Virus record (IMG/VR): IMGVR_UViG_3300012665_001805
Length of the DNA: 61,471 nucleotides
Reading direction: 5' to 3' (one strand)
Origin: a virus
Taxonomy: Duplodnaviria > Heunggongvirae > Uroviricota > Caudoviricetes
Shown here: piece after piece, positions 1 through 61,471 of the stretch
Layout: each line of letters begins with the position of its first letter
Numbering within the stretch: position 1 is the first letter of the stretch
Translations under genes and position numbers: made by a program
The notes under the pieces: generated by a model
The model's database searches: none
Told to the model about the DNA's origin: nothing
What the model saw: the letters and a program-made list of their open reading frames with translations, nothing else

Positions 1-1221
1 AATTTGAGATGTTGAAAAATCATATTCAACTGTATTATCAATTACGTTATAGATTTGATTTTCAATTCCTGGTGTTGGGTTAATTAAGATTTCAATAGGT
101 GTTTGACGAGCCATATGATATCCTGTTCCATTGGCATCACCTGGTACTGCTACATAATAAGTTACTGTACTTGGTTGACCTGCAATTATTTCGTATGTGA
201 AGTTAGTTGCACCTGGTATAGTTGATGTGTAGTTAGTAGCAGAGTTATTAATTGTAGCGTATTCTGCTGCTGTAAAGAATTTAACGTTTTTAACGTTGTT
301 TGGCCATACTGTGAAATTACCTGATACTTTTGCAAATACACCATAAGCATCTGAAATTGTTACGTTATTTGAACCATTCACATCAGCGGCATAATAATCA
401 AATCCGGACATTGTACTGTTTCCTAATACCCACTGATTGATTAATTGTGCATCTGTTGCTGAAATTGCATTTCCAATTCCCATTGTATCACCTTGGATTG
501 CTAAACGTACATCCCAATAAGTTGTATCTAAGTTAACAGTAAAGGTAAAGTCACCAGCAATATCAGTTGTGTAAGCTGAATGTTGTGTCCAAGTAGAACC
601 ACCTGCAGGACGAGTTTGTAAAGCTAGTGGTAAGTTTTTAGCAGGTGTACCAGTTACGTTAGTAAAGTTACCAGCAAATGTAAATGTAGGTAAAGTAAAT
701 ACACCACCATAATTGTATAATGTTAAAGTAGTATCAATACCATTTTGTTTAGCCGCGTATTGTGAAAATGTTGCAGTACCTGTCCAAGTTAAGTTAGAAA
801 TTGAAGCTAAGTTATTAAATACAGCAGGAGCAGCATGTGTAAATGTAATTGCAAATCTTTCTCCACCCGCTAAAGTATAAGTTGAAGAAGCACCTGTGTA
901 TACAAGAGTAATAGTAATGTAACCATTAGCTGCATTAACTACATATTGCATGTCTAAGTTGGTTGTTGAACCAATTAAAGCAACGGTAGCATTTGTAAAT
1001 GCAATTTTGTCATAAAACACACGAAATTGAGTTGCGGTAAATTTCGTTAATGTAGTGTTTTGTAACGTTACATTAGCTGTTGTGAACCCAGAAGCAGTTG
1101 GACCAACTTGATAGGTTGGGTGAATTAGGGCATAAATGCCATTTCCGGGTGCGTTAGGAGCTTGTCCAAATAGGTTAAAAGTTACTACTAAAAGTAATAA
1201 AGACAGTAAAAGGTTTTTCAT
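1..1221 (-). CDS. Secreted protein with cohesin-like and dockerin-like domains (partial, runs off left edge; not in ORF track)
   Basis: Manual translation from ATG at 1221: MKNLLLSLLLLVVTFNLFGQ signal peptide; beta-rich cohesin-like segment (TATQFRVFYDKIAFTNATV...GYITITLVY); dockerin-like ISATDAQLINQWVLG...YAADVNGSNNVTISDAYGVF; the frame is also open at the window edge (...YDFSTSQI). Confidence 0.75.
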   Translation of the reverse strand, partial: MKNLLLSLLLLVVTFNLFGQAPNAPGNGIYALIHPTYQVGPTASGFTTANVTLQNTTLTKFTATQFRVFYDKIAFTNATVALIGSTTNLDMQYVVNAANGYITITLVYTGASSTYTLAGGERFAITFTHAAPAVFNNLASISNLTWTGTATFSQYAAKQNGIDTTLTLYNYGGVFTLPTFTFAGNFTNVTGTPAKNLPLALQTRPAGGSTWTQHSAYTTDIAGDFTFTVNLDTTYWDVRLAIQGDTMGIGNAISATDAQLINQWVLGNSTMSGFDYYAADVNGSNNVTISDAYGVFAKVSGNFTVWPNNVKNVKFFTAAEYATINNSATNYTSTIPGATNFTYEIIAGQPSTVTYYVAVPGDANGTGYHMARQTPIEILINPTPGIENQIYNVIDNTVEYDFSTSQI

Positions 1222-1289
1222 TCGGTTTCAATTAGGTTTATAATAGCAAAGAAAACAATTAAAGAAACCTATTTACTGTTATACATATA

Positions 1290-3017
1290 TTATCCCTCAC
1301 AACTGATACAATCAGCAGTACGTTGAAGGTTATCTCCTCTTAAAATACTTTCTGAACGCATATAGTATAGGGTTTTGATACCTTCTCTCCAGGCCAATTT
1401 ATGAACTTCACTGATATATTTTGGTGAGTCAGATGGATCAAATGTCAAATTCAATGAAATAGCTTGATCAATATGTTTTTGACGGATACCATTTTGACGA
1501 ACAACTTCATACGGATTAATTTCTTTGAATGTCAAGAATACTTCTTTTTCTTCAGGTGATAAGATATGGTCAGGTAATCCCATTACTGAACCTTTATCTT
1601 TAGCAATTTGTTCCCAAATACTATCGATGTTAAATCCTTTAGATTCAAGTAAACGCTCCAATGTTGGGTTTTTCTTGATAAATGTACCTTTAGCTGTTTT
1701 CAAGTTAAATACATTTGCTGGGATAGGTTCAATTGAAGGTGAAACACCACCTGAAATATTAGCATTTGATACTGTTGGTGCAATTGCTAAGTGATGTGTA
1801 TGTCTTAAACCTGTACCTTTACACCATTCTGGTTCTCCATATTCAACTGCTTGATCACGAGATGCTTTTAATGCTCCTTCTTCAATAAATTGAGACATGA
1901 TTCGAGTGTAAGAATTTGCTTGTAAGCCAGCAAACGGAATACCTTTTTCTTGTAAGAATGTATGCCATCCTAAAACACCAATACCAATTGCTCTACCTTT
2001 AATAGCTGAACGGTAAGTATTTTCCATGAATTTAACATTCTTTGCTCTGTCAATAAATTCTTGTAATACACCCTCTAAGAACCAACATGATAATTCGGGT
2101 AAAGTCATACCATTTTCGAATTTATAGTCTTTCCATTCGTCCCAACGTGCTAAATTCAATGAAGATAAACAACATATAAATGAATGTAATGGATCTGTGT
2201 AAAGTGCAATTTCAGAACAAATATTTGTCATTGAAACGTGCAAATTATTGTTTTTATATGCTTGAGGGTTGTTGTTGTTCACATTATCTTCAAACATGAT
2301 ATAAGGTTCACCTGTTTCCAAACGTGTTTTAAGGATCTCACCCCACAATCTTAAAGCACGTGGTTCTTTATCCTCTAATTTATTCATGAAATCATCATCA
2401 ATAACTACACATTGGTGTAAGTTTAAACATTGGCGATTAACATCTCCTTTTGGTCGACGAATCATTAAAAATTCTTCAATATCTGGATGGTTGATATGTA
2501 GGTTTACGGATGCTGCACCTCTTCTAACTGAACCTTGATTAGTTGCTAAGATAGTTGAATCATAGATTTTAGCCCATGGAACTACACCCTCAGAAACACC
2601 ATTACCAGAAATTTCTTTACCTCTACCTCGAATTCGAGATAAACCAATACCTACACCTCCACCTTGAGATGATAAACGCATCAACTCAGAATTTGCTAAT
2701 GCAATTCCTTCAATTGAATCGTCTGTATCAATTCCAAAACATGAGATAGGCATACCTCTCTCGGTACCTAAATTTGATAAAACAGGAGATGCTAAACACA
2801 ACCAATTTTTTTCCATTGCCTCAGCAAAAAACGGTACTAAATCTTTACGTTTTAGTCTACGTCCTGCTGCTTTACTTACTCGATTGAATGCTTTAAATAC
2901 ATTTTCATCCGGAAGTAAGTACCCTTGTGAGATGATTGAAGTACCAATTTCATCCATCCATTCAGGGAAATCTTTACCCTTCACCCATTTACTTGTGTCT
3001 ACGTTTAATTTGCTCAT
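1290..3017 (-). CDS. nrdA: Ribonucleotide reductase class I alpha subunit (no ATP cone)
   Basis: PISCF, SQGGGVG, TNICSEI (N-x-C-x-E), CCLSSLNL, IAPTVS, KTLYY, C-terminal CISCEG; 575 aa; adjacent nrdB. Confidence 0.97.
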   Translation of the reverse strand: MSKLNVDTSKWVKGKDFPEWMDEIGTSIISQGYLLPDENVFKAFNRVSKAAGRRLKRKDLVPFFAEAMEKNWLCLASPVLSNLGTERGMPISCFGIDTDDSIEGIALANSELMRLSSQGGGVGIGLSRIRGRGKEISGNGVSEGVVPWAKIYDSTILATNQGSVRRGAASVNLHINHPDIEEFLMIRRPKGDVNRQCLNLHQCVVIDDDFMNKLEDKEPRALRLWGEILKTRLETGEPYIMFEDNVNNNNPQAYKNNNLHVSMTNICSEIALYTDPLHSFICCLSSLNLARWDEWKDYKFENGMTLPELSCWFLEGVLQEFIDRAKNVKFMENTYRSAIKGRAIGIGVLGWHTFLQEKGIPFAGLQANSYTRIMSQFIEEGALKASRDQAVEYGEPEWCKGTGLRHTHHLAIAPTVSNANISGGVSPSIEPIPANVFNLKTAKGTFIKKNPTLERLLESKGFNIDSIWEQIAKDKGSVMGLPDHILSPEEKEVFLTFKEINPYEVVRQNGIRQKHIDQAISLNLTFDPSDSPKYISEVHKLAWREGIKTLYYMRSESILRGDNLQRTADCISCEG

Positions 3018-3026
3018 TTTTTGTTT

Positions 3027-3974
3027 TTATAAATCGCTCCAGTCAGCGGTTGATTTTGAATAATCTGTTACTCTTCCTGCGAAGAAATCTTGATGTGTTT
3101 TACCACTTGTTAAATGTCCGAACCATTCCATTGATTTTAAAAGATTTGGATTGATATCGTTGTATAAAGGATTATAACCTAGTTCAATTAATTTTTGGTT
3201 GGCGCGTTCCTTGATAAAGTTTTTCAATTGGTTTATGTTTAAACCTTCAATTTCACCCATTTCAAATGCTTTATCGATAAAGTCAAATTCTAATTTAACT
3301 GATAAGTCACAAGCATCATAGATTTGTGCTTCCATACCTTCGTTTAATTCAGGCATTTCTTCTATCATTGTTCTAAATAACCAACATCCTGCTTTTGAAT
3401 GTAATGATTCATCGCGAACACTCCATTCAACGATTTGGCCTGTACCTTTCATCAAATTACGTAATTGGAAAGACATCAAGATAGCAAATGAAGAGAATAA
3501 ATTAACACCTTCAGTAAACGCAGAGAATATAGCTAATGAAAGTGCTTTCTCACGTAATGTATCTCCAGGCAACTCAACTAAACGATCAATTTTGGCTTTT
3601 GCTTCTTCATCTTCCATGAATGCCTCAAAGTCATCTAATCCAAGTTCTTCATTCAAACGAGCATAAGCTTCAGCATGAATCGATTCGAAATCAGCGAATG
3701 CACACGCCATAGCTTTGATTTCATGTTTAGGGAACCATACCGCCACCTTTGTTGCCCAATAATCGTTTACATACGTCTCAGTTTGAGCAAACGATTTCAA
3801 GATATTACCGATTAGGCTTTTTTCTGATTCGCTTAATTTAAGTTTCCAGTCATTCAAATCTGAAGATAATGGGACTTCATCTGCTAGCCAGTGGGCTCTG
3901 TGTTGATCTTTATAAAACTCGAATGCAGTTTGATACTCAAACGGTTTATAATGGGGTCTTAGTTCTGTAATCAT
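3027..3974 (-). CDS. nrdB: Ribonucleotide reductase class I beta subunit
   Basis: Ferritin-like metal ligands FAQTE, ESIHAEAY, FTEGVNLFSSF, RDESLH; HW..DEVP N-terminal motif. Confidence 0.96.
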   Translation of the reverse strand: MITELRPHYKPFEYQTAFEFYKDQHRAHWLADEVPLSSDLNDWKLKLSESEKSLIGNILKSFAQTETYVNDYWATKVAVWFPKHEIKAMACAFADFESIHAEAYARLNEELGLDDFEAFMEDEEAKAKIDRLVELPGDTLREKALSLAIFSAFTEGVNLFSSFAILMSFQLRNLMKGTGQIVEWSVRDESLHSKAGCWLFRTMIEEMPELNEGMEAQIYDACDLSVKLEFDFIDKAFEMGEIEGLNINQLKNFIKERANQKLIELGYNPLYNDINPNLLKSMEWFGHLTSGKTHQDFFAGRVTDYSKSTADWSDL

Positions 3975-5329
3975 GTGTTTAGTTCAAAAAATTTATTTGA
4001 TAACATCTTTTTATCTAAATCGTCAAAGTTATCATTTGACTGTTTTTTTGGTGCAACTGTATCTGCTTCCTCATCGTAATGATCTCCAATTGCAATATGA
4101 CCATTTGATGTATTAACATCTACTTGAAAAGTCAAACCATCCATTCCATATCTGTTTTTCATAATATGGAGCCTTCCGGTTCCGTTAACTTTATCTTCTT
4201 TCTTTCTTGATAATGAAAGTGATAAATCGGTAATCATCATTTTATCATATGATCCTGCCGCTTTATCGCCTTCAATAATATCATCTTTGGCTCCTGCGCG
4301 ATTTACTTGCGAAACCGACCAAATTGGTATGTTTAATTCACGAGCTAATCCCTTAGTGCTTGTATAAATATCATCAATCTCTCCCTTACGGTCAACATTT
4401 CTTTTTCTTGTTGAAAGAAGATCAATGTAATCTATTAAAATAAGATCTGGTTGGATTCCTAAATCAATTACTTTTTTAATATGAGATTCTATAGTAGAAA
4501 TTGTAGTTTTTCCCATAGGATATTCACGAATAATCAATTCTCCGGGTAGGTCAGCTGTTAAAGATTCTACTTCTGCTTTATGTTTTTCTAATTGATCTAC
4601 TGGGGTTCCGGTAAAGAAAGCGTCATATCGTCTTCCAGTATATGCTTCACTTAACTCTAAAGTATAGTGAATAACATTGTAACCCATTTTAACAGCATGT
4701 CCGCCTAAAGCAACTAAAGTCCATGACTTACCTCCTCCAGGATTACCAAAAATCAATCCTAAATCTCCATTACCTAAACCACCTTGAATTAATTCATTAA
4801 TTGGTTCCCATGGTGTAGGTACAATTGATCTATGATCTTCACGGTAACGTGATTCAGTATCTTTTTTATACTCATGACCAATGTTTTTATCTTGTCCTGC
4901 TTTCATTGCTGATTCAATCATATATTTGATCGAATCATAATCTCCAGCTTTTAATAGATCAACACTATTCAATAGTGCTTTTTTCAACTGTTGATTTTTA
5001 CAAAATGTAGAGAACTCACCTTGAACATACTCTAAATCTTCAATATCAGCTCTATATGCTTCACGTAATTGCTCTTTAACGGATACTTTAAGTACTTCGT
5101 TGTCCAATTTTTTCATTTCAACTTTTAAAATATCCATTGAAATGGTGGTATGGTATTTTTCGTAATATTGAATGATTTGGTTAATTACCCATTTGTGAGC
5201 CGGATTACTAAAGTATTCATCACTTAGTACGTCGTTTATATTTTGTAAAAATTCTTTATGTGTTAATAAAGAAGATATCACTTTCATCTGGAACGATGGT
5301 CCGTATTCATCAATTGATTGTAAGGTCAT
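3971..5329 (-). CDS. Replicative DnaB/gp41-like helicase
   Basis: Walker A GNPGGGKS, HYTLEL, ILIDYIDLL, SQVNR, KNRYG. Start refined to MTLQSIDEY (5329); the track start at 5392 overlaps the upstream gene. Confidence 0.92.
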   Translation of the reverse strand: MTLQSIDEYGPSFQMKVISSLLTHKEFLQNINDVLSDEYFSNPAHKWVINQIIQYYEKYHTTISMDILKVEMKKLDNEVLKVSVKEQLREAYRADIEDLEYVQGEFSTFCKNQQLKKALLNSVDLLKAGDYDSIKYMIESAMKAGQDKNIGHEYKKDTESRYREDHRSIVPTPWEPINELIQGGLGNGDLGLIFGNPGGGKSWTLVALGGHAVKMGYNVIHYTLELSEAYTGRRYDAFFTGTPVDQLEKHKAEVESLTADLPGELIIREYPMGKTTISTIESHIKKVIDLGIQPDLILIDYIDLLSTRKRNVDRKGEIDDIYTSTKGLARELNIPIWSVSQVNRAGAKDDIIEGDKAAGSYDKMMITDLSLSLSRKKEDKVNGTGRLHIMKNRYGMDGLTFQVDVNTSNGHIAIGDHYDEEADTVAPKKQSNDNFDDLDKKMLSNKFFELNT

Positions 5330-5357
5330 TTTATAACTTTTATTTAAATATAATAAC

Positions 5358-6389
5358 TTATTGTTGGTTTTCCAACAATTCTTTGAAAACATCTTGAACC
5401 CAGAATTCAGTATTTCGAATTAAGTTTCCAAGTTGATCTTCATTACACATTTCAACGAATTCGTTTGGTAAGAATTCAAGTTGTGTGTCTTTAACAAAAT
5501 TATCGATAAATAATTTATCTTTTTCACTCATCATGGGATTAGATAAGTCCATAACTCTGTATTTGTCTTCTAGCAATGGAATATCATGTAATACTCTTGC
5601 ATAGACTACGTGTTCTTTTAATTTTGCTTCAGCAATATCGATTAAATCATCAAATGATAAATCTCTTGTTGATAGTTCGGGGAATTTCTTGAACAATCCT
5701 TTAGCCCCTAATCCTTTAATACCTGTTACTCCATCAGAGCTATCACCCATTAACAACTTATAAAGTAAAAAGTTGTTTGGAGATACATTGAATTTTTCTC
5801 TTACAGTATCTGTTGTGTAATATTCTTTTTCAATTGGACGATATACAATTACTTGCTCGCTTACCAACTGTAAATAATCTTTATCACTGGATACTATGAA
5901 TGCTCTGTCTTCAGGTTGTGTAGTTAAAGTATCACTTAAATAAGCGATAATATCATCTGCTTCTACTCTAGGTAACGAAACTGTTTTAACAGGTAGCGTT
6001 TTCAAGTATTGGATGATACGAACGATTTGATCTACTTTGGAGTCATCTTCTTCTTCCAAATTATCAAATAGTTCATGTTTAGTTACTCGAGATACATTTC
6101 GATTTGATTTGTATTCGGGGATAATGTTTTTTCTATTATTTGAGGAACCCACACCATCAAACACTACATAAACTTGTGTAGGTTGGATAGTGCGAATTAA
6201 AGCCCCTAAAGATCGAAAAAACCCTCCTAAACCTCCAATATGAACTCCGTTTGAATTTACTGCGTTTATAGCACTAAAATTTCTAAAGAATAGGTTGAGT
6301 CCATCGATTAGTAAGTAGCGCTCAGATGTTGGGGTTTCTTCCCCGTGTTCTTGTATGTTGTTTAAGAGGTTTAAGAGGTCTTTCTTCAT
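5358..6389 (-). CDS. 5'-3' exonuclease / flap endonuclease (T4 RNase H or PolI 5' nuclease-like)
   Basis: LLIDGLN, VVFDG, EADDII, SSDKDYLQL, GDSSDGVTGIKGLG (H3TH). Start refined to MKKDLL (6389). Confidence 0.92.
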   Translation of the reverse strand: MKKDLLNLLNNIQEHGEETPTSERYLLIDGLNLFFRNFSAINAVNSNGVHIGGLGGFFRSLGALIRTIQPTQVYVVFDGVGSSNNRKNIIPEYKSNRNVSRVTKHELFDNLEEEDDSKVDQIVRIIQYLKTLPVKTVSLPRVEADDIIAYLSDTLTTQPEDRAFIVSSDKDYLQLVSEQVIVYRPIEKEYYTTDTVREKFNVSPNNFLLYKLLMGDSSDGVTGIKGLGAKGLFKKFPELSTRDLSFDDLIDIAEAKLKEHVVYARVLHDIPLLEDKYRVMDLSNPMMSEKDKLFIDNFVKDTQLEFLPNEFVEMCNEDQLGNLIRNTEFWVQDVFKELLENQQ

Positions 6390-6390
6390 A

Positions 6391-7476
6391 TTAATCTTCG
6401 TTTTCAAATAAATCAGGTGTTGGTGCTTTTTCGTCCCATTCACTGTTGTCTTCTTGTACAGAATATGTACCTTGTCCTAAAATGTTAGCCCATTCATGGG
6501 TATGTGCATCTTTGTACTTTTTAATTACATTCGGATCATCTTTAATGAATCCGTGTACTGTAGAAACGATTGTACCCATTGTAGTAATTCCATTGATGTG
6601 ATTTTTATCACAAGCAATTTTGGTACGTAATGCGAATTCAACTTTCTTCTTGTCTTTAACAGCGTTAATTTTAGAAGTACCAGCGTTTGTAACGTTACCA
6701 AATGTTAAACATAGTGAAACATCGTAATAGAACGTATCTCCACCTTTATTTGTCATTCTAGGTTGTGACATTGGGGTTAGAGCCGGAGCAACACCTACTT
6801 TGTTCACAATAAACAAACTATTCGTGTATTTTGAGCTTTCCTTACGAGACATTACAATCTGTTGATTAATAAAATTCCCGAATTGAGTTGCGATAGCTCC
6901 TGCGTTCCACATTGGATTGTTTTTACCTTGTTCAATTGACATTTGGCAAGGGATTGAACCAACTGAATCCCAGATGAATAATAAGTCGTATGGTAAATTA
7001 CCTTTTTTCTGTTCAGTTAATAAATCGATGATGAATGCCGCAATATCCTCAATTGAGTTTAATGAACTTCTATCTCGATAAATAAAGAATCCAGTTTGAT
7101 CAATAATTTCACCTGTGTCCTCATCTACTACATCTTCCATTTCGAATCCCATAGTTCTCCAGTGATTCCAATCGTGTTTCATCTCTGTAACGATTAATAC
7201 AGGTAGTATTCCCATTTTTTGAGCATTAACTGCTACCTCAATGGTCATAGTAGATTTTCCAGTGTTTGATTTTCCTCGAACCATTGAATTATGACCCATA
7301 GGAATACCAGGAATGGATAGTGCTTCTTGTAAAGCAGGAGAGAATGGAATCCATTTTTGCTCCTTGAATTTAACATTAGATGCTAAACCCTTATTTGCTT
7401 TAAATTTGTCTAAACTGAAGGCGGATTTCAGTTCCTTACTAGCCGCCTCCGTTAGTGATTTTCTTGTCTTAGCCAT
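6391..7476 (-). CDS. RecA/UvsX-like recombinase
   Basis: Walker A GKSNTGKST, Walker B LFIWDSVG, KGGDTFYY, DKNH motifs; located in the replication cluster. Confidence 0.85.
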   Translation of the reverse strand: MAKTRKSLTEAASKELKSAFSLDKFKANKGLASNVKFKEQKWIPFSPALQEALSIPGIPMGHNSMVRGKSNTGKSTMTIEVAVNAQKMGILPVLIVTEMKHDWNHWRTMGFEMEDVVDEDTGEIIDQTGFFIYRDRSSLNSIEDIAAFIIDLLTEQKKGNLPYDLLFIWDSVGSIPCQMSIEQGKNNPMWNAGAIATQFGNFINQQIVMSRKESSKYTNSLFIVNKVGVAPALTPMSQPRMTNKGGDTFYYDVSLCLTFGNVTNAGTSKINAVKDKKKVEFALRTKIACDKNHINGITTMGTIVSTVHGFIKDDPNVIKKYKDAHTHEWANILGQGTYSVQEDNSEWDEKAPTPDLFENED

Positions 7477-7488
7477 GATTTAAATTAA

Positions 7489-8307
7489 TTAAAATGGCAT
7501 ATCATCATCTTCTTCAAATAAATCATCAAATGCTTCCGCTTTTGATTTTTTAGCAGCAGGTTTAGCTGATAGACTATAGTTTGTTTTAGGTTCTTCTTTA
7601 GTGAAATCTAAAGATTCTTCAATCGATCCTTCATCATTTTCAGGAGCTAACCATTCTTGCAATGCTGATTTGATATCATCAAAAGGTAACATTTTGTAAG
7701 TTTCTTTTGGATTAGTTTGCTCATCTAACCATTTTTCTAGCAATGTTGAATCTTCTGTTAATGAAGACATTTTCATTGATGGTTGGATAGTTGTTTTGTT
7801 ATAAGCAGTACCTGTAACATCTGGTCCAACTGTAACTAATTTAATATCTCTACCTGACATGATGTCTGTGAAGTCACCTACTTCTTCATCAGCTGCCATT
7901 TGTAAAAATGCTTCGTAAATTTCTTTACCAAATTCCCACATTTGAACACCCTCAGATTCCTCACCTCTAACAATTACAGGAGCGAATACACGTGTTTTAG
8001 GATCTAATTTTTTAGCCAAACGCCAGTTTTCTTTGTCGTTTGTACCACGCAATTGTTTTGCAAATTCTGCAATTGGATCTTTCTCACCCCAGTTTAATGG
8101 AGAAGCAATTACTTTTTTACTTCCGATACCGTAGTAAAATTTCATTTCCGTGAATGGGAATTCTTTATTGTACTTAAAAGGTACAACACGAACTGTTTGT
8201 TTTCCTATTGATGGTTTAAATCTCGGGAAATTGTTTGTTGAGCTTCCACCTGAAGATTTAGGTGTCTGCATAGACTCAAGTTTTTTCTTGATTGCATCTA
8301 GATTCAT
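7489..8307 (-). CDS. Single-stranded DNA-binding protein, T4 gp32-like
   Basis: MNLDAIKKKL N-terminus, QTVRVVP, WEFGKEIY, GRDIKL, acidic C-terminal tail DDLFEEDDDMPF; next to UvsX. Confidence 0.8.
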   Translation of the reverse strand: MNLDAIKKKLESMQTPKSSGGSSTNNFPRFKPSIGKQTVRVVPFKYNKEFPFTEMKFYYGIGSKKVIASPLNWGEKDPIAEFAKQLRGTNDKENWRLAKKLDPKTRVFAPVIVRGEESEGVQMWEFGKEIYEAFLQMAADEEVGDFTDIMSGRDIKLVTVGPDVTGTAYNKTTIQPSMKMSSLTEDSTLLEKWLDEQTNPKETYKMLPFDDIKSALQEWLAPENDEGSIEESLDFTKEEPKTNYSLSAKPAAKKSKAEAFDDLFEEDDDMPF

Positions 8308-8366
8308 AATATAACTAATTTATTTGTTTACAACTTTAATATAATAACCTTTATTCACTAAACCAA

Positions 8367-8753
8367 CTATAATTCAATAATCTTGAAAATCTTTGTATTA
8401 AGTTGTTTAATTTCGTTGTGTTGAGTCAACAATATACAATTTTTATAATGTTGCCAACTTACTGGGAAGTGTGTGTCTACTACTCCACCATTTAATTTTT
8501 TAATCAATTCGTTTAAGGCATTGATTGTGTAAAGGGTATTGGATTCCTTTTTTCTGTGTACCAAAATGGTATTTTCAGGAATATCATTTACATTCCCTTG
8601 GTCCACGTTATATGTTACTACGTATTCGTTATTACTTTTAACATGTAGTACAAACATTTTGTCGTACATTATTACGTACTTGCTCGATAGATCCGCAATA
8701 AGCGAGTCTAAATCTGTCAAAGCAGTAAAAGTACAAAACAGTCTGTTGTTCAT
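8367..8753 (-). CDS. Conserved-looking hypothetical protein
   Basis: Open frame in track (8367..8828); likely start MNNRLFCTF at 8753 because an ATATGTATA motif (8792-8799) lies just upstream. Confidence 0.6.
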   Translation of the reverse strand: MNNRLFCTFTALTDLDSLIADLSSKYVIMYDKMFVLHVKSNNEYVVTYNVDQGNVNDIPENTILVHRKKESNTLYTINALNELIKKLNGGVVDTHFPVSWQHYKNCILLTQHNEIKQLNTKIFKIIEL

Positions 8754-8831
8754 GGATGCAAAATCTAATAATTGATCGAAATCGTATTGATTATACATAT
8801 GACGAGTTTGTTCAAGAGTGTTATACATAAC

Positions 8832-10082
8832 TTATTTTATATTGGCATAATTAGTGCCTGTTTTTACTTTAAATTGTAGATTTTTACCATTTATTACTTT
8901 TGCTATTTCCTTTAGCACATCCTTTTCGTTCTTATCTACATCAAACAAAAATGAATCGTACACATATAATACGAGTTTAGTATTTTTCCCTCGTAATATT
9001 TTAAATATTTCATATAGTATACAAACATTATTTGCTGTCTCCAAGTTTTGTAACACGTAATTCAAAAGTTTTTGTGGGTTCATGTTTTCCAGTTCTTTTT
9101 GTTTGAACTCATACCCTGAAATAGGGCACTTGATTGATCCCCCATATTGGAATTCATCCCATAAACCATCCGTATATGCTATTACTTTTCTAAAGAATGG
9201 TAGGTTTTGATATTCTTTCCAAACACCTCCATATATTTGTTTGAATGTTATTTCTTTTGCTTTGGCGTAATCCACTCCATACATTTGAGCAAAACTACCA
9301 TGGATGTCGTCGCTATCGAAAGTGTAATCCAATAGATTAGCAAGAAGGGTAGGATGGTAAGCACTAATATCCATTTCAACAAAGATATCATTGCGCGGTA
9401 TAAAACACTCTCTTTCTCCATTATTTTTATCTAAAGCTGAAAAATTAATTCCTCCAAAGGCATTTGAAGGTCTTGTAGTTAATGTATTTAAATTATATTG
9501 CGTGTAAATAAACTCGTTTACTTCTTTGTCGAAGTACTGCTCGAATTGGGTTTGGTCCACTTTTATACCCGCTCGTTCTAGTTGATTAAACACCAATGCC
9601 GACTTGTTATAGAATGGATTTACCTTTGAACTATCAAAATTAGCATAGTTTTGTTCACATACCTCATAGTGTTTTACGATCGGTACAATTGTGTTTAAAT
9701 TTTGTATTTCCGGATACCTACTGTATAACTGCGTGTGAGCTTGTGTTAATTGAGGTATATACGTATGGGGGGAGGGTGATGGTTGGTAACAGTGCTTTAT
9801 AGGGAAATAATGTAAAAATTCTTTTTTATCCCTTACATAAATTTTTTCAATACTATTTAATACCTTTTCTACTTCCTCTAATTCAAAGTTTATTGTTTCA
9901 CTATGGTTTATCGGAATAATATATCCTTTTGGATCATTTTTTGGTTTAAGATATATAACACACACACTATTTTCAATAGGGTGAAGATTGTGTGAGCAAG
10001 GAATTACATCAACGTAAGCGGACTCGTACTTAATACGACAAATTGTTTCTATATGATTAATATCTTCTATAAGCCAATACAT
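8832..10082 (-). CDS. polA: Compact family A DNA polymerase
   Basis: TTRPSN (TGRLSS equivalent), RECFIP, motif A MDISAYHP, motif B KAKEITFKQIYG, NYVLQNLET, motif C YVYDSFLFD; only 416 aa. Confidence 0.8.
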   Translation of the reverse strand: MYWLIEDINHIETICRIKYESAYVDVIPCSHNLHPIENSVCVIYLKPKNDPKGYIIPINHSETINFELEEVEKVLNSIEKIYVRDKKEFLHYFPIKHCYQPSPSPHTYIPQLTQAHTQLYSRYPEIQNLNTIVPIVKHYEVCEQNYANFDSSKVNPFYNKSALVFNQLERAGIKVDQTQFEQYFDKEVNEFIYTQYNLNTLTTRPSNAFGGINFSALDKNNGERECFIPRNDIFVEMDISAYHPTLLANLLDYTFDSDDIHGSFAQMYGVDYAKAKEITFKQIYGGVWKEYQNLPFFRKVIAYTDGLWDEFQYGGSIKCPISGYEFKQKELENMNPQKLLNYVLQNLETANNVCILYEIFKILRGKNTKLVLYVYDSFLFDVDKNEKDVLKEIAKVINGKNLQFKVKTGTNYANIK

Positions 10083-10086
10083 GCTT

Positions 10087-10094
10087 TAAAGATA
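10087..10094 (-). promoter_or_regulatory. Possible Bacteroidota sigma70-type -7 box upstream of the polymerase gene
   Basis: Minus strand TTTGTTTG-TATCTTTA-AAGC-ATG resembles TAnnTTTG, 4 nt before the start codon. Confidence 0.3.
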
Positions 10095-10108
10095 CAAACA
10101 AATTTTTA

Positions 10109-10738
10109 CTAATCCACGTAATATTTTAAATAATCTTCCTTAAAGTATTGAGAAAAACCGTACCATTTATTTTTAGTTTCAGCTACATTAACTAATCCTT
10201 TATTAGCTTTATATGCTTGTTCTTTTCCACCCTTAATATACCATAAAATTGATATAGTAGAATATAAATCCCATGCTACATCTGGGGAGTTTGATAGGAG
10301 TAGGGAGCTTGTTTTTTCATCTATTTCAAAGTATTTTAGTTCATTATTCTTTTTGCAGAAATAACGGGAAAATACTCCTAAGTCAATATCTTTTTGAGTT
10401 GGAAGTGTTGGATTTGAGATTGGTAATATTCTAGGTTTTTGGGGTTTATTACTAATATTATATTGAGATGCTAAATTGTTATCTTCAGTATTAGGAAATA
10501 TATATTCTATATATTGAACAGAATCACCAAGTCCAGATATAATACCTTCTGTGATATCTTGTGTGGGGGGAATTAATAAAATATTAGAACCATCTTGTGG
10601 GGTATTTCCAGTATATTTTCTACCATTAGATAATTCATAATATGGTCCTTTATAGTTTTCTTTCGTTGTTGAAAGAACATATTCACCCCCATTAGTAAAT
10701 AGGTTTGGTTTTATTTGGGAAAGTGGATAATATGACAT
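10109..10738 (-). CDS. Hypothetical protein, probably baseplate-associated
   Basis: 209-aa ORF directly downstream of the hub paralogs (1-nt gap). Confidence 0.55.
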   Translation of the reverse strand: MSYYPLSQIKPNLFTNGGEYVLSTTKENYKGPYYELSNGRKYTGNTPQDGSNILLIPPTQDITEGIISGLGDSVQYIEYIFPNTEDNNLASQYNISNKPQKPRILPISNPTLPTQKDIDLGVFSRYFCKKNNELKYFEIDEKTSSLLLSNSPDVAWDLYSTISILWYIKGGKEQAYKANKGLVNVAETKNKWYGFSQYFKEDYLKYYVD

Positions 10739-10739
10739 T

Positions 10740-13700
10740 TTAGAAATTTGAATTTATTGTTACTTTATTTGCTAATTTATTTTTAGGTAATTCAAATATA
10801 ACTTCTACACCCAATGTATTATTAGTTGTTGCGTATAATAATTTATACCAAGCTGAATTGAATGCTTCTTTGTCTTCAGCGTTTAAGTTTTTGTATTGGG
10901 ATTGAGGACCATCGGTTTCAAACCATTCTTTAAGTCTTTTTATTGCACCTTCTTCATCATCCCCACCAAGAGCTTCAACTCCTTTATAATTTGTAAATAA
11001 AGGTTTTTCAGTATTTGAATAATTATCTTTTAATTGATAAATTTGAGAAAGATACCATATTAAATTATTAAACGCTTTAGCCGAATCTTCTGGTGTTGTG
11101 ACTGAAACATTAGATGATGCTGGTAGTTCTTTGTATTCATCTTTGATTCTAAACCAGTATACCATATATGGAGTTTCTGGTCTATTTCGATATACCATAG
11201 TTGAGCCATAATTATCTTTAACTGAAGTAGACCATCCTTTACCATTGTATTGGTTTCCAGTGTATATTTGGGCATGGAATCTATATTTTCCAGATGCATT
11301 TCCACGAGGGGCAGGTGTTGCATAATAAATTACTACATCACCATAATTAGCTTGGGTTGTAATGTAATCTACTTTATCGGCTGCTGATTTTACAGGAACA
11401 TTCGTTGCAACTGGTTGTAATGATTCAGGGGTATAAATTCCTAATTCATTAAGATGATTTCTTAATACTTCAGAATGGGCATCATTTCCACCTTTATTAG
11501 TGCCAGGGAATGAGGATTTTTTAGTAAGTTTTCTTGCTAATTCTTCAGCTATAATATAAGTATACCCTCCACATTTGCCTAATGCTTCTCCTTTACTTTT
11601 AAATATTGCAATAGCTGCTTCTTTAGCTGCTTTTTCTAATTTAGAATTAGTTTCTGATTTAGCTGGTGTTGGTAATGGGCTTTGTTCTCCTGTAGTACCA
11701 TCATATGATAAAGTTTCAGAGTCTGCTGTTTTTACAATTTGTGGAGGAAGAGTTGAGTCTTCTTGTTTAATTTTGCTTGATGCTTTTATAATTTTTTTAA
11801 CTCTGGTTTTTAATTCGGTGTAAGGTACAATTTTTTTACCATTTTCCTCGTCTTGAGCAATTACTACAGTCTCAATACTGGTTTCCCAATCATGTCCCGA
11901 AAGTTTATGATTAACTCCTTTGATAATAAATTTAAGAGAGTTTGGGTAGTTTTTAGGAAGGAAATTTGTATTAACATTTATTGAATTATATATCTTAATT
12001 CCAGACATTCCATCAAATGTTAAAGATAAACTAATTGGGATAAATCCAATAGTAGGGGACGCATAATTAGGAACGTCTTTTTGAATTTGTGTGTGGCAAT
12101 ATTTATAAAATTCAGTAACTGTAGATATATTTCTATCTATAATTTCTCCATTAATAGCACATGAATCAGGGTTTGAGACATCATCAGGAATATCTTGGGG
12201 TGCAGTTAATCCAAAGGCAGCAAAACGTTTATTCCAAAATTCTTGAACATACAATACTGAAGGGTCATTGTCAGTTTTATTAGAAGCTACTGTGGTTGCA
12301 GGAACAAATTCTTCTTTGAAAATATCAATTAATCCTTTATTCCATTTAGAAAACATTGTATTTTCTGTTCCTTTAACATAACCTCCTGCTGTTGAACCAA
12401 CAGATGCCATTGTAGCAAAATCATTGGTTATTTCAGTTTTTATATTAAAATTACGAACAAAGTTAGATTGGTTATTTCTAGAAGGATCATAACCATATAA
12501 TTCAAAAATATAATCAGTTGCTGGTTTACCTTCAGAATAACTAGCGTCTATAATTTTTATTGTATTTGTGTCTTCATCGACTATGGGTTCTAGGTTATTT
12601 ACACCCCCTAAAACTCGGTTTAATTCAGTACATATAGCTTGTAAAACTTCAAATATTGGAACATTTCCATCTTCATCTTGTTTTTCCCCAAGAATTCGAT
12701 TTACCATATTACAATTAAGATAAATATTCATTATTCTTGAATATCCATCTTTCTCATTTTTCCAATCAGGTAATGATAAATGATATTTTTTTGAATTAAT
12801 TGGTTCTTTATCATTTTTTACAATACAAACTCTAGGATCTAAAGACACATGATATGGGAAAGTATACATTCTATTACCTTCAACATTTGTATCTATAGTA
12901 ATAATAGGAGTATTAGCATTTTTAATTTTAAAAATTACTTTAGCGTTAATAAAATCAAGTAAATGTTTGAATCGTACATAAAAACCTTCATCATGGAGTA
13001 TGTCTTCATCACCCTCTAAATTATTGTAACTAAAATATACAAAATCATTTTTTTTCTGAGGAGTATCAAATCTTAATTTAAAAGTTTGGTTATAGAATAT
13101 AGTTCCACTTCCATCAGAATGATATATTGTATTAGAAATTTCTCCATCATCTTCTTGAAGATTGGAGATTATTTTTGATCTTTGATCTTCGTTAGCAAAT
13201 GCTATTTTTTGATTATACTTTGTTATTTGTATTGGGGCCTCTTTTGATGGAGCTGCTATGTATTTTGTTCTAACAGGTAAAAGTGTTCCATCACCAGTTC
13301 CAAATTTACTAGGACAATCATTAGTTTCCCAGTAACCTGAATTTTTTGAATCTATTAGGTATAATTTTTGAATAAAGAAATATGCCGAGATAAAATTACT
13401 TACAGGGCCTGGGGGTGTTTTACCTGAGGTAGATCCTTCAGCTTCTGGGTCTTCTGTAGTATCATCAAATATTTTATATGCTTCATTGATGAATTGAGAG
13501 ACATTTGAAGGTGGAGTTACATTACAGGATAAAGATTCAACAACATCTCCTAAACTAATAAGATTTATTTGAATATCATATGTTCCGTCTTGAGAAAATG
13601 TCCAACTAAAATTGGTTACTTTACAAAGTAAACCATCATAGTTTCCATCTTTTGCTGCTCTATATTGTTCTATTTGAGGTAAGAAACCCTGGTATGAAGA

Positions 13701-14312
13701 TTTTTTCCATTTATCATTAAAAAATCCTTCTTCATTTTCTATTAATGTGCTATAATCTGATTTGTAGCTTCCTTTATTATCAATGTATGAAGACCATCCC
13801 CATTCAAGAAACATAGTGTATCCTATTCGTAAATACAAAACATCTAATATTCTAAATTGCTCAGAGCTATAACATTTAATATTTACTGTTGCTTTTTTGA
13901 TTGAACCCCTATTTTCACATTTTATCTCAGTATCGGTAATCCCGGGCATGGGAACCATACCAAATTCACTGGAGTTATTTCCTGATAGGTTAACATCATA
14001 TACACCAGTTCCACGTCCGTATACCTTTGTTCTTGGGTTTAATTTTTTATCTTTAAGATTAGATAAACCACTAAATAAGACATATTGTTTTGCTAACGTA
14101 GCCCAACTACTTGCTTTAATACCTGATTCAGAAGGAAATTTATTTCCAATTCTAATACCAGAGGCCATTTTTACCCAAGCTGTTTTTGAATTCAAATAAG
14201 ATAATTGCTCAGGAGTACGATTTTCGTTTACTCCTGACCCATGGGCTTTTTGTCTTTGGTTAATTTGACCTCGTACGTATTTTCTAAATGGTTCTCCTAT
14301 TATGTTAGGCAT
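10740..14312 (-). CDS. Baseplate hub/tail-tip protein paralog B with C-terminal CHAP/NlpC-P60-like peptidase
   Basis: About 820 N-terminal aa paralogous to 14348..17587, ending in a gp27/gpD-like barrel (LTFDGMSGIKIYN...KGVNHKLSGHDWETSI); tip has GKCGGY (Cys), YGDVVIY and FHAQIYTG (His). Confidence 0.7.
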   Translation of the reverse strand: MPNIIGEPFRKYVRGQINQRQKAHGSGVNENRTPEQLSYLNSKTAWVKMASGIRIGNKFPSESGIKASSWATLAKQYVLFSGLSNLKDKKLNPRTKVYGRGTGVYDVNLSGNNSSEFGMVPMPGITDTEIKCENRGSIKKATVNIKCYSSEQFRILDVLYLRIGYTMFLEWGWSSYIDNKGSYKSDYSTLIENEEGFFNDKWKKSSYQGFLPQIEQYRAAKDGNYDGLLCKVTNFSWTFSQDGTYDIQINLISLGDVVESLSCNVTPPSNVSQFINEAYKIFDDTTEDPEAEGSTSGKTPPGPVSNFISAYFFIQKLYLIDSKNSGYWETNDCPSKFGTGDGTLLPVRTKYIAAPSKEAPIQITKYNQKIAFANEDQRSKIISNLQEDDGEISNTIYHSDGSGTIFYNQTFKLRFDTPQKKNDFVYFSYNNLEGDEDILHDEGFYVRFKHLLDFINAKVIFKIKNANTPIITIDTNVEGNRMYTFPYHVSLDPRVCIVKNDKEPINSKKYHLSLPDWKNEKDGYSRIMNIYLNCNMVNRILGEKQDEDGNVPIFEVLQAICTELNRVLGGVNNLEPIVDEDTNTIKIIDASYSEGKPATDYIFELYGYDPSRNNQSNFVRNFNIKTEITNDFATMASVGSTAGGYVKGTENTMFSKWNKGLIDIFKEEFVPATTVASNKTDNDPSVLYVQEFWNKRFAAFGLTAPQDIPDDVSNPDSCAINGEIIDRNISTVTEFYKYCHTQIQKDVPNYASPTIGFIPISLSLTFDGMSGIKIYNSINVNTNFLPKNYPNSLKFIIKGVNHKLSGHDWETSIETVVIAQDEENGKKIVPYTELKTRVKKIIKASSKIKQEDSTLPPQIVKTADSETLSYDGTTGEQSPLPTPAKSETNSKLEKAAKEAAIAIFKSKGEALGKCGGYTYIIAEELARKLTKKSSFPGTNKGGNDAHSEVLRNHLNELGIYTPESLQPVATNVPVKSAADKVDYITTQANYGDVVIYYATPAPRGNASGKYRFHAQIYTGNQYNGKGWSTSVKDNYGSTMVYRNRPETPYMVYWFRIKDEYKELPASSNVSVTTPEDSAKAFNNLIWYLSQIYQLKDNYSNTEKPLFTNYKGVEALGGDDEEGAIKRLKEWFETDGPQSQYKNLNAEDKEAFNSAWYKLLYATTNNTLGVEVIFELPKNKLANKVTINSNF

Positions 14313-14333
14313 AACTTATATGAATTAATTTAT

Positions 14334-14341
14334 TATAAATA
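14334..14341 (-). promoter_or_regulatory. Putative late promoter motif (coding strand TATTTATA)
   Basis: Exact copy of the recurring intergenic motif, upstream of hub paralog B. Confidence 0.6.
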
Positions 14342-14347
14342 TAACTA

Positions 14348-17300
14348 TTAAAATTGGTCTTTATATTTATTCCACCAATCTTGTCCTGGGGGTTGGGCAA
14401 TTGAATTTTTCTTGTAATTATATGCCCAACCATATACGTTATTTCCCCCACCAGTACTTCTCATTACAAAACTTCCACGACTGCCATCTTTAGAATATTT
14501 ACCAGCAGATGTAGATTGGTTACGTTTTTCAACACTCCCTTGGGTAATACTTAAAAAGTCTGTTCTACCTTGAATAAAGGATTTTGCTTGATTCTGATAT
14601 GCTGGGTCTCTTATGGTATCATATACCTCTTTAAGAGCTGCTATAGCTTTTTCATTAGTTTCATAACCAGGTTTTGTGGATTTTACAGCAGCGATAGCTG
14701 TAGCTTTACTGCTAATATTTTTCCATACTGTAGATGTTACTTGAGTTCCTTTAGCAAACGCTGGTTCGTACTGCCCATTAGATTTTACTACGGCTGCTAT
14801 TGAAGTTGAATATGCTCCTGATCCTACTCGATTGTAGATGGATTGGGCTACATCAGCGCGTCCTTGAGGATCTCCATCTTCAAAAATACAAATAGTTAAT
14901 AAAGACCAGAAATCAGCATCACCTCCTAACACAGCGTTACCTGTAGTAGCAGTTGGGGATGGACCATATGTTGAATTATCAAATTGGGTATCTCTTGGTG
15001 GTGTAACAATATCTGGTGGTAAATCTGGGTTTTCTGCGGCTATTTTAACTTGGGCAGTTTTAATAATTTTTTTAACTTCACTTTTTATTTGTTTATAACT
15101 AAGAAAAGGTTTACCATCTTTATCTGTATTTTGAGCAATTACTACTGTATCAATACTGGTTTCCCAATCATGTCCTGAAAGTTTATGATTAACTCCTTTT
15201 ACTATAAAGTTAAGTGATTCGGGGTATCGTTTAGGTAAAAATGAAGTATTGACATTTACAGCATTGTATATTTTAATTCCTGACATTCCATCAAATGTTA
15301 GGGATAAACTTATAGGGATAAAACCTGCTGTAGGAGATGCATATCTAGACTCTATTAATTGGATTCTTGATTGGCAATATTTATAAAATTCAGAAACAGT
15401 TTTAACATTTTTATCTATGATTTCTCCGCTAATGGCACAAGCATCAGGAGTTCCTACATCACTTGGGATATCTTGGGGTGCGGTAAGACCAAATGAAGCA
15501 AAACGTTTATTCCAAAATTCTTGAACATATAGATTTGATGGGTCTTTTTCATCTTTAGTAGTTGCAGATCCAACGGCCGGTAAAAATTCTTCTTTGAATA
15601 TATCAATTAACCCTTTATTCCATTTAGAAAACATTGTGTTTTCAACTCCTTTAACGTATCCACCAGCGGTTGAACCAACAGATGCCATAGTGGCAAAATC
15701 ATTAGTTATCTCAGTTTTAATAGCAAAATTACGGACGAAATTTGATTGGGTTTGGGATTTATTATATCCAAAAAGTTCAAATGTGTATGTTTTCTTTGCT
15801 GGAGGGGCATAACTAGCGTCTAGGATAGATAAAGTATTGGTATCTTCATCAAGAACAGGCTCTAAATTATTGACACCACCTAAAGCAGTATTTAATTCAT
15901 TACATATTGTTTGAAGTACCTCAAATAATGAAATATTACCTTCGTCATCTTGTTTTTCGTTCAAAATACGACTTACCATATTACAATTAAGGTAAATATT
16001 CATTGTATATCCAAACCCAGAAGCTGATTTCCAATGTGGTAATTTAGTGTGATATTCTTTGGTATTGATTGGTTCAGTATCATTTCTAACAATACACACT
16101 CTAGGATCTAATGATACTTGATAAGGAAATATATACATTTTATTATCCTTAGTATTGTTGTTTATCTGAATTATAGGTGTGTCTGTACTTTTTAATTTAA
16201 AGAGTAATTGGGTTCTGATAAAGTCTAGTAAATGTCCAAATCTAATATAGAATCCATCTTCATTTAATAAATCCTCATCATCTTCTAAAGTATTATAACT
16301 AAAGTAAACAAAATCATGTTTTCCTTGGTTACTATCAAAATTTAATGTAAATTTCTTTGAATGGGCTAATATGCCACTCCCATCACTATTTTGAACACTT
16401 CCCTCAGCAAATATAAATCCTCCTTCTTCAGAAATGTTTTGAATTAGTTCAGATTTTTGTTCTAAAGTTGAGTAAGATGTTCTTTCATTTGTTGAGAATG
16501 CTGTTAATTCAGCCTCTTTAGAGGGTTTTTTAATGAATTTTGTTCTAACTGGGATTGGTGTTTTTTTGGAGGAGAATGTACTTATACAATCATTCGCTTT
16601 CCAATATTCATTATTTGCTTCATTAATTAAGTATAACTTTTGAATAAAGAAATAAGCTGATAGCCAATTTCCTACAGGCCCAGGTGGTACTTTACCAGAA
16701 GATGATCCTTCGGCTGATGGGTCTTCTGCTTCATCGTTATAAATTTTATATGCGGCGTTTATAAAATCAGATATTTTGGATGGGGGAGTAGTATTTAATG
16801 TTAATGATTCAACAACATCTCCTAAACTAATTAAATTTAATTGGATGTTATAAGAACCATCTTGATTAAAATCCCATGAAAAATTAGTTACTTTACAAAG
16901 CAATCCATCATAATTTCCACTTTTATCAGCTCTATATTGTTCTATTTGAGGTAAAAAACCTTGATAAGAAGATTTTTTCCATTTATCATTAAAAAATCCT
17001 TCTTTTGATTCTATTAAAGTAGAGTAATCTGATATTAAGTTACCATTGTTGTCAAGAAATGGAGACCAACCCCATTCAAGAAACATAGTATATCCTATTC
17101 TTAAATAAAGTACATCAAGAATTCTAAATTGTTCTGCACTATAACATTTAAAGTTTATAGTAGCTTTTTTGATAGAACCTCGGTTTACACATTTTATTTC
17201 GGCATCTGTTATTCCAGGCATTGGTACTAAACCAAATTCACTTGAATTGTTACCTGCTAAGTTAACATCATATATTCCAGTTCCGTTCCCATATACTTTT

Positions 17301-17587
17301 GTTCTTGGATTTAATTTACCATCCTTAAGTTGGGACATTCCACTAAATAAAACATATTGTTTTGCTAATGTAGCCCAGCTACTTGCTTTAATACCCGTTT
17401 CGGATGGAAATTTACTTCCTATTTTTATACCTGAGGCTAATTTTACCCAGGCTGTTTTGGAATTTAAATAAGATAATTGTTCAGGAGTTCTGCTAGTTCC
17501 TAAAGTACCTGACCCATGAGCTTTTTGTCTCTGAGTAATCTGATTAGATACGTATGGTCTAAAAGGTTCTCCTATTATATTAGGCAT
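14348..17587 (-). CDS. Baseplate hub/tail-tip protein paralog A with C-terminal SleB-like (Hydrolase_2) cell wall hydrolase
   Basis: Same N-terminal body as paralog B; tip has ICIFEDGDPQGRADVAQSIYNRVGSGAYSTSIAAVVKSNGQYEP, matching the SleB E...G..AVA..I.NRV...I..VV...QF pattern. Confidence 0.72.
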   Translation of the reverse strand: MPNIIGEPFRPYVSNQITQRQKAHGSGTLGTSRTPEQLSYLNSKTAWVKLASGIKIGSKFPSETGIKASSWATLAKQYVLFSGMSQLKDGKLNPRTKVYGNGTGIYDVNLAGNNSSEFGLVPMPGITDAEIKCVNRGSIKKATINFKCYSAEQFRILDVLYLRIGYTMFLEWGWSPFLDNNGNLISDYSTLIESKEGFFNDKWKKSSYQGFLPQIEQYRADKSGNYDGLLCKVTNFSWDFNQDGSYNIQLNLISLGDVVESLTLNTTPPSKISDFINAAYKIYNDEAEDPSAEGSSSGKVPPGPVGNWLSAYFFIQKLYLINEANNEYWKANDCISTFSSKKTPIPVRTKFIKKPSKEAELTAFSTNERTSYSTLEQKSELIQNISEEGGFIFAEGSVQNSDGSGILAHSKKFTLNFDSNQGKHDFVYFSYNTLEDDEDLLNEDGFYIRFGHLLDFIRTQLLFKLKSTDTPIIQINNNTKDNKMYIFPYQVSLDPRVCIVRNDTEPINTKEYHTKLPHWKSASGFGYTMNIYLNCNMVSRILNEKQDDEGNISLFEVLQTICNELNTALGGVNNLEPVLDEDTNTLSILDASYAPPAKKTYTFELFGYNKSQTQSNFVRNFAIKTEITNDFATMASVGSTAGGYVKGVENTMFSKWNKGLIDIFKEEFLPAVGSATTKDEKDPSNLYVQEFWNKRFASFGLTAPQDIPSDVGTPDACAISGEIIDKNVKTVSEFYKYCQSRIQLIESRYASPTAGFIPISLSLTFDGMSGIKIYNAVNVNTSFLPKRYPESLNFIVKGVNHKLSGHDWETSIDTVVIAQNTDKDGKPFLSYKQIKSEVKKIIKTAQVKIAAENPDLPPDIVTPPRDTQFDNSTYGPSPTATTGNAVLGGDADFWSLLTICIFEDGDPQGRADVAQSIYNRVGSGAYSTSIAAVVKSNGQYEPAFAKGTQVTSTVWKNISSKATAIAAVKSTKPGYETNEKAIAALKEVYDTIRDPAYQNQAKSFIQGRTDFLSITQGSVEKRNQSTSAGKYSKDGSRGSFVMRSTGGGNNVYGWAYNYKKNSIAQPPGQDWWNKYKDQF

Positions 17588-17598
17588 AACATTTATTT

Positions 17599-17916
17599 TT
17601 AAACAACCGTATTCAAAGTTTCAAATTCTCCTAATATGGTTGAGATTCGTAATGGTGATGGTATTCTAATTTGTTCTCCTACATTTGGGTATAATGAATC
17701 AGGAATAGTGTTGTTAGCATTTGCTCTTGCTATAACCCACCATAGTGATGCATCCCCATAATAATTTAAAGCTAATAGATCATATCTATCACCTTTTGTA
17801 GTATACACATAGATATCATCATTTCCACGAACAATTGGAGGATACTTAACGTTTATGTATCTTCTTCTTGGGTCGTTAGGAGTTGTTACTATTTCTACTG
17901 ATGAGTATCTTGACAT
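17599..17916 (-). CDS. LysM-domain baseplate protein (gp53/Afp7-like)
   Basis: YTTKGDRYDLLALNYYGDASLWWVIARAN...GEQIRIP LysM/tail X pattern. Confidence 0.85.
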   Translation of the reverse strand: MSRYSSVEIVTTPNDPRRRYINVKYPPIVRGNDDIYVYTTKGDRYDLLALNYYGDASLWWVIARANANNTIPDSLYPNVGEQIRIPSPLRISTILGEFETLNTVV

Positions 17917-17928
17917 GGGTGATTCTTA

Positions 17929-19947
17929 TTAGGAATTTGTTTTTGATTGTTGGTTAATAAATTGGTGATCTCCATTAAATTGGGATTCAGGTCTAAAGTT
18001 ATGAATAACATTAAACTTAATCCCGGATACTTTAATATAAAGTGGAAGTTGATCACCTTCTGTTATTTCCCATGGAGTTTCCTCCTCTATAGCATATTGA
18101 AGACCTGTCATTACACCCCATTGACCATAAATGTAATTTCCTACTGTTAATCTATGTAAATTTCCAGCCATATACCCTTGTGAAGTATATGTTGGAGCTA
18201 AAGAGGCAGCTAATGTATTTAACTGGGTATACATTTTATTTAATTGGGTTTTATTATCTGCTACAATAGTAAATCCTAAAGAAATATTTCTATTAAATGA
18301 ATCATATTTAAAGAATTTTTCACCTCTACCCATATATGATTGTTCTTTCCAACTAGCACCATATGAATCACTAAAATCGTCTATATATGCTCTAAAATTT
18401 AATGTGGTTTGTTTATTAGCTGGGTTTCTAGGGTCTACAATTGCAATTTTAAAATTAATTAGATCATTTCCACTATCAATATTAGCAGATTCACGCAGTC
18501 GAGAATTAGAATAGTATATCTTATCAACAATTTTAGCGCTTTTACCAATATAATCTTTTGAATCCGTGATATAATCGTGATTATTAGGAGCATCAGCAAA
18601 CCCACGTATGCTTCTATCGGTTTTTCTAAAATCAGCTGCTATACCTCTAGGGTATTGATTTAATGTGTATGCTAATTGACCTTCTGTAGTATAGTAATAT
18701 CCTGCGTTTTTGTCTAAGTTTGCTAGGTATCCTTCCTTGTGAGATTTTGGCGATACATCATATTTTTGATTTAGATTATCATTCCATAATGTATTTCTTG
18801 AAGAATATACATCTAAAGGCTTATTTAATGGATCTGTAGCTACAAATGTAGTTGAACCTGATGTGGTAAATACTATAGGGTCAATAACAATTTGTCTTCC
18901 ACTTCCATTTACTCCTGCTGTTGAACCTAATCCTGATGAATTAAGGATTCTATTAATAGGAGAAACATATTTAATACTTCCTGAGTTTCTTGTGATTACT
19001 TCATATGAAGAAGTTAAATATGATTTAATATCTGATCTTGCTGTTAATGATCCAGATGCATATACGGAATTGGAATAGTCGTATTGGTATGTAGTTCTTC
19101 CTTGTTGGGTTAAATTAGGAGGAGTAGGGAATGTTTGGCCTGATTGGGAGGTAAAAGCATTTGAAACTCCTAGTGGAATCTGAAATTTATCAGGTTCAAT
19201 TTGATCTAATGGTTTTCCTACTAAATAACTTTTTTCTTTACCTGACTTTAATGGATTTATTCCTCCATTATCAGTAGCATATTTTATTAAAGTATCTCCT
19301 ACGCCTACTACCGATCCAGGACCTCCTGAGTAGGATAAGATTATTCCATTTCCAGGATTGTTTAGTTTATATCCTGTTACACCATTAAGACTTGTATCAT
19401 CAGTAACATTTGTGGCTATTAAATCAGTTAATTTAACTAATCTATTAGTTTCTTTAAAGTTTTCAACAGATTGCTCGTTTATAGCGGTCTGATATGTTCT
19501 AATATCAGCATCAGGAAAAATACCTGTTGGGTCTAATCCTTGTTTATTAAAGTGAGTTCCTAAAAATCCAGCACCTGCTTGAGCTACTGTTGAAAATAAT
19601 GGATTGTAAATTCCTTCATTTATTGCACTACCACCATATGCAACACCTTTAGTTGCTTCTGTTTTTACACCTGTTCTTGATAGTAATTGTTGTTTCGCAA
19701 TAAATGCTACACCTGGGGGTGTAACAAAATATTGAGTTAAACGAAGAACATCATTAGCTGCGTCTTTAGGTGCATTAATTCCTCCTCGTAATAAAAAATC
19801 AGTATCTAAAGCAGATGGTTGATTTTGATCACCTATAGGACTTTGAATGAATGGTTGTCCACTATCACCTCCACCTGGTCTATCATTACCGAATTTAAGT
19901 GATTTAAGTGAGGTATCCCCATTGTTTAATTTTATTAAAAGCCCCAT
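17929..19947 (-). CDS. Baseplate/tail-tube initiator-like protein
   Basis: C-terminal LNFRAYIDDFSDSYGASWKEQSYMGRGEKF..Y.SFNRNISLGF resembles tube-fold baseplate initiator domains; lies between TMP and LysM genes. Confidence 0.55.
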   Translation of the reverse strand: MGLLIKLNNGDTSLKSLKFGNDRPGGGDSGQPFIQSPIGDQNQPSALDTDFLLRGGINAPKDAANDVLRLTQYFVTPPGVAFIAKQQLLSRTGVKTEATKGVAYGGSAINEGIYNPLFSTVAQAGAGFLGTHFNKQGLDPTGIFPDADIRTYQTAINEQSVENFKETNRLVKLTDLIATNVTDDTSLNGVTGYKLNNPGNGIILSYSGGPGSVVGVGDTLIKYATDNGGINPLKSGKEKSYLVGKPLDQIEPDKFQIPLGVSNAFTSQSGQTFPTPPNLTQQGRTTYQYDYSNSVYASGSLTARSDIKSYLTSSYEVITRNSGSIKYVSPINRILNSSGLGSTAGVNGSGRQIVIDPIVFTTSGSTTFVATDPLNKPLDVYSSRNTLWNDNLNQKYDVSPKSHKEGYLANLDKNAGYYYTTEGQLAYTLNQYPRGIAADFRKTDRSIRGFADAPNNHDYITDSKDYIGKSAKIVDKIYYSNSRLRESANIDSGNDLINFKIAIVDPRNPANKQTTLNFRAYIDDFSDSYGASWKEQSYMGRGEKFFKYDSFNRNISLGFTIVADNKTQLNKMYTQLNTLAASLAPTYTSQGYMAGNLHRLTVGNYIYGQWGVMTGLQYAIEEETPWEITEGDQLPLYIKVSGIKFNVIHNFRPESQFNGDHQFINQQSKTNS

Positions 19948-19957
19948 TTAGTATATC

Positions 19958-20173
19958 TTATTGAGGTGGATTGTCTAAATATTTTGGTGGAGTTACACCA
20001 TTCAAATCCAATGTAGATGGAGTTGGGAATCCTGTTAATGAAGGATTACCGTTAATTGAATAGGCGTTATGTAAAGTTGATTGTGGATCATTCATTGTTA
20101 CGGGTGTTGGAGTAGTTCCATTGAATTCACTTAATGTAGATCCATCATTTACTAATTTGTCTAATAGTCCCAT
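19958..20173 (-). CDS. Hypothetical small protein (tail module)
   Basis: 71-aa ORF; its MGLL N-terminus is shared with the next gene; motif upstream. Confidence 0.6.
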   Translation of the reverse strand: MGLLDKLVNDGSTLSEFNGTTPTPVTMNDPQSTLHNAYSINGNPSLTGFPTPSTLDLNGVTPPKYLDNPPQ

Positions 20174-20189
20174 GATTAATTAATTTTAT

Positions 20190-20197
20190 TATAAATA
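20190..20197 (-). promoter_or_regulatory. Putative late promoter motif
   Basis: Exact TATTTATA on the coding strand, 16 nt before ATG. Confidence 0.6.
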
Positions 20198-20204
20198 TTA
20201 TATG

Positions 20205-22796
20205 TTATTGAATTTTTAATGTTGAAACAGTTCTATCTTTTCTCATTTGTTGTTCTCTCAAGTCATTACCTCTTCTCATTTCTTCTACCATTAACGTATT
20301 TGAATCAGGTGATGATGGAGTAGGGGCAGTACTGTTAGCTACTGTGATTGATCCTTTAGGACCTGACATAACATCATCACCTTTTTTAAATAAATCAGTT
20401 CCAGCTATTACTGTATCTCTATTATTTAATTGAATAGCACCTTCAGGACCCATTAAAGTACGTTTACCATACCCTGTTGATCCTTCTCCGGGAGACATAA
20501 CATCATTACCCTTCATAAGGTTATATCCTAAGGCTACAGCACTGGCTGCCGCTGCGGCTCCAAGAACTGGTCCTACAAAAGGGATAGCAGCTACTGATTT
20601 GAATGCTGTCATAGCAGCTTCAGCAATGGTTTTAAGTAATCCTTTTTGTTTAATGCTATTTAATAATACTTCTTTTTCAAGACCTAGTGTTTTTAAAACT
20701 AAATCTTTTTTATCCATAATGTATTGGTATGTAGAATACATCCAACCTTCTTTTTGTTTAAAAGCTATAGCTTGTTGAGTTATCAAAATTCCAGCAAGGA
20801 CTGTTCCAAATGTAATTAATCCTGGGATTGAATTGGTAATTAAATCTTTTATAGAAGTAAATACAGATGCTATGGTTTGAACTGTAAATACAATAGGTTG
20901 AAATAAAATATTTACCATAGGAAGAACAGTTGACACTAAATCCATAATTGGAGATATAAATGCTAAAACAGGTTCTGCTAAACTTACAAATACTTCTTGT
21001 AATTTTTCAGTAGCTTGAGCAAAACGTTCTTGAACTGATTGTTGAGCATATTGATTTGCTAATTGTTCATTTCCTAATTGTTTTTTGGCTTCTTCTAACC
21101 CAACTTGTTTAACTAAGTTATTAAATTTTTCTTGGGCATCTTTACCTTCAACTCCTGATAGTTTAGTTAGGGCTTCTCTGTCCATTAAAGATTGAGCTAA
21201 TTCATCTTTAGTTAAACCTGCTGCTTTTGCTATTGCTTCTTGTTGGATAGCATTCATATTAGCGAAGTCTGCCGATGTACCAACTTGTTTAGCTATTTCC
21301 TCAGCGGCTCCTGCGATATCGTTATTAAGCGCTAATTGGCGCGCTGTTTCTAGGTTTAGATTTTTACCAGTTAATAATTCAGCACTTAATTCATCTTCAA
21401 TGGATGATTCAAAATTAAGTAAACTTTCAGACATTTTAGCAGCTTGATCAAGAGACAAACCAAATTGTTTCGTTTGTACTACTGCTTCAGCTACTGCTTC
21501 AGCACTACCACCTAACGATAATTTTAAAGAAGCCGAAGCTTTTGATACTTCTTTTAATACCTCTTTTTCGTTTACAACAAATCCTTTTCGTGAAGCATAT
21601 GCTTGAGCTCCACCTAAAATTTCAGCTGTATTTTCTTCTAATGTTTTACCATTTACTAAAGATAATTTTTGAATACCTGCTAATTCTTCGTTAGTATATC
21701 CTGCTTGTTCTCTTAATTTAGTGAATGTTACTAAATCTTTTTCGTTTAATTTAGCATTGGTTCCTAATGATTGACCAACAGCCATATATGTTTCTTGTAA
21801 TCCCCTAGTATTTAAAGCTGCATCACCTGACATGGTTGCCATATTTCCTAATTCTTTACGGACATTTAAGGCTTCTCCATAGGTCATATTCATTTGTTTA
21901 GCCATATCACCAGCACCTTTATCAGTTGCTTGTAATGCTTTACCAAATTCCTTAACTAAAATTGCAGGATCTAATAAATTTTTACCAAGACTAGAGACCA
22001 TTGATTTAACTCCGGCACCCATAACCTTAAATTTATTACCCATAGTAGCTGCGTTTTCACCTCCTTCGGTGATTTTGTCAGCCATTTCTTCCATTTTAGC
22101 TTGAGCTTCATCTAATCCTAACTTATCAGATAAACTTCCCATCCCTAACCCTTTAAGACCTTCGGATATTGCTTTAGTAGCATTACCTGAAAGGCCTAAG
22201 GCGTCTTCCATATTCTTAGCTTTTCTACCAGCTTCGTCTAATTGATCTTCGAATTGTTTAATGAATCCAATATTCTCAGTAATTTCTTGAGTAATATTAG
22301 CATGGGCAGCTCGGGCTTCTTCTAATTGTTTTTGTTCTTTATTTGAAAGATTATTTCTAGATTCTAAGGCTTTGATTTGATCTTTAGCTAATTTACCTGC
22401 TAATTTTAGATCATTTGTTCTTTCAGCAGATTGTTTTTTTAAGTTAGCTATTTCTTTAGAAGATAATTTATTAATACCTTCTTGGTGAGATTGTAATTTT
22501 TGTGCTAAACTAGCTAAATTACTAAAAGATGAACGAGCGGCTTTAGTTCCACTGTTCATATTTTTTATTTCATCAACAATACGAGTAAAACCTTCTCTAG
22601 TTCCTGCGACATCATTGGTATAGTCTTTCCATTCGTCTCTTAACCCTTGAACTAGGCGTTCAGCAGTATTTAAATCTTCATTAATGTTATCTAAACTAGC
22701 TGCAGATAATTCATCACCTAACTGTTTAGCTAGTTTCTTTCCTTCTGCGATAAGTTTATTTAACTTTTCTTGATCTGCTGGGGATAATTGAGCCAT
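20205..22796 (-). CDS. Tail tape measure protein
   Basis: 863 aa, helical Ala/Leu/Lys/Glu-rich, hydrophobic late segment, phage-type C-terminal NDVMSPG...GAIQLNNRDTVIAGT; directly follows the tail chaperones. Confidence 0.85.
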   Translation of the reverse strand: MAQLSPADQEKLNKLIAEGKKLAKQLGDELSAASLDNINEDLNTAERLVQGLRDEWKDYTNDVAGTREGFTRIVDEIKNMNSGTKAARSSFSNLASLAQKLQSHQEGINKLSSKEIANLKKQSAERTNDLKLAGKLAKDQIKALESRNNLSNKEQKQLEEARAAHANITQEITENIGFIKQFEDQLDEAGRKAKNMEDALGLSGNATKAISEGLKGLGMGSLSDKLGLDEAQAKMEEMADKITEGGENAATMGNKFKVMGAGVKSMVSSLGKNLLDPAILVKEFGKALQATDKGAGDMAKQMNMTYGEALNVRKELGNMATMSGDAALNTRGLQETYMAVGQSLGTNAKLNEKDLVTFTKLREQAGYTNEELAGIQKLSLVNGKTLEENTAEILGGAQAYASRKGFVVNEKEVLKEVSKASASLKLSLGGSAEAVAEAVVQTKQFGLSLDQAAKMSESLLNFESSIEDELSAELLTGKNLNLETARQLALNNDIAGAAEEIAKQVGTSADFANMNAIQQEAIAKAAGLTKDELAQSLMDREALTKLSGVEGKDAQEKFNNLVKQVGLEEAKKQLGNEQLANQYAQQSVQERFAQATEKLQEVFVSLAEPVLAFISPIMDLVSTVLPMVNILFQPIVFTVQTIASVFTSIKDLITNSIPGLITFGTVLAGILITQQAIAFKQKEGWMYSTYQYIMDKKDLVLKTLGLEKEVLLNSIKQKGLLKTIAEAAMTAFKSVAAIPFVGPVLGAAAAASAVALGYNLMKGNDVMSPGEGSTGYGKRTLMGPEGAIQLNNRDTVIAGTDLFKKGDDVMSGPKGSITVANSTAPTPSSPDSNTLMVEEMRRGNDLREQQMRKDRTVSTLKIQ

Positions 22797-22812
22797 TTAA
22801 AAAATATTTTAT

Positions 22813-22820
22813 TATAAATA
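22813..22820 (-). promoter_or_regulatory. Putative late promoter motif
   Basis: Exact TATTTATA upstream of the TMP gene. Confidence 0.6.
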
Positions 22821-22836
22821 TTAAAATTTAATATTT

Positions 22837-23148
22837 TTATTGATATTTTACAGGTCTTTTAGCTTCACTAGCTTTTTGCATTAATTCTGGGGTTTTTATT
22901 GTACCATCTGAATTGATAACTGTTTGTTTTCCTGGTTTACCTTTATTTTCTATGATTGCTTTTTCTTCAGCAAAATGGTCTTGCATTTGTTTAAAAGTAA
23001 AGCGTCGAAGCCAGATTGGCATATTGTAAACAGTATGCCAATCGTAACCTCCATTGCTATGGAAAACTATTTGATGTATTTGTGTAAACAATGAGGCTCT
23101 TACTAGAGCCGAATCATCAGATATCAGGCCAAAAAAAGTTGATACCAA
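22837..23148 (-). CDS. Tail assembly chaperone, downstream (T / gp51-like) frame, probably expressed by frameshift
   Basis: YNMPIWLRRF resembles the gp51-like NMxPWER motif; only a TTG start inside the upstream gene; overlap contains a T7 run. Confidence 0.65.
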   Translation of the reverse strand: MVSTFFGLISDDSALVRASLFTQIHQIVFHSNGGYDWHTVYNMPIWLRRFTFKQMQDHFAEEKAIIENKGKPGKQTVINSDGTIKTPELMQKASEAKRPVKYQ

Positions 23149-23851
23149 TTGAGACAGGGATTCTATCGATACTTCCGTCGGGAAAAAAAGTTAGATCAAC
23201 ATCGGGTTGAACTTCTTTAATATATTCTCTAAGCGCCCTGGAGTCTTTGGCTAATAGATAATTATCTACAAATTCTCGAATGTCTTTTGTTTCTCGGCTT
23301 CCCTCCACTGAAGTGATAAGGTGTTTCATTCGAGTGGATAATTCAGGGGATGAGTCTTTATTAATTTTCTTTAAACCTTCTAATTCACGGCTGATGTTTT
23401 GTTCATCTTTATGTGTTAAAAGTTTAAAAGTAACTTTATTTTTTGAGTGGGGTAAAGTAAATGAGAATTCGTTTGTACGAGATGTAAATAATTCTTCTTT
23501 AATTTCTTTATTTTCTAGTTGGGATAAATCAACTGTATATTCTTCACCAGCATAATCAAATTTATACTCAGCACCATATCCTAAAATACGAGCAGCAACC
23601 ATGATTGCGTTTTTATCACCGATTAACAATTCATCAAAATTAATTTTGGATACAATGATAGATTTTAATAATTTATCTAATACTGTACCATTTCTGATAT
23701 ATGATTGGTTGGTTAGAATATCTTCTTCCTTAGCGGTCATGTATTTGATTTCAATTGTACCTTTTGCTAATTCAGAATCTTCAGGGTAAAGTAAACCTTT
23801 AGATGGTAATTCAACGGTCTCCGTTGGTAATTTGAATTTTGATTCTTCCAT
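23117..23851 (-). CDS. Tail assembly chaperone / baseplate hub assembly protein (gp26-like, G frame)
   Basis: LPSKGLLYP, IKYMTAKEEDIL, GDKNAIMVAARILGYG, ends GINFFWPDI; lies between tube and TMP. Confidence 0.8.
   Translation of the reverse strand: MEESKFKLPTETVELPSKGLLYPEDSELAKGTIEIKYMTAKEEDILTNQSYIRNGTVLDKLLKSIIVSKINFDELLIGDKNAIMVAARILGYGAEYKFDYAGEEYTVDLSQLENKEIKEELFTSRTNEFSFTLPHSKNKVTFKLLTHKDEQNISRELEGLKKINKDSSPELSTRMKHLITSVEGSRETKDIREFVDNYLLAKDSRALREYIKEVQPDVDLTFFPDGSIDRIPVSIGINFFWPDI
23131..23137 (-). other. Candidate programmed frameshift site (AAC TTT TTT TGG)
   Basis: Seven T on the coding strand where the G frame and the +1 frame overlap. Confidence 0.6.
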
Positions 23852-23882
23852 AATTTTTATTTAATATAACTTAATTGTCCTA

Positions 23883-23890
23883 TATACATA
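23883..23890 (-). promoter_or_regulatory. Promoter motif variant (TATGTATA)
   Basis: ATATATGTATA on the coding strand upstream of the chaperone gene; same variant at 1280-1287 and 8792-8799. Confidence 0.45.
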
Positions 23891-23892
23891 TA

Positions 23893-24264
23893 TTAAAGAG
23901 TAGTAATATTGTCAGGATTTACATTAAATGACAATACTCCTTTAATCTTTAATATTTCTTTGCGTATTTCATCCATTTTAGAGCGATCGAAACCACCTTT
24001 TACAATCCAAGGATGTCCATCAACTTTAATAGTTAATACAGTTTGAAATTTCTCAGTATTTTGTTCACTATATTCCATTGGTTCTTTTGCAGACGCTACT
24101 GTAATACCAGGCAATGAACGAATATCAGAAAATATTTCTTTCTGAGGTCGTAGTTTAATGTTAGTAATGATCATACCAACCATTTTAAATTTGTCTTGGT
24201 ATTCTTCATTAAGCTTTTTACTTAACTCTTCTCTTACTAACGTACGTAAATTGTCTAATTTCAT
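23893..24264 (-). CDS. Hypothetical protein with LxxLVREEL...LNE leader
   Basis: 123-aa ORF, own upstream motif. Confidence 0.65.
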   Translation of the reverse strand: MKLDNLRTLVREELSKKLNEEYQDKFKMVGMIITNIKLRPQKEIFSDIRSLPGITVASAKEPMEYSEQNTEKFQTVLTIKVDGHPWIVKGGFDRSKMDEIRKEILKIKGVLSFNVNPDNITTL

Positions 24265-24269
24265 ATGGT

Positions 24270-24277
24270 TATAAATA
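24270..24277 (-). promoter_or_regulatory. Putative late promoter motif
   Basis: Exact TATTTATA, 5 nt before ATG at 24264. Confidence 0.55.
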
Positions 24278-24282
24278 TTGTG

Positions 24283-26487
24283 TTATCTAATAAGATTAAC
24301 ATTTCCTGTAACTGAATATTTGTGACCGTTATTTTTATCGCCAAATTGAATATCAAAAACATATGACCCTGAAGAACATGGTTTATTATTGTATGTTCCA
24401 TCCCAATAAGATGTAGCATCATATGTTTCAAATATAATTTCTCCCCATCTGTTATAAATTAATGCTTTAAAATCATATGGATCAAATCCACTTGTAAATA
24501 CAAATTTTAAAACATTATTGTATTCATCTCCATCAGGTGTAAATGAGTTTGCTATATAAAATAACAATTCAGGACATTGAATTACAGACACATATGCTAC
24601 TTGTGGATTAGAAACACATCCATTAGCGTAATGTACTACTGATACTTGATGAGTACCAACAGAATCCCATACAAGGGTTTGGGTTAATGAATTTTGAATA
24701 TATTGTTGATTACCCCAAGTCCATTCATTATAGCCAGCAGGATTACCTATAGCATTCCAAGTAATACTAGCTGTATCTAATTCACATAATTCAAAATAAG
24801 TATTGTGTGGTATAATTGAATCAATTGTTGGAGTAGGATAAACAGTAATTAAAGTTGTATCATCAAACATACACCCACTAAGTGTATATTCATAAATAAT
24901 GGTATCAAGTCCAACAGCTGTTCCGGGAGTAAAATCAAATCCAACCATACCCGGTCCGGAAATAGTACCTCCTAGTGGGGATACTTGTAAAGTAACAAAT
25001 TCATCATATTCACAGAACGGACCAACAGGATCTATGGTAGGTAAAACGTTTAAAACGTTTAAATCGATAGACAAAGGTAAGCTAGGGCAGTTGTTGCTGT
25101 TATAACCTGTTACTTGAATCGCGCCAGGAATGAATCCACTAGATATAGAACTCCAATTCACATTAATTGTATCAGTTCCTTGTCCATTAAATATATTTCC
25201 AACAGAAGACCATTGATATGTGTATCCTGCTTGGAAAGGTACTGAATATATTTCGTTTGGTGAGTTAAAGCAAACTGTATCACTAAATGTAATTGGTCCT
25301 ATAATTGGAATTGGTGGGTTTATTAAAGTAACTACTCCACTTACGTTACATCCTTGTGAATCTGTAATAGTATAGTTATAGATACCTCCACATAAACTAG
25401 TTGGATTAAATCCAGTAGGTCCATTCCAAGATATAGTTTGTACTCCACTACCCCCATTAGGACTAATCATAATTTCACCATCACAGCTTAAATTACAAGT
25501 AGGATTAATAGCAAATACTGTTGGTAATGGTAAATTAGGAGGACCAGGTTGAACAAATACTGTATCAGGTCCTAACCCAGCTATAGCATTACAAGTATTC
25601 CATCCTGCATTACAAATAGGGTAAACAAATTTACAAGTATATTGAGCACCTATAGCAGGTGGGGTAACAGTAAGGGTAGGTCCTGTTCCTATTGGGTTTG
25701 GATTTCCTACTCTATACCAAGTTAATACAGGATTAACTGTTGGACCATTAGGTACCCATCTCCAAGCATCATTATTTGCAGTCCAAACAGTTGAGTTTCT
25801 ACCAGGTACAGGTATTCCTATAGTACCAGCAGCATTATGAATACCTTCAACAGAAGTACCTCCTTGCCATACTTGACAATCGGGTTTATCTTGAATATAA
25901 TTGTCTATATAATTAGTTGATTCATGAATAACAATATGGAATGTTCCTTGATTTCCCGTACAACTAAACATAGGTACACCAACCCAACTTACAATTAATT
26001 TTCTACATGGAGCTACACCTACAGTTTGATATTTGATTTGACCCCCAATTCCGGGATGCCAATCTTGCCAAGGTCCCATAATACAATTTTTAGGAACTAA
26101 AGCATTACCTGTTGGGATAGTTTGAGAAGTAAAAGTTGTGGGTTGTCCTCCAGAGAATGAAATCCATCCATTTGAACCTATATAAAATTGAGAATATGTT
26201 TGTCCAAAGAAACAAAATGTAAATCCTATATTAAATGGTCCTTGTTGAGAATCATCTGTCATGAAGACATTAGTTCCATTATTGACTTGAGCAACATAAG
26301 GAATGCTAGTTACAGCATAATCTGTTGTTTGTTTGGGACCCGGACCACCAGGACCACACTGACTTAAATCTGCGGTTAATGTAGTTGATCCTACACCACA
26401 AGGTAAAAATTGATCAGGTCCTAGAGCAGGACAATATTGACTATATCCTATATTAGCCAGTAAAAGAAATATTAGTAAGTTTTTCAT
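24283..26487 (-). CDS. Secreted adhesin-like protein with T9SS type B (gliding motility-associated/CHU_C) C-terminal sorting domain
   Basis: Signal peptide MKNLLIFLLLANIGYS|Q; NIDO-like region (DDSQQGPFNIGFTFCFFG...SNGWISF); SprB-like repeat (TCNLSCDGEI...YTITDSQGC); PKD-like repeat; CTD FYIANSFTPDGDEYN...IYNRWGEIIF...WDGTYN...GSYVF...GNVNLIR. Confidence 0.88.
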   Translation of the reverse strand: MKNLLIFLLLANIGYSQYCPALGPDQFLPCGVGSTTLTADLSQCGPGGPGPKQTTDYAVTSIPYVAQVNNGTNVFMTDDSQQGPFNIGFTFCFFGQTYSQFYIGSNGWISFSGGQPTTFTSQTIPTGNALVPKNCIMGPWQDWHPGIGGQIKYQTVGVAPCRKLIVSWVGVPMFSCTGNQGTFHIVIHESTNYIDNYIQDKPDCQVWQGGTSVEGIHNAAGTIGIPVPGRNSTVWTANNDAWRWVPNGPTVNPVLTWYRVGNPNPIGTGPTLTVTPPAIGAQYTCKFVYPICNAGWNTCNAIAGLGPDTVFVQPGPPNLPLPTVFAINPTCNLSCDGEIMISPNGGSGVQTISWNGPTGFNPTSLCGGIYNYTITDSQGCNVSGVVTLINPPIPIIGPITFSDTVCFNSPNEIYSVPFQAGYTYQWSSVGNIFNGQGTDTINVNWSSISSGFIPGAIQVTGYNSNNCPSLPLSIDLNVLNVLPTIDPVGPFCEYDEFVTLQVSPLGGTISGPGMVGFDFTPGTAVGLDTIIYEYTLSGCMFDDTTLITVYPTPTIDSIIPHNTYFELCELDTASITWNAIGNPAGYNEWTWGNQQYIQNSLTQTLVWDSVGTHQVSVVHYANGCVSNPQVAYVSVIQCPELLFYIANSFTPDGDEYNNVLKFVFTSGFDPYDFKALIYNRWGEIIFETYDATSYWDGTYNNKPCSSGSYVFDIQFGDKNNGHKYSVTGNVNLIR

Positions 26488-26506
26488 AAGCCCAATATAT
26501 AAAAGG

Positions 26507-26537
26507 AAAATAAAAGCCCCAAATTTCTTTGGAGCTC
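26507..26537 (-). terminator. Intrinsic terminator after tail tube gene
   Basis: Minus strand AGCTCCAAA-GAAA-TTTGGGGCT followed by TTTATTTT. Confidence 0.75.
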
Positions 26538-26564
26538 TTAATTTTTTATTGTTTTGTTCTAGTA

Positions 26565-27053
26565 TTAGAAATTCAATACACAGTAATCTGGTTGAACTGT
26601 TACTTGGATGTTTACTGGTGTACCATCATCATCCCAGTTGTAATCACCAAAATTAACTTCTGTAATTACGGCTCCTTTAATCACCCATTCAGAAACGATA
26701 TCACCTACAGGTCCGATTACATTGAATGTAATATCTTTCTTGTAGAAATCAGAATAACCATCTCTACCTGTTACTGATTCGTGTCCTAAACGTACCCATT
26801 CCATTACTGCTTGTGCACCTGATGGAGTGATTGATTCGTACATTGTAAACTGAATAGTATTCCAAATGGTTTTTCCTTTTACATAACGTTGAACGTTGAT
26901 ATGATTAAGGGCAACTGCAGTTTGTGTTAAAGATACAGCTCCAACTCCTTTTACCAAATATGATGGAATACCATCCATATAAAGGATAAAGCGGTTACTT
27001 TGTTTTGGTTCAAACGCTGTGTAAAATATTTCGTTCGGATTTAAAATTGCCAT
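26565..27053 (-). CDS. Tail tube protein (gp19-like)
   Basis: FEPKQSNRF, INVQRYVKGK..W, AQAVMEW, DGYSDFYKK, FGDYNW...QPDY; directly after the sheaths. Confidence 0.92.
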   Translation of the reverse strand: MAILNPNEIFYTAFEPKQSNRFILYMDGIPSYLVKGVGAVSLTQTAVALNHINVQRYVKGKTIWNTIQFTMYESITPSGAQAVMEWVRLGHESVTGRDGYSDFYKKDITFNVIGPVGDIVSEWVIKGAVITEVNFGDYNWDDDGTPVNIQVTVQPDYCVLNF

Positions 27054-27078
27054 TTTTTGTTATTTTAGTTTCTTTTAT

Positions 27079-27086
27079 TATAAATA
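27079..27086 (-). promoter_or_regulatory. Putative late promoter motif
   Basis: Exact TATTTATA upstream of the tube gene. Confidence 0.6.
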
Positions 27087-27103
27087 TTAAATATTTCTAT
27101 CTT

Positions 27104-29275
27104 TTATCCAGGGAATTGAGCTCCTGTTGGTAATAAGATGAAATCTAATGAAATGAATTCAGCTGTACGTGTTGGTTGGATATAAATCTGTCCTACTAAT
27201 TGGTTATTATCAATTACTGCTGGTCCGTTATTAGCTTCGTCCATTACTACTTTGAAGGCATATAATCCTTGTTTTTGTTGAATAGATTCTAAATATGGAG
27301 TTACTCTTGAAACAAATGATGTTCTTGTTGCAATTGTATTTTGTTCGAATACTACTGTATCTGAAATTTGGCGGATATAAGCTTTTAACTCAATTAACAA
27401 ACGTCTAACATTTACACGATCAAGAGCAGAAGCTGCTTTTTGTAATGTTTTTTGTCCGAATACTACAACTCCTTGTTTAGGTAATGTAGCTAATGGGTTA
27501 ATGTTATTAGCGTATAAGTTATCTCTATCTCCTTGAGTTAATTTGTATTTAGTATATGATACTGTAGACAAACCACCTCTGTTAATACCTGCTGGTGCGA
27601 ACCATGGAGCTGAGATTTTATCGTTATTAGCATATACACCTGGGATAACTGTTGATGCTGGTGACCAAACTTGTTTTCCAGTTGATGAATCAGCTAAACG
27701 AACCCAAGGCCAATATGCTGCAGCGTATGAGTTATCAATACTTTGAGCAGCTGTAATTGTGTTAGCTAAATCTCCAGAGTATTCAATTAAATCTACTACA
27801 TATAAACTATCTCCTCTATCTTGAGTATTAGTAATAATGTTATTTACTTGTGTTGAATGTAAATTACTAAATAATCCAGGAGTTGAAATTACATTGTATT
27901 GGTAAAATTCTCTATTGTTAAGAAGGCTAATCATATTGTTGTAATCAGCTCCAACTAAACCTTGAGTATTATTTTGAGTAATATTTTCGTTTAATAAAAT
28001 ATTTGCATTTGTTGTCCCTGTTGCTCCGTTGAATGAACTACTTTGAGCAATTGGTAATGATGCAGTATATTGTGGTTGTGGTTGACCGTTAGCATCTAAA
28101 TAATTAGGTGTATTGTAATTTACAGTTTTAACTCTAATGTAACGTGATTTGTTTGGATAATCACCTGTTACATCCATTTGATTTGTTACTGAGTTATATG
28201 ATAAACTTTGATTACCAATTACTTTAGAAACGTAACGTGGTGAGTTTGGATCTAAACTTACGTTATTCCAAGATTCTAATACAATTTTACTAGCAGCATT
28301 ATCATCTCCTCTTCTAACGATAATATTAAATGTTCCTGATCCAGTATTTGGATTTGTTAATTCCCATCTAACGTTATCTACACTTCCTGATACTAATGCT
28401 CCTAATGTTTGGGAACCTGAGTTATTCATGATGATTCCTTCAGATAGTGTTTCTAAAGTAAATGCTACAGATGAAACTCCATTAGTACCTCCTGAAAGAG
28501 TTGAACTTGAAACAAATTGGCTATTTGCAGATCCTGCAAAAGCATATCCGCCTGGAACAAATCCATATCTAATAATAGTGCCGTTTATAGCTGATGATGA
28601 AACTTTACTTGTAATTGTAAGGAAATCTGTTGATGGGACATATGATCCTGAGAATATTGATCCGATTTCGTTGGTAGTTCCAAAGAATGAAGCTGTAGTT
28701 AAGAATCTAGCGATATTAGCTCCAAATTCATCTACTGTTGGATTGAAAGACATACTAACATATCCTACATTGGAATTGGCATCATAATAATCATATCCAA
28801 AAGTACTTCCTTGTAACCAATAGTCAGTATAAGTTCCTGCTACTGATGGGATACTAAATTTAATAGTACCACCATTTACACCTCCAGCATATGAAGCAGT
28901 GTAACTTGCTGAAATGAGGAATGATGCTGCTGGGAAAGTACCACCTGTTGAGCTAACATTATTGTTTACATTACTTGTTGCAGGTGTATAAGATCCACTT
29001 ACTACACGAGCTACTAATAATGAAGTACCTCCATAGTTAAAGTAGTTGTAAGCTGCTAATGAAGTAAGGTAAGAATAAGAATCTCCACCACTAATGAATG
29101 AATCTCCAAATATTGTTTGAAAGTCAGAATAAGAAGTAACGAATGTAGGAACTTCAACAGGACCTTTAACTGTTGGTCCTATGATAGCAGCACCCGCTTG
29201 TGTAGGTAATCCTACTAAGAATGTGTTGTCTATTTCACTAATTGTTACCCCAGGAGAAATTGAAAAATTTGCCAT
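27104..29275 (-). CDS. Tail sheath protein, copy 2 (gp18-like)
   Basis: SPGVTISEID, IIGPTVKGP, YWPW, WFAPAGINRG, NNINPLA, VVFGQKTLQ, LDRVNVRRLL, QPTRTAEFI. Confidence 0.95.
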   Translation of the reverse strand: MANFSISPGVTISEIDNTFLVGLPTQAGAAIIGPTVKGPVEVPTFVTSYSDFQTIFGDSFISGGDSYSYLTSLAAYNYFNYGGTSLLVARVVSGSYTPATSNVNNNVSSTGGTFPAASFLISASYTASYAGGVNGGTIKFSIPSVAGTYTDYWLQGSTFGYDYYDANSNVGYVSMSFNPTVDEFGANIARFLTTASFFGTTNEIGSIFSGSYVPSTDFLTITSKVSSSAINGTIIRYGFVPGGYAFAGSANSQFVSSSTLSGGTNGVSSVAFTLETLSEGIIMNNSGSQTLGALVSGSVDNVRWELTNPNTGSGTFNIIVRRGDDNAASKIVLESWNNVSLDPNSPRYVSKVIGNQSLSYNSVTNQMDVTGDYPNKSRYIRVKTVNYNTPNYLDANGQPQPQYTASLPIAQSSSFNGATGTTNANILLNENITQNNTQGLVGADYNNMISLLNNREFYQYNVISTPGLFSNLHSTQVNNIITNTQDRGDSLYVVDLIEYSGDLANTITAAQSIDNSYAAAYWPWVRLADSSTGKQVWSPASTVIPGVYANNDKISAPWFAPAGINRGGLSTVSYTKYKLTQGDRDNLYANNINPLATLPKQGVVVFGQKTLQKAASALDRVNVRRLLIELKAYIRQISDTVVFEQNTIATRTSFVSRVTPYLESIQQKQGLYAFKVVMDEANNGPAVIDNNQLVGQIYIQPTRTAEFISLDFILLPTGAQFPG

Positions 29276-29288
29276 TTTATCTTTTTAT

Positions 29289-29296
29289 TATAAATA
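29289..29296 (-). promoter_or_regulatory. Putative late promoter motif
   Basis: Exact TATTTATA upstream of sheath copy 2. Confidence 0.6.
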
Positions 29297-29321
29297 TTAA
29301 TTTTTTTTCTAAAATGTATTA

Positions 29322-31430
29322 TTAAGCAGGAAAAGTTGCTCCTGTTGGCAATACATTAAAGTCTAATATAATGAATTCAGCTGTTCTAGTTGGTTGTAAA
29401 TAAATTTGACCTACTAACTGATTATTGTCTATTACATTAGGTGTATTATTTGATTCATCCATTACAACTTTAAACGCAGTTAAACCTTGTCTTTGTTGAA
29501 CTGATGCTAGGTATGGATTTACTTGGGATAAAAAGTTATTTCTAGTAATTACGTTATTTTGTTCGAATACTAATGTATCTGCTACTTGAGAAATATATGA
29601 TTTTAATTCAATCAATAGACGTCTAACATTTACACGATCTAAAGCACTTGCTTTTTTCTGTAATGTTTTTTGTCCGAATACTACTACACCTGTATTAGGA
29701 AAAGTAGCAATTGAATTTACATTGTTTTCATAAAGTAAATCTCTATTACCTTGAGTTAAATTTCTTTCAGCACGGATAACATTACTTAATACTCCTCTAT
29801 TTGTACCTGCAGGTGCATACCATGGTTCTGCTACTGAATCATTAAATGCATATACTGAAGGGATCATTGTTGAAGCAGGTACCCAAACTTGTTGTCCTGA
29901 ATTAGGATCAATTGTTTGTAACCAAGGCCAATAAGCTGCAGCATATGAAGTATCATATGTAAGAGCATTTGTTGTTACAGGAACAATGTTTGATCCGTAT
30001 CCTACAAGATCTAATACTGTCATTGAATCTCCTCTTCCTTGAACAGTACTAATTAAACTTGTTACTGCACTTATATGTAATGGGTAGTTTGTTGGATCAG
30101 CAACTAAACCAGGTGCTGTTAATAAATTGTATTTGTAAGCATCTTGGTTAGATAATAAAGCTATTGATTGAGTGTAATCATTTGCTGAAAGTCCTTGGAT
30201 ATTTGTATTTGAAATATTTTCATAATACGCTCCAGATACACCTGTTGGTAAATTTTTTCCTGATGCACCATTAAATGTACCACTTGAAGTAACCGGAATA
30301 GATCCAGTATATTCTGGTTTCGGATTTCCAGTATTATCAAAGTATGTTGGTGTTGTATAATTTACTTTTTTAACTCGTATATAACGAGATTTATTGATGT
30401 AATTACCATTCAATTGGACAAAATATTCTCCAGTTGATGAGTCATATACTATTTCTTCTGATTGGTTACCAATTACTTTTTCAATATAATTTGAAGCGAA
30501 TGGATCTAATGATAAGTTACTCCATGATTCTAAAATAGAAGGAGATGCTGTTGAATCATTACCTTGTCTTACTATTAAAGTAAATGTACCATTATTAGTA
30601 TTTGGAGCAGATATTTGCCATCTGTAATTATCTGAAGTGCCATTAGCTAATGTTCCATTAGCATATAATGATCCGGAGCTATTCATTGATTCACCTTCAG
30701 AAAGTGTTTCTATGATAAATGCTTCAGTATTTGTACCTCCAGTAAAGTTTACTATAGTACTTCCAGAAACATAGTAATATGAATTACCTGCTAATCCATT
30801 AATATTTTTAGATGTTAAAACTATACTTGGGGAAGATGTACTTGCTGTAATATAATTTAATAAAGTGCTATACTGTGATAAAGAATGACTAGCATTAAAT
30901 ACTGCAGATGATGTGGCTACATAATTTGCTACTGTAGATGAAGCAAATGATGATGTATTTATATAAATTGTTGTTGTAGTATTAGCTGCTGTTGATCCAG
31001 TGTAATACAATGTGACTCCATTTATATTTAATGAAGCGGATCCTACAGCTGCTACACTAGCAGACACATATGTTAAATTAATGGTTGAAGATGCAGAAGT
31101 TAATACATTTGCCGTTGGTATAGTGGATGATGTAGCCGGTGAGAAATTTCCACTAACTACACGTGTTACCAATAAAGAATTACCTCCGTTATTAAAGTAG
31201 TTATATGCCGAAATAGAAGTTAAGTAAGTAAATGTTTGACTTCCACTTAAAAATGTAGATCCAAATTTATTTAAATAATCACTATATGTGGTACATATCG
31301 TTGGGATACCTACTTTTCCTTTAACTGTTGGGCCTATAATAGCAGCACCTGCTTGAACAGGAGCTTGAGTAATAAATGATTGATCGTTCTCTATAGCTAA
31401 TACACCAGGTGATACAATTGTTTCTGCCAT
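29322..31430 (-). CDS. Tail sheath protein, copy 1 (gp18-like)
   Basis: SPGVLAIEND, IIGPTVKG, YWPW, WYAPAGTNRG, VFGQKTLQ, LDRVNVRRLL, QPTRTAEFI. Confidence 0.95.
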   Translation of the reverse strand: MAETIVSPGVLAIENDQSFITQAPVQAGAAIIGPTVKGKVGIPTICTTYSDYLNKFGSTFLSGSQTFTYLTSISAYNYFNNGGNSLLVTRVVSGNFSPATSSTIPTANVLTSASSTINLTYVSASVAAVGSASLNINGVTLYYTGSTAANTTTTIYINTSSFASSTVANYVATSSAVFNASHSLSQYSTLLNYITASTSSPSIVLTSKNINGLAGNSYYYVSGSTIVNFTGGTNTEAFIIETLSEGESMNSSGSLYANGTLANGTSDNYRWQISAPNTNNGTFTLIVRQGNDSTASPSILESWSNLSLDPFASNYIEKVIGNQSEEIVYDSSTGEYFVQLNGNYINKSRYIRVKKVNYTTPTYFDNTGNPKPEYTGSIPVTSSGTFNGASGKNLPTGVSGAYYENISNTNIQGLSANDYTQSIALLSNQDAYKYNLLTAPGLVADPTNYPLHISAVTSLISTVQGRGDSMTVLDLVGYGSNIVPVTTNALTYDTSYAAAYWPWLQTIDPNSGQQVWVPASTMIPSVYAFNDSVAEPWYAPAGTNRGVLSNVIRAERNLTQGNRDLLYENNVNSIATFPNTGVVVFGQKTLQKKASALDRVNVRRLLIELKSYISQVADTLVFEQNNVITRNNFLSQVNPYLASVQQRQGLTAFKVVMDESNNTPNVIDNNQLVGQIYLQPTRTAEFIILDFNVLPTGATFPA

Positions 31431-31452
31431 CTGTTTAATAAATTATTTTTGT

Positions 31453-31460
31453 TATAAATA
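31453..31460 (-). promoter_or_regulatory. Putative late promoter motif
   Basis: Exact TATTTATA upstream of sheath copy 1. Confidence 0.6.
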
Positions 31461-31479
31461 TGGTGTATTTCAAACTAAA

Positions 31480-31743
31480 TTAATCTAATTTAGTAATCTC
31501 ACCTGTTTCTGGATTGAGGTTAACTTTACCGTAGGTTTGAAATACGGATTTGGTAAATTCTCTCTCTTGGGTAGACAAATCAGCTAAATAATTTTTAGCA
31601 TTTTGGTGTCTATTCTCTAACTGAATTTTTAATAATTCAATTTCACCTAATTCTAAAATAATGGATTGAGTACCATTTTGAATTGTTTTTAATGTTTGTA
31701 ACTCTTCTTCGGTTAAAAACTTTTTTTCTGTAACTATTGACAT
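31480..31743 (-). CDS. Small coiled-coil protein (possible fibre assembly helper)
   Basis: 87 aa, heptad-rich, follows the fibre cluster. Confidence 0.6.
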   Translation of the reverse strand: MSIVTEKKFLTEEELQTLKTIQNGTQSIILELGEIELLKIQLENRHQNAKNYLADLSTQEREFTKSVFQTYGKVNLNPETGEITKLD

Positions 31744-31764
31744 ATATTTAAATTTAAAAGATTA

Positions 31765-32460
31765 TTATAATGGATCTTGGTTTCGTGTACAATATAAAAC
31801 AAGATTATGTGATACCTTAGTTGCTGGTGTAGACCATGTTGTTGGGGTTCTCCAAGATACATACATTACTTCATTAGGTGACCATGTTTCTGATGCTATA
31901 GGAGTAATAGATGAATTAAAGTCTAAACTATGGTTAAGTGCTGTAAGTGCATATGAAGTTCCTCCAATGAATAATGTATACGATGAAGATTCTGAGGTTC
32001 CTAATACTCCATTGACTGTAGTAGATAAACTAGCCTTTGTTACATTCATTGATGTTGGTGGATAGATCCCTGCTCTCCCAGATGCAGTTGGTAGTGTTCC
32101 TCCAGTTGATCCAGTAATGGGATTTATTGCAAAATAATATATAGTATTTGCAAGTGGTGTTTGAACTATACCATGATGTAGTTGGATAACTAAAGTATCT
32201 GTGGATCTATTAGCATATGAAGAATTACTTGCTGATAATATGTTAAAGGCATGAGATGCATTATCGGCATATGAAGCACTTGTAATTAAAGTACCTGTTA
32301 TAGCTTGATTTGGGAGTAATGAACCTGTTATAGTTAATGAACCTGATAAGGTAATATCATATGCTTGAATACCTGCAAAGGCATCTATTGATTGAGTAAC
32401 ATGCCATGTTCTAATGGTATTGGCTGTTGTAATACCTGATTTCGATAATGTATTAGCCAT
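31765..32460 (-). CDS. Short fibre/appendage paralog 3
   Basis: N-terminal MANTLSKSGI...WHVTQSIDAF...AYDITLSGSL shared with two upstream paralogs; distinct C-terminus. Confidence 0.65.
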   Translation of the reverse strand: MANTLSKSGITTANTIRTWHVTQSIDAFAGIQAYDITLSGSLTITGSLLPNQAITGTLITSASYADNASHAFNILSASNSSYANRSTDTLVIQLHHGIVQTPLANTIYYFAINPITGSTGGTLPTASGRAGIYPPTSMNVTKASLSTTVNGVLGTSESSSYTLFIGGTSYALTALNHSLDFNSSITPIASETWSPNEVMYVSWRTPTTWSTPATKVSHNLVLYCTRNQDPL

Positions 32461-33118
32461 TTCGTTTTATATATAAATTTATACTGTGTATTACGTTTGA
32501 TGCTGTTGGGGCTGTTGATGTTGTAAATTTAGCATATATTCTATCTCCTAAAGAAGCAGTGGATGTTATTTCTAAAGCATCAATTACACTATCTATTCTT
32601 CTATTATATACTGCATTTGCAGAAAAATCGTGAATTTTTGTATTATTTTTAAATAAATTTACAGTAGATACTAATGAACTAGTAGTACCTAAAACAGTCC
32701 ATGTTAAACTAGCACTAACTATTCTTCCGCTAGTATAAGGAAAAGCAAATCCTACTGAAGATGAGGTATCTGTAATTGTACCTGTTCCTACATAATATAT
32801 TGAGGAGGAAAATAGTGTTGTTTGTTCATTATAAAGTTGAATAATACTAGTTTCATTATCAGCATATGATGTACTTACAGCATATTGAGATGTATTACCA
32901 GAGGTAACAGTAGATGAAGTAGTAACAAAAGAAGCTGTACCGGAAAAATCTCTATTAATAGTTGTATTTAAAAATACGCTACCTGTTACAGTTAATGAAC
33001 CTGATAAGGTAATATCATATGCTTGGGTACCATTAAAAGCATCAATTGATTGGGTAACGTGTCCTACTTGAACTACACTACCCGATGATATTCCGGTTTT
33101 TGATAAAATATTAGCCAT
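32453..33118 (-). CDS. Short fibre/appendage paralog 2
   Basis: MANILSKTGI...HVTQSIDAF...AYDITLSGSL; 8-nt overlap with neighbours. Confidence 0.65.
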   Translation of the reverse strand: MANILSKTGISSGSVVQVGHVTQSIDAFNGTQAYDITLSGSLTVTGSVFLNTTINRDFSGTASFVTTSSTVTSGNTSQYAVSTSYADNETSIIQLYNEQTTLFSSSIYYVGTGTITDTSSSVGFAFPYTSGRIVSASLTWTVLGTTSSLVSTVNLFKNNTKIHDFSANAVYNRRIDSVIDALEITSTASLGDRIYAKFTTSTAPTASNVIHSINLYIKRNG

Positions 33119-33788
33119 TTATAGGTTTAAGTGTTAGTATTATATTATGAGAAACATATGTTGGGATAGGAGTTTGAGTATCGGTAGTTAATTTAAACCA
33201 TAAACGTGTTCCTGAGGGGAATGTTAATGTGTTAGGGGATTCATCAAAATAACTATATGCATCTTTATATTGAACGGGATTACCAAAAGTATATTCTGAA
33301 GTACTATCACCACTCATTAATTGTAATTCACTAGTTGTCATACCCTCAGTTTTACAAATGGAAACTACAGTAACATTTCCTACAACTTGAGAATCTACAG
33401 GAAGTGTAATACCATATGTTCCTGGGCCTGAGATTAATTCTTCACCTGCTCCTATTCCATATATTCTACCAAGTTGGAATCCGGCTATTGTTGTTGGGCT
33501 ATAAAACTGTAATGTATACTGGTTGGATGAATTATAGTCAGCTCTAGAGGCACTAGTAACTGTTGGGGTATATCCAGCATAAGAAGAAGTAATAGCAAGA
33601 GAAGCAGATGTTGATGTTCTTCCAAAAACAGTTCCTCTAACTTTTAAACTTCCTGTTACCTTAAATGATCCGGATACAGTGATATCATATGCATCTACTT
33701 TTGTAAAAGCATCTACAGATTGGGATACGTGCCATGCCTCTACACCTTGCCCATTAACTATTCCAGATTTTGATAATGTTTTAGCCAT
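33111..33788 (-). CDS. Short fibre/appendage paralog 1
   Basis: MAKTLSKSGI...WHVSQSVDAF...AYDITVSGSF. Confidence 0.65.
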   Translation of the reverse strand: MAKTLSKSGIVNGQGVEAWHVSQSVDAFTKVDAYDITVSGSFKVTGSLKVRGTVFGRTSTSASLAITSSYAGYTPTVTSASRADYNSSNQYTLQFYSPTTIAGFQLGRIYGIGAGEELISGPGTYGITLPVDSQVVGNVTVVSICKTEGMTTSELQLMSGDSTSEYTFGNPVQYKDAYSYFDESPNTLTFPSGTRLWFKLTTDTQTPIPTYVSHNIILTLKPING

Positions 33789-33793
33789 TTAAT

Positions 33794-33801
33794 TATAAAT
33801 A
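33794..33801 (-). promoter_or_regulatory. Putative late promoter motif
   Basis: Exact TATTTATA, 5 nt before ATG at 33788. Confidence 0.55.
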
Positions 33802-34038
33802 TTAAAGCATTTCAATATCATTAGTATTGATAGAGAAATCACTTACTGATAATATGTCTCCGTCTAGGGTAAAATCAGTAGTGTATGTTAAAGGTGTTCC
33901 TGCAGGGATGTTTGAGGTATCAATTGCTAAACCATAACAGGCTCCTTCAATATAAACGTTAATAATTTGGTTGTAATCAAAATCAATTAATTCAACTGCG
34001 GTTAGAGTTTTGTCTTTTAAGAATTCGTTAAGTGTCAT
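33802..34038 (-). CDS. Hypothetical small acidic protein
   Basis: 78-aa ORF filling the gap between fibre genes. Confidence 0.55.
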   Translation of the reverse strand: MTLNEFLKDKTLTAVELIDFDYNQIINVYIEGACYGLAIDTSNIPAGTPLTYTTDFTLDGDILSVSDFSINTNDIEML

Positions 34039-34050
34039 AATTTTTATTTT

Positions 34051-36411
34051 TTAAGTATCTAAATATACCCCTTTAGGGAAATAATTGAATCCAGTTTGGA
34101 TACTACTAGAAACTACAAATGTAGTATCTCTAGAACCACTTGGAAGAATTTTTACTAATCCATTTACTATAGAGCCACTATATGTTGTAAAAGCACCACA
34201 TACATAAATATTACTATCTGAATCTTCAACAATTGAATCATTATATGGTTCATTAGGCCAAATATCAAACCCAGTACCAACAACAAATGTAGTATCGATA
34301 GATCCACTAGATAGGAGTCTTGCTATTCTTGGAGTAGATGATCCATTATATGTAGTATATTCACCTAGTGTTAATATTTTTCCGTTATTTAAAGCTTTTA
34401 CGTAAGCACAAGTAAAATTAAATCCTGTACCTGTAGAAAAAGTAGTATCTAAAGCACCACTAGGTAAAAGTCTTGCTATTCTAAATACACTAGATCCATT
34501 ATATGTGGTGAAAGTGTTTCCTGAAACAAGGATTTTACCATCTGATTGTATGTCTGAAGAATATAAATTGGCAGTTGAATTTACTCCTGTGCCTATACTA
34601 AAGGTTGTATCTATTGTACCATTTGTGTTAAGTCTTACTATTTTACTAACTGATGATCCGCTATATGTTGTAAAACTACCAACACAAACAAATTTTCCGT
34701 CAGGTTGTACTACAATAGAAGCTACAGTACTATTAAAACCGGTTCCCATATTAAAAGAAGTATCTATAGATCCACTAGGCATAATTTTTACAATTCTATT
34801 AACTGTTGAACCACTATATGTTGTAAAATCTCCAACAGATATTAAATAATTAGAAGGTAACGCCTTAAGAGTCCACATACCTGTAGATTGAAATCCTAAA
34901 GTTCCAGCATTAAAAGTACTATCTAAAGTATTATCTGTATTTAGTCGAATAATACTAAATTTATTTACATCATTAAAGTAGTAATATGAACCCCCAATTA
35001 CAATTTTTCCATCATTTTGTTTTACTCTAGCGCGTACAGATGCAGCTGGGGTGTATATACCTATACCTGAAAATCCGGTACCTATATATGGGGTAGGGAT
35101 TACAGATCCAGTAGTATCTAAATTAATATAACCACCATACATTGGTGATTTCCAAGTTTTTATATTATGTCCGGCTAATGTAACAAAACTTCCACTGGAC
35201 ATAACTGAAAATACTTGTGATCCTGAATTAAGGCCATTTACACCTCCACTTCCTGAGGTGTTAAAGGTTGTATCTATTGTACCATTTGTATTAAGTCTTA
35301 CAATTCCATTAACTAATGAGCCACTATATGAAGAAAAACTCCCTCCAACATATATTTTTCCATTAGCATCAATAAATAAATTTTGATCAGTACCAACACC
35401 TGCTACTTGAAATGAATAACTATTAAATCCTGTTCCTACATTAAATGTATTATCTATAGATCCATTTGTATTTAATCGAACAATTCTATTTACTGAGGAT
35501 CCACTATATGTTGTAAAGTTTCCATAGGCTATTACTTTTCCATCTGATTGAAGAGCTAGTGATGTTGGAGCACCATTAAATGCTCCAACTCCTGATTGTC
35601 CTGAGGTGAAAGTAGTATCTAAGCTTCCACTAATATTTAGTCGAGCAAAGTAATTAGCTGTTGATCCATTATAAGTTGTAAAACCTCCACCTACTATAAT
35701 CTTACCATCTGATTGAACTAAAATTGAATTTACATTACTATTAAACCCTGTTCCGGTAACAAATCCAGTATCTGGAGATCCGTTAGAGTTTATTCGAGAA
35801 ATTCCATTAGTAGTGGAACCACTAGTAGTAGTAAAATTTCCACCAACTACTGCTTTTCCATCAGATTGTGTTACAAATGTGTATACTGGGGTGCCTACTT
35901 GAGGGTTATAAGTAAGATCTCTAGTTCCATTAGAGTTAATTTTAACAAATCCCCCACAAGAAGAACCACTATAAAAAGTAAAGAGACCACCTACTAAAGT
36001 AGTACTACCAGACACTTGCATTTTATATACATAGTTAGTAAATCCCGCGTTACCTGTAACCCAAGTAGTATCTTTAACTCCAGTAAGATTTACTCTAGCT
36101 CCTCTAGTGGAAATACTTCCACTATAGTATGAAAAACTACCTCCTACTAAAACTTTATTATCTGATTGGAATGTACTGGTGAATGTGTAATCTGTTTGAT
36201 CACTAGCATTGAATCCAGCGTTTAGATTGTATGTTAAACTTCCATTATTAAAAGATGTTACTTGAGATCCAGTGGTATTTAGAACTGCAAAATTACCTAA
36301 ATAATAATTTTTATAAGCATAAAAATTACCTACCACATATAAACTTTTAGGGGAAGCTATATTAGGATTATAAAATGAAGGATCAATGCTGAATGCGAAT
36401 GGTATAAACAT
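34051..36411 (-). CDS. Delta-60 repeat beta-propeller protein (putative receptor-binding)
   Basis: About 14 repeats of Q(S/P)DGKI.VGG.FTTY.GS..N.I.RLN.NG..DTTF..GTGFN; no signal peptide. Confidence 0.8.
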   Translation of the reverse strand: MFIPFAFSIDPSFYNPNIASPKSLYVVGNFYAYKNYYLGNFAVLNTTGSQVTSFNNGSLTYNLNAGFNASDQTDYTFTSTFQSDNKVLVGGSFSYYSGSISTRGARVNLTGVKDTTWVTGNAGFTNYVYKMQVSGSTTLVGGLFTFYSGSSCGGFVKINSNGTRDLTYNPQVGTPVYTFVTQSDGKAVVGGNFTTTSGSTTNGISRINSNGSPDTGFVTGTGFNSNVNSILVQSDGKIIVGGGFTTYNGSTANYFARLNISGSLDTTFTSGQSGVGAFNGAPTSLALQSDGKVIAYGNFTTYSGSSVNRIVRLNTNGSIDNTFNVGTGFNSYSFQVAGVGTDQNLFIDANGKIYVGGSFSSYSGSLVNGIVRLNTNGTIDTTFNTSGSGGVNGLNSGSQVFSVMSSGSFVTLAGHNIKTWKSPMYGGYINLDTTGSVIPTPYIGTGFSGIGIYTPAASVRARVKQNDGKIVIGGSYYYFNDVNKFSIIRLNTDNTLDSTFNAGTLGFQSTGMWTLKALPSNYLISVGDFTTYSGSTVNRIVKIMPSGSIDTSFNMGTGFNSTVASIVVQPDGKFVCVGSFTTYSGSSVSKIVRLNTNGTIDTTFSIGTGVNSTANLYSSDIQSDGKILVSGNTFTTYNGSSVFRIARLLPSGALDTTFSTGTGFNFTCAYVKALNNGKILTLGEYTTYNGSSTPRIARLLSSGSIDTTFVVGTGFDIWPNEPYNDSIVEDSDSNIYVCGAFTTYSGSIVNGLVKILPSGSRDTTFVVSSSIQTGFNYFPKGVYLDT

Positions 36412-36412
36412 A

Positions 36413-37573
36413 TTATATTAATCTTTTAACGTAACTTAAATATAAATTAGATGTATCAAAAGAAATCAATGATACTATATCATAGGCACTTAATGCTGTA
36501 GATGCTGTATAAGCTGAACCACTTGGTTGTTTAACAGTAGTTGGCCAAGAAACACCACCTGCAGATCCTGCAGCTTGTTGTATTCTAATACTTACTGTTT
36601 GACCTGCTCTAATGTTGGATGGGTTAATATGTGTTGTGGAAGAGTTATTTAGTTGGACAAAGAAAAAGTTACCTGCACTTAGATCTAAAGATGCTGTTCC
36701 TGAGATAACTGAAGAGGATATAACATTTCCTAATTGGGAACCTGTTATTACTGTACTTCCACTAATATCAAATACTCCATTTAATGATCCTGTTTTATTA
36801 ATAGCAACTTGACTACCTGTTATAGTAATATTTGGAGTAGCTGTTGGGTTACTAAATAGAAAGAATGATTGTGAGAATGGTGTTGTGGAGGTAGCATTTC
36901 CTATTCTTAAATTACCTCCAACATTATATAAATATGCATCTAAGGCATTACCAAAATCGGTACCTCCATAAAAATATGCAGGATTCAAACCACTATTATT
37001 GATACCCATATCAATATAGTTATTAAGAACAGTACCTGTATCAGCATATACTGCAAAATCTCCAGAGGCAGAAGCACCTGTGTTAGTATTTCTTACAGAG
37101 AATTCTGCATATCCGTTTTGATTTCCAACAAATTGTCCTAATGTTGGATTGGTTGTGTTGGTTAATATAGAACCGGATATTGTTACGGATTGATTTAATG
37201 TGTTAACAAATGAAGCAGTTCTAGCATTAGATGCAGTTGTGGCATTTAGTGCATATGAAGCACTTGTAGCACTAGTTGCATTAGTTGCTGTAAGTGCATT
37301 ACCCGCAAAATTTGTAGCTGTTAAAGTATTTGTGGAAGGATTAAATGTTAATGTATTTGAATCAACAAGTAATGATTGGTTACCTGAAGTTCCTGAAACA
37401 AATGTTAGAAAATAGTTAATGTTGGTTGAAGTATCATTTGTTACTATGGAATTTTGAGAATTTAATGCATATGAAGCACTCGTAACACTCCCTAATACTG
37501 TTTGGGCTGTTAAAGCATATGAAGCAGTTACTGCATTTATACCATTACCATTGATTTCACTTATATTTGCCAT
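36413..37573 (-). CDS. Tail fibre/appendage protein
   Basis: SASYA repeats, shared VDSNTLTFN module, C-terminal LDLSAGNFF...GQTVSIRIQQ...VSWP...YDIVSL fibre-tip-type domain. Confidence 0.7.
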   Translation of the reverse strand: MANISEINGNGINAVTASYALTAQTVLGSVTSASYALNSQNSIVTNDTSTNINYFLTFVSGTSGNQSLLVDSNTLTFNPSTNTLTATNFAGNALTATNATSATSASYALNATTASNARTASFVNTLNQSVTISGSILTNTTNPTLGQFVGNQNGYAEFSVRNTNTGASASGDFAVYADTGTVLNNYIDMGINNSGLNPAYFYGGTDFGNALDAYLYNVGGNLRIGNATSTTPFSQSFFLFSNPTATPNITITGSQVAINKTGSLNGVFDISGSTVITGSQLGNVISSSVISGTASLDLSAGNFFFVQLNNSSTTHINPSNIRAGQTVSIRIQQAAGSAGGVSWPTTVKQPSGSAYTASTALSAYDIVSLISFDTSNLYLSYVKRLI

Positions 37574-37589
37574 TTTATATCTTATTTAA

Positions 37590-40500
37590 TTATAATTTGT
37601 ACCAATCCATAGATGGTCTAAATTTCATCATCCAGTTAGAAGAGGTTGTGGTATTTTTATAATAACAATGTCCTAATACTTGAACTATTCCTGTACTTGG
37701 GGAAGAGGTTGACATGTCTCCAGTTACAGAACCTTGTCTTATATACACTGGTAGTCCAGAGTCTGCAAGTTGTACTTGTGGTCCATATGTTCCAGAATCA
37801 TCTATAAGTACATGCCCTTCTAATAATACCTTACAAGTTTCACCACCTGTGTCAACATCGAACACGATCCCAACCATTTTACCATATAGGTTTGTATCAG
37901 TTTGATTATACGTGTACCAAAATCCATCATCTCTTAAATAAACTAATTGAAAATCTGAAGGATATCCTGATCCTGCTGAGGTTATTTTTCCTTCAATTAT
38001 ATCTCCGAAACAAGTATCTGAGGAAGGAGTTCCACTACTTACTGCATCTTGAAGAGCTATTAATTTATCATCTTTTTGATAAGATGGGGAATATATATAG
38101 TAATCACTACCCCACTGAAGTGTTTTTATACCTCCTGGGGATCTTAATGTTCTATTTTCCCAATCTATTGAAACATTAGTTGATGAATCACTTAATTGTC
38201 TAAAATCCCAAAGTGCTGAGTCTACGCCGGAAGAATCATATAATGTTCTGTTATCCCAATTTATTGAGTCTACTTCAACATTATCATATGCTACACGTGT
38301 ATCCCAATCTATAGACATAGATGTAGTTAGGGATTTTAAATACCCTGCACCCCATTGAACAGTTGTTACACCTCCAAATGATGGAGCTGTTAATGAATAT
38401 CCTGTAAACCAGTTAACTGAAGCAATGCTATTATCATCATATAATTCTCCGGCACCCCAGTCAACTGTTGTATAAATACCAGCCTTAAGTGTTGTATTGG
38501 ATGTATTAATTCCATTTCCAGTTGAACCTGATGTGATTAGAGAGCCGGAGATGAGTAGGTCACCTCCTGTAGTAAGGCGCATTCTTTCTTTACCAGAAGT
38601 ACCAAATACTATATTTCTATCCATATCAGATACTGTAGAGTAACCTGATAAGTCTATGTAACTTTTAACATTAGCTGCAGTTCCACCACCAGCCGATACT
38701 CTTAGGAATCCATCATCTGCATTTGGTGATGTAACACTGTATCCTCGTACTTCTCCGTTTGTAAGAGTTCCTGCGGATACTGCTGGGCGGGTTGAGGCAT
38801 TAGAAAGTCCACTATTGGATGCTATTGATCCATTTGTGTCAATTTTTGCTGAGGTTGAAGTTGTACCAACACCTAATGTACCATTAATATATGTTATACC
38901 TGATGTACCTCCAGTAAGTTGTAAATAGGTTGCTGTATCATTAGATACTGCTCCTCGCATTCTAACATTACCTTCAAAATATGAACCACCAGATCCATTT
39001 GAATAAAAATAAGAAGGACCACCAGCTACTATTCCAGAACCATCACCAGTAATATAATTACCCCCAGCATTTGAAGGATAGAATATAGATGCACTTACAG
39101 ATCCACTTACATGTAATTTAGCTCCTGGGGTTGCAAAACCAATACTTAAGTTACCCTCTGGGGTTAAACGCATTAATTCAGAGTAGTTAAGTGCACTATA
39201 TGATGAAGTAGATGCGGCATAACCAAATGTTAAGTCTGGTGTTACATCTCTATCGTTTCGTATTCTATATCCGGAGGAAGTACTAACTCCGGTATGTGCT
39301 ACAAATTCTAGTTTAGCTCCCCCATTAGAGGTGGAAGATCCTAAATATGCACCATCAAAGTTATATGTACCTCTTACACGTAATGCTTTTTGAGTACCTG
39401 TTGCACCTATATCAACTAATTGAGTTGGATTTGTGTTTGAAACCCCTACGCTACCACCACCATATGCAAGAAATACATTATTGTATCTTCCTATATATGT
39501 GTTACTAGCATTATCATTTGCTAAATATAAATTAGCACTATCTAGATAACCAATTTCTGAGGTTCTATTATATGTAGTATCAGTTAAAGTTAATAAAGTT
39601 GTTGTATCTTGTAAATGTAATTTAGAGGAAGGGGATGTTGTACCAATACCTACATCAGTACCATTATCAAATATTTGGCTATTTCCAATAGTAGTACCAC
39701 TAGTAAACTTAGATACATAATTTGTTGTACCTGCTACTGCAGCGGTTGATGTTGCATATGAAGCACTTAATGCGTATGAACTTGATACAGCATTTAAAAC
39801 ATATGATGCTGTTATAGCATTTTGAACATATGAAGCTGTTCTAGCATATGATGCGCTTATTGCATTTAAAACATATGAAGCGGTTTGTGCTGTTACTACA
39901 TAAGATGCTGTTTGAGCATTTAAAACATAAGATGCGGTAGCAGCCGTAGTTGAATTTAATGCATATGAAGCCGAAGCAGCTTGATTCGCATATGATGCTG
40001 TTGCTGTTAATAAATTAGTAGTAGCATTAAATGTTAATGTATTTGAATCAACTCTTGCTGCTCTATTACCCGTAGTACCATCAACAAACATAAGATAATA
40101 TGGACCAGTACCTGATGTAGTATCTGTTACTGCTATATTATTTGCATTAGTTGCAGTAACTGTATTTGTTGAGTTTAAAGCATATGAACTTGAAATTGCG
40201 TTTAAAACGTATGAAGCTGTTTGAGCATTTAAAACATAAGAAGCCGTGGCTGCGTTAGTAGAGGTGAAGGCATATGCACTTGATACAGCATTTAAAATAT
40301 ATGATGCACTAACTGCGTTAGTAGCGTTTAAAGCATATGAACTTGATACAGCATTTAAAACATATGATGCACTAACTGCGTTTTGAACGTATGAAGCAGT
40401 GAAAGATGTATTTGATTGGACAGCATATGAAGCACTTAATGCTTGAGTTGCATACGACGATGTTCCAAGCAATGATCCTGTAAGTGAGGTTGCCCAAACA

Positions 40501-41297
40501 TTTCCGTTTACAGTGAAAGAAGCTGAACTTGGGTTTGTTGTGTTTAATCCTAGCTTACTACCAGAACCATATAGCACCGATCCATTACTTCCTAGTTTTA
40601 TAGCTCCTACTGTAACATCTTGTACACCATAGATACCCATAGTATTTACTACGTTGATATCATATAATGCAGCATCATCCCCACCTTGAAAGTACATACC
40701 TCCATTTGGTTGAGCATAAATTATACCGGTTGTAGTTAATGAACCCGTTATTACTGCATTTCCCACATATGGGAAAACTGAACCTCCTGTTGTTGAAACT
40801 GTTATAATATTACCACCTGAATCTACTGCTAAATTAGCAGTTGCAGTTCCAGGGAATGAAGATACAGCAGTATATGCAGGTAACTGCATTTGCTTGGTTT
40901 GTAGGTTCCATTGAGTTACTAAGGCATCACTACCGGCATTTGTACCTCTTAATATTCTAATTTGGTTTTGCCATACGTCGATAAATGAAGCTGAGGTGTA
41001 TAAACCACCACTAGCGTTTAATCCTAATTGGCCTCCTTCTCCTGTTCCTCCTGAAGGGGATGGGCCTAATGTTAATGTATTTTCAGTTGATCCTAAAGAA
41101 CTTGATCCTACTGTTAATGAACCTGTTATTAATACATTTTGATTAAGTGTATTAACATATGAAGCTGTAGTAGCAAATGAAGCAGAAGTTGCTGTTAAAG
41201 CACTTCCTGATAATGAACCTGTAAATCCTGCAGTTGCAGTTACAGAGGTAAGGACTGCACTCGAGCCCGAGACTATGACTTTTTTCCAGTTTGGCAT
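37590..41297 (-). CDS. Long tail fibre protein
   Basis: 1235 aa; ASY nonad repeats, VGIGTTSPSSKLH / ERMRL..GG fibre shaft motifs, SIDWENRTL repeats, C-terminal G.IVQVLG.C domain. Confidence 0.8.
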   Translation of the reverse strand: MPNWKKVIVSGSSAVLTSVTATAGFTGSLSGSALTATSASFATTASYVNTLNQNVLITGSLTVGSSSLGSTENTLTLGPSPSGGTGEGGQLGLNASGGLYTSASFIDVWQNQIRILRGTNAGSDALVTQWNLQTKQMQLPAYTAVSSFPGTATANLAVDSGGNIITVSTTGGSVFPYVGNAVITGSLTTTGIIYAQPNGGMYFQGGDDAALYDINVVNTMGIYGVQDVTVGAIKLGSNGSVLYGSGSKLGLNTTNPSSASFTVNGNVWATSLTGSLLGTSSYATQALSASYAVQSNTSFTASYVQNAVSASYVLNAVSSSYALNATNAVSASYILNAVSSAYAFTSTNAATASYVLNAQTASYVLNAISSSYALNSTNTVTATNANNIAVTDTTSGTGPYYLMFVDGTTGNRAARVDSNTLTFNATTNLLTATASYANQAASASYALNSTTAATASYVLNAQTASYVVTAQTASYVLNAISASYARTASYVQNAITASYVLNAVSSSYALSASYATSTAAVAGTTNYVSKFTSGTTIGNSQIFDNGTDVGIGTTSPSSKLHLQDTTTLLTLTDTTYNRTSEIGYLDSANLYLANDNASNTYIGRYNNVFLAYGGGSVGVSNTNPTQLVDIGATGTQKALRVRGTYNFDGAYLGSSTSNGGAKLEFVAHTGVSTSSGYRIRNDRDVTPDLTFGYAASTSSYSALNYSELMRLTPEGNLSIGFATPGAKLHVSGSVSASIFYPSNAGGNYITGDGSGIVAGGPSYFYSNGSGGSYFEGNVRMRGAVSNDTATYLQLTGGTSGITYINGTLGVGTTSTSAKIDTNGSIASNSGLSNASTRPAVSAGTLTNGEVRGYSVTSPNADDGFLRVSAGGGTAANVKSYIDLSGYSTVSDMDRNIVFGTSGKERMRLTTGGDLLISGSLITSGSTGNGINTSNTTLKAGIYTTVDWGAGELYDDNSIASVNWFTGYSLTAPSFGGVTTVQWGAGYLKSLTTSMSIDWDTRVAYDNVEVDSINWDNRTLYDSSGVDSALWDFRQLSDSSTNVSIDWENRTLRSPGGIKTLQWGSDYYIYSPSYQKDDKLIALQDAVSSGTPSSDTCFGDIIEGKITSAGSGYPSDFQLVYLRDDGFWYTYNQTDTNLYGKMVGIVFDVDTGGETCKVLLEGHVLIDDSGTYGPQVQLADSGLPVYIRQGSVTGDMSTSSPSTGIVQVLGHCYYKNTTTSSNWMMKFRPSMDWYKL

Positions 41298-41305
41298 TTA
41301 ATATG

Positions 41306-41372
41306 TTTATTACGGTTGGTTATACAGAATATGCTGTATCCACTTCTCTTTCGAGCCTATAATACGGCAATA
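41306..41372 (-). ncRNA. Candidate structured 5' leader RNA
   Basis: Coding strand TTATTGC...CTCGAAAGAG...GTGGATACAG-CATATT-CTGTATAACCA...GTAATAA: GNRA hairpin, second stem and closing helix. Confidence 0.45.
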
Positions 41373-41378
41373 AATATA

Positions 41379-41618
41379 TTATGGTTTTTTTCTGGTTGAA
41401 GGTTTAGTATCTTCATGTTGGATCATTTGTTGAAGTCCTAACATTTTGGCTTCTTCTTCAGCTTTGATCATTTGAACAATTTCTTCAAGTTCTTGTTCTA
41501 ATTTCATTTGGATATGAGCACAAAATTTAGCATCCTTTCCTTGAATAGGAACGGTCTCAAGTGCTTGTCGTAAAAAATTTAATTCAGCGTGTGAAAAATC
41601 AATAGAAAATAAATTCAT
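41379..41618 (-). CDS. Small coiled-coil protein
   Basis: 79-aa ORF, EL.FLRQALE pattern; paired with 41625..41813. Confidence 0.6.
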   Translation of the reverse strand: MNLFSIDFSHAELNFLRQALETVPIQGKDAKFCAHIQMKLEQELEEIVQMIKAEEEAKMLGLQQMIQHEDTKPSTRKKP

Positions 41619-41624
41619 ATATTA

Positions 41625-41813
41625 TTATTTAGTCTGTTCTATGTATTGGCTTTGTAGCTTAACGACTAAATTATATAAAGGTTCTATATCTTCTCCAAGG
41701 AAGTTTGTTCTTTTTATCATAGAAAGTAAAACCTCTATTTCTTGGGTTGATAATTGGTTTGGGGCCAATTCTATTTGTGATGGTTTTGGTGTGATTCTGT
41801 CTAAAATTCCCAT
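41625..41813 (-). CDS. Small protein (possible fibre chaperone)
   Basis: 62-aa ORF, LSTQEIEVLL...F.GEDIE.LYNLVVKLQ. Confidence 0.6.
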   Translation of the reverse strand: MGILDRITPKPSQIELAPNQLSTQEIEVLLSMIKRTNFLGEDIEPLYNLVVKLQSQYIEQTK

Positions 41814-41824
41814 AACATTAATTT

Positions 41825-41865
41825 AAAAAAATAAGGGGTAGACATTACGCCTACCCCATTTTATT
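41825..41865 (-). terminator. Intrinsic terminator
   Basis: Minus strand GGGGTAG-GCGTAATGT-CTACCCC followed by TTATTTTTTT. Confidence 0.8.
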
Positions 41866-43327
41866 AAGCGTAAATATAAATATCTCCTGTATCTGTTTTA
41901 ACATGTATATTACCAAATCCATTTGAAGCCCCTCCGTAAACTGGTGCCGCTGATGGGACTGCTGTACTTACTTCTGTTGTAGTAACATAAGCAGCAGCGG
42001 TATATGAAGGTGAAGCAGCATTAAATGATGATGTGAATCCCCATCTATTAATAGAGTTTTCATATCCAAATAGTTCACCTACGTTTTGAACAGCTTGTTG
42101 AATTACGATACCACCATCTCCTGCTGTATTTGAACCTGAAGCGAATAATACGAATCTATCTGAGACTTCTAAGTTGGTTGTATTTTGGAATGAAGCTGTA
42201 CCTTGTACTGTTAAGTTACCTGTAATTACTTCATTACCAGTTACTGTTAATGTAGTACCATCAAATGTTAAGTTACCTTCACCATTAATTGTACCACCAC
42301 CAGTTGCGGTTAATACTCTATTATCTGTATTATTGGTAACGTTATTAGCAATACTTGAAACTGTAGCTGCTAATGAAGCACTTACTGCGTTTAATACGTA
42401 AGATGCAGTTACAGCATTTAAAACATATGAAGCACTTACTGCATTTAAAACATATGATGCTGTAGTAGCAGTAGTAGCAGCTAAAGCATATGAAGCAGAA
42501 TTTGCTTGATTAGCATATGATGAAGTTGCTGTTAATGTATTTGTAGTAGCATTAAACGTTAATGTTGTAGAATCAACACGAACGGCTCTGTTACCTGTAG
42601 TACCATCAGCAAACATTACATAATAAGGTCCTGTACCAGTTGTAGTATCAGTTACGGCTACGTTAGTTGCATTGGTTGCATTCGTTGAATTTAATGCATT
42701 TGTTGCATATGAAGCACTTATAGCATTCAATACATAAGATGCTGTATTTGCTGAGTTAGCTGTAGTAGCGTAAGAAGCACTTACTGCATTTAATACGTAA
42801 GAGGCAGTTTGAGCAGTAACAACATATGAAGCAGTATTAGCATTTAAAGCTACTGAAGCGTATGAAGCGGTACCTGTTAAGTTACCTAAAAATGATGCTG
42901 TAACTCCAGTTACTGAAATTTGTGATGCTAATGCTAAGCTATCTGAACCTTCAACTGTTAAGTTAGTACCTGCTAAGTCAGTTAATAAGTTACCATAGGT
43001 AACATATTTGTTAGCACCATCATTAATAAAGAATTGATCGGTTGATGCTAAGTCAGTTTTAGCGGTAGTTGGGAAGATAGCAGTTGCTGTAACACCTGTT
43101 AATCCAGCACCATTACCTTGGAATGAACCACTAAATGAACCAGAGTGTACTAATCCTGTAGCATTTGTTGTTGCTACAATATTACCTGTACCGTTAATTG
43201 CTGTTGTGGTTAAGTTACCCGCGGTACCACCACCTATTACTACTTGTCCTGATGTTAGGCCGTCTACCTGTACGTTTGCTAGGTTGGCTGTACTACCCGA
43301 GACTATTACTTTTTTCCACTGTGCCAT
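41864..43327 (-). CDS. Tail fibre/collar protein
   Basis: MAQWKKVIVSGS N-terminus shared with the long fibre; ASY repeats; TDNRVLTATG...NLTFDG; TTNLEVSDRF motif. Confidence 0.72.
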   Translation of the reverse strand: MAQWKKVIVSGSTANLANVQVDGLTSGQVVIGGGTAGNLTTTAINGTGNIVATTNATGLVHSGSFSGSFQGNGAGLTGVTATAIFPTTAKTDLASTDQFFINDGANKYVTYGNLLTDLAGTNLTVEGSDSLALASQISVTGVTASFLGNLTGTASYASVALNANTASYVVTAQTASYVLNAVSASYATTANSANTASYVLNAISASYATNALNSTNATNATNVAVTDTTTGTGPYYVMFADGTTGNRAVRVDSTTLTFNATTNTLTATSSYANQANSASYALAATTATTASYVLNAVSASYVLNAVTASYVLNAVSASLAATVSSIANNVTNNTDNRVLTATGGGTINGEGNLTFDGTTLTVTGNEVITGNLTVQGTASFQNTTNLEVSDRFVLFASGSNTAGDGGIVIQQAVQNVGELFGYENSINRWGFTSSFNAASPSYTAAAYVTTTEVSTAVPSAAPVYGGASNGFGNIHVKTDTGDIYIYA

Positions 43328-43346
43328 ATTGATGTTTTATTTTTAT

Positions 43347-43354
43347 TATAAATA
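43347..43354 (-). promoter_or_regulatory. Putative late promoter motif
   Basis: Exact TATTTATA upstream of 41864..43327. Confidence 0.6.
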
Positions 43355-43361
43355 TATAGAA

Positions 43362-43703
43362 TTACTCTAGACCGATAAAAAGTGACGAAGAAGTGAAATA
43401 AATTCCACCAACGGGTGCAGTACCTGTAAGCTCCTGGGATTGGGTTGCTAAAATTATAACACCACTTTGAGATACTGAAAAGACAGGTACATTATTATTG
43501 GTAATTAAAAATATTGTTGATCCAACATCTACACTAGCTGAGATACTTCCTGTAGCTATTCTAAATGTAGGACCTCCTCCACCTCCACCATTCATGGCAT
43601 AAGAAGCAGTCAATGCGTAATTCGCATATGATGAAGTTCCAAATAACGAACCCGTTATCTCATAGAACCCTGATCGTAACTGTTCCGGTTTAATTAATGC
43701 CAT
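43362..43703 (-). CDS. Small virion appendage protein
   Basis: 113 aa, ITGSLFGTSSYA motif, GGIYFTSSSLFIGLE C-terminus. Confidence 0.6.
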   Translation of the reverse strand: MALIKPEQLRSGFYEITGSLFGTSSYANYALTASYAMNGGGGGGPTFRIATGSISASVDVGSTIFLITNNNVPVFSVSQSGVIILATQSQELTGTAPVGGIYFTSSSLFIGLE

Positions 43704-43704
43704 T

Positions 43705-43848
43705 TTATTTTCCTTGTGATGCGTATGCTTTTACGTAATTTTTGCTATTTTTACTTTTACTTGATTTTGATTTCGCGTGAACACCTGGATTTTTCTTTTT
43801 AGGTTTTCTCACGAATGAAACTGCTGCTTGTCCTTTTGCCTTTGCCAT
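43705..43848 (-). CDS. Small basic protein (47 aa, not in ORF track)
   Basis: MAKAKGQAAVSFVRKPKKKNPGVHAKSKSSKSKNSKNYVKAYASQGK*; AATATTTATG motif 5 nt upstream; stop is 1 nt before the next ATG. Confidence 0.75.
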   Translation of the reverse strand: MAKAKGQAAVSFVRKPKKKNPGVHAKSKSSKSKNSKNYVKAYASQGK

Positions 43849-43868
43849 TTTGTCATAAATATTAAACG

Positions 43869-45137
43869 TTAACTACTAAATTTTCCAATTGCTATTATCT
43901 CGTCAGATGAATCTAAACTATATCCTAATTGGGAAGGATTTATTACTAAAGTTGATGTATTTACACCTTCTGTGAATGAAACTATAGCTGAACTTTCTAT
44001 AAGGGCACCATTGCAGAAGAAAGTGAAATTATTTACAGATGTAGTTGGTAACCCTGCAGGAGCAGGTAACCATCCACTTGCAAAAGTAACAGTAAATGTA
44101 TTCACATATGTTCCTGTTTTCTGGATGTTTGTTCCTAGGTAAGCTATAGTTTGAGCATTAAGAGTACCTCCACCACCACCTCCACCAGCAGGGCCAGGGA
44201 ATGTTGTTGTTGATTTTCTTTTTGCAGTAGTCATTAATTCATTTGTTCCACCTACAGTTTCTAATCCAATTACAACTTGTGCTTTACTGTTATATTTTTT
44301 TAGAGCTGTTACTTCTTTCTGAACTGTGTCAGGAACTATATAACCAAATAATTTGATTGTAAATGTACCTTTAACAATACGATTGGAATTATCAGAAATT
44401 TCTATAGCAGTAGAATATGAATCAATAGATGCTTTAAACTTAAAGCGTTCAGGATCACCCCAATATGAATCGGAAGCATAATTAACCGCTTCAACAATTT
44501 TGTTTAATTGTTCTACATAATATGTTTGTATAGTACAATTATATGTTAAATTTACATAATCTGGGACTACGTTTACTATAAATTGTTCTACTGGGTTTCT
44601 GTTAGTTAATACACTAAAGTTTGAGTAGGCATTTCTAGTACTGTATGATTTTTTCCAAGAAGTATATAGGTGAGGTGTATTAGCATCTAATTTGTTTGTT
44701 AAAGAACGATTTTTTTCCATCGTATCTCTTTTAAACATAATTAAAGGTGACATAATAGCACCACTTTTATCTTTATAGTAACCATCTTTTGATACTGATT
44801 TCCATTTTTCAGGTGAACCATATATAACAGGTACCTCTATTCTAACACCATTTTGATAAACATATGGACGAATAACATTTTGGAAATAGTACATTATTGA
44901 TTCATCAATATCTTGTAAACCTAATGTAAATGGTTTGGTAGTGTCCCCTTTAAAGGACATTTGTTCTGAACGGTTAAAACCAACACCGTTCTGTTCGTTT
45001 GCAGTAAATTGATTAAAGTCAGAAGGTATGTTAGGATTACCTAACGATTCATCTGTTTCAGGGAAGATATATGGATCCACCTGATCATTTGAGATCTGCT
45101 TTTGACTTTTTGGGTTTGGTTTTCTAGCTGATGGCAT
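43869..45137 (-). CDS. Tail completion/sheath stabiliser (gp15-like)
   Basis: VPVIYGSPEKW, PLIMFKR, VPDYVNLTY...YVEQLNKIVE; follows neck genes. Confidence 0.7.
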   Translation of the reverse strand: MPSARKPNPKSQKQISNDQVDPYIFPETDESLGNPNIPSDFNQFTANEQNGVGFNRSEQMSFKGDTTKPFTLGLQDIDESIMYYFQNVIRPYVYQNGVRIEVPVIYGSPEKWKSVSKDGYYKDKSGAIMSPLIMFKRDTMEKNRSLTNKLDANTPHLYTSWKKSYSTRNAYSNFSVLTNRNPVEQFIVNVVPDYVNLTYNCTIQTYYVEQLNKIVEAVNYASDSYWGDPERFKFKASIDSYSTAIEISDNSNRIVKGTFTIKLFGYIVPDTVQKEVTALKKYNSKAQVVIGLETVGGTNELMTTAKRKSTTTFPGPAGGGGGGGTLNAQTIAYLGTNIQKTGTYVNTFTVTFASGWLPAPAGLPTTSVNNFTFFCNGALIESSAIVSFTEGVNTSTLVINPSQLGYSLDSSDEIIAIGKFSS

Positions 45138-45139
45138 GT

Positions 45140-45712
45140 TTATAATCTTTCTCTTGTAATTTGTACTTTATCTGCAGGAACATAATGACAGAAACAAATA
45201 ATTGATAAGTTTGTGCCAAAGTTTTCCAATCCTGGATTTAATGGGTTTTGATCATATGGGTATGCTGGGTCTTTTCCAACAAATAATTGATTATCATTTG
45301 TATTATCAACTTCCCAATATGAATTGTTCCACATAATTATATCACCTACATCAGGGACGATATCTGCTCCATAAGGTGTTCCATCGTAATTAGCTATATC
45401 AGGACCTCCACCATAAGGATCAGGATTTTTACCACGTAAATCATCACGTAAAAATCTAAATTCCATTGGACGATCATAATCTACACCAAAATCACTAACT
45501 GGGGATGAGTTATCTCCTCTTACAATTAAAGTATTAAGTAATATTGGTCCAGTATAATATCTAGCACCTGCAGCTTCACCATACATGTTAACTTTGGTTT
45601 TATCTGCTCTTAATTGATAATAAGCACATTCTTGGGAAATAATATCCCACATCAACTCTCGGTTAATTTGTCTCAATAAAGAAACATCACGTTGTGTACC
45701 AAATAATGCCAT
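45140..45712 (-). CDS. Neck/head-closure protein (gp14-like)
   Basis: TKVNMYGEA, DFGVD, PDVGDII.W...YWEV; position after gp13-like gene. Confidence 0.65.
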   Translation of the reverse strand: MALFGTQRDVSLLRQINRELMWDIISQECAYYQLRADKTKVNMYGEAAGARYYTGPILLNTLIVRGDNSSPVSDFGVDYDRPMEFRFLRDDLRGKNPDPYGGGPDIANYDGTPYGADIVPDVGDIIMWNNSYWEVDNTNDNQLFVGKDPAYPYDQNPLNPGLENFGTNLSIICFCHYVPADKVQITRERL

Positions 45713-45713
45713 A

Positions 45714-46859
45714 TTATCCTATAAAAATTGTCATTGGGACATCTGCTAATATATTTTTTTGGCTACTAGCTTCTGCCTCTTTATTTGCAAGTAATGTCTT
45801 GCGAGATGTTGTATCAAAATACGCTCTTAAACGCTCAATTAATGCTGTTTTTTCACTTGTTGCAGCTGAAATTAAATCACTTTGATTTAAAGTTACTTCA
45901 GCTCCTGGGATAGGGATAGTAGCATATTTTCCTCTAACATATCCTAAAATTTCTTTAACTATTGATAAAGCATATTCAAAAGCCCATTGACGACCAATCG
46001 AGTTTATCGTTGAATAAGTTGGGTTATTATATGGAACATTGGAAGCATTAGTGATAATATTTTGACCGTTTCTATTCACGTAAGGTTGGTTACGATCAGA
46101 TACTAAAAGATATTCAAAACGTAAATGATGAAGTCCTTGTGGTATTGGAAATATTCTTAATTGGTTATTTACTAATTCAAAAGTATATTGAGATTTTCTG
46201 ATTTGGTCATTAAATTCAATTGCTTGTATTTTTTGCATATCATAACTGATAGGCATTAACATGAAATTAATAGCAGGGGAATATGATCCCCAACCAAATG
46301 AGTCCATCATTTGCATCATTCCTGTACCTGTACCTGCATATGGGTCAAAGTAGCGAGTAATTGCTGGGGGTGCTTCATAAAATACACGTCTAATTTCAAT
46401 TCGACCTTGAATATTATTATCAAGAGCCCATTGGTTCATGTCGTAATTTTGTTCTCCACCTCTTAATATAATGGATCCAGTGTGATAAGGTATAGTACCA
46501 CCAACACCAGCTTCAGTTCCATATTGATTTGAAAGTAAAACAACATTTGCTAAGTTCTCTTGAACTAAATTATTATTACCTACTTCAATATTTGTTGGAG
46601 CACCTTGAAATGAAAGTAAATTTTCAGCTACTTGGTAAGCATACATCTCATTTCCATAAGTTGTAATTGCTTCCTCAAATGCAGCATAAAAGTTTAGATC
46701 TTGTAATTCGATTTCAACTAAAGGATATCCCAATCTGCGAGAAGCAAATACTGCAAATTTATCAATATCGGTTTGAAATTGAGGATCAGTGTCATAAAAT
46801 CCAAAAGGTGTTTCACCTGGTTGGAATGAGCTTGAGCCTGGCCAAATTGGAATATTCAT
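45714..46859 (-). CDS. Neck protein (gp13-like)
   Basis: RRLGYPLVEIEL, WAFEYALSIVKEILG.VRGKY..IPIPG.EVTLN...L; typical T4-like neck motifs. Confidence 0.8.
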   Translation of the reverse strand: MNIPIWPGSSSFQPGETPFGFYDTDPQFQTDIDKFAVFASRRLGYPLVEIELQDLNFYAAFEEAITTYGNEMYAYQVAENLLSFQGAPTNIEVGNNNLVQENLANVVLLSNQYGTEAGVGGTIPYHTGSIILRGGEQNYDMNQWALDNNIQGRIEIRRVFYEAPPAITRYFDPYAGTGTGMMQMMDSFGWGSYSPAINFMLMPISYDMQKIQAIEFNDQIRKSQYTFELVNNQLRIFPIPQGLHHLRFEYLLVSDRNQPYVNRNGQNIITNASNVPYNNPTYSTINSIGRQWAFEYALSIVKEILGYVRGKYATIPIPGAEVTLNQSDLISAATSEKTALIERLRAYFDTTSRKTLLANKEAEASSQKNILADVPMTIFIG

Positions 46860-46868
46860 ATTATATTA

Positions 46869-47306
46869 TTAAGTTGTTGCTATAAAATATTCAATCGTCG
46901 CTGCAGATCCTGATGGTTCTACTGAGATTTCATTAATGAAATCATTAAATGTAAAGCTATTTTCTGTAACTTTACTTCCACTAGCTAATGCTGTAGATAG
47001 AATAAAAGAACTATTAGCCCCTATTAAAAAAGTTTCATTAGTATTATTTACTGTATTTACAAGTAATTTTACTGTAGTATTAGATTTGTTAGATATTCTA
47101 CCATATTTAAAACTACCAGTTGAAAATACAGCAGCATCTATACTACTAGAAGCAAATAAAAATAATCCAGTATATGATCCTGTTGGACAAGTTAAAATTC
47201 TACCATCAATACCATTGATATTAGATATTGTTTGGACAGTAGATATTCCTCTATTAATATTGTCTAAAGTAATTTCTTCAGTAACTGTTACGTATAAGTT
47301 AGCCAT
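46869..47306 (-). CDS. Hypothetical structural protein
   Basis: 145-aa beta-rich ORF with own upstream motif. Confidence 0.55.
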   Translation of the reverse strand: MANLYVTVTEEITLDNINRGISTVQTISNINGIDGRILTCPTGSYTGLFLFASSSIDAAVFSTGSFKYGRISNKSNTTVKLLVNTVNNTNETFLIGANSSFILSTALASGSKVTENSFTFNDFINEISVEPSGSAATIEYFIATT

Positions 47307-47319
47307 TGTGGGTTTTTGT

Positions 47320-47327
47320 TATAAATA
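47320..47327 (-). promoter_or_regulatory. Putative late promoter motif
   Basis: Exact TATTTATA upstream of the neck operon. Confidence 0.6.
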
Positions 47328-47351
47328 TTAACAGAACCCTTAATTTTACTA

Positions 47352-48050
47352 CTACGATCTAAGATTTTTATATACATCCAAGATAAACTCAACTATTTCA
47401 TGTCTATGATTTTTCTCTAACGTGATTACCTCAAATCCAGGTACGTCTTTCATATGTTTACACACTACATCAAATCCTGATTGTTTACGGTCTTTTAAGT
47501 CAATTTGAGCAGCATCACCACAGAATATCATTTTAGAACCATGACAAATACGAGTCAATAATAACTCCATTTGTGTATCAGTTAAATTTTGAGCTTCATC
47601 AATTACAACTAAACAGTTAGTGAAGTTTCTACCTCGCATAAATGATACAGGTACAATTTCAATTTCACCCTCGGAAATACATTTTTCGATTTTTTCTTTG
47701 TTATATAATCGATGCATATTCTCATATACGGGGGCTGTAAATGGAGCAAGTTTTTCATTAACGTCTCCGGGTAGGAAACCAATATCTTGTCCTGCTACTA
47801 CAGTTGGTCGAGTGATGATGATTTTTTCAATTTCTCTACTGAATAGTAAGTCTAAAGCAATATTAGCTGCTAACAATGATTTACCTGATCCTGCTTTACC
47901 TTTTAGTACGGTTACAGTGTTGTGTAATATTTGTTCTTTTGCTCGTTTTTGTTCATCATTTAGTTGAACTTCGAATTTGATTGGCCCTTTAGGCTTTCTT
48001 TTTGCTTTAAAAACTTCTTGCGCTTGTTGCGTTCTATTAAAATCGGTCAT
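47352..48050 (-). CDS. phoH: PhoH-like ATPase
   Basis: GKAGSGKS, IIITRP, IGFLPGD..EK, FMRGRNF, IDEAQN, LLTR, GD..QIDL, HRH.IV. Confidence 0.95.
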   Translation of the reverse strand: MTDFNRTQQAQEVFKAKRKPKGPIKFEVQLNDEQKRAKEQILHNTVTVLKGKAGSGKSLLAANIALDLLFSREIEKIIITRPTVVAGQDIGFLPGDVNEKLAPFTAPVYENMHRLYNKEKIEKCISEGEIEIVPVSFMRGRNFTNCLVVIDEAQNLTDTQMELLLTRICHGSKMIFCGDAAQIDLKDRKQSGFDVVCKHMKDVPGFEVITLEKNHRHEIVEFILDVYKNLRS

Positions 48051-48085
48051 ATAACTATATTTGATAATAAATATTGGAGGAAAAC

Positions 48086-48112
48086 TAAAAAAGCCGGACT
48101 TTCGTCCGGCTC
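48086..48112 (-). terminator. Intrinsic terminator after major capsid gene
   Basis: Minus strand GCCGGAC-GAAA-GTCCGGC followed by TTTTTT. Confidence 0.9.
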
Positions 48113-48136
48113 TTTATATTTGATTTTTATCTAATA

Positions 48137-49831
48137 TTAGATAGCGTTCAAGTTAGACACGTAGATACGACCGAAGAATTCTGGACGGATCATTTTCTTA
48201 GCATAACGAGTCAATAAACCTTTTCTTGGTGTGAAAGTGTTTGGATCGTATACTAATGGAGTCATGATTAACGGAACGTATGGAGCAAATACAGCACCAG
48301 TTTCAAGGAATTGAGCTCCTCTATAACCCATCAAGATAACGTTTTCAGTCATGTAAGGGTTTTTGTAAACTGTGTAACGGCTGTTCATTTGTCCTGCTTT
48401 TTGGATACCAAATGCGTAAGACGCTTTAGTAACATCACCATCAGAAGATGAAGCAAATCCTGGGATTGATTCAATGATAGTTGCTACTGAAGGAGAACAT
48501 ACTAAGAAGTTAGCACCACCACGTAATGTTTTTTGGTGAATTTTGTTACTAACTTTTTGCATTTTCGTTCCTAAAGTTTGGAACCATTGTCCTTGTGTGT
48601 TGTAGAAACCTAAGTTATCGTATCCAGTTTTACCTGCGTTTAACTGTAAGTTATTTGCAGCATTCCAGTACTCATCCCATGCAGAAGCATCTTGAATCAA
48701 CATATCTAAGTTTTCTAAGTCGATCTCTAATGCGATGTACTCAGACATGATAGATGTTAATTCCGCTTCAGCATCCAATGATTGGTATGCGTTCAAATCC
48801 TGTGCGAATTCTGGTGTCCATTGTGCTTTCAACTTACGTGTTTTAGCAACAATAGCCTCAGATTTCATTTGGATATTGATTTGTGGAATAGCTAAGTTAT
48901 CTGTTGATGTAGAATCAGCATTTGCATAACCAGCACCACTGTTATCTTCGAAATCACCACGACGGTTATCAACTGGTTGAACGTTGTAGAACAATAAGTT
49001 AGTACCTGCTCTTGGAACATCTGTAGAGTTCATTGCTCCAGAGAACATAAATGATGCTGTACCATTTAATACTGTAGTAAATTGAGGTAACAATTTAGCA
49101 TCAGAAGCTGGAGAGAATACTGAACCTGAAGCGATAACGAATGCACGAACTCCTTTAGAATCGTAGTTAGTTGCGTTAGTTAAAGGAACGTTAACTTTAG
49201 TGTAAGTTTGGTTACCTGCTGCTGTAGATGCAGAATATTCAGACGCATAGTTAAAATCAGCCCAACTACCTGAAGCAACAGTTACGTTAGTAACAGATGC
49301 AGAGAATTGGTTGATTGTGTAAGCAAAACGACCTGCACCGTATAAACCTTGAGATGCATCAGCTGCTACTCCTGGGTTTGTGTTACCGTACATTGAAGAT
49401 GATGCTGCATAAGTGTCTCCACCAGGACCAAAAGCTCCGATAGGTGCAACTTTACCTGTTGGGTCACCATATTGGAAATCCAAGAAGAAAACTAGTCCAG
49501 AAGGCAAGTTCATTGGTTGTACAGACATGAATTCTTTAGTTGATAAAGAACCAAATACTTTACGTACCAATGGTAAAGCTACTCCAGCCCATTGTTCACC
49601 TTGTCCTACGTTAAATGTAGCACCACCAACGTTTGTTGAAGATTGCTCAACAACTAATTGTTTAGCTTGGTTTTCAAGGATCATAGACATGTTGTTTTTC
49701 TCAACTTCGCTACCAAGTCCTTCTAATAGACCTGTTTTACCCCATTTTGATGCCATTCTTACGGCATCGCTCTGCATGTTTTTCCAACTTCCTGCAGCGC
49801 TTTCTAGTAATGAATTAATACTATTTGACAT
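48137..49831 (-). CDS. Major capsid protein (T4 gp23-like)
   Basis: LPLVRKVF, VQPMNLPSGLVFFL, AKTRKLKAQWTPEFAQDLNAY..LDAEAEL, GAVFAPYVPL, FTPRKGLLTRY. Confidence 0.97.
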   Translation of the reverse strand: MSNSINSLLESAAGSWKNMQSDAVRMASKWGKTGLLEGLGSEVEKNNMSMILENQAKQLVVEQSSTNVGGATFNVGQGEQWAGVALPLVRKVFGSLSTKEFMSVQPMNLPSGLVFFLDFQYGDPTGKVAPIGAFGPGGDTYAASSSMYGNTNPGVAADASQGLYGAGRFAYTINQFSASVTNVTVASGSWADFNYASEYSASTAAGNQTYTKVNVPLTNATNYDSKGVRAFVIASGSVFSPASDAKLLPQFTTVLNGTASFMFSGAMNSTDVPRAGTNLLFYNVQPVDNRRGDFEDNSGAGYANADSTSTDNLAIPQINIQMKSEAIVAKTRKLKAQWTPEFAQDLNAYQSLDAEAELTSIMSEYIALEIDLENLDMLIQDASAWDEYWNAANNLQLNAGKTGYDNLGFYNTQGQWFQTLGTKMQKVSNKIHQKTLRGGANFLVCSPSVATIIESIPGFASSSDGDVTKASYAFGIQKAGQMNSRYTVYKNPYMTENVILMGYRGAQFLETGAVFAPYVPLIMTPLVYDPNTFTPRKGLLTRYAKKMIRPEFFGRIYVSNLNAI

Positions 49832-49855
49832 TGTTTTTTAGTTTTAAATTTTAAA

Positions 49856-51487
49856 TTAAATAATTCCAGCCAATTTTTGCATTCTTGCAAATGCCTCGTT
49901 TGACTCTACGATTGGTTTTTTCACGTTAGGTGTCATTGTTGTTTTTGATGCGCTACCTAGGTTTTCTTTAATTGTATTTTTAGAAACTTTAATACCCTCG
50001 TTTAATGTTTCAAATACCATTTTCACTTCACCTACGTTTTTAGCTTTATCAAAAGAACTTAACACTTTTACTTTTTGACTTTCGTTCAAGTTTTTAGCTT
50101 TGAAGATTTTATTTGTATAAAGTAATTTAGCATTTAACAAATTAATTTCATTCAATTCAGCTTTAAGAACATCGATTGTTGAAAGAGCTTCAGATAATTC
50201 AGTTTCAGCCATTGCAATACCTCCAATACCTTCTTTACCATATCCAGCTTGAGTTGTTTGTGATAAATCAAGAGCTTTACGGAAATTAGCTAATACATCG
50301 ATTCCTCGTAAACTAGATCCAGTTCTTTGAGCCCAGCTTCCAAGTTCTCTAGTTACATCTTCTTTTTGAAGAATATCTCCTACTTTTGATTTAAACTCAT
50401 CAGACATAGGGTCTAATTGAATTAATTCAGAAGCACCTCTGATATTTTTTCCTTCTTTAGAGAAGAAATCTAAAAGTTGATTCATCATTTTTTGGTTTCT
50501 AGAAGATTTTCCTAATCCAAATAATTCATCTACTTCTTCTTTTTCTTCTTCAAGAGCTGCTACTTGAGATCCTGTTCCAGCTGCAAGTTTTTGTAATAAT
50601 GATCTTGAATCACCTAAAATTTCTCTTTTAAATTCATTCATATTATCAATCACTTTTTCTGCTGGGTTTTCGTTTTGTAATTTACCAAATTCAGCGAATG
50701 CTTTTCTTAAAAGTGGATCAGCAAGAGCTTTTTTCTTAGCTGGGTCGGTTTCAGCAGCAAGTGCTTTAACTGCATCGTCATTATCTGCTAATAATTTAGC
50801 GATAACTGTTTTGTAGCTTTTACCTTTTTTACCCATACCAAAAAGTTCTTCTAATTCTTCTTCGCTTTCGTACATTGGTTCTTTTTCTTCTTCCATGCCT
50901 TCGATTTCTCTTAACAATTCAGCTAAATCAACTTCTTCGTCAGAAATTTCTTCTTCTGTTTCACCTTCAGCACCTTCTCCACCTTCGTGTCCAGCTTCTA
51001 GTTCTCCAGCTTCGATCATGTCTTTAATAACATCTTCGATCATAGTTTTTAGATCTTCGTCTGTCATATCTTCGAGTTCAATTGGTTCACCTTCATCTTC
51101 AACTTCTTCAGATTCTTCAGACTCTTCTTCTTCTTCCTCTTCTTCAGCTTCGTTGATAGATTCTTCCATTTTTTCCTCGTCATTTAGCTCCGCTAAAAGT
51201 TCTTCCAAATCAATTTCATTCATTTTATCATCGTCATTATCTTCAGTTTCGTCAAGAGCTTTTTCGCCCATTGTACTGAATCCAACGTCTCCTTCAGCTC
51301 TTCCTTTTCCGAATCCTTCTTCTTTAAGATCTTCTTCTTCCATTTCTTGTAGCTTCATTGATAGCATTGATGTTAATTGAGGTGTGAAGGCTTCTTCTAG
51401 AGCAGCTTTTGCGTTTGCTATTGCAGTTTCTTTAACAGCTTTAGCGTCAGCGATTGCTTCTTTAAGCATTTCTCTGTTTGTTGCCAT
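49856..51487 (-). CDS. Prohead scaffolding protein (gp22-like)
   Basis: Between protease and MCP; very acidic, coiled-coil; start refined to MATNREMLKEAIADAK (51487). Confidence 0.75.
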   Translation of the reverse strand: MATNREMLKEAIADAKAVKETAIANAKAALEEAFTPQLTSMLSMKLQEMEEEDLKEEGFGKGRAEGDVGFSTMGEKALDETEDNDDDKMNEIDLEELLAELNDEEKMEESINEAEEEEEEEESEESEEVEDEGEPIELEDMTDEDLKTMIEDVIKDMIEAGELEAGHEGGEGAEGETEEEISDEEVDLAELLREIEGMEEEKEPMYESEEELEELFGMGKKGKSYKTVIAKLLADNDDAVKALAAETDPAKKKALADPLLRKAFAEFGKLQNENPAEKVIDNMNEFKREILGDSRSLLQKLAAGTGSQVAALEEEKEEVDELFGLGKSSRNQKMMNQLLDFFSKEGKNIRGASELIQLDPMSDEFKSKVGDILQKEDVTRELGSWAQRTGSSLRGIDVLANFRKALDLSQTTQAGYGKEGIGGIAMAETELSEALSTIDVLKAELNEINLLNAKLLYTNKIFKAKNLNESQKVKVLSSFDKAKNVGEVKMVFETLNEGIKVSKNTIKENLGSASKTTMTPNVKKPIVESNEAFARMQKLAGII

Positions 51488-51630
51488 TTTTCCTAAATTT
51501 ATTTTTGTTGGGAAAGTACGTTTATTATAAAACGTAATAGAATTCATTTAATTGATACCACATAAGAGATTGAGGGGGTGGTATATTCGTGTTATATATA
51601 TGTGCGGATATAGTTAAAGTCGCAAAGGAC

Positions 51631-51654
51631 AAAAAAAGCCCTCAAATGAGGGCT
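51631..51654 (-). terminator. Intrinsic terminator after prohead protease
   Basis: Minus strand AGCCCTC-ATTT-GAGGGCT followed by TTTTTT. Confidence 0.85.
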
Positions 51655-51676
51655 AATTTTCACCGGTTTGCATATC

Positions 51677-52309
51677 TTAAAATATAGGGCATGTACCTTT
51701 AGCACATAATATTTCGGTAATAAGTGAGTTTGTTTTTGCGTATGGATCTAAGAATGTTGAACGTGATTCGTTTAACGCTCCATTTTTCATCCATGAATCT
51801 GGATTAGATGGGTTGGAAACTAAATCCCAAGTTAATAATTCGAAGTCATCTTGTACCTCCATTATTTCACCAACTTGTTTTAATGAACCCATCCCACGAG
51901 AAGAAATTCCGATTAGTAAGCCATTTTTAACTAATGCACCTGCTATACGGCCAGATGAAGTACCTAAATCACCCATGTCAGAGAAAATTTCTACTTTACC
52001 CCATATTTCATCACCTTTCCAATACAGTTCACGTATCGCATGAGATGCGTTTTTAAGGTTGATTACTTGCGAGTCAGGATGATCCAATTCACCACATGTT
52101 TCAGTGGATCTCTGTTGGATTTTACGTGCAAAATTGTCGATTTCACGTTCCCATAATTCTCTAGGATAGTAGCGACCATTACCATTTTTAACTTCAACAG
52201 TAGCCAATATGCCCTCAACGAAAACATTTCCGTTAGTTTTCATCCCCTCCAATAATGAAAGTGGTTTAGGGCTGAAGTGTCTAGTTTCTATTAATAGTTG
52301 CTTATTCAT
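51677..52309 (-). CDS. Prohead protease (gp21-like)
   Basis: KNGNGRYYP, GELDHP, SHAI, GISSRGMGS, TWDLVSNPS. Confidence 0.95.
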   Translation of the reverse strand: MNKQLLIETRHFSPKPLSLLEGMKTNGNVFVEGILATVEVKNGNGRYYPRELWEREIDNFARKIQQRSTETCGELDHPDSQVINLKNASHAIRELYWKGDEIWGKVEIFSDMGDLGTSSGRIAGALVKNGLLIGISSRGMGSLKQVGEIMEVQDDFELLTWDLVSNPSNPDSWMKNGALNESRSTFLDPYAKTNSLITEILCAKGTCPIF

Positions 52310-52310
52310 C

Positions 52311-53582
52311 TTAGTAATCCATTCCGTTCATTTTACCTTCTAAATCTTGACGTAACATGTTTTTTTCGTCAAAAGGTAAATTTGGGTAATTTGATAAGAT
52401 TGAATCAATTTCTTCACCCTCATCATATCTGTTTTCAGCGTCTTCTTTAGCAGCTAAGTATTCAGCAGTTGGTTCAATTTCAACCTCATCTAATACTTTA
52501 GTTTTAGTAACTTTACCACTTTTTTTACCCATCATTTTCTCTAATTTAGCTTTTGCTTTTTCTAGAGATTTAACGTCTTTTTCAATTTCCTTTACTTTTT
52601 TCTTATCAGTAAGATGTTTCATATCTTCATCTTCATCAAGTTTAGTAAGTTGGGATTGTTTTTTATCGATTAAAGATTGTACTTTTTCTAATTTAGAAGC
52701 GATAATTTCATGTTCTGCTTCTTTATTAATAGCAGCTAATTCTTTTTCAACGCTTTCTTTAAGATTTTGGCTAATTGAATTTAATCCAGCACTATGTGAA
52801 GCATATATTTTTTGGATATCACCTAATGCTTCTTTATCATTCAAATGTGGTTGTTCTAATTTAAAAAGAACATCTTTGAATTCTTCTGCATTAAGTTCTT
52901 CTGAAATTATTTCACGAATTACTTTACGTAATTTATCTTCTTCATTCAATGGTTGGATTGATTCTTTTAAATCACCATATCCGCTTGATTTATATTTTCC
53001 TTTAGCTTCTTTTGGAGTACCTAATCCAGGTGCTTCAGTTACATATCCTAATCCTTTTTCACCAAATTGACCATCTTTTGTATAGTGGATTGGATCTTTT
53101 TGTAAGTTTTTAAATACCATGTCTTTTAATTCTTGCATGGTTTTATCAACATTTTTAGGATCTTTCATTTCAGCATAATAACCCATCATAATTTGATCAA
53201 AGATCAAGTTATCAGGGTTTTTATCATCTTTACGATCAAAGTTATGTGAAGCATCTTCTTCAACTTTTTTAGATGGTTTTTTCTCTTCAGCTTTTACTTT
53301 TTCGTCTTCGTTTTCTTTCTTTTTAGCTTCAGCCAAAAATGATTCAAACGCTGTTTCAAATGATTGTTTTTTCTTAGGTGCAAAAGGTGAATTAACAGCA
53401 GTTAAACCAATTACGTTTTCTGAAATAATGTTTTTAGTTTGTAATGATGCTACAGCTTCATTGAATGTAGCTGCATTACGAACGATATCAGGAAATTGGC
53501 GTTTTGCTTCTGTTAAGAAAACACCTTTGTGTCCTTTACCTTCTTTGATTAACAAATATTGATCTTGTAGTGTCTTTTTCAT
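52311..53582 (-). CDS. Prohead core/internal protein
   Basis: Lys/Glu-rich; GYYAEM...VFKNLQKDPIHYT resembles the E.EH...DHL.EDP.YYT (DUF5661-like) motif; several LxE sites. Confidence 0.55.
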   Translation of the reverse strand: MKKTLQDQYLLIKEGKGHKGVFLTEAKRQFPDIVRNAATFNEAVASLQTKNIISENVIGLTAVNSPFAPKKKQSFETAFESFLAEAKKKENEDEKVKAEEKKPSKKVEEDASHNFDRKDDKNPDNLIFDQIMMGYYAEMKDPKNVDKTMQELKDMVFKNLQKDPIHYTKDGQFGEKGLGYVTEAPGLGTPKEAKGKYKSSGYGDLKESIQPLNEEDKLRKVIREIISEELNAEEFKDVLFKLEQPHLNDKEALGDIQKIYASHSAGLNSISQNLKESVEKELAAINKEAEHEIIASKLEKVQSLIDKKQSQLTKLDEDEDMKHLTDKKKVKEIEKDVKSLEKAKAKLEKMMGKKSGKVTKTKVLDEVEIEPTAEYLAAKEDAENRYDEGEEIDSILSNYPNLPFDEKNMLRQDLEGKMNGMDY

Positions 53583-54034
53583 TATTTTTCTGTTAATAGT
53601 TGTTTTACCTCTCTTAGGTAACTTAATACCATTTCAATTGGTTGTGTTATATCATATGAACCTGCGTTTCCGCTATATAATTCAATTGTTTCATTTTTTG
53701 CGTTAGAAACTAATGGTGAAATATCGTTTAATAATTTTTCAATTTCATCTAAACCGTCTAAACGTTTTTGTTGGAATTCATTTACTTCATTTAATGTATC
53801 TTCTTCCCAAAGTTTTTTAACTTGTAACCCAGATCCTTTAATTTTATCTGGTACTGGTTTAAATCCTAACTTATAATAATAAATATTTTTAGTTCCTTTA
53901 GAATTAGTTTTAGAGGCAAATGCTGCTGGTGTAGCATAACCTTCACCTTGTCCTGGAGTAAAAGATGCACCACCTTGTCCGGTAGCGCTTATCTCTTTGA
54001 TTTTTGCTCTGATTTTTTCTTTAAGCTTATCCAT
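53582..54034 (-). CDS. Prohead-associated hypothetical protein
   Basis: 150 aa, KEISATGQGGA...Y.TP.AF; lies between portal and protease. Confidence 0.55.
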   Translation of the reverse strand: MDKLKEKIRAKIKEISATGQGGASFTPGQGEGYATPAAFASKTNSKGTKNIYYYKLGFKPVPDKIKGSGLQVKKLWEEDTLNEVNEFQQKRLDGLDEIEKLLNDISPLVSNAKNETIELYSGNAGSYDITQPIEMVLSYLREVKQLLTEK

Positions 54035-54884
54035 TTACAGTTTCTAGTTCATTGATTAAATCGTAATACTGTAACAAATCAACTAAGTCATTATCTGTAA
54101 CCTTAGCATTTTTAGCTGGTGGGTTAATTAATGATATAATTTCGTCAATTTTTATTTTGGTAACTTTATTTTTAGTGTTTTTGTTTAAATTAGATAATTC
54201 TTCTTTAATTTCATTAACCTTAACAGTATAGAATTCTTTCAAACGTGGTGTGTTATCAATAGACGTGATGAATTCTTTTAAGATTAGTTTTTGGTTTGGA
54301 TGTAAACTATCATATTTAACATTAAAGTTTTCCAAAATCATTTTATATGCAATGAAACGAACATCTTTATCTGAAGATGAAAATTCGTTCATTACTTCAT
54401 CTCTAACTTGTGTTTCTTTAATTTGGGCAGCTGTCAAATGTTCTAATATAGTAACTTTATTTGAAATAGCTTGTTCAAAATTAGATGATTTCGGGGTATT
54501 AGTGATTTCTAATAATGTATAGAACGCAGCATGTACTTTATAATTAGGTAATTTATGATTAAAAAACAAATTTAAATCATAGTGTTTTTGGATTTCACTA
54601 ATTAAATTATATTTTTGTCGTTTAATAACTCCTCTATTTAAAGTTTTAGATGATTCTGCTAAAGTACCGATAACAATATTTGCTTTAGTTTCAGTTAATG
54701 AAGTTTTTTTCAATAATGTTTCATATAATTTGTACTCACGTCCTAACTCTGTTTTTACAAAGTATTTTTTAAGTAAATCTTTTGCCGGTGAATCCTTACC
54801 ATCTAGCGTATCTGCGGTGATTTGTCGAACCAATAGTTCAAAAAGGATACCAGTATTTTTATACTTTGAATGTTTGACTTGCAT
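54027..54884 (-). CDS. Conserved head-module protein next to portal
   Basis: KHSKYKNTGILFELLVRQIT; helical; own upstream motif. Confidence 0.6.
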   Translation of the reverse strand: MQVKHSKYKNTGILFELLVRQITADTLDGKDSPAKDLLKKYFVKTELGREYKLYETLLKKTSLTETKANIVIGTLAESSKTLNRGVIKRQKYNLISEIQKHYDLNLFFNHKLPNYKVHAAFYTLLEITNTPKSSNFEQAISNKVTILEHLTAAQIKETQVRDEVMNEFSSSDKDVRFIAYKMILENFNVKYDSLHPNQKLILKEFITSIDNTPRLKEFYTVKVNEIKEELSNLNKNTKNKVTKIKIDEIISLINPPAKNAKVTDNDLVDLLQYYDLINELETVNG

Positions 54885-54903
54885 TCTGTTATATTTGTTT
54901 ATT

Positions 54904-54911
54904 TATAAATA
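54904..54911 (-). promoter_or_regulatory. Putative late promoter motif
   Basis: Exact TATTTATA between the portal gene and the next gene. Confidence 0.6.
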
Positions 54912-54923
54912 TATGAAATTTTC

Positions 54924-56822
54924 TTATTCTCGTATTTGAGACTCATCTAATAACGAATTTCCTCTAATGTCTGATTCAAAAATCATTTGTTTGTGTTGAT
55001 TTTTAATATCATTAAACATTTTAGCATTTTTATTTCGTTTAGTTTTTGTCTCTAATGCTAAAGGAGAACCACCTTGAAATTTAGGTTTTGTTGAATCTGA
55101 TTCGTCTCCATCTTTTTTCATACCTACGGCTCCGATTCTATCTTTACCTAAGGCATTATCTTGGGTACCTCTATCAGTTACTTTTTCTTCAGGTCTTCCT
55201 AATTCAGGTTCTTCTTCATATCCAACAGGTACATTATCAGCATCATATCTGCCTCTACCATATAGCGCTGCTAAATCGTGTGGTGTACCATATGATTTAC
55301 CTGTTTCAAGTGGGTCATTACCTTCGTTCTCAATTTGAGCAATACGGAATTTACGTTTAGCATCTTGAGCAATCAAGTCTCTATACTCATCATATTGATC
55401 TTCACTTAAGTGGAATATATTTTCGTAGATGTAATCAGTTGGTAATAATTTAGCTTCCATCATTTGAGTAGCTAATTCAACTTTTTCTTTCATCAATGCT
55501 ATTCTTTCTTGATCGTAGATAATAGAAGGAGTAGTTAAAGATAATTCAAAGTTTGTTAATGATTCATCAGTATAACCTTGAGTATATAAGTGAACTAATG
55601 CAATTTTATTTAATTCAGATACTACAATACGTTGAATGCGTTCAATTGTACGTGCGAATCGAATATCTTCAGCAGCTAATGTAGCTTTACCTGTTAAATC
55701 TTTTTCGTAACCCATAAATGCTTTAGGCACTTTAAGGGCAGCAAATAATTTATCTCTTAAGTATTCAACATCCTGGATTCCATCATATTGTAAACCACCT
55801 AAATTATCAATTTTAGTTGCTTGATCATTTCCACGAACCGGGATATAGAAATCCTCAAGTAAGTTTTGCATGTTGTACTTCAAGTTATAATCACCTGTTT
55901 GTTGATCAATATATGGAGTACGTTTCATTTTGGAAATTGTTTTCTGCATGAAGTTTTCTACCTCAGCAGGTGCAATATTACCAACGTTAATATAGAATAT
56001 ACGTTTTTCAGGTGCACGAACAATTCTATGAATCAACATCGCATCTTCCATCATCGTATATTGTTTAAACAATTTACGTCCTGGTTCCAAATAAGATCTA
56101 CCGTAAGGTAAGAAGTTAGTATCCGTTAATAAACGGAAATGCGACATTTCGTAATTATCAAAATAAATTGAACTAGCTTGTCCACCTGAATTTGGTACAT
56201 TGTAGTAACCATAATCAGAAGGAGATGATATACCATCTGGGTCAAATCTAAATCTTACAGAAGCTGGATGGTCTCTATCATATCCATCTTGTCTTTCGAT
56301 ATGGAATGCGTTGTAAGGGATTACATTATATACACCGAATTTTTCAGCAATTTCTAATTTTAAGAAGAAATCTCCGTATTTCAACATATTACGAATCCAA
56401 GGCCATAGATTAAATTCAATGTTTAATACATCGTAAAATAAGTTATATAAGATTTTTTGTACATCTTCATCCGAACTACGGATTTGAAGTACTTCTCCCA
56501 TATCATTACGTAATGTACTTTCGTCAGCAATGATATCTAAAGCGGAAGCGACAATAGCATCTGTATCCATTGCATCATATTCGGAATAAAGTGTGGGGCG
56601 TAAAGTTTGGTAATTAAACGAGCTTTGATATCCATAAATTGATGTGTGTGAGTTTGTATAAATTCTATTGAATCTATCTATTAAAGCATTTGTTTCATAT
56701 TCACCTGAAACTTGGATTTTATTAACATCCATTACTTTCAGGCTGTTACCTCCTTCATTTCGGATGATAACATCTGTTGAAAATAATCGTTGTAGTCTAC
56801 TAAATAGTCCTGTATTTGCCAT
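54924..56822 (-). CDS. Portal protein (T4 gp20-like)
   Basis: ALDIIADE, KYGDFF, MEDAMLIHRIVRAPEKRIFYI.VGN, LEDFYIPVRG, L.VPKAF, EDIRFARTIERIQ. Confidence 0.96.
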   Translation of the reverse strand: MANTGLFSRLQRLFSTDVIIRNEGGNSLKVMDVNKIQVSGEYETNALIDRFNRIYTNSHTSIYGYQSSFNYQTLRPTLYSEYDAMDTDAIVASALDIIADESTLRNDMGEVLQIRSSDEDVQKILYNLFYDVLNIEFNLWPWIRNMLKYGDFFLKLEIAEKFGVYNVIPYNAFHIERQDGYDRDHPASVRFRFDPDGISSPSDYGYYNVPNSGGQASSIYFDNYEMSHFRLLTDTNFLPYGRSYLEPGRKLFKQYTMMEDAMLIHRIVRAPEKRIFYINVGNIAPAEVENFMQKTISKMKRTPYIDQQTGDYNLKYNMQNLLEDFYIPVRGNDQATKIDNLGGLQYDGIQDVEYLRDKLFAALKVPKAFMGYEKDLTGKATLAAEDIRFARTIERIQRIVVSELNKIALVHLYTQGYTDESLTNFELSLTTPSIIYDQERIALMKEKVELATQMMEAKLLPTDYIYENIFHLSEDQYDEYRDLIAQDAKRKFRIAQIENEGNDPLETGKSYGTPHDLAALYGRGRYDADNVPVGYEEEPELGRPEEKVTDRGTQDNALGKDRIGAVGMKKDGDESDSTKPKFQGGSPLALETKTKRNKNAKMFNDIKNQHKQMIFESDIRGNSLLDESQIRE

Positions 56823-56830
56823 GTTTTATT

Positions 56831-58432
56831 TTATATAAGCCAAGAAATATCTTCTTTGCCGTTTGAGTAAGGGTTATCTATTTGATATGGGTTATTATTA
56901 TACTTATCAGCATACGAAGGGCCATTTGTATAGCCACCGGAGTATTTTGAAGAATTACTAGCAATTCCATTAAGCATGCTTTTAGTCATATCCATATTAC
57001 TTTGTCTTAATTTAAAAGCGGTATCACGTAAATAACAACCAATACAAAATGCCATCATTAAGTCATCATTGTATCCTGCTTGCGCTTCTGCTCTACCGTT
57101 TCTCCATATAAATACTTTCATCTCCTCTAATAATCGATTAGATCGTAAAACAACTCCTTTATCCATAACAGCTTCTTGGAATTTACCAATTGCTATCGGA
57201 CGAGTCGTTGAAGACATTGTAAATCCAGGTGTCATCTTACTTACATCCATATATGGATCAAAGAAAGAATCTGTATTGTTTATTCCACCTTTTGGTGAAT
57301 AATAAAAGTTTTGATAACCTCTATCCAAAATGGTTTGTACGGTAGACCAACCTACACTTTGATTTTCGACTGCTAATAGTGCATTATTATATTCCGTTGC
57401 AATGCTAACTAATAGATGTCCATAATCCTTAGTACTAATTTGTCCCTTATATTCACCTACCTGAGTGAATGATTCAACATCTATGATGTGAAACGCCGAA
57501 TTATCCTTACCATCGCCACGAGCTACGTCAGCTACGATCAGATAGTTCCTTGAATAATCCGCTGGTTCCCAAATCCATAAGTTTTGGTCTATACCACGTT
57601 TTTCTAGAGGATCTTGTATTTGAAATTGTTCGTAAAACACAATATCTTCTGGTTGAAATACTGTATCACCAGAAGTTGTAAAGTCACAGTCACATTCCTG
57701 TGCTGCCATACGAATACCTAAATCTTTATCTTGTTGATCTCTCCATGTTTGATCTCGTTCAGGGTGAACTTGCCATGGTAATCTAATTGGTAAGAAACTA
57801 TTCTCACCCATTTCTGCATTAACCCATGTTTGATGGAACCAGTTACCTGTACCGTAAGGTGTAGATAATGCTATACAGCCCCCTCCAGTAGCTAAGGTTT
57901 GTTGAGCGGATGCCCAAATCTCACCAATACTATGGATGAAGGCAGCCTCATCGATTATTAGCAAAGTAACGGCTTCTGATCGACCTGCATCACTTGATGC
58001 TGAAGTAGCTTTAATTTGTGAACCGTTATTTAAACGTAGGGTTAATTTACTTTCCTCTGCGGGTTTATCTTTTTCTCTTAACCATGAAGGTAAGCTGTTA
58101 TACATAAACTTAACTTTGGTAACCATGTTTTTAGCGGTTTCCTGTTTAGTTGCGATACATAGCACGTTTTTATCTTCATGAAATAACATTAACCAAAGTG
58201 AATAACCAGCAGCTAATGTTGATATACCTAACTGCCTAGATTTAAGTACTATTGAGTAAGGATTTTCTTGGAATAGTGTTAAAACCTTTTCTTGAAATGG
58301 ATACAGGTTAAACTGAATACGTCCACGTTTTGGATGCTGGATGTAACAGTATTTTTTCATAAAGTAAGCCGGTGATTGGGCACACTTTATATATTCCTCT
58401 CGGATTACCTGTTTTAGATTTCTTTCTTCCAT
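56831..58432 (-). CDS. Terminase large subunit (gp17-like)
   Basis: KSRQLGISTL Walker A, LLIIDEAAF Walker B, LSTPYG, QECDC.F, ADVARGDGKD nuclease, NDDLMMA. Confidence 0.97.
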   Translation of the reverse strand: MEERNLKQVIREEYIKCAQSPAYFMKKYCYIQHPKRGRIQFNLYPFQEKVLTLFQENPYSIVLKSRQLGISTLAAGYSLWLMLFHEDKNVLCIATKQETAKNMVTKVKFMYNSLPSWLREKDKPAEESKLTLRLNNGSQIKATSASSDAGRSEAVTLLIIDEAAFIHSIGEIWASAQQTLATGGGCIALSTPYGTGNWFHQTWVNAEMGENSFLPIRLPWQVHPERDQTWRDQQDKDLGIRMAAQECDCDFTTSGDTVFQPEDIVFYEQFQIQDPLEKRGIDQNLWIWEPADYSRNYLIVADVARGDGKDNSAFHIIDVESFTQVGEYKGQISTKDYGHLLVSIATEYNNALLAVENQSVGWSTVQTILDRGYQNFYYSPKGGINNTDSFFDPYMDVSKMTPGFTMSSTTRPIAIGKFQEAVMDKGVVLRSNRLLEEMKVFIWRNGRAEAQAGYNDDLMMAFCIGCYLRDTAFKLRQSNMDMTKSMLNGIASNSSKYSGGYTNGPSYADKYNNNPYQIDNPYSNGKEDISWLI

Positions 58433-58860
58433 TATTTAATGGTTACCAATGTAATAATAGTTAGTATAGAAGCCACGAACCCTCCACCAAGCCATTTAAA
58501 TCTTTTTTTAAGGCGTTCGTTTTTACGATTTAATTTTTCAACATCACTTTCAAGACCAGTAATTATTGTTTTTTGTTTAGTAATAATTTGATCGTAGTTT
58601 GACACTTGTCCTATATAATTTTGTTCTTTAGCTACATATAAAGTAACTAAACTGTCTTGAGCATCAATTTTTTCGTTTAATTGCCAAATCATTTTATTGG
58701 CTATTTTCAATTCAGCAATAGCAGAATCACCTTTAACTAAGTCAAGGGCGATTAATTTTGCTTTACTGTATGAGAAACAAATTCTACTAGTATCTGTTTG
58801 CGAAAAACTGATCGAGCTCAGAATTAGAAGCACCAGTAAGATCTTTAATTTTATTGTCAT
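58432..58860 (-). CDS. Exported coiled-coil membrane protein (spanin-like)
   Basis: Signal peptide ending SFS|Q, long coiled coil, C-terminal hydrophobic WLGGGFVASILTIITLV. Confidence 0.5.
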   Translation of the reverse strand: MTIKLKILLVLLILSSISFSQTDTSRICFSYSKAKLIALDLVKGDSAIAELKIANKMIWQLNEKIDAQDSLVTLYVAKEQNYIGQVSNYDQIITKQKTIITGLESDVEKLNRKNERLKKRFKWLGGGFVASILTIITLVTIK

Positions 58861-59143
58861 AATATGTGCGTGTTTGAGTTAACTCTTTTTCTGTGATGAT
58901 AATTTCTTCTTCTAATGAGTCAATAACTATAACCTGTTTATCAACATTGTTAGTTAGTACACGTTGACCTTCTTTTAATAAGAAGATATTGTGTTGTAAA
59001 CTATCAATTTCTTTTTTTTCCTTAGCGTATTTGTCTACAGTAGGAGTTGTGGGTTTACATTTAACAAGAAGTATAAACCACAATAAAAGTATCCCACCTA
59101 TAATAAGGCGGGATAACTTTATTTTAATTATTTTATCTTTCAT
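58787..59143 (-). CDS. Membrane-anchored coiled-coil protein (i-spanin-like)
   Basis: Basic N-terminus, hydrophobic LIIGGILLLWFILLVKC, coiled coil; overlaps the next gene. Confidence 0.5.
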   Translation of the reverse strand: MKDKIIKIKLSRLIIGGILLLWFILLVKCKPTTPTVDKYAKEKKEIDSLQHNIFLLKEGQRVLTNNVDKQVIVIDSLEEEIIITEKELTQTRTYYDNKIKDLTGASNSELDQFFANRY

Positions 59144-59973
59144 TACGCTTCTACTTCTCTACCAGCAGCACGTTTTAAATCTTTTACTAATGAAGATGGT
59201 AATTTGTATTCTTTTTCTGCTTTAGTAATAAAAGCATCAACTTTAGCTTTGTCATCTTTATATTTAGTGACTAAACTTAAAATTCTATTGAATGTTTCTT
59301 TTTTCGAATCTGGAGTGCTAGCTAATTTTTTTGCTGTTTCGTCGCTACCTGCTGCTTTTGCTGCTGCTGCATCCTCATCATCCATAGGTTCTGATTTAGG
59401 AGCCATAGCTGCTTTTACTTTAGGAGTTTTTTCAGCTTTAGGAGCTTTTTCAGCTTTTGGTTCAGATCCTTTAGCTTTTTTAAGACCCATAGCAATTTGA
59501 ACTGCTCCGAATGCTTGAGGATAACCTAAACCATAAGTGTATTTTGGATCATCTCCTTTTTCTGCTTCATCAGCATCTAAAGCCGCTTTTAATTCAGGTG
59601 CTACTTTTTCTTGTGATTTTTTATTGCGGATTAATTTTGTAATTTCTTCCGGAGTAATATCAGATTTTGATTTAACCATTCTATTTACAGCAACTTCAAT
59701 CCCTTTACGAATTGGTTCTGTAATTTTAGCCATTTCATCTAATTGTTCTTCTTCAAGAGTAGAACTTGATTTTACTTCAGCATCAGCTTGTTTTTTTTCT
59801 AAATCTGCTATTTTTTTAGAGATATCAGCTTCTTTTTTGATAAGAGGTGCTTTTTGTTTTTCAATAGCATCTTTTTGTCTTTGCATAGCACTGATTTGGT
59901 CTCCTAAACCAGCTTCATTTAAAGCTCCAGCTATTTCTTCACGTATGATTTCAAGTAAACGAGTTTGTTTCAT
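59143..59973 (-). CDS. Putative internal head protein with Lys/Ala/Pro repeats
   Basis: LLEIIREEIAGALNE leader, coiled coil, PKAEKAPKAEKTPKVKA. Confidence 0.55.
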   Translation of the reverse strand: MKQTRLLEIIREEIAGALNEAGLGDQISAMQRQKDAIEKQKAPLIKKEADISKKIADLEKKQADAEVKSSSTLEEEQLDEMAKITEPIRKGIEVAVNRMVKSKSDITPEEITKLIRNKKSQEKVAPELKAALDADEAEKGDDPKYTYGLGYPQAFGAVQIAMGLKKAKGSEPKAEKAPKAEKTPKVKAAMAPKSEPMDDEDAAAAKAAGSDETAKKLASTPDSKKETFNRILSLVTKYKDDKAKVDAFITKAEKEYKLPSSLVKDLKRAAGREVEA

Positions 59974-59994
59974 TTTATATTTTATTGATAAATA

Positions 59995-60525
59995 TTAAAG
60001 GGACAGTACTTGTTTAATTTTTTCTATTCTCTCCTCGGTAGTACCCGATATTGCTGTATAACTACGAAATTTAGTTTTATGTTTCAAAATTAATTTTTGT
60101 ATTTCTTGATCAACTTCTTTCCTATACTTTGCATCTATAGTACGAACTCCATTATCTTCTAATTCTACACCTTCAGGTGAAACATAAAATATGTAATCAT
60201 ACTCGCGTAATAAATGCGATACAGCATCATTCAGTGCGTCTGCCATAAAATATGGAATCGATTTAGCTAAGCGCGTAAATGCCATTACATCAATTATAGT
60301 ACGATCTGTAATCATATCATCAAGAAATAATTCACTTGAACGTTCAGCAAAGAAAATAATTTGACCTTTTAATGTTGAATCAGTATTCAATGGAATACCT
60401 AAATCACGTAAATATTTTGAACGCTCAGTTCTGAATTCATATCCTGCAAATTCAGGTAATTCTCTTAAAGCATTAACTAATGTTGTTTTACCAACTGACA
60501 TTGTTCCACAAAATCCTATTTTCAT
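59995..60525 (-). CDS. NadR/AAA_28-like P-loop nucleotide kinase
   Basis: MKIGFCGTMSVGKTTL, ITDRTIIDVMAF, YDYIFY, EDNGVR. Confidence 0.8.
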   Translation of the reverse strand: MKIGFCGTMSVGKTTLVNALRELPEFAGYEFRTERSKYLRDLGIPLNTDSTLKGQIIFFAERSSELFLDDMITDRTIIDVMAFTRLAKSIPYFMADALNDAVSHLLREYDYIFYVSPEGVELEDNGVRTIDAKYRKEVDQEIQKLILKHKTKFRSYTAISGTTEERIEKIKQVLSL

Positions 60526-60530
60526 AACTT

Positions 60531-61471
60531 TTATTTTAATAAATTTTCTGCTACATAAATTGCTTGCGCTCCTGATACTGTAATGCCTCTTGCACTTAAA
60601 GCATCACCTACGAAATGTACGTTAGGGTAATCGATTAAACTAAGGTTACTATAATCTACTTTTACCTCAGGTGATAGATATTTTACCTCAGGAATATACA
60701 TACCCCAATCATCACCTAATGTTGGGAATACTTTTTTCATATCCATGATAAAATCCATCACATATTTGAAATAACCACCCATTGCAGGTTCTACAACATG
60801 AGTAAGTGTATCTAAACTAATTTGAGTTGAAGTTACATTATTACCTTCAGATGTAGTTGATGGAGTACGAGATGGACTATAATATAAACCAGTTCCATTT
60901 GATTGTAATTTATTTACAACTTCACGTGACCAAGTAAATGGATCTTCAATACCATTAATTTCCATCAAGATACCAAAGTTAGTCATGTTGTTTCTATATG
61001 CTTCATCTTTTTTAGCGTGACCATTGTAACTGTGATCTCCATATGTTTCTTCTACAGCAACATAAGCAGCATTATTATTTGTACAGAATGAACGTAATGA
61101 TACTCCTTCATCATCAAATTTTCTATATAACTTAAAGTCATATGAAATATCGATTAGTTTTTGAAAGTGTTCTTGTGGTGCTTCAAATCGAACACCAATT
61201 TGTACCGATTTAGGTTCATCTGGGAGTTCATATTCTTGGGCTAATTGTTGAGCGAAATCAATACCTGATTTACCTACAGCAAATATAAGTTCATCATAGT
61301 CTAAAGTAAAATTATCCACTTCACTAGCGTTTGTAACTACAATATTATGTTTAAAATTAATTTTAGTTACTTTAGTTTCCCATTGAAATTCAACACCTTT
61401 AGATACTAAATAATCGTACCAATTTTTAGCAATTTCAGATAGATAATCTGTACCTACGTGCCATACTGGGA
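60531..61471 (-). CDS. FAD-dependent oxidoreductase, COG2509-like (partial, starts beyond right edge)
   Basis: Frame is open upstream of the track's GTG (PVWHVGTDYL...GVEFQWETKV); IFAVGKSG, QIGVRFE, RSFCTN, NGHA, PEVKY, VGD...RGITVSGAQAIY. Confidence 0.85.
   Translation of the reverse strand, partial: PVWHVGTDYLSEIAKNWYDYLVSKGVEFQWETKVTKINFKHNIVVTNASEVDNFTLDYDELIFAVGKSGIDFAQQLAQEYELPDEPKSVQIGVRFEAPQEHFQKLIDISYDFKLYRKFDDEGVSLRSFCTNNNAAYVAVEETYGDHSYNGHAKKDEAYRNNMTNFGILMEINGIEDPFTWSREVVNKLQSNGTGLYYSPSRTPSTTSEGNNVTSTQISLDTLTHVVEPAMGGYFKYVMDFIMDMKKVFPTLGDDWGMYIPEVKYLSPEVKVDYSNLSLIDYPNVHFVGDALSARGITVSGAQAIYVAENLLK

What the first reader, a model, noticed from the sequence alone, without database searches (positions are those of the whole stretch)
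10740..17587. Two tandem baseplate hub paralogs with different peptidoglycan-cutting tips
Seen: 1079-aa and 1190-aa proteins that are clearly paralogous for about 820 aa (both start MPNIIGEPFR), then diverge right after HDWETSI.TVVIAQ. Paralog A ends in a SleB/Hydrolase_2-like domain (about 14350-14930; a glycan-strand enzyme). Paralog B carries a Cys/His CHAP/NlpC-like domain (about 11130-11640; a peptide-stem enzyme). B has its own upstream motif (14334). Known: this mirrors evolved VgrG proteins with swappable C-terminal effectors. Inference: the phage builds heterotrimeric tips with two complementary wall hydrolases, or two virion types for different hosts - a polymorphic tail-tip system.
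Basis: partly seen in the sequence, partly recalled or inferred. Interest (0 to 1): 0.8.

Follow-up and report, generated by a model that had tools for sequence, protein, structure and literature searches.

The report
Twin phage tail hubs, different wall-cutters
A large uncultured phage of Flavobacterium-type bacteria carries two adjacent copies of the central tail-tip (hub) gene, each ending in a different cell-wall-cutting enzyme, and close relatives swap these enzyme ends like cassettes. Hub-enzyme fusions are known; a duplicated hub with two different enzymes is an apparently undescribed twist.

Summary
Two intact minus-strand genes (14348-17587, 1079 aa; 10740-14312, 1190 aa) share a body about 830 aa long at 72% identity, then diverge after a shared helix and linker near residue 865.

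- **Body:** the predicted fold matches gp27-type baseplate hubs (T5 pb3, Mu gp44, T4 gp27, VgrG) at Z 8-11.7. The roughly 325-residue hub core is split by large insertions.
- **Tip A:** a distant Hydrolase_2/SleB-family domain, with Glu903 invariant among its relatives.
- **Tip B:** a family with no Pfam model. It has invariant Cys914 and His1013 and a confident papain-like fold, closest to the cell-wall amidases Tae3, CHAP and NlpC/P60. A separate 120-aa module of unknown function follows it.
- **Selection:** both copies are under purifying selection (dN/dS about 0.1).
- **Relatives:** the pair recurs in independent samples. A relative about 90% identical in DNA has exactly tip A replaced by a different lysozyme cassette. 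Across relatives this body carries at least 11 Pfam wall-hydrolase families.
- **Copy number:** about 70 of 75 loci have one copy, and one has three.
- **Promoter:** B has its own copy of a recurrent late-gene upstream motif.

Whether A and B mix in one trimer or give different virions could not be tested. This is a new variant of a known kind.

The parts
14348..17587 (-). Hub paralog A gene (1079 aa): gp27-type hub body, helix and linker, then a SleB-like tip
   Evidence: ORF and translation. It has an 85%-identical orthologue with the same tip in L090/L091. dN/dS is 0.096 against the L003 orthologue.
15098..17587 (-). Body of A (residues 1-830): gp27-like hub core, with aligned residues spanning about 44-820 and interrupted by large insertions
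   Evidence: AF2 model with pLDDT 77 and pTM 0.76. Foldseek top hit is T5 pb3 at E 2.8e-8. In VIA-align, 49 of the 50 top chains are hub or VgrG proteins at Z 6.6-11.7; for example pyocin R2 hub aligns 283 of 318 residues and Mu gp44 271 of 325.
14936..15097 (-). Helix (831-849) and Pro-rich linker of A, still similar to B; the tether between body and enzyme
   Evidence: DSSP on the model and the BLASTP alignment running to residue 881. That it acts as a flexible tether is inference.
14351..14935 (-). Tip A (residues 885-1079): Hydrolase_2/SleB-family domain; candidate catalytic Glu903 at 14879-14881
   Evidence: PF07486 at 30.2 bits against a cut-off of 27, covering profile positions 5-61 of 100. 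Glu903 is invariant in 12 homologues. 94 of 100 ESM Atlas feature hits are Hydrolase_2 clusters. tblastn finds SleB-annotated cyanophage genes.
14353..14992 (-). Exchanged cassette: the only stretch of the hub genes with no DNA similarity to relative L003, which is 88-93% identical elsewhere; L003 has a Phage_lysozyme2 (PF18013) tip here
   Evidence: blastn of the window against L003. The L003 tip hits PF18013 at E 9.4e-26.
14328..14344 (-). Late-gene upstream motif (coding strand TTATATTTATAATAAAT) in the 35-nt A-B spacer; candidate promoter of B's own
   Evidence: 11 of 16 + strand TATAAATA matches lie 6-26 nt upstream of minus-strand gene starts, including the sheaths, tube, tape measure and B. 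Promoter function is inferred. The generic sigma-70 scan was uninformative.
10740..14312 (-). Hub paralog B gene (1190 aa): hub body, helix and linker, Cys-His amidase tip, then a C-terminal module
   Evidence: ORF and translation. Orthologues are present in L003/L004 and L090/L091. Body dN/dS is 0.114.
11823..14312 (-). Body of B (residues 1-830), 72% identical to the body of A
   Evidence: It matches the hub-body HMM over positions 1-850.
11109..11690 (-). Tip B domain 1 (residues 875-1068): papain-like Cys-His amidase fold; Cys914 at 11571-11573, His1013 at 11274-11276
   Evidence: Cys, His, Asp, Gln, Trp and Asn are invariant in 50 homologues. AF2 model has pLDDT 91. VIA-align top hit is Tae3 4hz9_A at Z 8.2 with 114 of 118 residues aligned, followed by CHAP endolysins, Tse1 and NlpC/P60. 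Nearest annotated Atlas folds are NlpC/P60, CHAP, Tae4 and Amidase_6. dN/dS is 0.11.
10743..11108 (-). Tip B domain 2 (residues 1069-1190): separate module of unknown function, which also follows CHAP-like tips in relatives
   Evidence: No Pfam or Atlas hit. It is shared at 36-38% identity with the ends of the L006, L008 and L010 tips, whose enzyme domain is different. It occurs independently in other proteins.
17599..17916 (-). Context: 105-aa LysM-like baseplate protein directly before hub A, conserved in all relatives
   Evidence: phrog_7145 baseplate wedge subunit at E 1.2e-12, plus weak Phage_tail_X and gp53 hits. Synteny in L002-L006 and in phage immuto.
10109..10738 (-). Context: conserved 209-aa gene directly after the hub gene(s); function unknown
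   Evidence: No family hit. It is 52% identical to the gene in the same position in L005, L086 and L087.

Best explanation
Both genes encode the central baseplate hub of a contractile-tailed phage of Bacteroidota. This is the gp27-type trimer that caps the tail tube and is the first part driven into the cell envelope. Each copy carries a peptidoglycan hydrolase on a helix and a Pro-rich tether. Copy A has a SleB-like glycan-strand enzyme. Copy B has a Cys-His papain-like amidase or endopeptidase acting on the peptide part, plus an accessory module. Both are late genes, and B has its own promoter-like motif. The segments of the body that form the tube-like barrels are the most alike between A and B. 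I therefore think the two proteins most likely co-assemble into mixed trimers, so one tail tip cuts both the glycan and the peptide bonds of the wall during penetration. The enzyme ends are cassettes exchanged by recombination at the linker. Shown here: the hub fold, the tip folds and families, the conserved catalytic-type residues, purifying selection on both copies, recurrence of the pair and the cassette swap. Inferred: enzyme activities, presence in the virion and mixed trimers. I put mixed trimers specifically at about 0.4.
For: Hub fold: Foldseek and VIA-align lists consist almost wholly of gp27, Mu gp44, T5 pb3 and VgrG-type hubs. The gene sits after the tape measure and the LysM-like protein, as in phage immuto. 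Tip A. Tip B. Both copies are intact and constrained, with dN/dS 0.096 and 0.114 against L003. The pair is present in six contigs from different samples and in a lineage only 60% identical. In every case the first copy has a glycan-type tip (PF07486 or PF18013) and the second a tip B-family domain. Cassette swap. The family carries PF18013, VanY, M15_4, GH19, CHAP, DUF5675, GH24, M23, SLT, Glucosaminidase and Hydrolase_2 tips. In L005 the tip is a separate gene after a tipless body. For co-assembly: A/B identity is 80-90% in residues 47-240 (1-240 overall), 83% and 78% in 599-695, and 80% in 746-795, against 36-65% in the middle insertions. At the N-terminus this reflects constraint rather than recent gene conversion (dS 1.04, dN/dS 0.11). 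Both genes carry or follow the late-gene motif. One relative has three hub equivalents, the number of subunits in a hub trimer. Published precedent for hub-hydrolase fusions: PMC2147016 and PMC7048315.
Against: There are no virion or expression data. No test of A-B binding was possible. Tip A covers only 57 of the 100 Hydrolase_2 profile positions and finds no solved SleB structure by sequence. Tip B matches no Pfam or PDB sequence, its best structural Z of 8.2 is middling by the tool's own calibration, and Foldseek found nothing below E 0.016. About 70 of 75 related loci manage with one hub gene, so a second copy is not needed for infection. Conserved interfaces would equally allow separate homotrimers.
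Confidence: 0.7

Rival explanations
1. Two kinds of virion. A and B each form homotrimers, so a burst contains particles with a glycan-cutting tip and particles with a peptide-cutting tip. This would be bet-hedging against wall states such as growth phase or cross-linking, or against different strains.
For: B has its own promoter-like motif, so the A:B ratio could be tuned. The middle insertion domains differ strongly, at 36% identity over residues 339-383. From my own knowledge, unverified here, lactococcal phages Tuc2009 and TP901-1 produce mixed populations with full-length or truncated Tal that suit different wall states.
Against: Both proteins are made in the same cell at the same stage and their barrel segments are 80-90% identical, so nothing seen here would keep them apart. 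The constant glycan-plus-peptide pairing suits joint action on one wall.
Confidence: 0.2
2. Different places. One paralog is the hub proper and the other stacks on it along the tail axis as a second ring or spike substitute, as gp5 sits under gp27.
For: No gp5- or gpV-type spike gene was recognised next to the hub. gp27-type rings are built from tube-like domains that stack on hexameric rings (established knowledge of T4 and Mu baseplates).
Against: Most relatives have a single copy with the same neighbours, so no second position is required. A and B keep the whole body at full length with the same invariant residues. Specialisation to a new position would be expected to reshape one of them.
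Confidence: 0.1
3. One copy is not structural. It would be a redundant duplicate on its way to loss, or a soluble lysis or assembly helper.
For: Single-copy relatives are the rule. L089 holds two 99%-identical copies, showing that neutral recent duplicates, or assembly artefacts, exist.
Against: dS between A and B is above 1, yet both remain intact with dN/dS of about 0.1. The pair is retained across lineages that are about 60% identical in the body. The whole 830-aa assembly body is conserved in both, which a soluble enzyme would not need.
Confidence: 0.05

Closest known systems
Tail-associated lysins (Tal) of Gram-positive siphophages, e.g. S. aureus phage 80alpha gp59 (PMC7048315) and lactococcal Tuc2009/TP901-1 Tal (from my own knowledge)
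   Same: A gp27-like trimeric hub domain at the N-terminus and a wall-degrading domain at the C-terminus, encoded after the tape measure gene. 80alpha 6v8i_AE and phage NF5 Tal 9m7n_A are among the structural matches.
   Different: Here the phage is contractile-tailed with a Gram-negative (Bacteroidota) host. The hub core is split by about 450 residues of insertions. There are two paralogous genes with different enzymes rather than one.
Bacillus thuringiensis myophage 0305phi8-36 gp147 (PMC2147016)
   Same: A gp27-homologous hub of a large myophage fused to peptidoglycan-degrading domains, with the domains replaced between relatives. The authors already proposed that lysin domains are imported onto hub proteins.
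   Different: gp147 puts several enzymes (transglycosylase, NlpC/P60, M23) on one chain. Here two enzyme types are spread over two duplicated hub genes.
Evolved VgrG spikes of type VI secretion, e.g. V. cholerae VgrG-3 with a wall-degrading end (from my own knowledge)
   Same: A gp27-type core with exchangeable C-terminal effector domains and several paralogs per genome, which are reported to form mixed trimers. VgrGs are among the fold matches. The nearest folds to tip B are the T6SS amidases Tae3 and Tse1.
   Different: There is no gp5-like beta-helix in the model. This is a phage virion part, not a secretion system. Mixed trimers are not shown here.
Phage T5 pb3 baseplate hub protein (7zqp_b, 7zhj_b)
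   Same: It is the best Foldseek match (E 2.8e-8). It is a long (949 aa) hub protein whose hub domains carry large extra domains and which closes the tube by itself.
   Different: T5 is a siphophage and pb3 has no lytic domain. TM-scores are low (0.28-0.30) and sequence identity is about 10%.
Diffocin hub (8v3w_H)
   Same: The same chain matches the body through its residues 1-327 (Z 10.6) and matches tip B through its residues 463-581 (Z 4.5). It is thus a contractile-particle hub with a C-terminal NlpC/P60-like domain.
   Different: It is a single gene in a bacteriocin. The tip match is weak.
Flavobacterium phage vB_FspM_immuto gp033 'carboxypeptidase' (NC_055915)
   Same: It is the nearest cultured relative of the body (27% identity over 63% of the query, E 9e-29), with the same gene order from sheath to hub.
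   Different: It has one hub gene and one annotated sheath gene in the stretch examined, and a different tip.

Membership tests
gp27-type baseplate hub (T4 gp27, Mu gp44, P2 gpD, T5 pb3, Tal N-domain, VgrG core) | Hub fold of about 325 residues, including the tube-like barrel domains | tested here: met
   49 of the 50 best VIA-align chains are hubs at Z 6.6-11.7. They align 200-310 residues and cover nearly whole small hubs, for example pyocin R2 283 of 318 and P1 298 of 335. Foldseek gives 7 hits at E <= 0.001, all tail tip or baseplate entries.
gp27-type baseplate hub | Gene lies in the tail module downstream of the tape measure gene | tested here: met
   The order is sheath, tube, tape measure, 672-aa protein, LysM-like 105-aa protein, hub A, hub B. 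The same order is seen in immuto and in L002-L006.
gp27-type baseplate hub | Sequence-profile match to a curated hub family | tested here: inconclusive
   Neither full protein gave a Pfam or PHROG hit for the body, and phmmer found no PDB hit. The family is too divergent for these profiles.
gp27-type baseplate hub | Forms a trimer at the tip of the tail tube in the virion | not testable with these tools
   The trimer of about 2500 residues exceeds the 1000-residue limit of complex prediction. There are no virion data.
Hydrolase_2 / SleB-CwlJ cell wall hydrolases (PF07486) | Profile match at or above Pfam's gathering score | tested here: met
   The domain scanned alone gives 30.0-30.2 bits against a cut-off of 27. 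In the full protein it gives 26.2 bits, just under the cut-off. The match covers only profile positions 5-61 of 100.
Hydrolase_2 / SleB-CwlJ cell wall hydrolases (PF07486) | Conserved catalytic glutamate in the first helix | tested here: inconclusive
   Glu903 (FED motif) is invariant in 12 homologues. Its equivalence to the SleB catalytic Glu rests on my recollection of the family motif, not on an alignment to a solved SleB; profile search of the PDB found none.
Hydrolase_2 / SleB-CwlJ cell wall hydrolases (PF07486) | SleB-type transglycosylase fold | not tested
Papain-like peptidoglycan amidases and endopeptidases (NlpC/P60, CHAP, Tae families) | Alpha+beta fold with the catalytic Cys at the start of a helix and the His on a beta strand, in that order | tested here: met
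   The invariant Cys (model residue 40) opens helix 40-56 and the invariant His (139) lies in strand 138-143. Top structural matches are Tae3 (Z 8.2, 114 of 118 residues), CHAP endolysins, Tse1 and many NlpC/P60 enzymes. Atlas neighbours are NlpC/P60 (TM 0.50 by query / 0.51 by match), CHAP, Tae4 and Amidase_6.
Papain-like peptidoglycan amidases and endopeptidases (NlpC/P60, CHAP, Tae families) | Match to the Pfam CHAP (PF05257) or NLPC_P60 (PF00877) profile | tested here: not met
   None of the 50 family members matched either profile at E <= 1. One member gave a weak Amidase_6 hit at E 0.0047. Tip B is therefore a separate, unnamed family within the fold class and should not be filed as CHAP.
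Papain-like peptidoglycan amidases and endopeptidases (NlpC/P60, CHAP, Tae families) | Cleaves peptidoglycan peptide or amide bonds | not testable with these tools
   This needs an enzyme assay.
Polymorphic tip systems (evolved VgrG-like) | Same conserved body with unrelated C-terminal domains in close relatives | tested here: met
   The window and L003 are 88-93% identical in DNA except at 14353-14992, where SleB-like is replaced by PF18013. 52 distinct tips fall into 29 similarity groups and at least 11 Pfam families.
Polymorphic tip systems (evolved VgrG-like) | Paralogs co-assemble into mixed trimers | not testable with these tools
   See above; there is only indirect sequence evidence.

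The most novel reading that the evidence does not exclude
The hub is a designed mixed trimer. Duplicated hub genes, two here and three equivalents in relative L083, each contribute one subunit with a different wall enzyme. A single three-fold tail tip would then be a multi-tool cutting glycan and peptide bonds at once, with each blade separately exchangeable by recombination. That would be the first asymmetric, multi-gene central hub described in a phage. It would also be a phage counterpart of mixed VgrG trimers.
Probability: 0.3. Interest if true: 0.75.

Novelty: new variant of a known kind. Interest (0 to 1): 0.58.

Why it matters
How phages of Gram-negative bacteria breach the wall layer is usually explained by one enzyme on the tail tip. 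Here the central hub gene itself has been duplicated, and each copy is armed with a different class of wall-cutting enzyme. The arrangement is kept under selection in several lineages, and the enzyme ends are exchanged between near-identical phages.

If the copies mix in one trimer, the three-fold tip of a tail can be built from different genes. That would change how baseplate maps of such phages should be interpreted.

The family also offers two practical resources. One is a catalogue of natural fusion points for wall hydrolases on a conserved scaffold. The other is an unnamed, widespread Cys-His amidase family (tip B) that current annotation misses.

Tried and rejected
- **Sequence searches that found nothing.**
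  - Pfam and PHROGs gave nothing for the body or for tip B.
  - phmmer and profile searches of the PDB gave nothing for the full proteins, tip A or tip B.
  - Pfam gave nothing for ten non-hub proteins that carry the tip B domain.
  - Pfam and Atlas gave nothing for tip B domain 2.
- **Foldseek on tip B.** No hit fell below E 0.016. The fold assignment rests on VIA-align and Atlas.
- **'Stand-alone' tip B proteins as independent evidence.** P0125 (251 aa) proved to be the end of a hub gene that is split by an inserted 235-aa ORF, so it adds nothing.
- **Recent gene conversion between A and B.** Rejected: dS is about 1.04-1.07 everywhere tested, including the most similar N-terminal part.
- **Simple one-duplication orthology.** I tested whether all A bodies form one clade and all B bodies another. 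The AU test rejects both groupings (p 3e-4), although I named them after seeing the tree. Bodies cluster by lineage. Either the duplication happened twice, or early concerted evolution erased the signal. I could not tell which.
- **Link between the hub and sheath duplications.** Rejected: four single-hub relatives also have two sheath genes.
- **L089.** Its two tandem copies are 99% identical. This is either a very recent duplication or an assembly artefact, so I did not count it as a pair with different tips.
- **Generic promoter and terminator scan.** Promoter-like hits were no more frequent than in shuffled sequence (52 against a mean of 58.6).
  - No whole genome is held for this window.
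  - I did not use complex prediction. At 72% identity a pass would not separate homotrimers from mixed trimers anyway.

Full report
**What is there**

All genes of the window lie on the minus strand. Two adjacent ORFs, 14348-17587 (A, 1079 aa, P0001) and 10740-14312 (B, 1190 aa, P0002), have no internal stops.
- BLASTP gives 616/887 identities (69%). Over the first 830 columns they are 71.8% identical.
- Both start MPNIIGEPFR.
- Similarity continues past the HDWETSI.TVVIAQ motif for about 40 residues, through a predicted helix (831-849) and a Pro-rich linker, and then stops.
- The two genes are 74% identical in DNA, so the pair is not an assembly artefact.

**Setting**

PHROG and Pfam scans of the neighbours give a contractile-tail module. 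In the direction of transcription it reads:
- two sheath genes, then the tube gene;
- a T9SS-type exported protein;
- a PHROG 'baseplate hub' gene of 244 aa;
- the tape measure gene;
- a 672-aa protein;
- a 105-aa LysM-like baseplate protein;
- hub A, hub B and a conserved 209-aa gene;
- then replication genes (DNA polymerase-like, SSB, UvsX-like, exonuclease, DnaB-like helicase, ribonucleotide reductase).

The nearest cultured phage is Flavobacterium phage vB_FspM_immuto. It has the same order but one such gene, annotated 'carboxypeptidase' (27% identity, E 9e-29). Earlier notes of this scan on the same genome describe it as a large freshwater phage of Flavobacterium-type hosts. No whole genome is held for the window. 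The protein database reports a 171.5-kb contig for both proteins.

**The body is a baseplate hub**

I folded residues 1-850 of A with a 50-sequence alignment (pLDDT 77, pTM 0.76).
- Foldseek against the PDB puts phage T5 pb3, the baseplate hub protein, first (E 2.8e-8). DT57C, AlgoCIS, phi812, Mu gp44, MuSo2, T4 gp27, VgrGs and diffocin follow.
- In the VIA-align second look, 49 of the 50 best chains are hub proteins at Z 6.6-11.7.
- Small hubs are covered almost completely: pyocin R2 283 of 318 residues, Mu gp44 271 of 325, P1 298 of 335. The aligned model residues span 44 to 820.
- The body is therefore a gp27-type core split by roughly 450 residues of insertions.
- No curated sequence profile recognises it.
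- The family's most conserved sequence motif (KG[TV]ENTM, residues about 646-652) lies in a segment the model cannot place (pLDDT below 50 for 628-660 and 665-680). This suggests a segment that is ordered only in the assembly.

**Tip A**

- Residues 908-971 match Pfam Hydrolase_2 (SleB/CwlJ family). The score is 30.2 bits when the tip is scanned alone (cut-off 27) and 26.2 bits in the whole protein.
- The match covers positions 5-61 of the 100-position profile.
- In an alignment with 11 relatives, Glu903 in a FED motif is invariant, as is the AQSIYNR block.
- 94 of 100 ESM Atlas feature neighbours are Hydrolase_2 clusters.
- tblastn finds cyanophage genes, one annotated SleB.
- Two relatives (P0245, P0246) carry this domain behind a different N-terminal part. 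By eye it resembles a spike N-terminal domain; I did not test that.

Tip A is thus a distant Hydrolase_2 member. That the family cuts glycan strands is established knowledge for SleB and is not tested here.

**Tip B**

- Residues 875-1068 hit nothing in Pfam, PHROGs or the PDB by sequence.
- An exhaustive HMMER search found 109 representatives. Most are C-terminal ends of proteins of about 1000 aa.
- In 50 aligned members, Cys914, His1013, Asp992, Gln1015, Trp1027 and Asn1034 are invariant.
- The AF2 model is confident (pLDDT 91, pTM 0.89). The Cys opens a helix and the His sits on a strand.
- Foldseek found nothing significant; its best hit was the T6SS amidase Tse1 at E 0.016.
- An all-against-representatives VIA-align search put the T6SS amidase Tae3 first (Z 8.2, rmsd 3.4, 114 of 118 residues). 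CHAP endolysins, Tse1 and many NlpC/P60 enzymes follow.
- The nearest annotated Atlas folds are NlpC/P60, CHAP, Tae4 and Amidase_6.
- A Z of 8 is middling by the tool's own calibration. The uniform list together with the invariant Cys and His in the right places makes a papain-like wall amidase or endopeptidase the sensible reading.
- It is not a member of Pfam CHAP or NLPC_P60.
- Residues 1069-1190 are a separate module. It also follows a different, weakly CHAP-like enzyme domain in the tips of L006, L008 and L010. It has no recognisable family.

**Both copies are kept, and the tips move**

The body family is large, with more than 603 database clusters.
- Relatives L003/L004 are 88-93% identical to the window in DNA throughout, except at 14353-14992. 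There the SleB-like tip is replaced by a Phage_lysozyme2 (PF18013) tip. Their B gene keeps tip B at 92% identity.
- L090/L091 carry the same SleB-plus-tip B pair as the window.
- L002, only about 60% identical in the body, again has a first copy with PF18013 and a second with a tip B-family domain.
- dN/dS between the window and L003 is 0.096 for body A, 0.114 for body B and 0.11 for tip B domain 1.
- So neither copy is decaying. In all three paired lineages a glycan-type tip is combined with a Cys-His amidase tip.

**How common is this?**

In 79 IMG/VR loci plus the assembly loci, a body HMM finds one copy in about 70 of 75 distinct loci.
- Exceptions are the window clade, L002 and L083.
- L083 has three hub equivalents. 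One is a full copy with a tip of unknown family. One is split into an N-terminal third fused to PF18013 and a C-terminal part with its own tip. One is a full copy with a CHAP-like tip.
- L089 has two 99%-identical copies, which may be an artefact.
- 52 distinct tips include PF18013 (5), VanY (3), Peptidase_M15_4 (3), Glyco_hydro_19 (2), CHAP (2), DUF5675, GH24 lysozyme, M23, SLT, Glucosaminidase, Hydrolase_2 and about ten tip B domains.
- In L005 the body is tipless and a PF18013 protein is encoded by the next gene.

**History of the duplication**

- A careful maximum-likelihood tree puts all paired genes in one clade (support 99/99). Within it the two L002 copies are sisters (100/100), and the window/L003 A and B groups are sisters (100/99).
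- Forcing A with A or B with B across lineages is rejected (p-AU about 3e-4). I named these groups after seeing the tree.
- dS between A and B is saturated (about 1.07), also in the most similar N-terminal part (1.04). There has therefore been no recent gene conversion.
- Either the duplication arose twice in sister lineages, or early homogenisation blurred a single event.
- Single-copy neighbours in the tree carry tip B or CHAP-like tips. The amidase tip thus looks ancestral and the glycan-type tip looks added with the extra copy; this is inference.

**Expression signals**

- The 35-nt spacer before B holds ATATTTATAAT on the coding strand. Of 16 + strand matches to TATAAATA, 11 lie 6-26 nt upstream of minus-strand gene starts, a zone making up 3.8% of the window. 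These include both sheaths, the tube, the tape measure and B.
- A lacks the motif and follows the LysM-like gene by 11 nt.
- B therefore probably has its own late promoter, while A is read from the motif before the 71-aa gene at 20173. Promoter function is inferred.

**Mechanism**

My best reading is as follows. Both proteins are virion hub subunits. On contraction the hub is pushed through the outer membrane, and the tethered enzymes open the wall locally, one attacking glycan strands and the other the peptide part.

Dual-activity tail lysins are known on single chains, for example gp147 of phage 0305phi8-36 (PMC2147016). Here the two activities sit on two duplicated hub genes.

I favour mixed trimers (about 0.4) for four reasons:
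- Both are late genes of one module.
- A/B identity is 80-90% over residues 1-240 and 80% over 746-795, the segments the model shows as beta-barrel domains, against 36-65% in the insertions.
- That similarity reflects constraint rather than conversion.
- The largest copy number seen equals the three subunits of a hub.

Separate homotrimers giving two virion types (0.2), stacked positions (0.1) and a non-structural copy (0.05) remain open. None of these could be tested.

**Comparison with known systems and verdict**

Fusions of gp27-type hubs with wall hydrolases, and exchange of those domains, are well documented. Examples are the Tal proteins (PMC7048315), 0305phi8-36 gp147 (PMC2147016), and the diffocin hub chain that matches both my body and my tip B models. 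Multiple VgrG paralogs with different ends are standard in type VI secretion.

Four full-text searches found no description of tandem hub paralogs with different lytic tips in a phage. That is absence in the searched library only.

I rate this a new variant of a known kind: a solid and well-supported observation of moderate interest. It would be of higher interest if mixed trimers are shown.

Noticed in passing
window 27104-29275 and 29322-31430 (minus strand): Two tandem tail sheath paralogs (723 and 702 aa, 49% identical), each preceded by the late-gene motif. Four single-hub relatives also have two sheath genes, so this older duplication is independent of the hub duplication. A text search turned up jumbo phage PaBG (PMC7412058) under the phrase 'two tail sheath'; I did not read that paper.
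   Followed up: partly
window, 11 sites: 14334, 20190, 22813, 24270, 27079, 29289, 31453, 33794, 43347, 47320, 54904: Recurrent motif with coding-strand consensus about AATATTTATAATAAAA, lying 6-26 nt upstream of structural-gene starts. It is a likely late promoter. It differs from the early motif TTCGTATATT noted earlier on this genome.
   Followed up: partly
window about 15548-15703 (residues 628-680 of hub A; same block in B): The most conserved sequence block of the whole hub family (TEITNDFATMA..GGYVKGTENTMFSKWNKGL) is the part AlphaFold cannot place (pLDDT below 50). It may be a plug or a partner-binding segment, like the refolding plug of T5 pb3 (my own recollection). Not tested.
   Followed up: no
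L083 5920-16105: A relative with three hub equivalents in a row. The middle one is split after the N-terminal third, which is fused to a Phage_lysozyme2 domain. There are thus four tip positions: PF18013, a CHAP-like domain, and two that matched no Pfam family or other tip in the set. L059 and L060 show a similar split as single copies.
   Followed up: partly
L086 1-3036 (also L088): A hub gene broken into pieces, with a 235-aa ORF of no known family inserted between the body's end and the tip B part. This may be a mobile insertion. The 251-aa 'free' tip B protein in databases comes from this.
   Followed up: partly
L089 1714-8083: Two tandem hub genes of 1060 aa that are 99% identical, differing only near both ends. 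This is either a very recent duplication or a metagenome assembly artefact.
   Followed up: partly
window 10743-11690 compared with 11823-14312: Between the window and L003, synonymous divergence of tip B (dS 0.20) is far lower than that of the B body (0.69). The tip and downstream DNA thus share a more recent ancestor than the body, which indicates mosaic recombination.
   Followed up: no
window 20507-20936 (inside the tape measure gene 20205-22796): There is no DNA similarity to L003 in this stretch, and the tape measure proteins differ in length (863 against 878 aa). This is a variable segment in an otherwise 88-93% identical region.
   Followed up: no
window 17929-19947: By eye, the C-terminal 150 residues of the 672-aa protein between the tape measure and the hub resemble a tail-tube-type domain, as in tube initiator proteins. 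No family hit was found and it was not folded.
   Followed up: no
window 24283-26487: A 734-aa protein with PKD-like, SprB-repeat and CHU_C (T9SS sorting) domains sits inside the tail operon. It is conserved in L003/L004 and L090. Another agent of this scan has already reported it.
   Followed up: no

Follow-up and report, generated by a model that had tools for sequence, protein, structure and literature searches.

We describe a gene, set among the tail genes of a myovirus, that, judged from its sequence, is likely to be a moron-like phage insertion encoding a substrate of the host type IX secretion system (T9SS), which would be exported by Sec and the T9SS and displayed on the infected cell. 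The contig that carries it, analysed here over the whole stretch of 61,471 nucleotides (the window), contains terminase, portal, capsid, two sheath, tube, tape measure and baseplate genes and is that of a myovirus, with the cargo gene located within the tail module (Table 1). The infected cell's surface would, as read from the encoded protein, probably be redecorated by the phage.

The original prediction of a complete 734-aa reading frame was borne out, with the ATG start at 26487 and the stop at 24283–24285. The stalk between head and sorting domain comprises a weak SprB repeat (residues 328–358), a PKD_6 domain (396–465) and two further Ig-like domains. For the repeats proposed at the outset, the PKD-like assignment held (29.4 bits, above the cut-off of 25), whereas the SprB-like one was recovered only below threshold (16 bits, where 28 is the cut-off). 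The length of the stalk differs between relatives by whole-domain insertions or deletions, yielding proteins of 658, 734 and about 820 aa, the 658-aa variant being devoid of residues about 318–390. The many cysteines remarked on previously amount to 23, of which 19 are invariant across 24 relatives.

Table 1 Features of the cargo gene and its surroundings in the window.
Feature	Position	Strand	Basis or remark
Tail tube gene, upstream neighbour	26565..27053	(-)	phrog_4542, E 2.9e-22; 56% identity to immuto gp230
Intrinsic-terminator-like hairpin and T run in the tube/cargo gap	26511..26540	(-)	Conserved in 10 related contigs
Cargo gene (P0001)	24283..26487	(-)	Complete ORF; predicted 734-aa T9SS type B cargo
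Putative signal peptide, Sec (signal peptidase I type), residues 1–16, followed by Gln17	26440..26487	(-)	Hydrophobicity; Gln17 invariance
Head (residues 17–320): Ig-like frame enclosing a NIDO-like beta domain	25528..26439	(-)	AF2, Foldseek
Stalk of ~4 Ig-like domains, residues 321–644	24556..25527	(-)	Profile matches; AF2 pLDDT 75–92
Type B T9SS C-terminal sorting domain (CTD), residues 645–734	24286..24555	(-)	TIGR04131, CHU_C
123-aa ORF of unknown function, downstream neighbour	23893..24264	(-)	Own ATATTTATA motif at 24270–24278
244-aa tail gene ('baseplate hub'/chaperone-like), far side of the insertion	23117..23851	(-)	phrog_150; 61% to immuto gp231

The putative signal peptide (MKNLLIFLLLANIGYS, followed by Q) begins with MK, has a hydrophobic core of 12 residues and ends in G-Y-S before this Q, and the Gln17 of the 'Q-rule' signal peptide foreseen originally was identical in 24 of 24 family members. 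The type B sorting domain sits at the extreme carboxy-terminus and matched both profiles above their curated cut-offs, TIGR04131 over residues 645–734 (model positions 3–85 of 85, E 1.1e-12, 48 bits, cut-off 35) and Pfam CHU_C (PF13585) over residues 645–722 (E 5.6e-12, 46.1 bits, cut-off 27), placing an intact gliding-motility-associated CTD where it had been predicted. TIGR04131 was likewise passed by all five phage records, and CHU_C was precomputed for all 120 homologues among the matches listed. Five conserved CTD motifs, A–E, are needed for type B secretion (PMC12618676). The eight predicted D-(S/T)-(A/I/L/V/M/T) motifs were all present, compared to 1.9 ± 1.3 in shuffled sequences, where a fraction of 0.0005 reached eight; the glycosylation-type sites at 308, 403 and 571 were retained in 24, 21 and 19 of 24 relatives, respectively. 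Together, the invariant Gln17, the 19 invariant cysteines and the enriched, partly conserved glycosylation motifs fit an extracytoplasmic rather than a cytoplasm-folding protein. The sequence supports the view that the gene encodes a full type B T9SS cargo.

For the head, the AF2 model of residues 17–325 reached a pLDDT of 92.9, and a Foldseek search of AFDB Swiss-Prot with this model retrieved the NIDO regions of alpha-tectorin, SNED1, nidogens and plexin-domain proteins (PLXDC), with E values of 8e-6 to 1e-3 and a TM-score by query of 0.37–0.47 over residues 49–240. The designation 'NIDO-like' of the original prediction may thus hold for the fold but not for the profile, as Pfam NIDO (PF06119) gave no match to residues 17–325 at E ≤ 1; PF06119 is carried by one Atlas cluster of look-alikes. 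Against the PDB, Foldseek with the head returned nothing at E ≤ 0.001 and a sequence search gave chance-level matches only. VIA-align found only generic Ig-like folds (Z about 7), all of them aligned to the frame strands and none to the head core, and a BFVD search yielded a few uncharacterised phage proteins. The full-length AF2 model was good for stalk and CTD but poor for the head, where the alignment was shallow, and was kept out of the searches. The head is common to 8862 representative clusters, and thousands of bacterial CHU_C surface proteins carry it as their amino-terminal domain.

In Flavobacterium phage immuto, the nearest isolate, the tube gene and its terminator lead straight into the next tail gene, gp231 (the homologue of the 244-aa gene), and the rest of the immuto tail module is collinear. 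The cargo lineage exhibits the order tube, terminator, cargo, with or without the 123-aa gene, and next tail gene. Based on the empty site in immuto, the cargo gene is an insertion in the tail operon, in line with the original prediction. It shows the hallmarks of a moron, being present or absent between conserved flanks, bounded by a terminator, and lacking from modules whose order is intact without it. The position behind the tube terminator was confirmed as well: relatives retain the hairpin (26540–26511), its stem bearing compensatory changes in L009 and L037, and an equivalent hairpin also lies 3' of the tube gene in immuto. Immuto lacks the 123-aa ORF, as do some relatives that carry the cargo gene (L009, L011, L019). 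There are 16 exact copies of ATATTTATA, where 4.7 would be expected, and 14 lie on the coding strand; the next gene has one 5 nt before its start. Its absence upstream of the cargo gene, as claimed originally, holds for the exact form, but a degenerate ATATATTGG occupies the position that ATATTTATA takes elsewhere. A megablast search of the GenBank phages with the 12-kb region gave no match.

Freshwater RNA-library contigs of close relatives covered part of the cargo gene and bridged the tube–cargo junction; such contigs may include DNA and derive from relatives at 88–97% identity rather than from this phage. Their depth seemed lower over the cargo than over sheath and tube, but contig depths are unable to rank genes, and uncovered stretches carry no meaning. 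Promoter-like sites were no commoner in a sigma-70 scan than in shuffled sequences. By eye, a possible Bacteroidota-type TTTG...TAnnTTTG was noted in the 24 nt before the cargo ATG. In this lineage the gene lies in a late structural operon, which counts against display, as little time would be left at the surface before lysis, and is also compatible with a part of the virion.

Full-length relatives, at 42–93% identity, number more than 1200 among database proteins and occur on 148 IMG/VR stretches; tblastn of the cargo protein against the GenBank phages retrieved only two uncultured huge phages. The tube–cargo–next gene order is kept in about 35 independent IMG/VR contigs. About 45 others, including phages of 220–635 kb, hold the cargo gene distant from the tail genes, amid small genes of unknown function; in these large phages some 100 kb separates it from sheath and tube. 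Placement in the tail operon is the trait of one lineage and not of the family. The neighbourhoods of the cargo gene are of at least four different kinds, and no neighbour is common to all, which, together with the distant positions, argues that the gene itself is the unit of selection. The lake phages carrying it span sizes of about 170 kb to more than 600 kb.

Phylogenetic analysis placed all viral copies and one Crocinitomicaceae MAG copy (L091) in one clade (SH-aLRT 97), adjoining Flavobacteriales/Crocinitomicaceae proteins. The cellular relatives kept (n = 80) were 77 MAGs labelled Bacteroidota, two Akkermansia sp. (L106, L110) and one Competibacteraceae (L099). The host is most likely a freshwater Flavobacteriales/Crocinitomicaceae-type Bacteroidota; immuto infects Flavobacterium. 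Purifying selection acts on every part of the cargo, the CTD included, with dN/dS among 21 tail-syntenic phage orthologues lowest in the head (0.17), followed by the CTD (0.28) and the stalk (0.34). The head is the best conserved part, at 82% mean identity. These data support the preservation of the export signals by selection within phage genomes.

As predicted, no PorP/SprF partner adjoins the cargo gene: neither TIGR03519, run against ten window ORFs of 272–423 aa, nor a custom PorP HMM, run against all window six-frame ORFs of at least 150 aa, gave a match. There was likewise no PorP/SprF gene in 82 viral loci or in five whole phage records; five Bacteroidota-labelled MAGs, used as positive control for the search, yielded 10–21 PorP-family genes each. 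A PorP candidate beside the L091 homologue was dropped, the match being on G006:C2 and L091 on C6, which has no PorP within ~60 kb. The missing partner is not the anomaly that it had appeared to be, since 77 of 80 bacterial homologue loci are also devoid of a PorP gene in the flanks searched (up to 8 kb on each side) and orphan substrates exist in F. johnsoniae (PMC12618676). In that organism, nine of 12 type B cargo proteins have an adjacent cognate PorP/SprF-like gene and three orphan type B substrates share one orphan shuttle (PMC12618676).

We propose that the cargo is expressed either by read-through at the tube terminator or from a weak start belonging to the gene itself. Sec would carry it across the inner membrane, with cleavage predicted before Gln17, disulfides would form, and O-glycosylation would probably occur at the conserved D-T-V sites. 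By analogy, the SprA translocon would recognise the type B CTD and the cargo would be passed to a PorP/SprF-like shuttle encoded elsewhere in the host, as for the F. johnsoniae orphans. The protein would then remain at the outer membrane, a short Ig-like stalk holding out its conserved NIDO-like head.

The protein might instead leave the cell, exported by Sec and the T9SS but released, whether free, on vesicles or with debris from lysis, and acting as a soluble decoy or binder that, for example, coats the receptors of neighbouring cells or binds particles. Export signals are identical for release and display, the stalk is short compared with bacterial relatives of 1000–4600 aa, and late expression in this lineage would let lysis free most of the protein. 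We nevertheless consider release unlikely, as known type B CTD proteins remain PorP-bound at the surface (PMC9143113) and the sequence suggests no release site. An ordinary virion protein, that is, a tail decoration or fibre-like component derived from a host adhesin and assembled in the cytoplasm, with signal peptide and CTD left over or reused structurally, appears highly unlikely. Such a role would suit the position between tube and next tail gene in the tail-syntenic contigs, and the RNA-library contigs weakly allow for co-transcription with tail genes, yet a terminator stands between the tube gene and the cargo, immuto has an otherwise collinear tail module without it, and other phage lineages keep the gene far from their tail genes. 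Phage decoration proteins often bear Ig-like domains, but the Ig matches to Hoc and tail proteins obtained here are generic, and the PHROG structural families gave no match to the cargo protein. Moreover, signal peptide, Gln17, the 19 cysteines and CTD are all under purifying selection, whereas leftovers would not be conserved.

That the gene serves the phage in no way, being a recent host capture or an assembly chimera, is scarcely credible. The cargo is built like host surface proteins and the MAG copy L091 is nested among the viral copies, but the viral clade is old and diverse, with the identities given above and dN/dS well below 1, and the GC content of the gene resembles that of its flanks. 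Identical junctions recur in dozens of contigs from many samples, and both are bridged by DNA and RNA-library contigs, which speaks against the chimeric host insert named as a refuting outcome in the original prediction.

Returning to display on the infected cell, T9SS-delivered surface proteins serve gliding, adhesion and polymer degradation in Bacteroidota. If the cargo is displayed, a reasonable possibility is an adhesin that alters attachment to particles or other host cells and favours the spread of progeny. A slightly less likely one is interference with T9SS-anchored receptor adhesins, leading to superinfection exclusion or sparing progeny a dead-end adsorption, with other purposes making up the remainder. 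In Flavobacterium, T9SS-delivered surface proteins are linked to phage sensitivity: gld, spr and T9SS genes underlie resistance, and SprB and RemA are presumed receptors (PMC9804748). The purposes put forward originally (receptor masking, jamming of gliding, aggregation) are guesses. A more specific idea, which we regard as rather doubtful, is that the head marks phage-specific 'infected-cell adhesins' travelling on a host orphan shuttle, and that these adhesins either bind neighbours or particles or displace receptor adhesins. If so, binding of the infected cell to neighbours or particles would free progeny beside new hosts, receptor displacement would amount to superinfection exclusion through competition inside the secretion pathway, and either would be a new viral exploitation of a phylum-specific secretion and gliding apparatus. 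The cargo offers an easily cloned object for testing a foreign type B CTD on a host orphan shuttle and for the ligand of the NIDO-like head.

Compared to characterised type B systems, the phage protein shares signal peptide, repeats and type B CTD with SprB/SprF of F. johnsoniae and PG1035/PorP of P. gingivalis, in which anchorage to the surface runs through a PorP-like outer-membrane protein to which type B cargo remains bound (PMC9143113). SprB is about ten times longer and its cognate sprF adjoins it, whereas the phage protein is unlike it in the head, has a single weak SprB repeat and is unaccompanied by a partner gene. The F. johnsoniae orphan cargo proteins resemble it in having a type B CTD, no adjacent PorP/SprF-like gene and a shuttle encoded elsewhere (PMC12618676); they are encoded by chromosomal bacterial genes, and the likeness considered here is that of the CTD.

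Bacterial CHU_C proteins with a NIDO-like head, present in Flavobacteriales, Crocinitomicaceae, Sphingobacteriaceae and Chitinophagaceae MAGs, share the head (40–63% identity) and the order of head, Ig/PKD/SprB and CHU_C, and mostly have no PorP alongside, as in the phage. They differ in being usually 820–4600 aa long and in falling outside the viral clade, except for L091; the literature gave no studied function for them. Accessory genes that put proteins into the host envelope are familiar from the morons Bor and Lom of lambda, Llp of T5 and SieA of P22. Such morons are inserted beside a terminator in a structural operon and change the surface of the infected cell. Bor/Lom, Llp and SieA use Sec or lipoprotein routes in Proteobacteria, whereas the phage cargo would rely on a phylum-specific secretion system and a sorting domain.

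The closest precedent is the 'Cryophage' of Bellas et al. (2020, Nat Commun), likewise a phage with genes for proteins bearing a T9SS C-terminal sorting domain, in this case type A CTDs, for which the authors proposed a hijack of the host T9SS for secretion or surface display, possibly with effects on superinfection or competition (PMC7468147). The original statement that no system of this kind had been characterised was thus too strong. Literature searches on phage-encoded type B cargo and on the function of a NIDO-like head in T9SS proteins yielded no report further to that of Bellas et al. The Cryophage cargo consists of enzymes and a PA14 protein, belongs to one phage and is highly variable between its variants, in contrast to the type B CTD and the non-enzymatic NIDO-like head on an Ig stalk described here, in a family conserved in well over a hundred viral contigs from several phage lineages. 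A phage-only clade under purifying selection in many lake phages suggests that T9SS-dependent surface remodelling is a common strategy. The principle is not new, and the family is a widespread type B counterpart of the published type A phage cargo.

All genes of the window lie on the minus strand. The stretch is a structural and replication region from a large myovirus and encodes the large terminase, portal, major capsid protein, adaptor, fibres, two sheath paralogues, tube, tape-measure-like and gpW-like proteins and big baseplate proteins, together with RNR, an exonuclease, a RecA-like protein and DNA polymerase. The cargo gene is separated from the upstream tube gene by a hairpin followed by a T run, in line with its predicted placement after the tube terminator. 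This hairpin is kept in related contigs, and the stems of two loci (L009, L037) differ in sequence yet still pair. The nearest isolate by sheath similarity (44% identity), Flavobacterium phage vB_FspM_immuto, has a collinear tail module comprising sheath, tube homologue (56% identity), terminator hairpin, 244-aa homologue (61%), a small gene and tape measure. Its 244-aa homologue directly follows the hairpin with nothing inserted, and immuto lacks both the cargo gene and the 123-aa gene. The cargo gene is thus an insertion in the tail operon, as originally predicted. The 123-aa gene represents a second lineage-specific addition, with no family match beyond a chance-level hit to a tail terminator; as L009, L011 and L019 hold the cargo gene without it, the two are separate additions.

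The GC content of the cargo gene is not distinct from its flanks. The exact ATATTTATA motif occurs 16 times in the window against 4.7 expected; 14 copies are on the coding strand, and most copies lie a few nucleotides ahead of a start codon (for example 27079–27087, 29289–29297, 31453–31461 and, preceding the gene downstream of the cargo gene, 24270–24278). The motif is a candidate for a late promoter or an initiation signal, with a near-leaderless geometry. The cargo gene indeed lacks this exact motif and carries ATATATTGG in its place. The two full-length sheath paralogues (723 and 702 aa), upstream of a single tube gene, are both retained in related contigs, with one sheath gene in immuto. 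Two very large proteins of the baseplate region (1079 and 1190 aa) are encoded next to each other; close to its C-terminus, the 1079-aa one has a match to Hydrolase_2 (SleB-like cell-wall hydrolase) that falls slightly below cut-off.

Coordinates of the window features and of the repeats within the cargo protein
Feature	Position	Strand	Remark
Cargo gene	24283–26487	minus	complete ORF, 734 aa
Hairpin and T run	26540–26511		between tube gene and cargo gene
Tube gene	26565–27053	minus	
123-aa gene	23893–24264	minus	
244-aa tail gene	23117–23851	minus	
Tail sheath paralogues	27104–29275 and 29322–31430	minus	phrog_23
Very large baseplate-region genes	14348–17587 and 10740–14312	minus	
SprB repeat	cargo residues 328–358		below threshold
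PKD_6	cargo residues 396–465		above threshold

Profile searches confirmed a type B T9SS carboxy-terminal domain (CTD), as both curated thresholds were exceeded by TIGR04131 (residues 645–734, nearly the full model; 48 bits, cut-off 35) and by Pfam CHU_C (46.1 bits, cut-off 27). The amino terminus reads MKNLLIFLLLANIGYS followed by Gln, with a hydrophobic core, and the 24 aligned relatives have this Gln without exception, matching the predicted Q-rule pattern of Bacteroidota signal peptidase I substrates. All eight D-(S/T)-(aliphatic/T) motifs listed previously were found, compared with 1.9 ± 1.3 in shuffles, and three sites are well kept (GPDTV at 308 in 24/24 relatives, 403 in 21/24 and 571 in 19/24). 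The many cysteines noted earlier amount to 23, 19 of them invariant across the 24 relatives. Of the repeats proposed, the PKD-like part holds, whereas the SprB-like part stays sub-threshold. The full-length model is confidently all-β for the stalk and CTD, with about four Ig-like domains followed by the CTD. Relatives of 658 aa (L004, P0004 and others) lack exactly one stalk domain, corresponding to residues of about 318–390, and longer ones reach about 820 aa (L076, L078–L081), indicating a length polymorphism by whole Ig-like domains.

The head (residues 17–325) was modelled as an all-β domain with a pLDDT of 92.9 and a pTM of 0.87. No Pfam model matched the head and no solved structure matched its core. 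Its matches among Swiss-Prot AlphaFold models are to NIDO regions, namely those of alpha-tectorin, SNED1, nidogens, plexin-domain proteins and "mesh" (TM by query about 0.4–0.47; E 8e-6 to 1e-3), so that "NIDO-like" is fair as a description of structure and implies no membership of the family. In an exhaustive HMMER search, 8862 representative clusters contained the domain (896 at E ≤ 1e-30), mostly N-terminally in long proteins. Nine of ten head-bearing proteins scanned end in CHU_C, five of these nine with PKD, SprB or Ig_7 repeats in between. The cargo head is thus the unstudied head domain of a very common Bacteroidota class of type B surface proteins.

Database relatives of the cargo protein number more than 1200, many of them full-length and 60–93% identical, and CHU_C is present in 120/120 among the matches listed. 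Of 148 matching IMG/VR stretches, 80 were fetched; about 35 show the order tube–cargo–(123 aa)–244 aa, and in the remaining ~45 the flanks of the cargo gene, up to 10 kb, show no window tail gene. In the tail-syntenic contigs the tube and 123-aa proteins are mostly 80–98% identical (tube about 67% in the L009 group), the cargo protein only 51–91%, mostly 56–70%. In three contigs of 219–292 kb, the sheath and tube genes are about 100 kb away from the cargo gene. The gene is also present in the 635-kb phage LR745206.1, in a stretch where no window tail gene was found. Neighbour clustering separated four or more contexts, with no gene shared by all. Four IMG/VR phage records, of which two have an estimated completeness of 99–100%, hold a single type B CTD gene apiece, and LR745206.1 has four matches (L083–L086; ORFs of 1207, 833, 732 and 127 aa), three above the curated cut-off and the 127-aa one below it.

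A tree of 144 head domains was built by maximum likelihood ("quick" method, midpoint-rooted), and no direction of transfer is claimed from it. All viral heads (those of the window and the huge phage and 65 IMG/VR copies) form one clade with an SH-aLRT of 97, and the closest outside branches are MAG proteins of Flavobacteriales and Crocinitomicaceae. Within this clade, tail-syntenic copies are intermixed with copies in other contexts, so the gene has changed phage lineage or position several times. The head, stalk and CTD of 21 tail-syntenic orthologues had median dN/dS values of 0.17, 0.34 and 0.28, respectively, the last indicating that the sorting domain is kept by selection in phage genomes. 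The only cellular copy within the viral clade lies on a 241-kb contig of a Crocinitomicaceae MAG (L091), about 60 kb from the nearest PorP gene and with no sheath gene found anywhere in the MAG; it may stem from a transfer from phage to host, or hint at the family of the host.

No match to PorP/SprF (TIGR03519), the outer-membrane shuttles of type B cargo, was found in five phage records, a meaningful negative since five Bacteroidota MAGs searched in the same way yielded 10–21 genes apiece. Likewise, a custom HMM built from 20 MAG PorP genes had no match among six-frame ORFs of at least 150 aa in the window and 82 viral loci, bearing out the predicted lack of an adjacent partner. This lack is not unusual, as only 3/80 bacterial homologue loci gave a match, and the subfamily is thus generally "orphan". 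In two of these three (L108, L109; Bacteroidia/Bacteroidota MAGs) the PorP/SprF-like gene lies about 1.5 kb downstream and convergent, the usual place being downstream on the same strand; in L115 it is about 6 kb off. In F. johnsoniae, 3/12 type B substrates are orphans with a common orphan shuttle, Fjoh_1677 (PMC12618676), and type B cargo remains attached to PorP-like proteins at the cell surface (PMC9143113). Most likely, the phage cargo depends on a host shuttle of this orphan type.

A chimeric host insert is contradicted by the same junctions and order recurring in about 35 of 80 contigs, and the cargo gene is neither a chimera nor a one-off. Freshwater RNA-library assemblies of related phages (88–97% identity) include contigs over parts of the gene and across the tube–terminator–cargo junction (e.g. 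26326–26898, 26140–26597); as these are contigs that may include DNA and stem from relatives, they only show that the junction is real and occurs in RNA libraries. The protein could alternatively be a virion part assembled in the cytoplasm, which its place in a tail operon might suggest, but this fits badly with features suited to a Sec/T9SS-exported surface protein. These features fit a route in which the cargo would leave the cytoplasm through Sec, be modified in the periplasm and be brought outside and anchored by the host T9SS, displaying a conserved binding head on a short stalk. As adhesins delivered by the T9SS are implicated as receptors for Flavobacterium phages (PMC9804748), receptor interference and adhesion favouring transmission are both reasonable and testable ideas for what the phage might gain. 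In the window lineage, the late-operon position speaks mildly against a role in early exclusion, and this position is not constant across the family.

Our literature search found no paper on phage type B cargo or on this family. Phage-encoded T9SS cargo as such is already known from "Cryophage" (PMC7468147); the type B family of the window is real and conserved. The two phages share the encoding of T9SS cargo and differ in its kind, the "Cryophage" proteins carrying type A CTDs on enzymes and a PA14 protein, whereas the window cargo carries a type B CTD.
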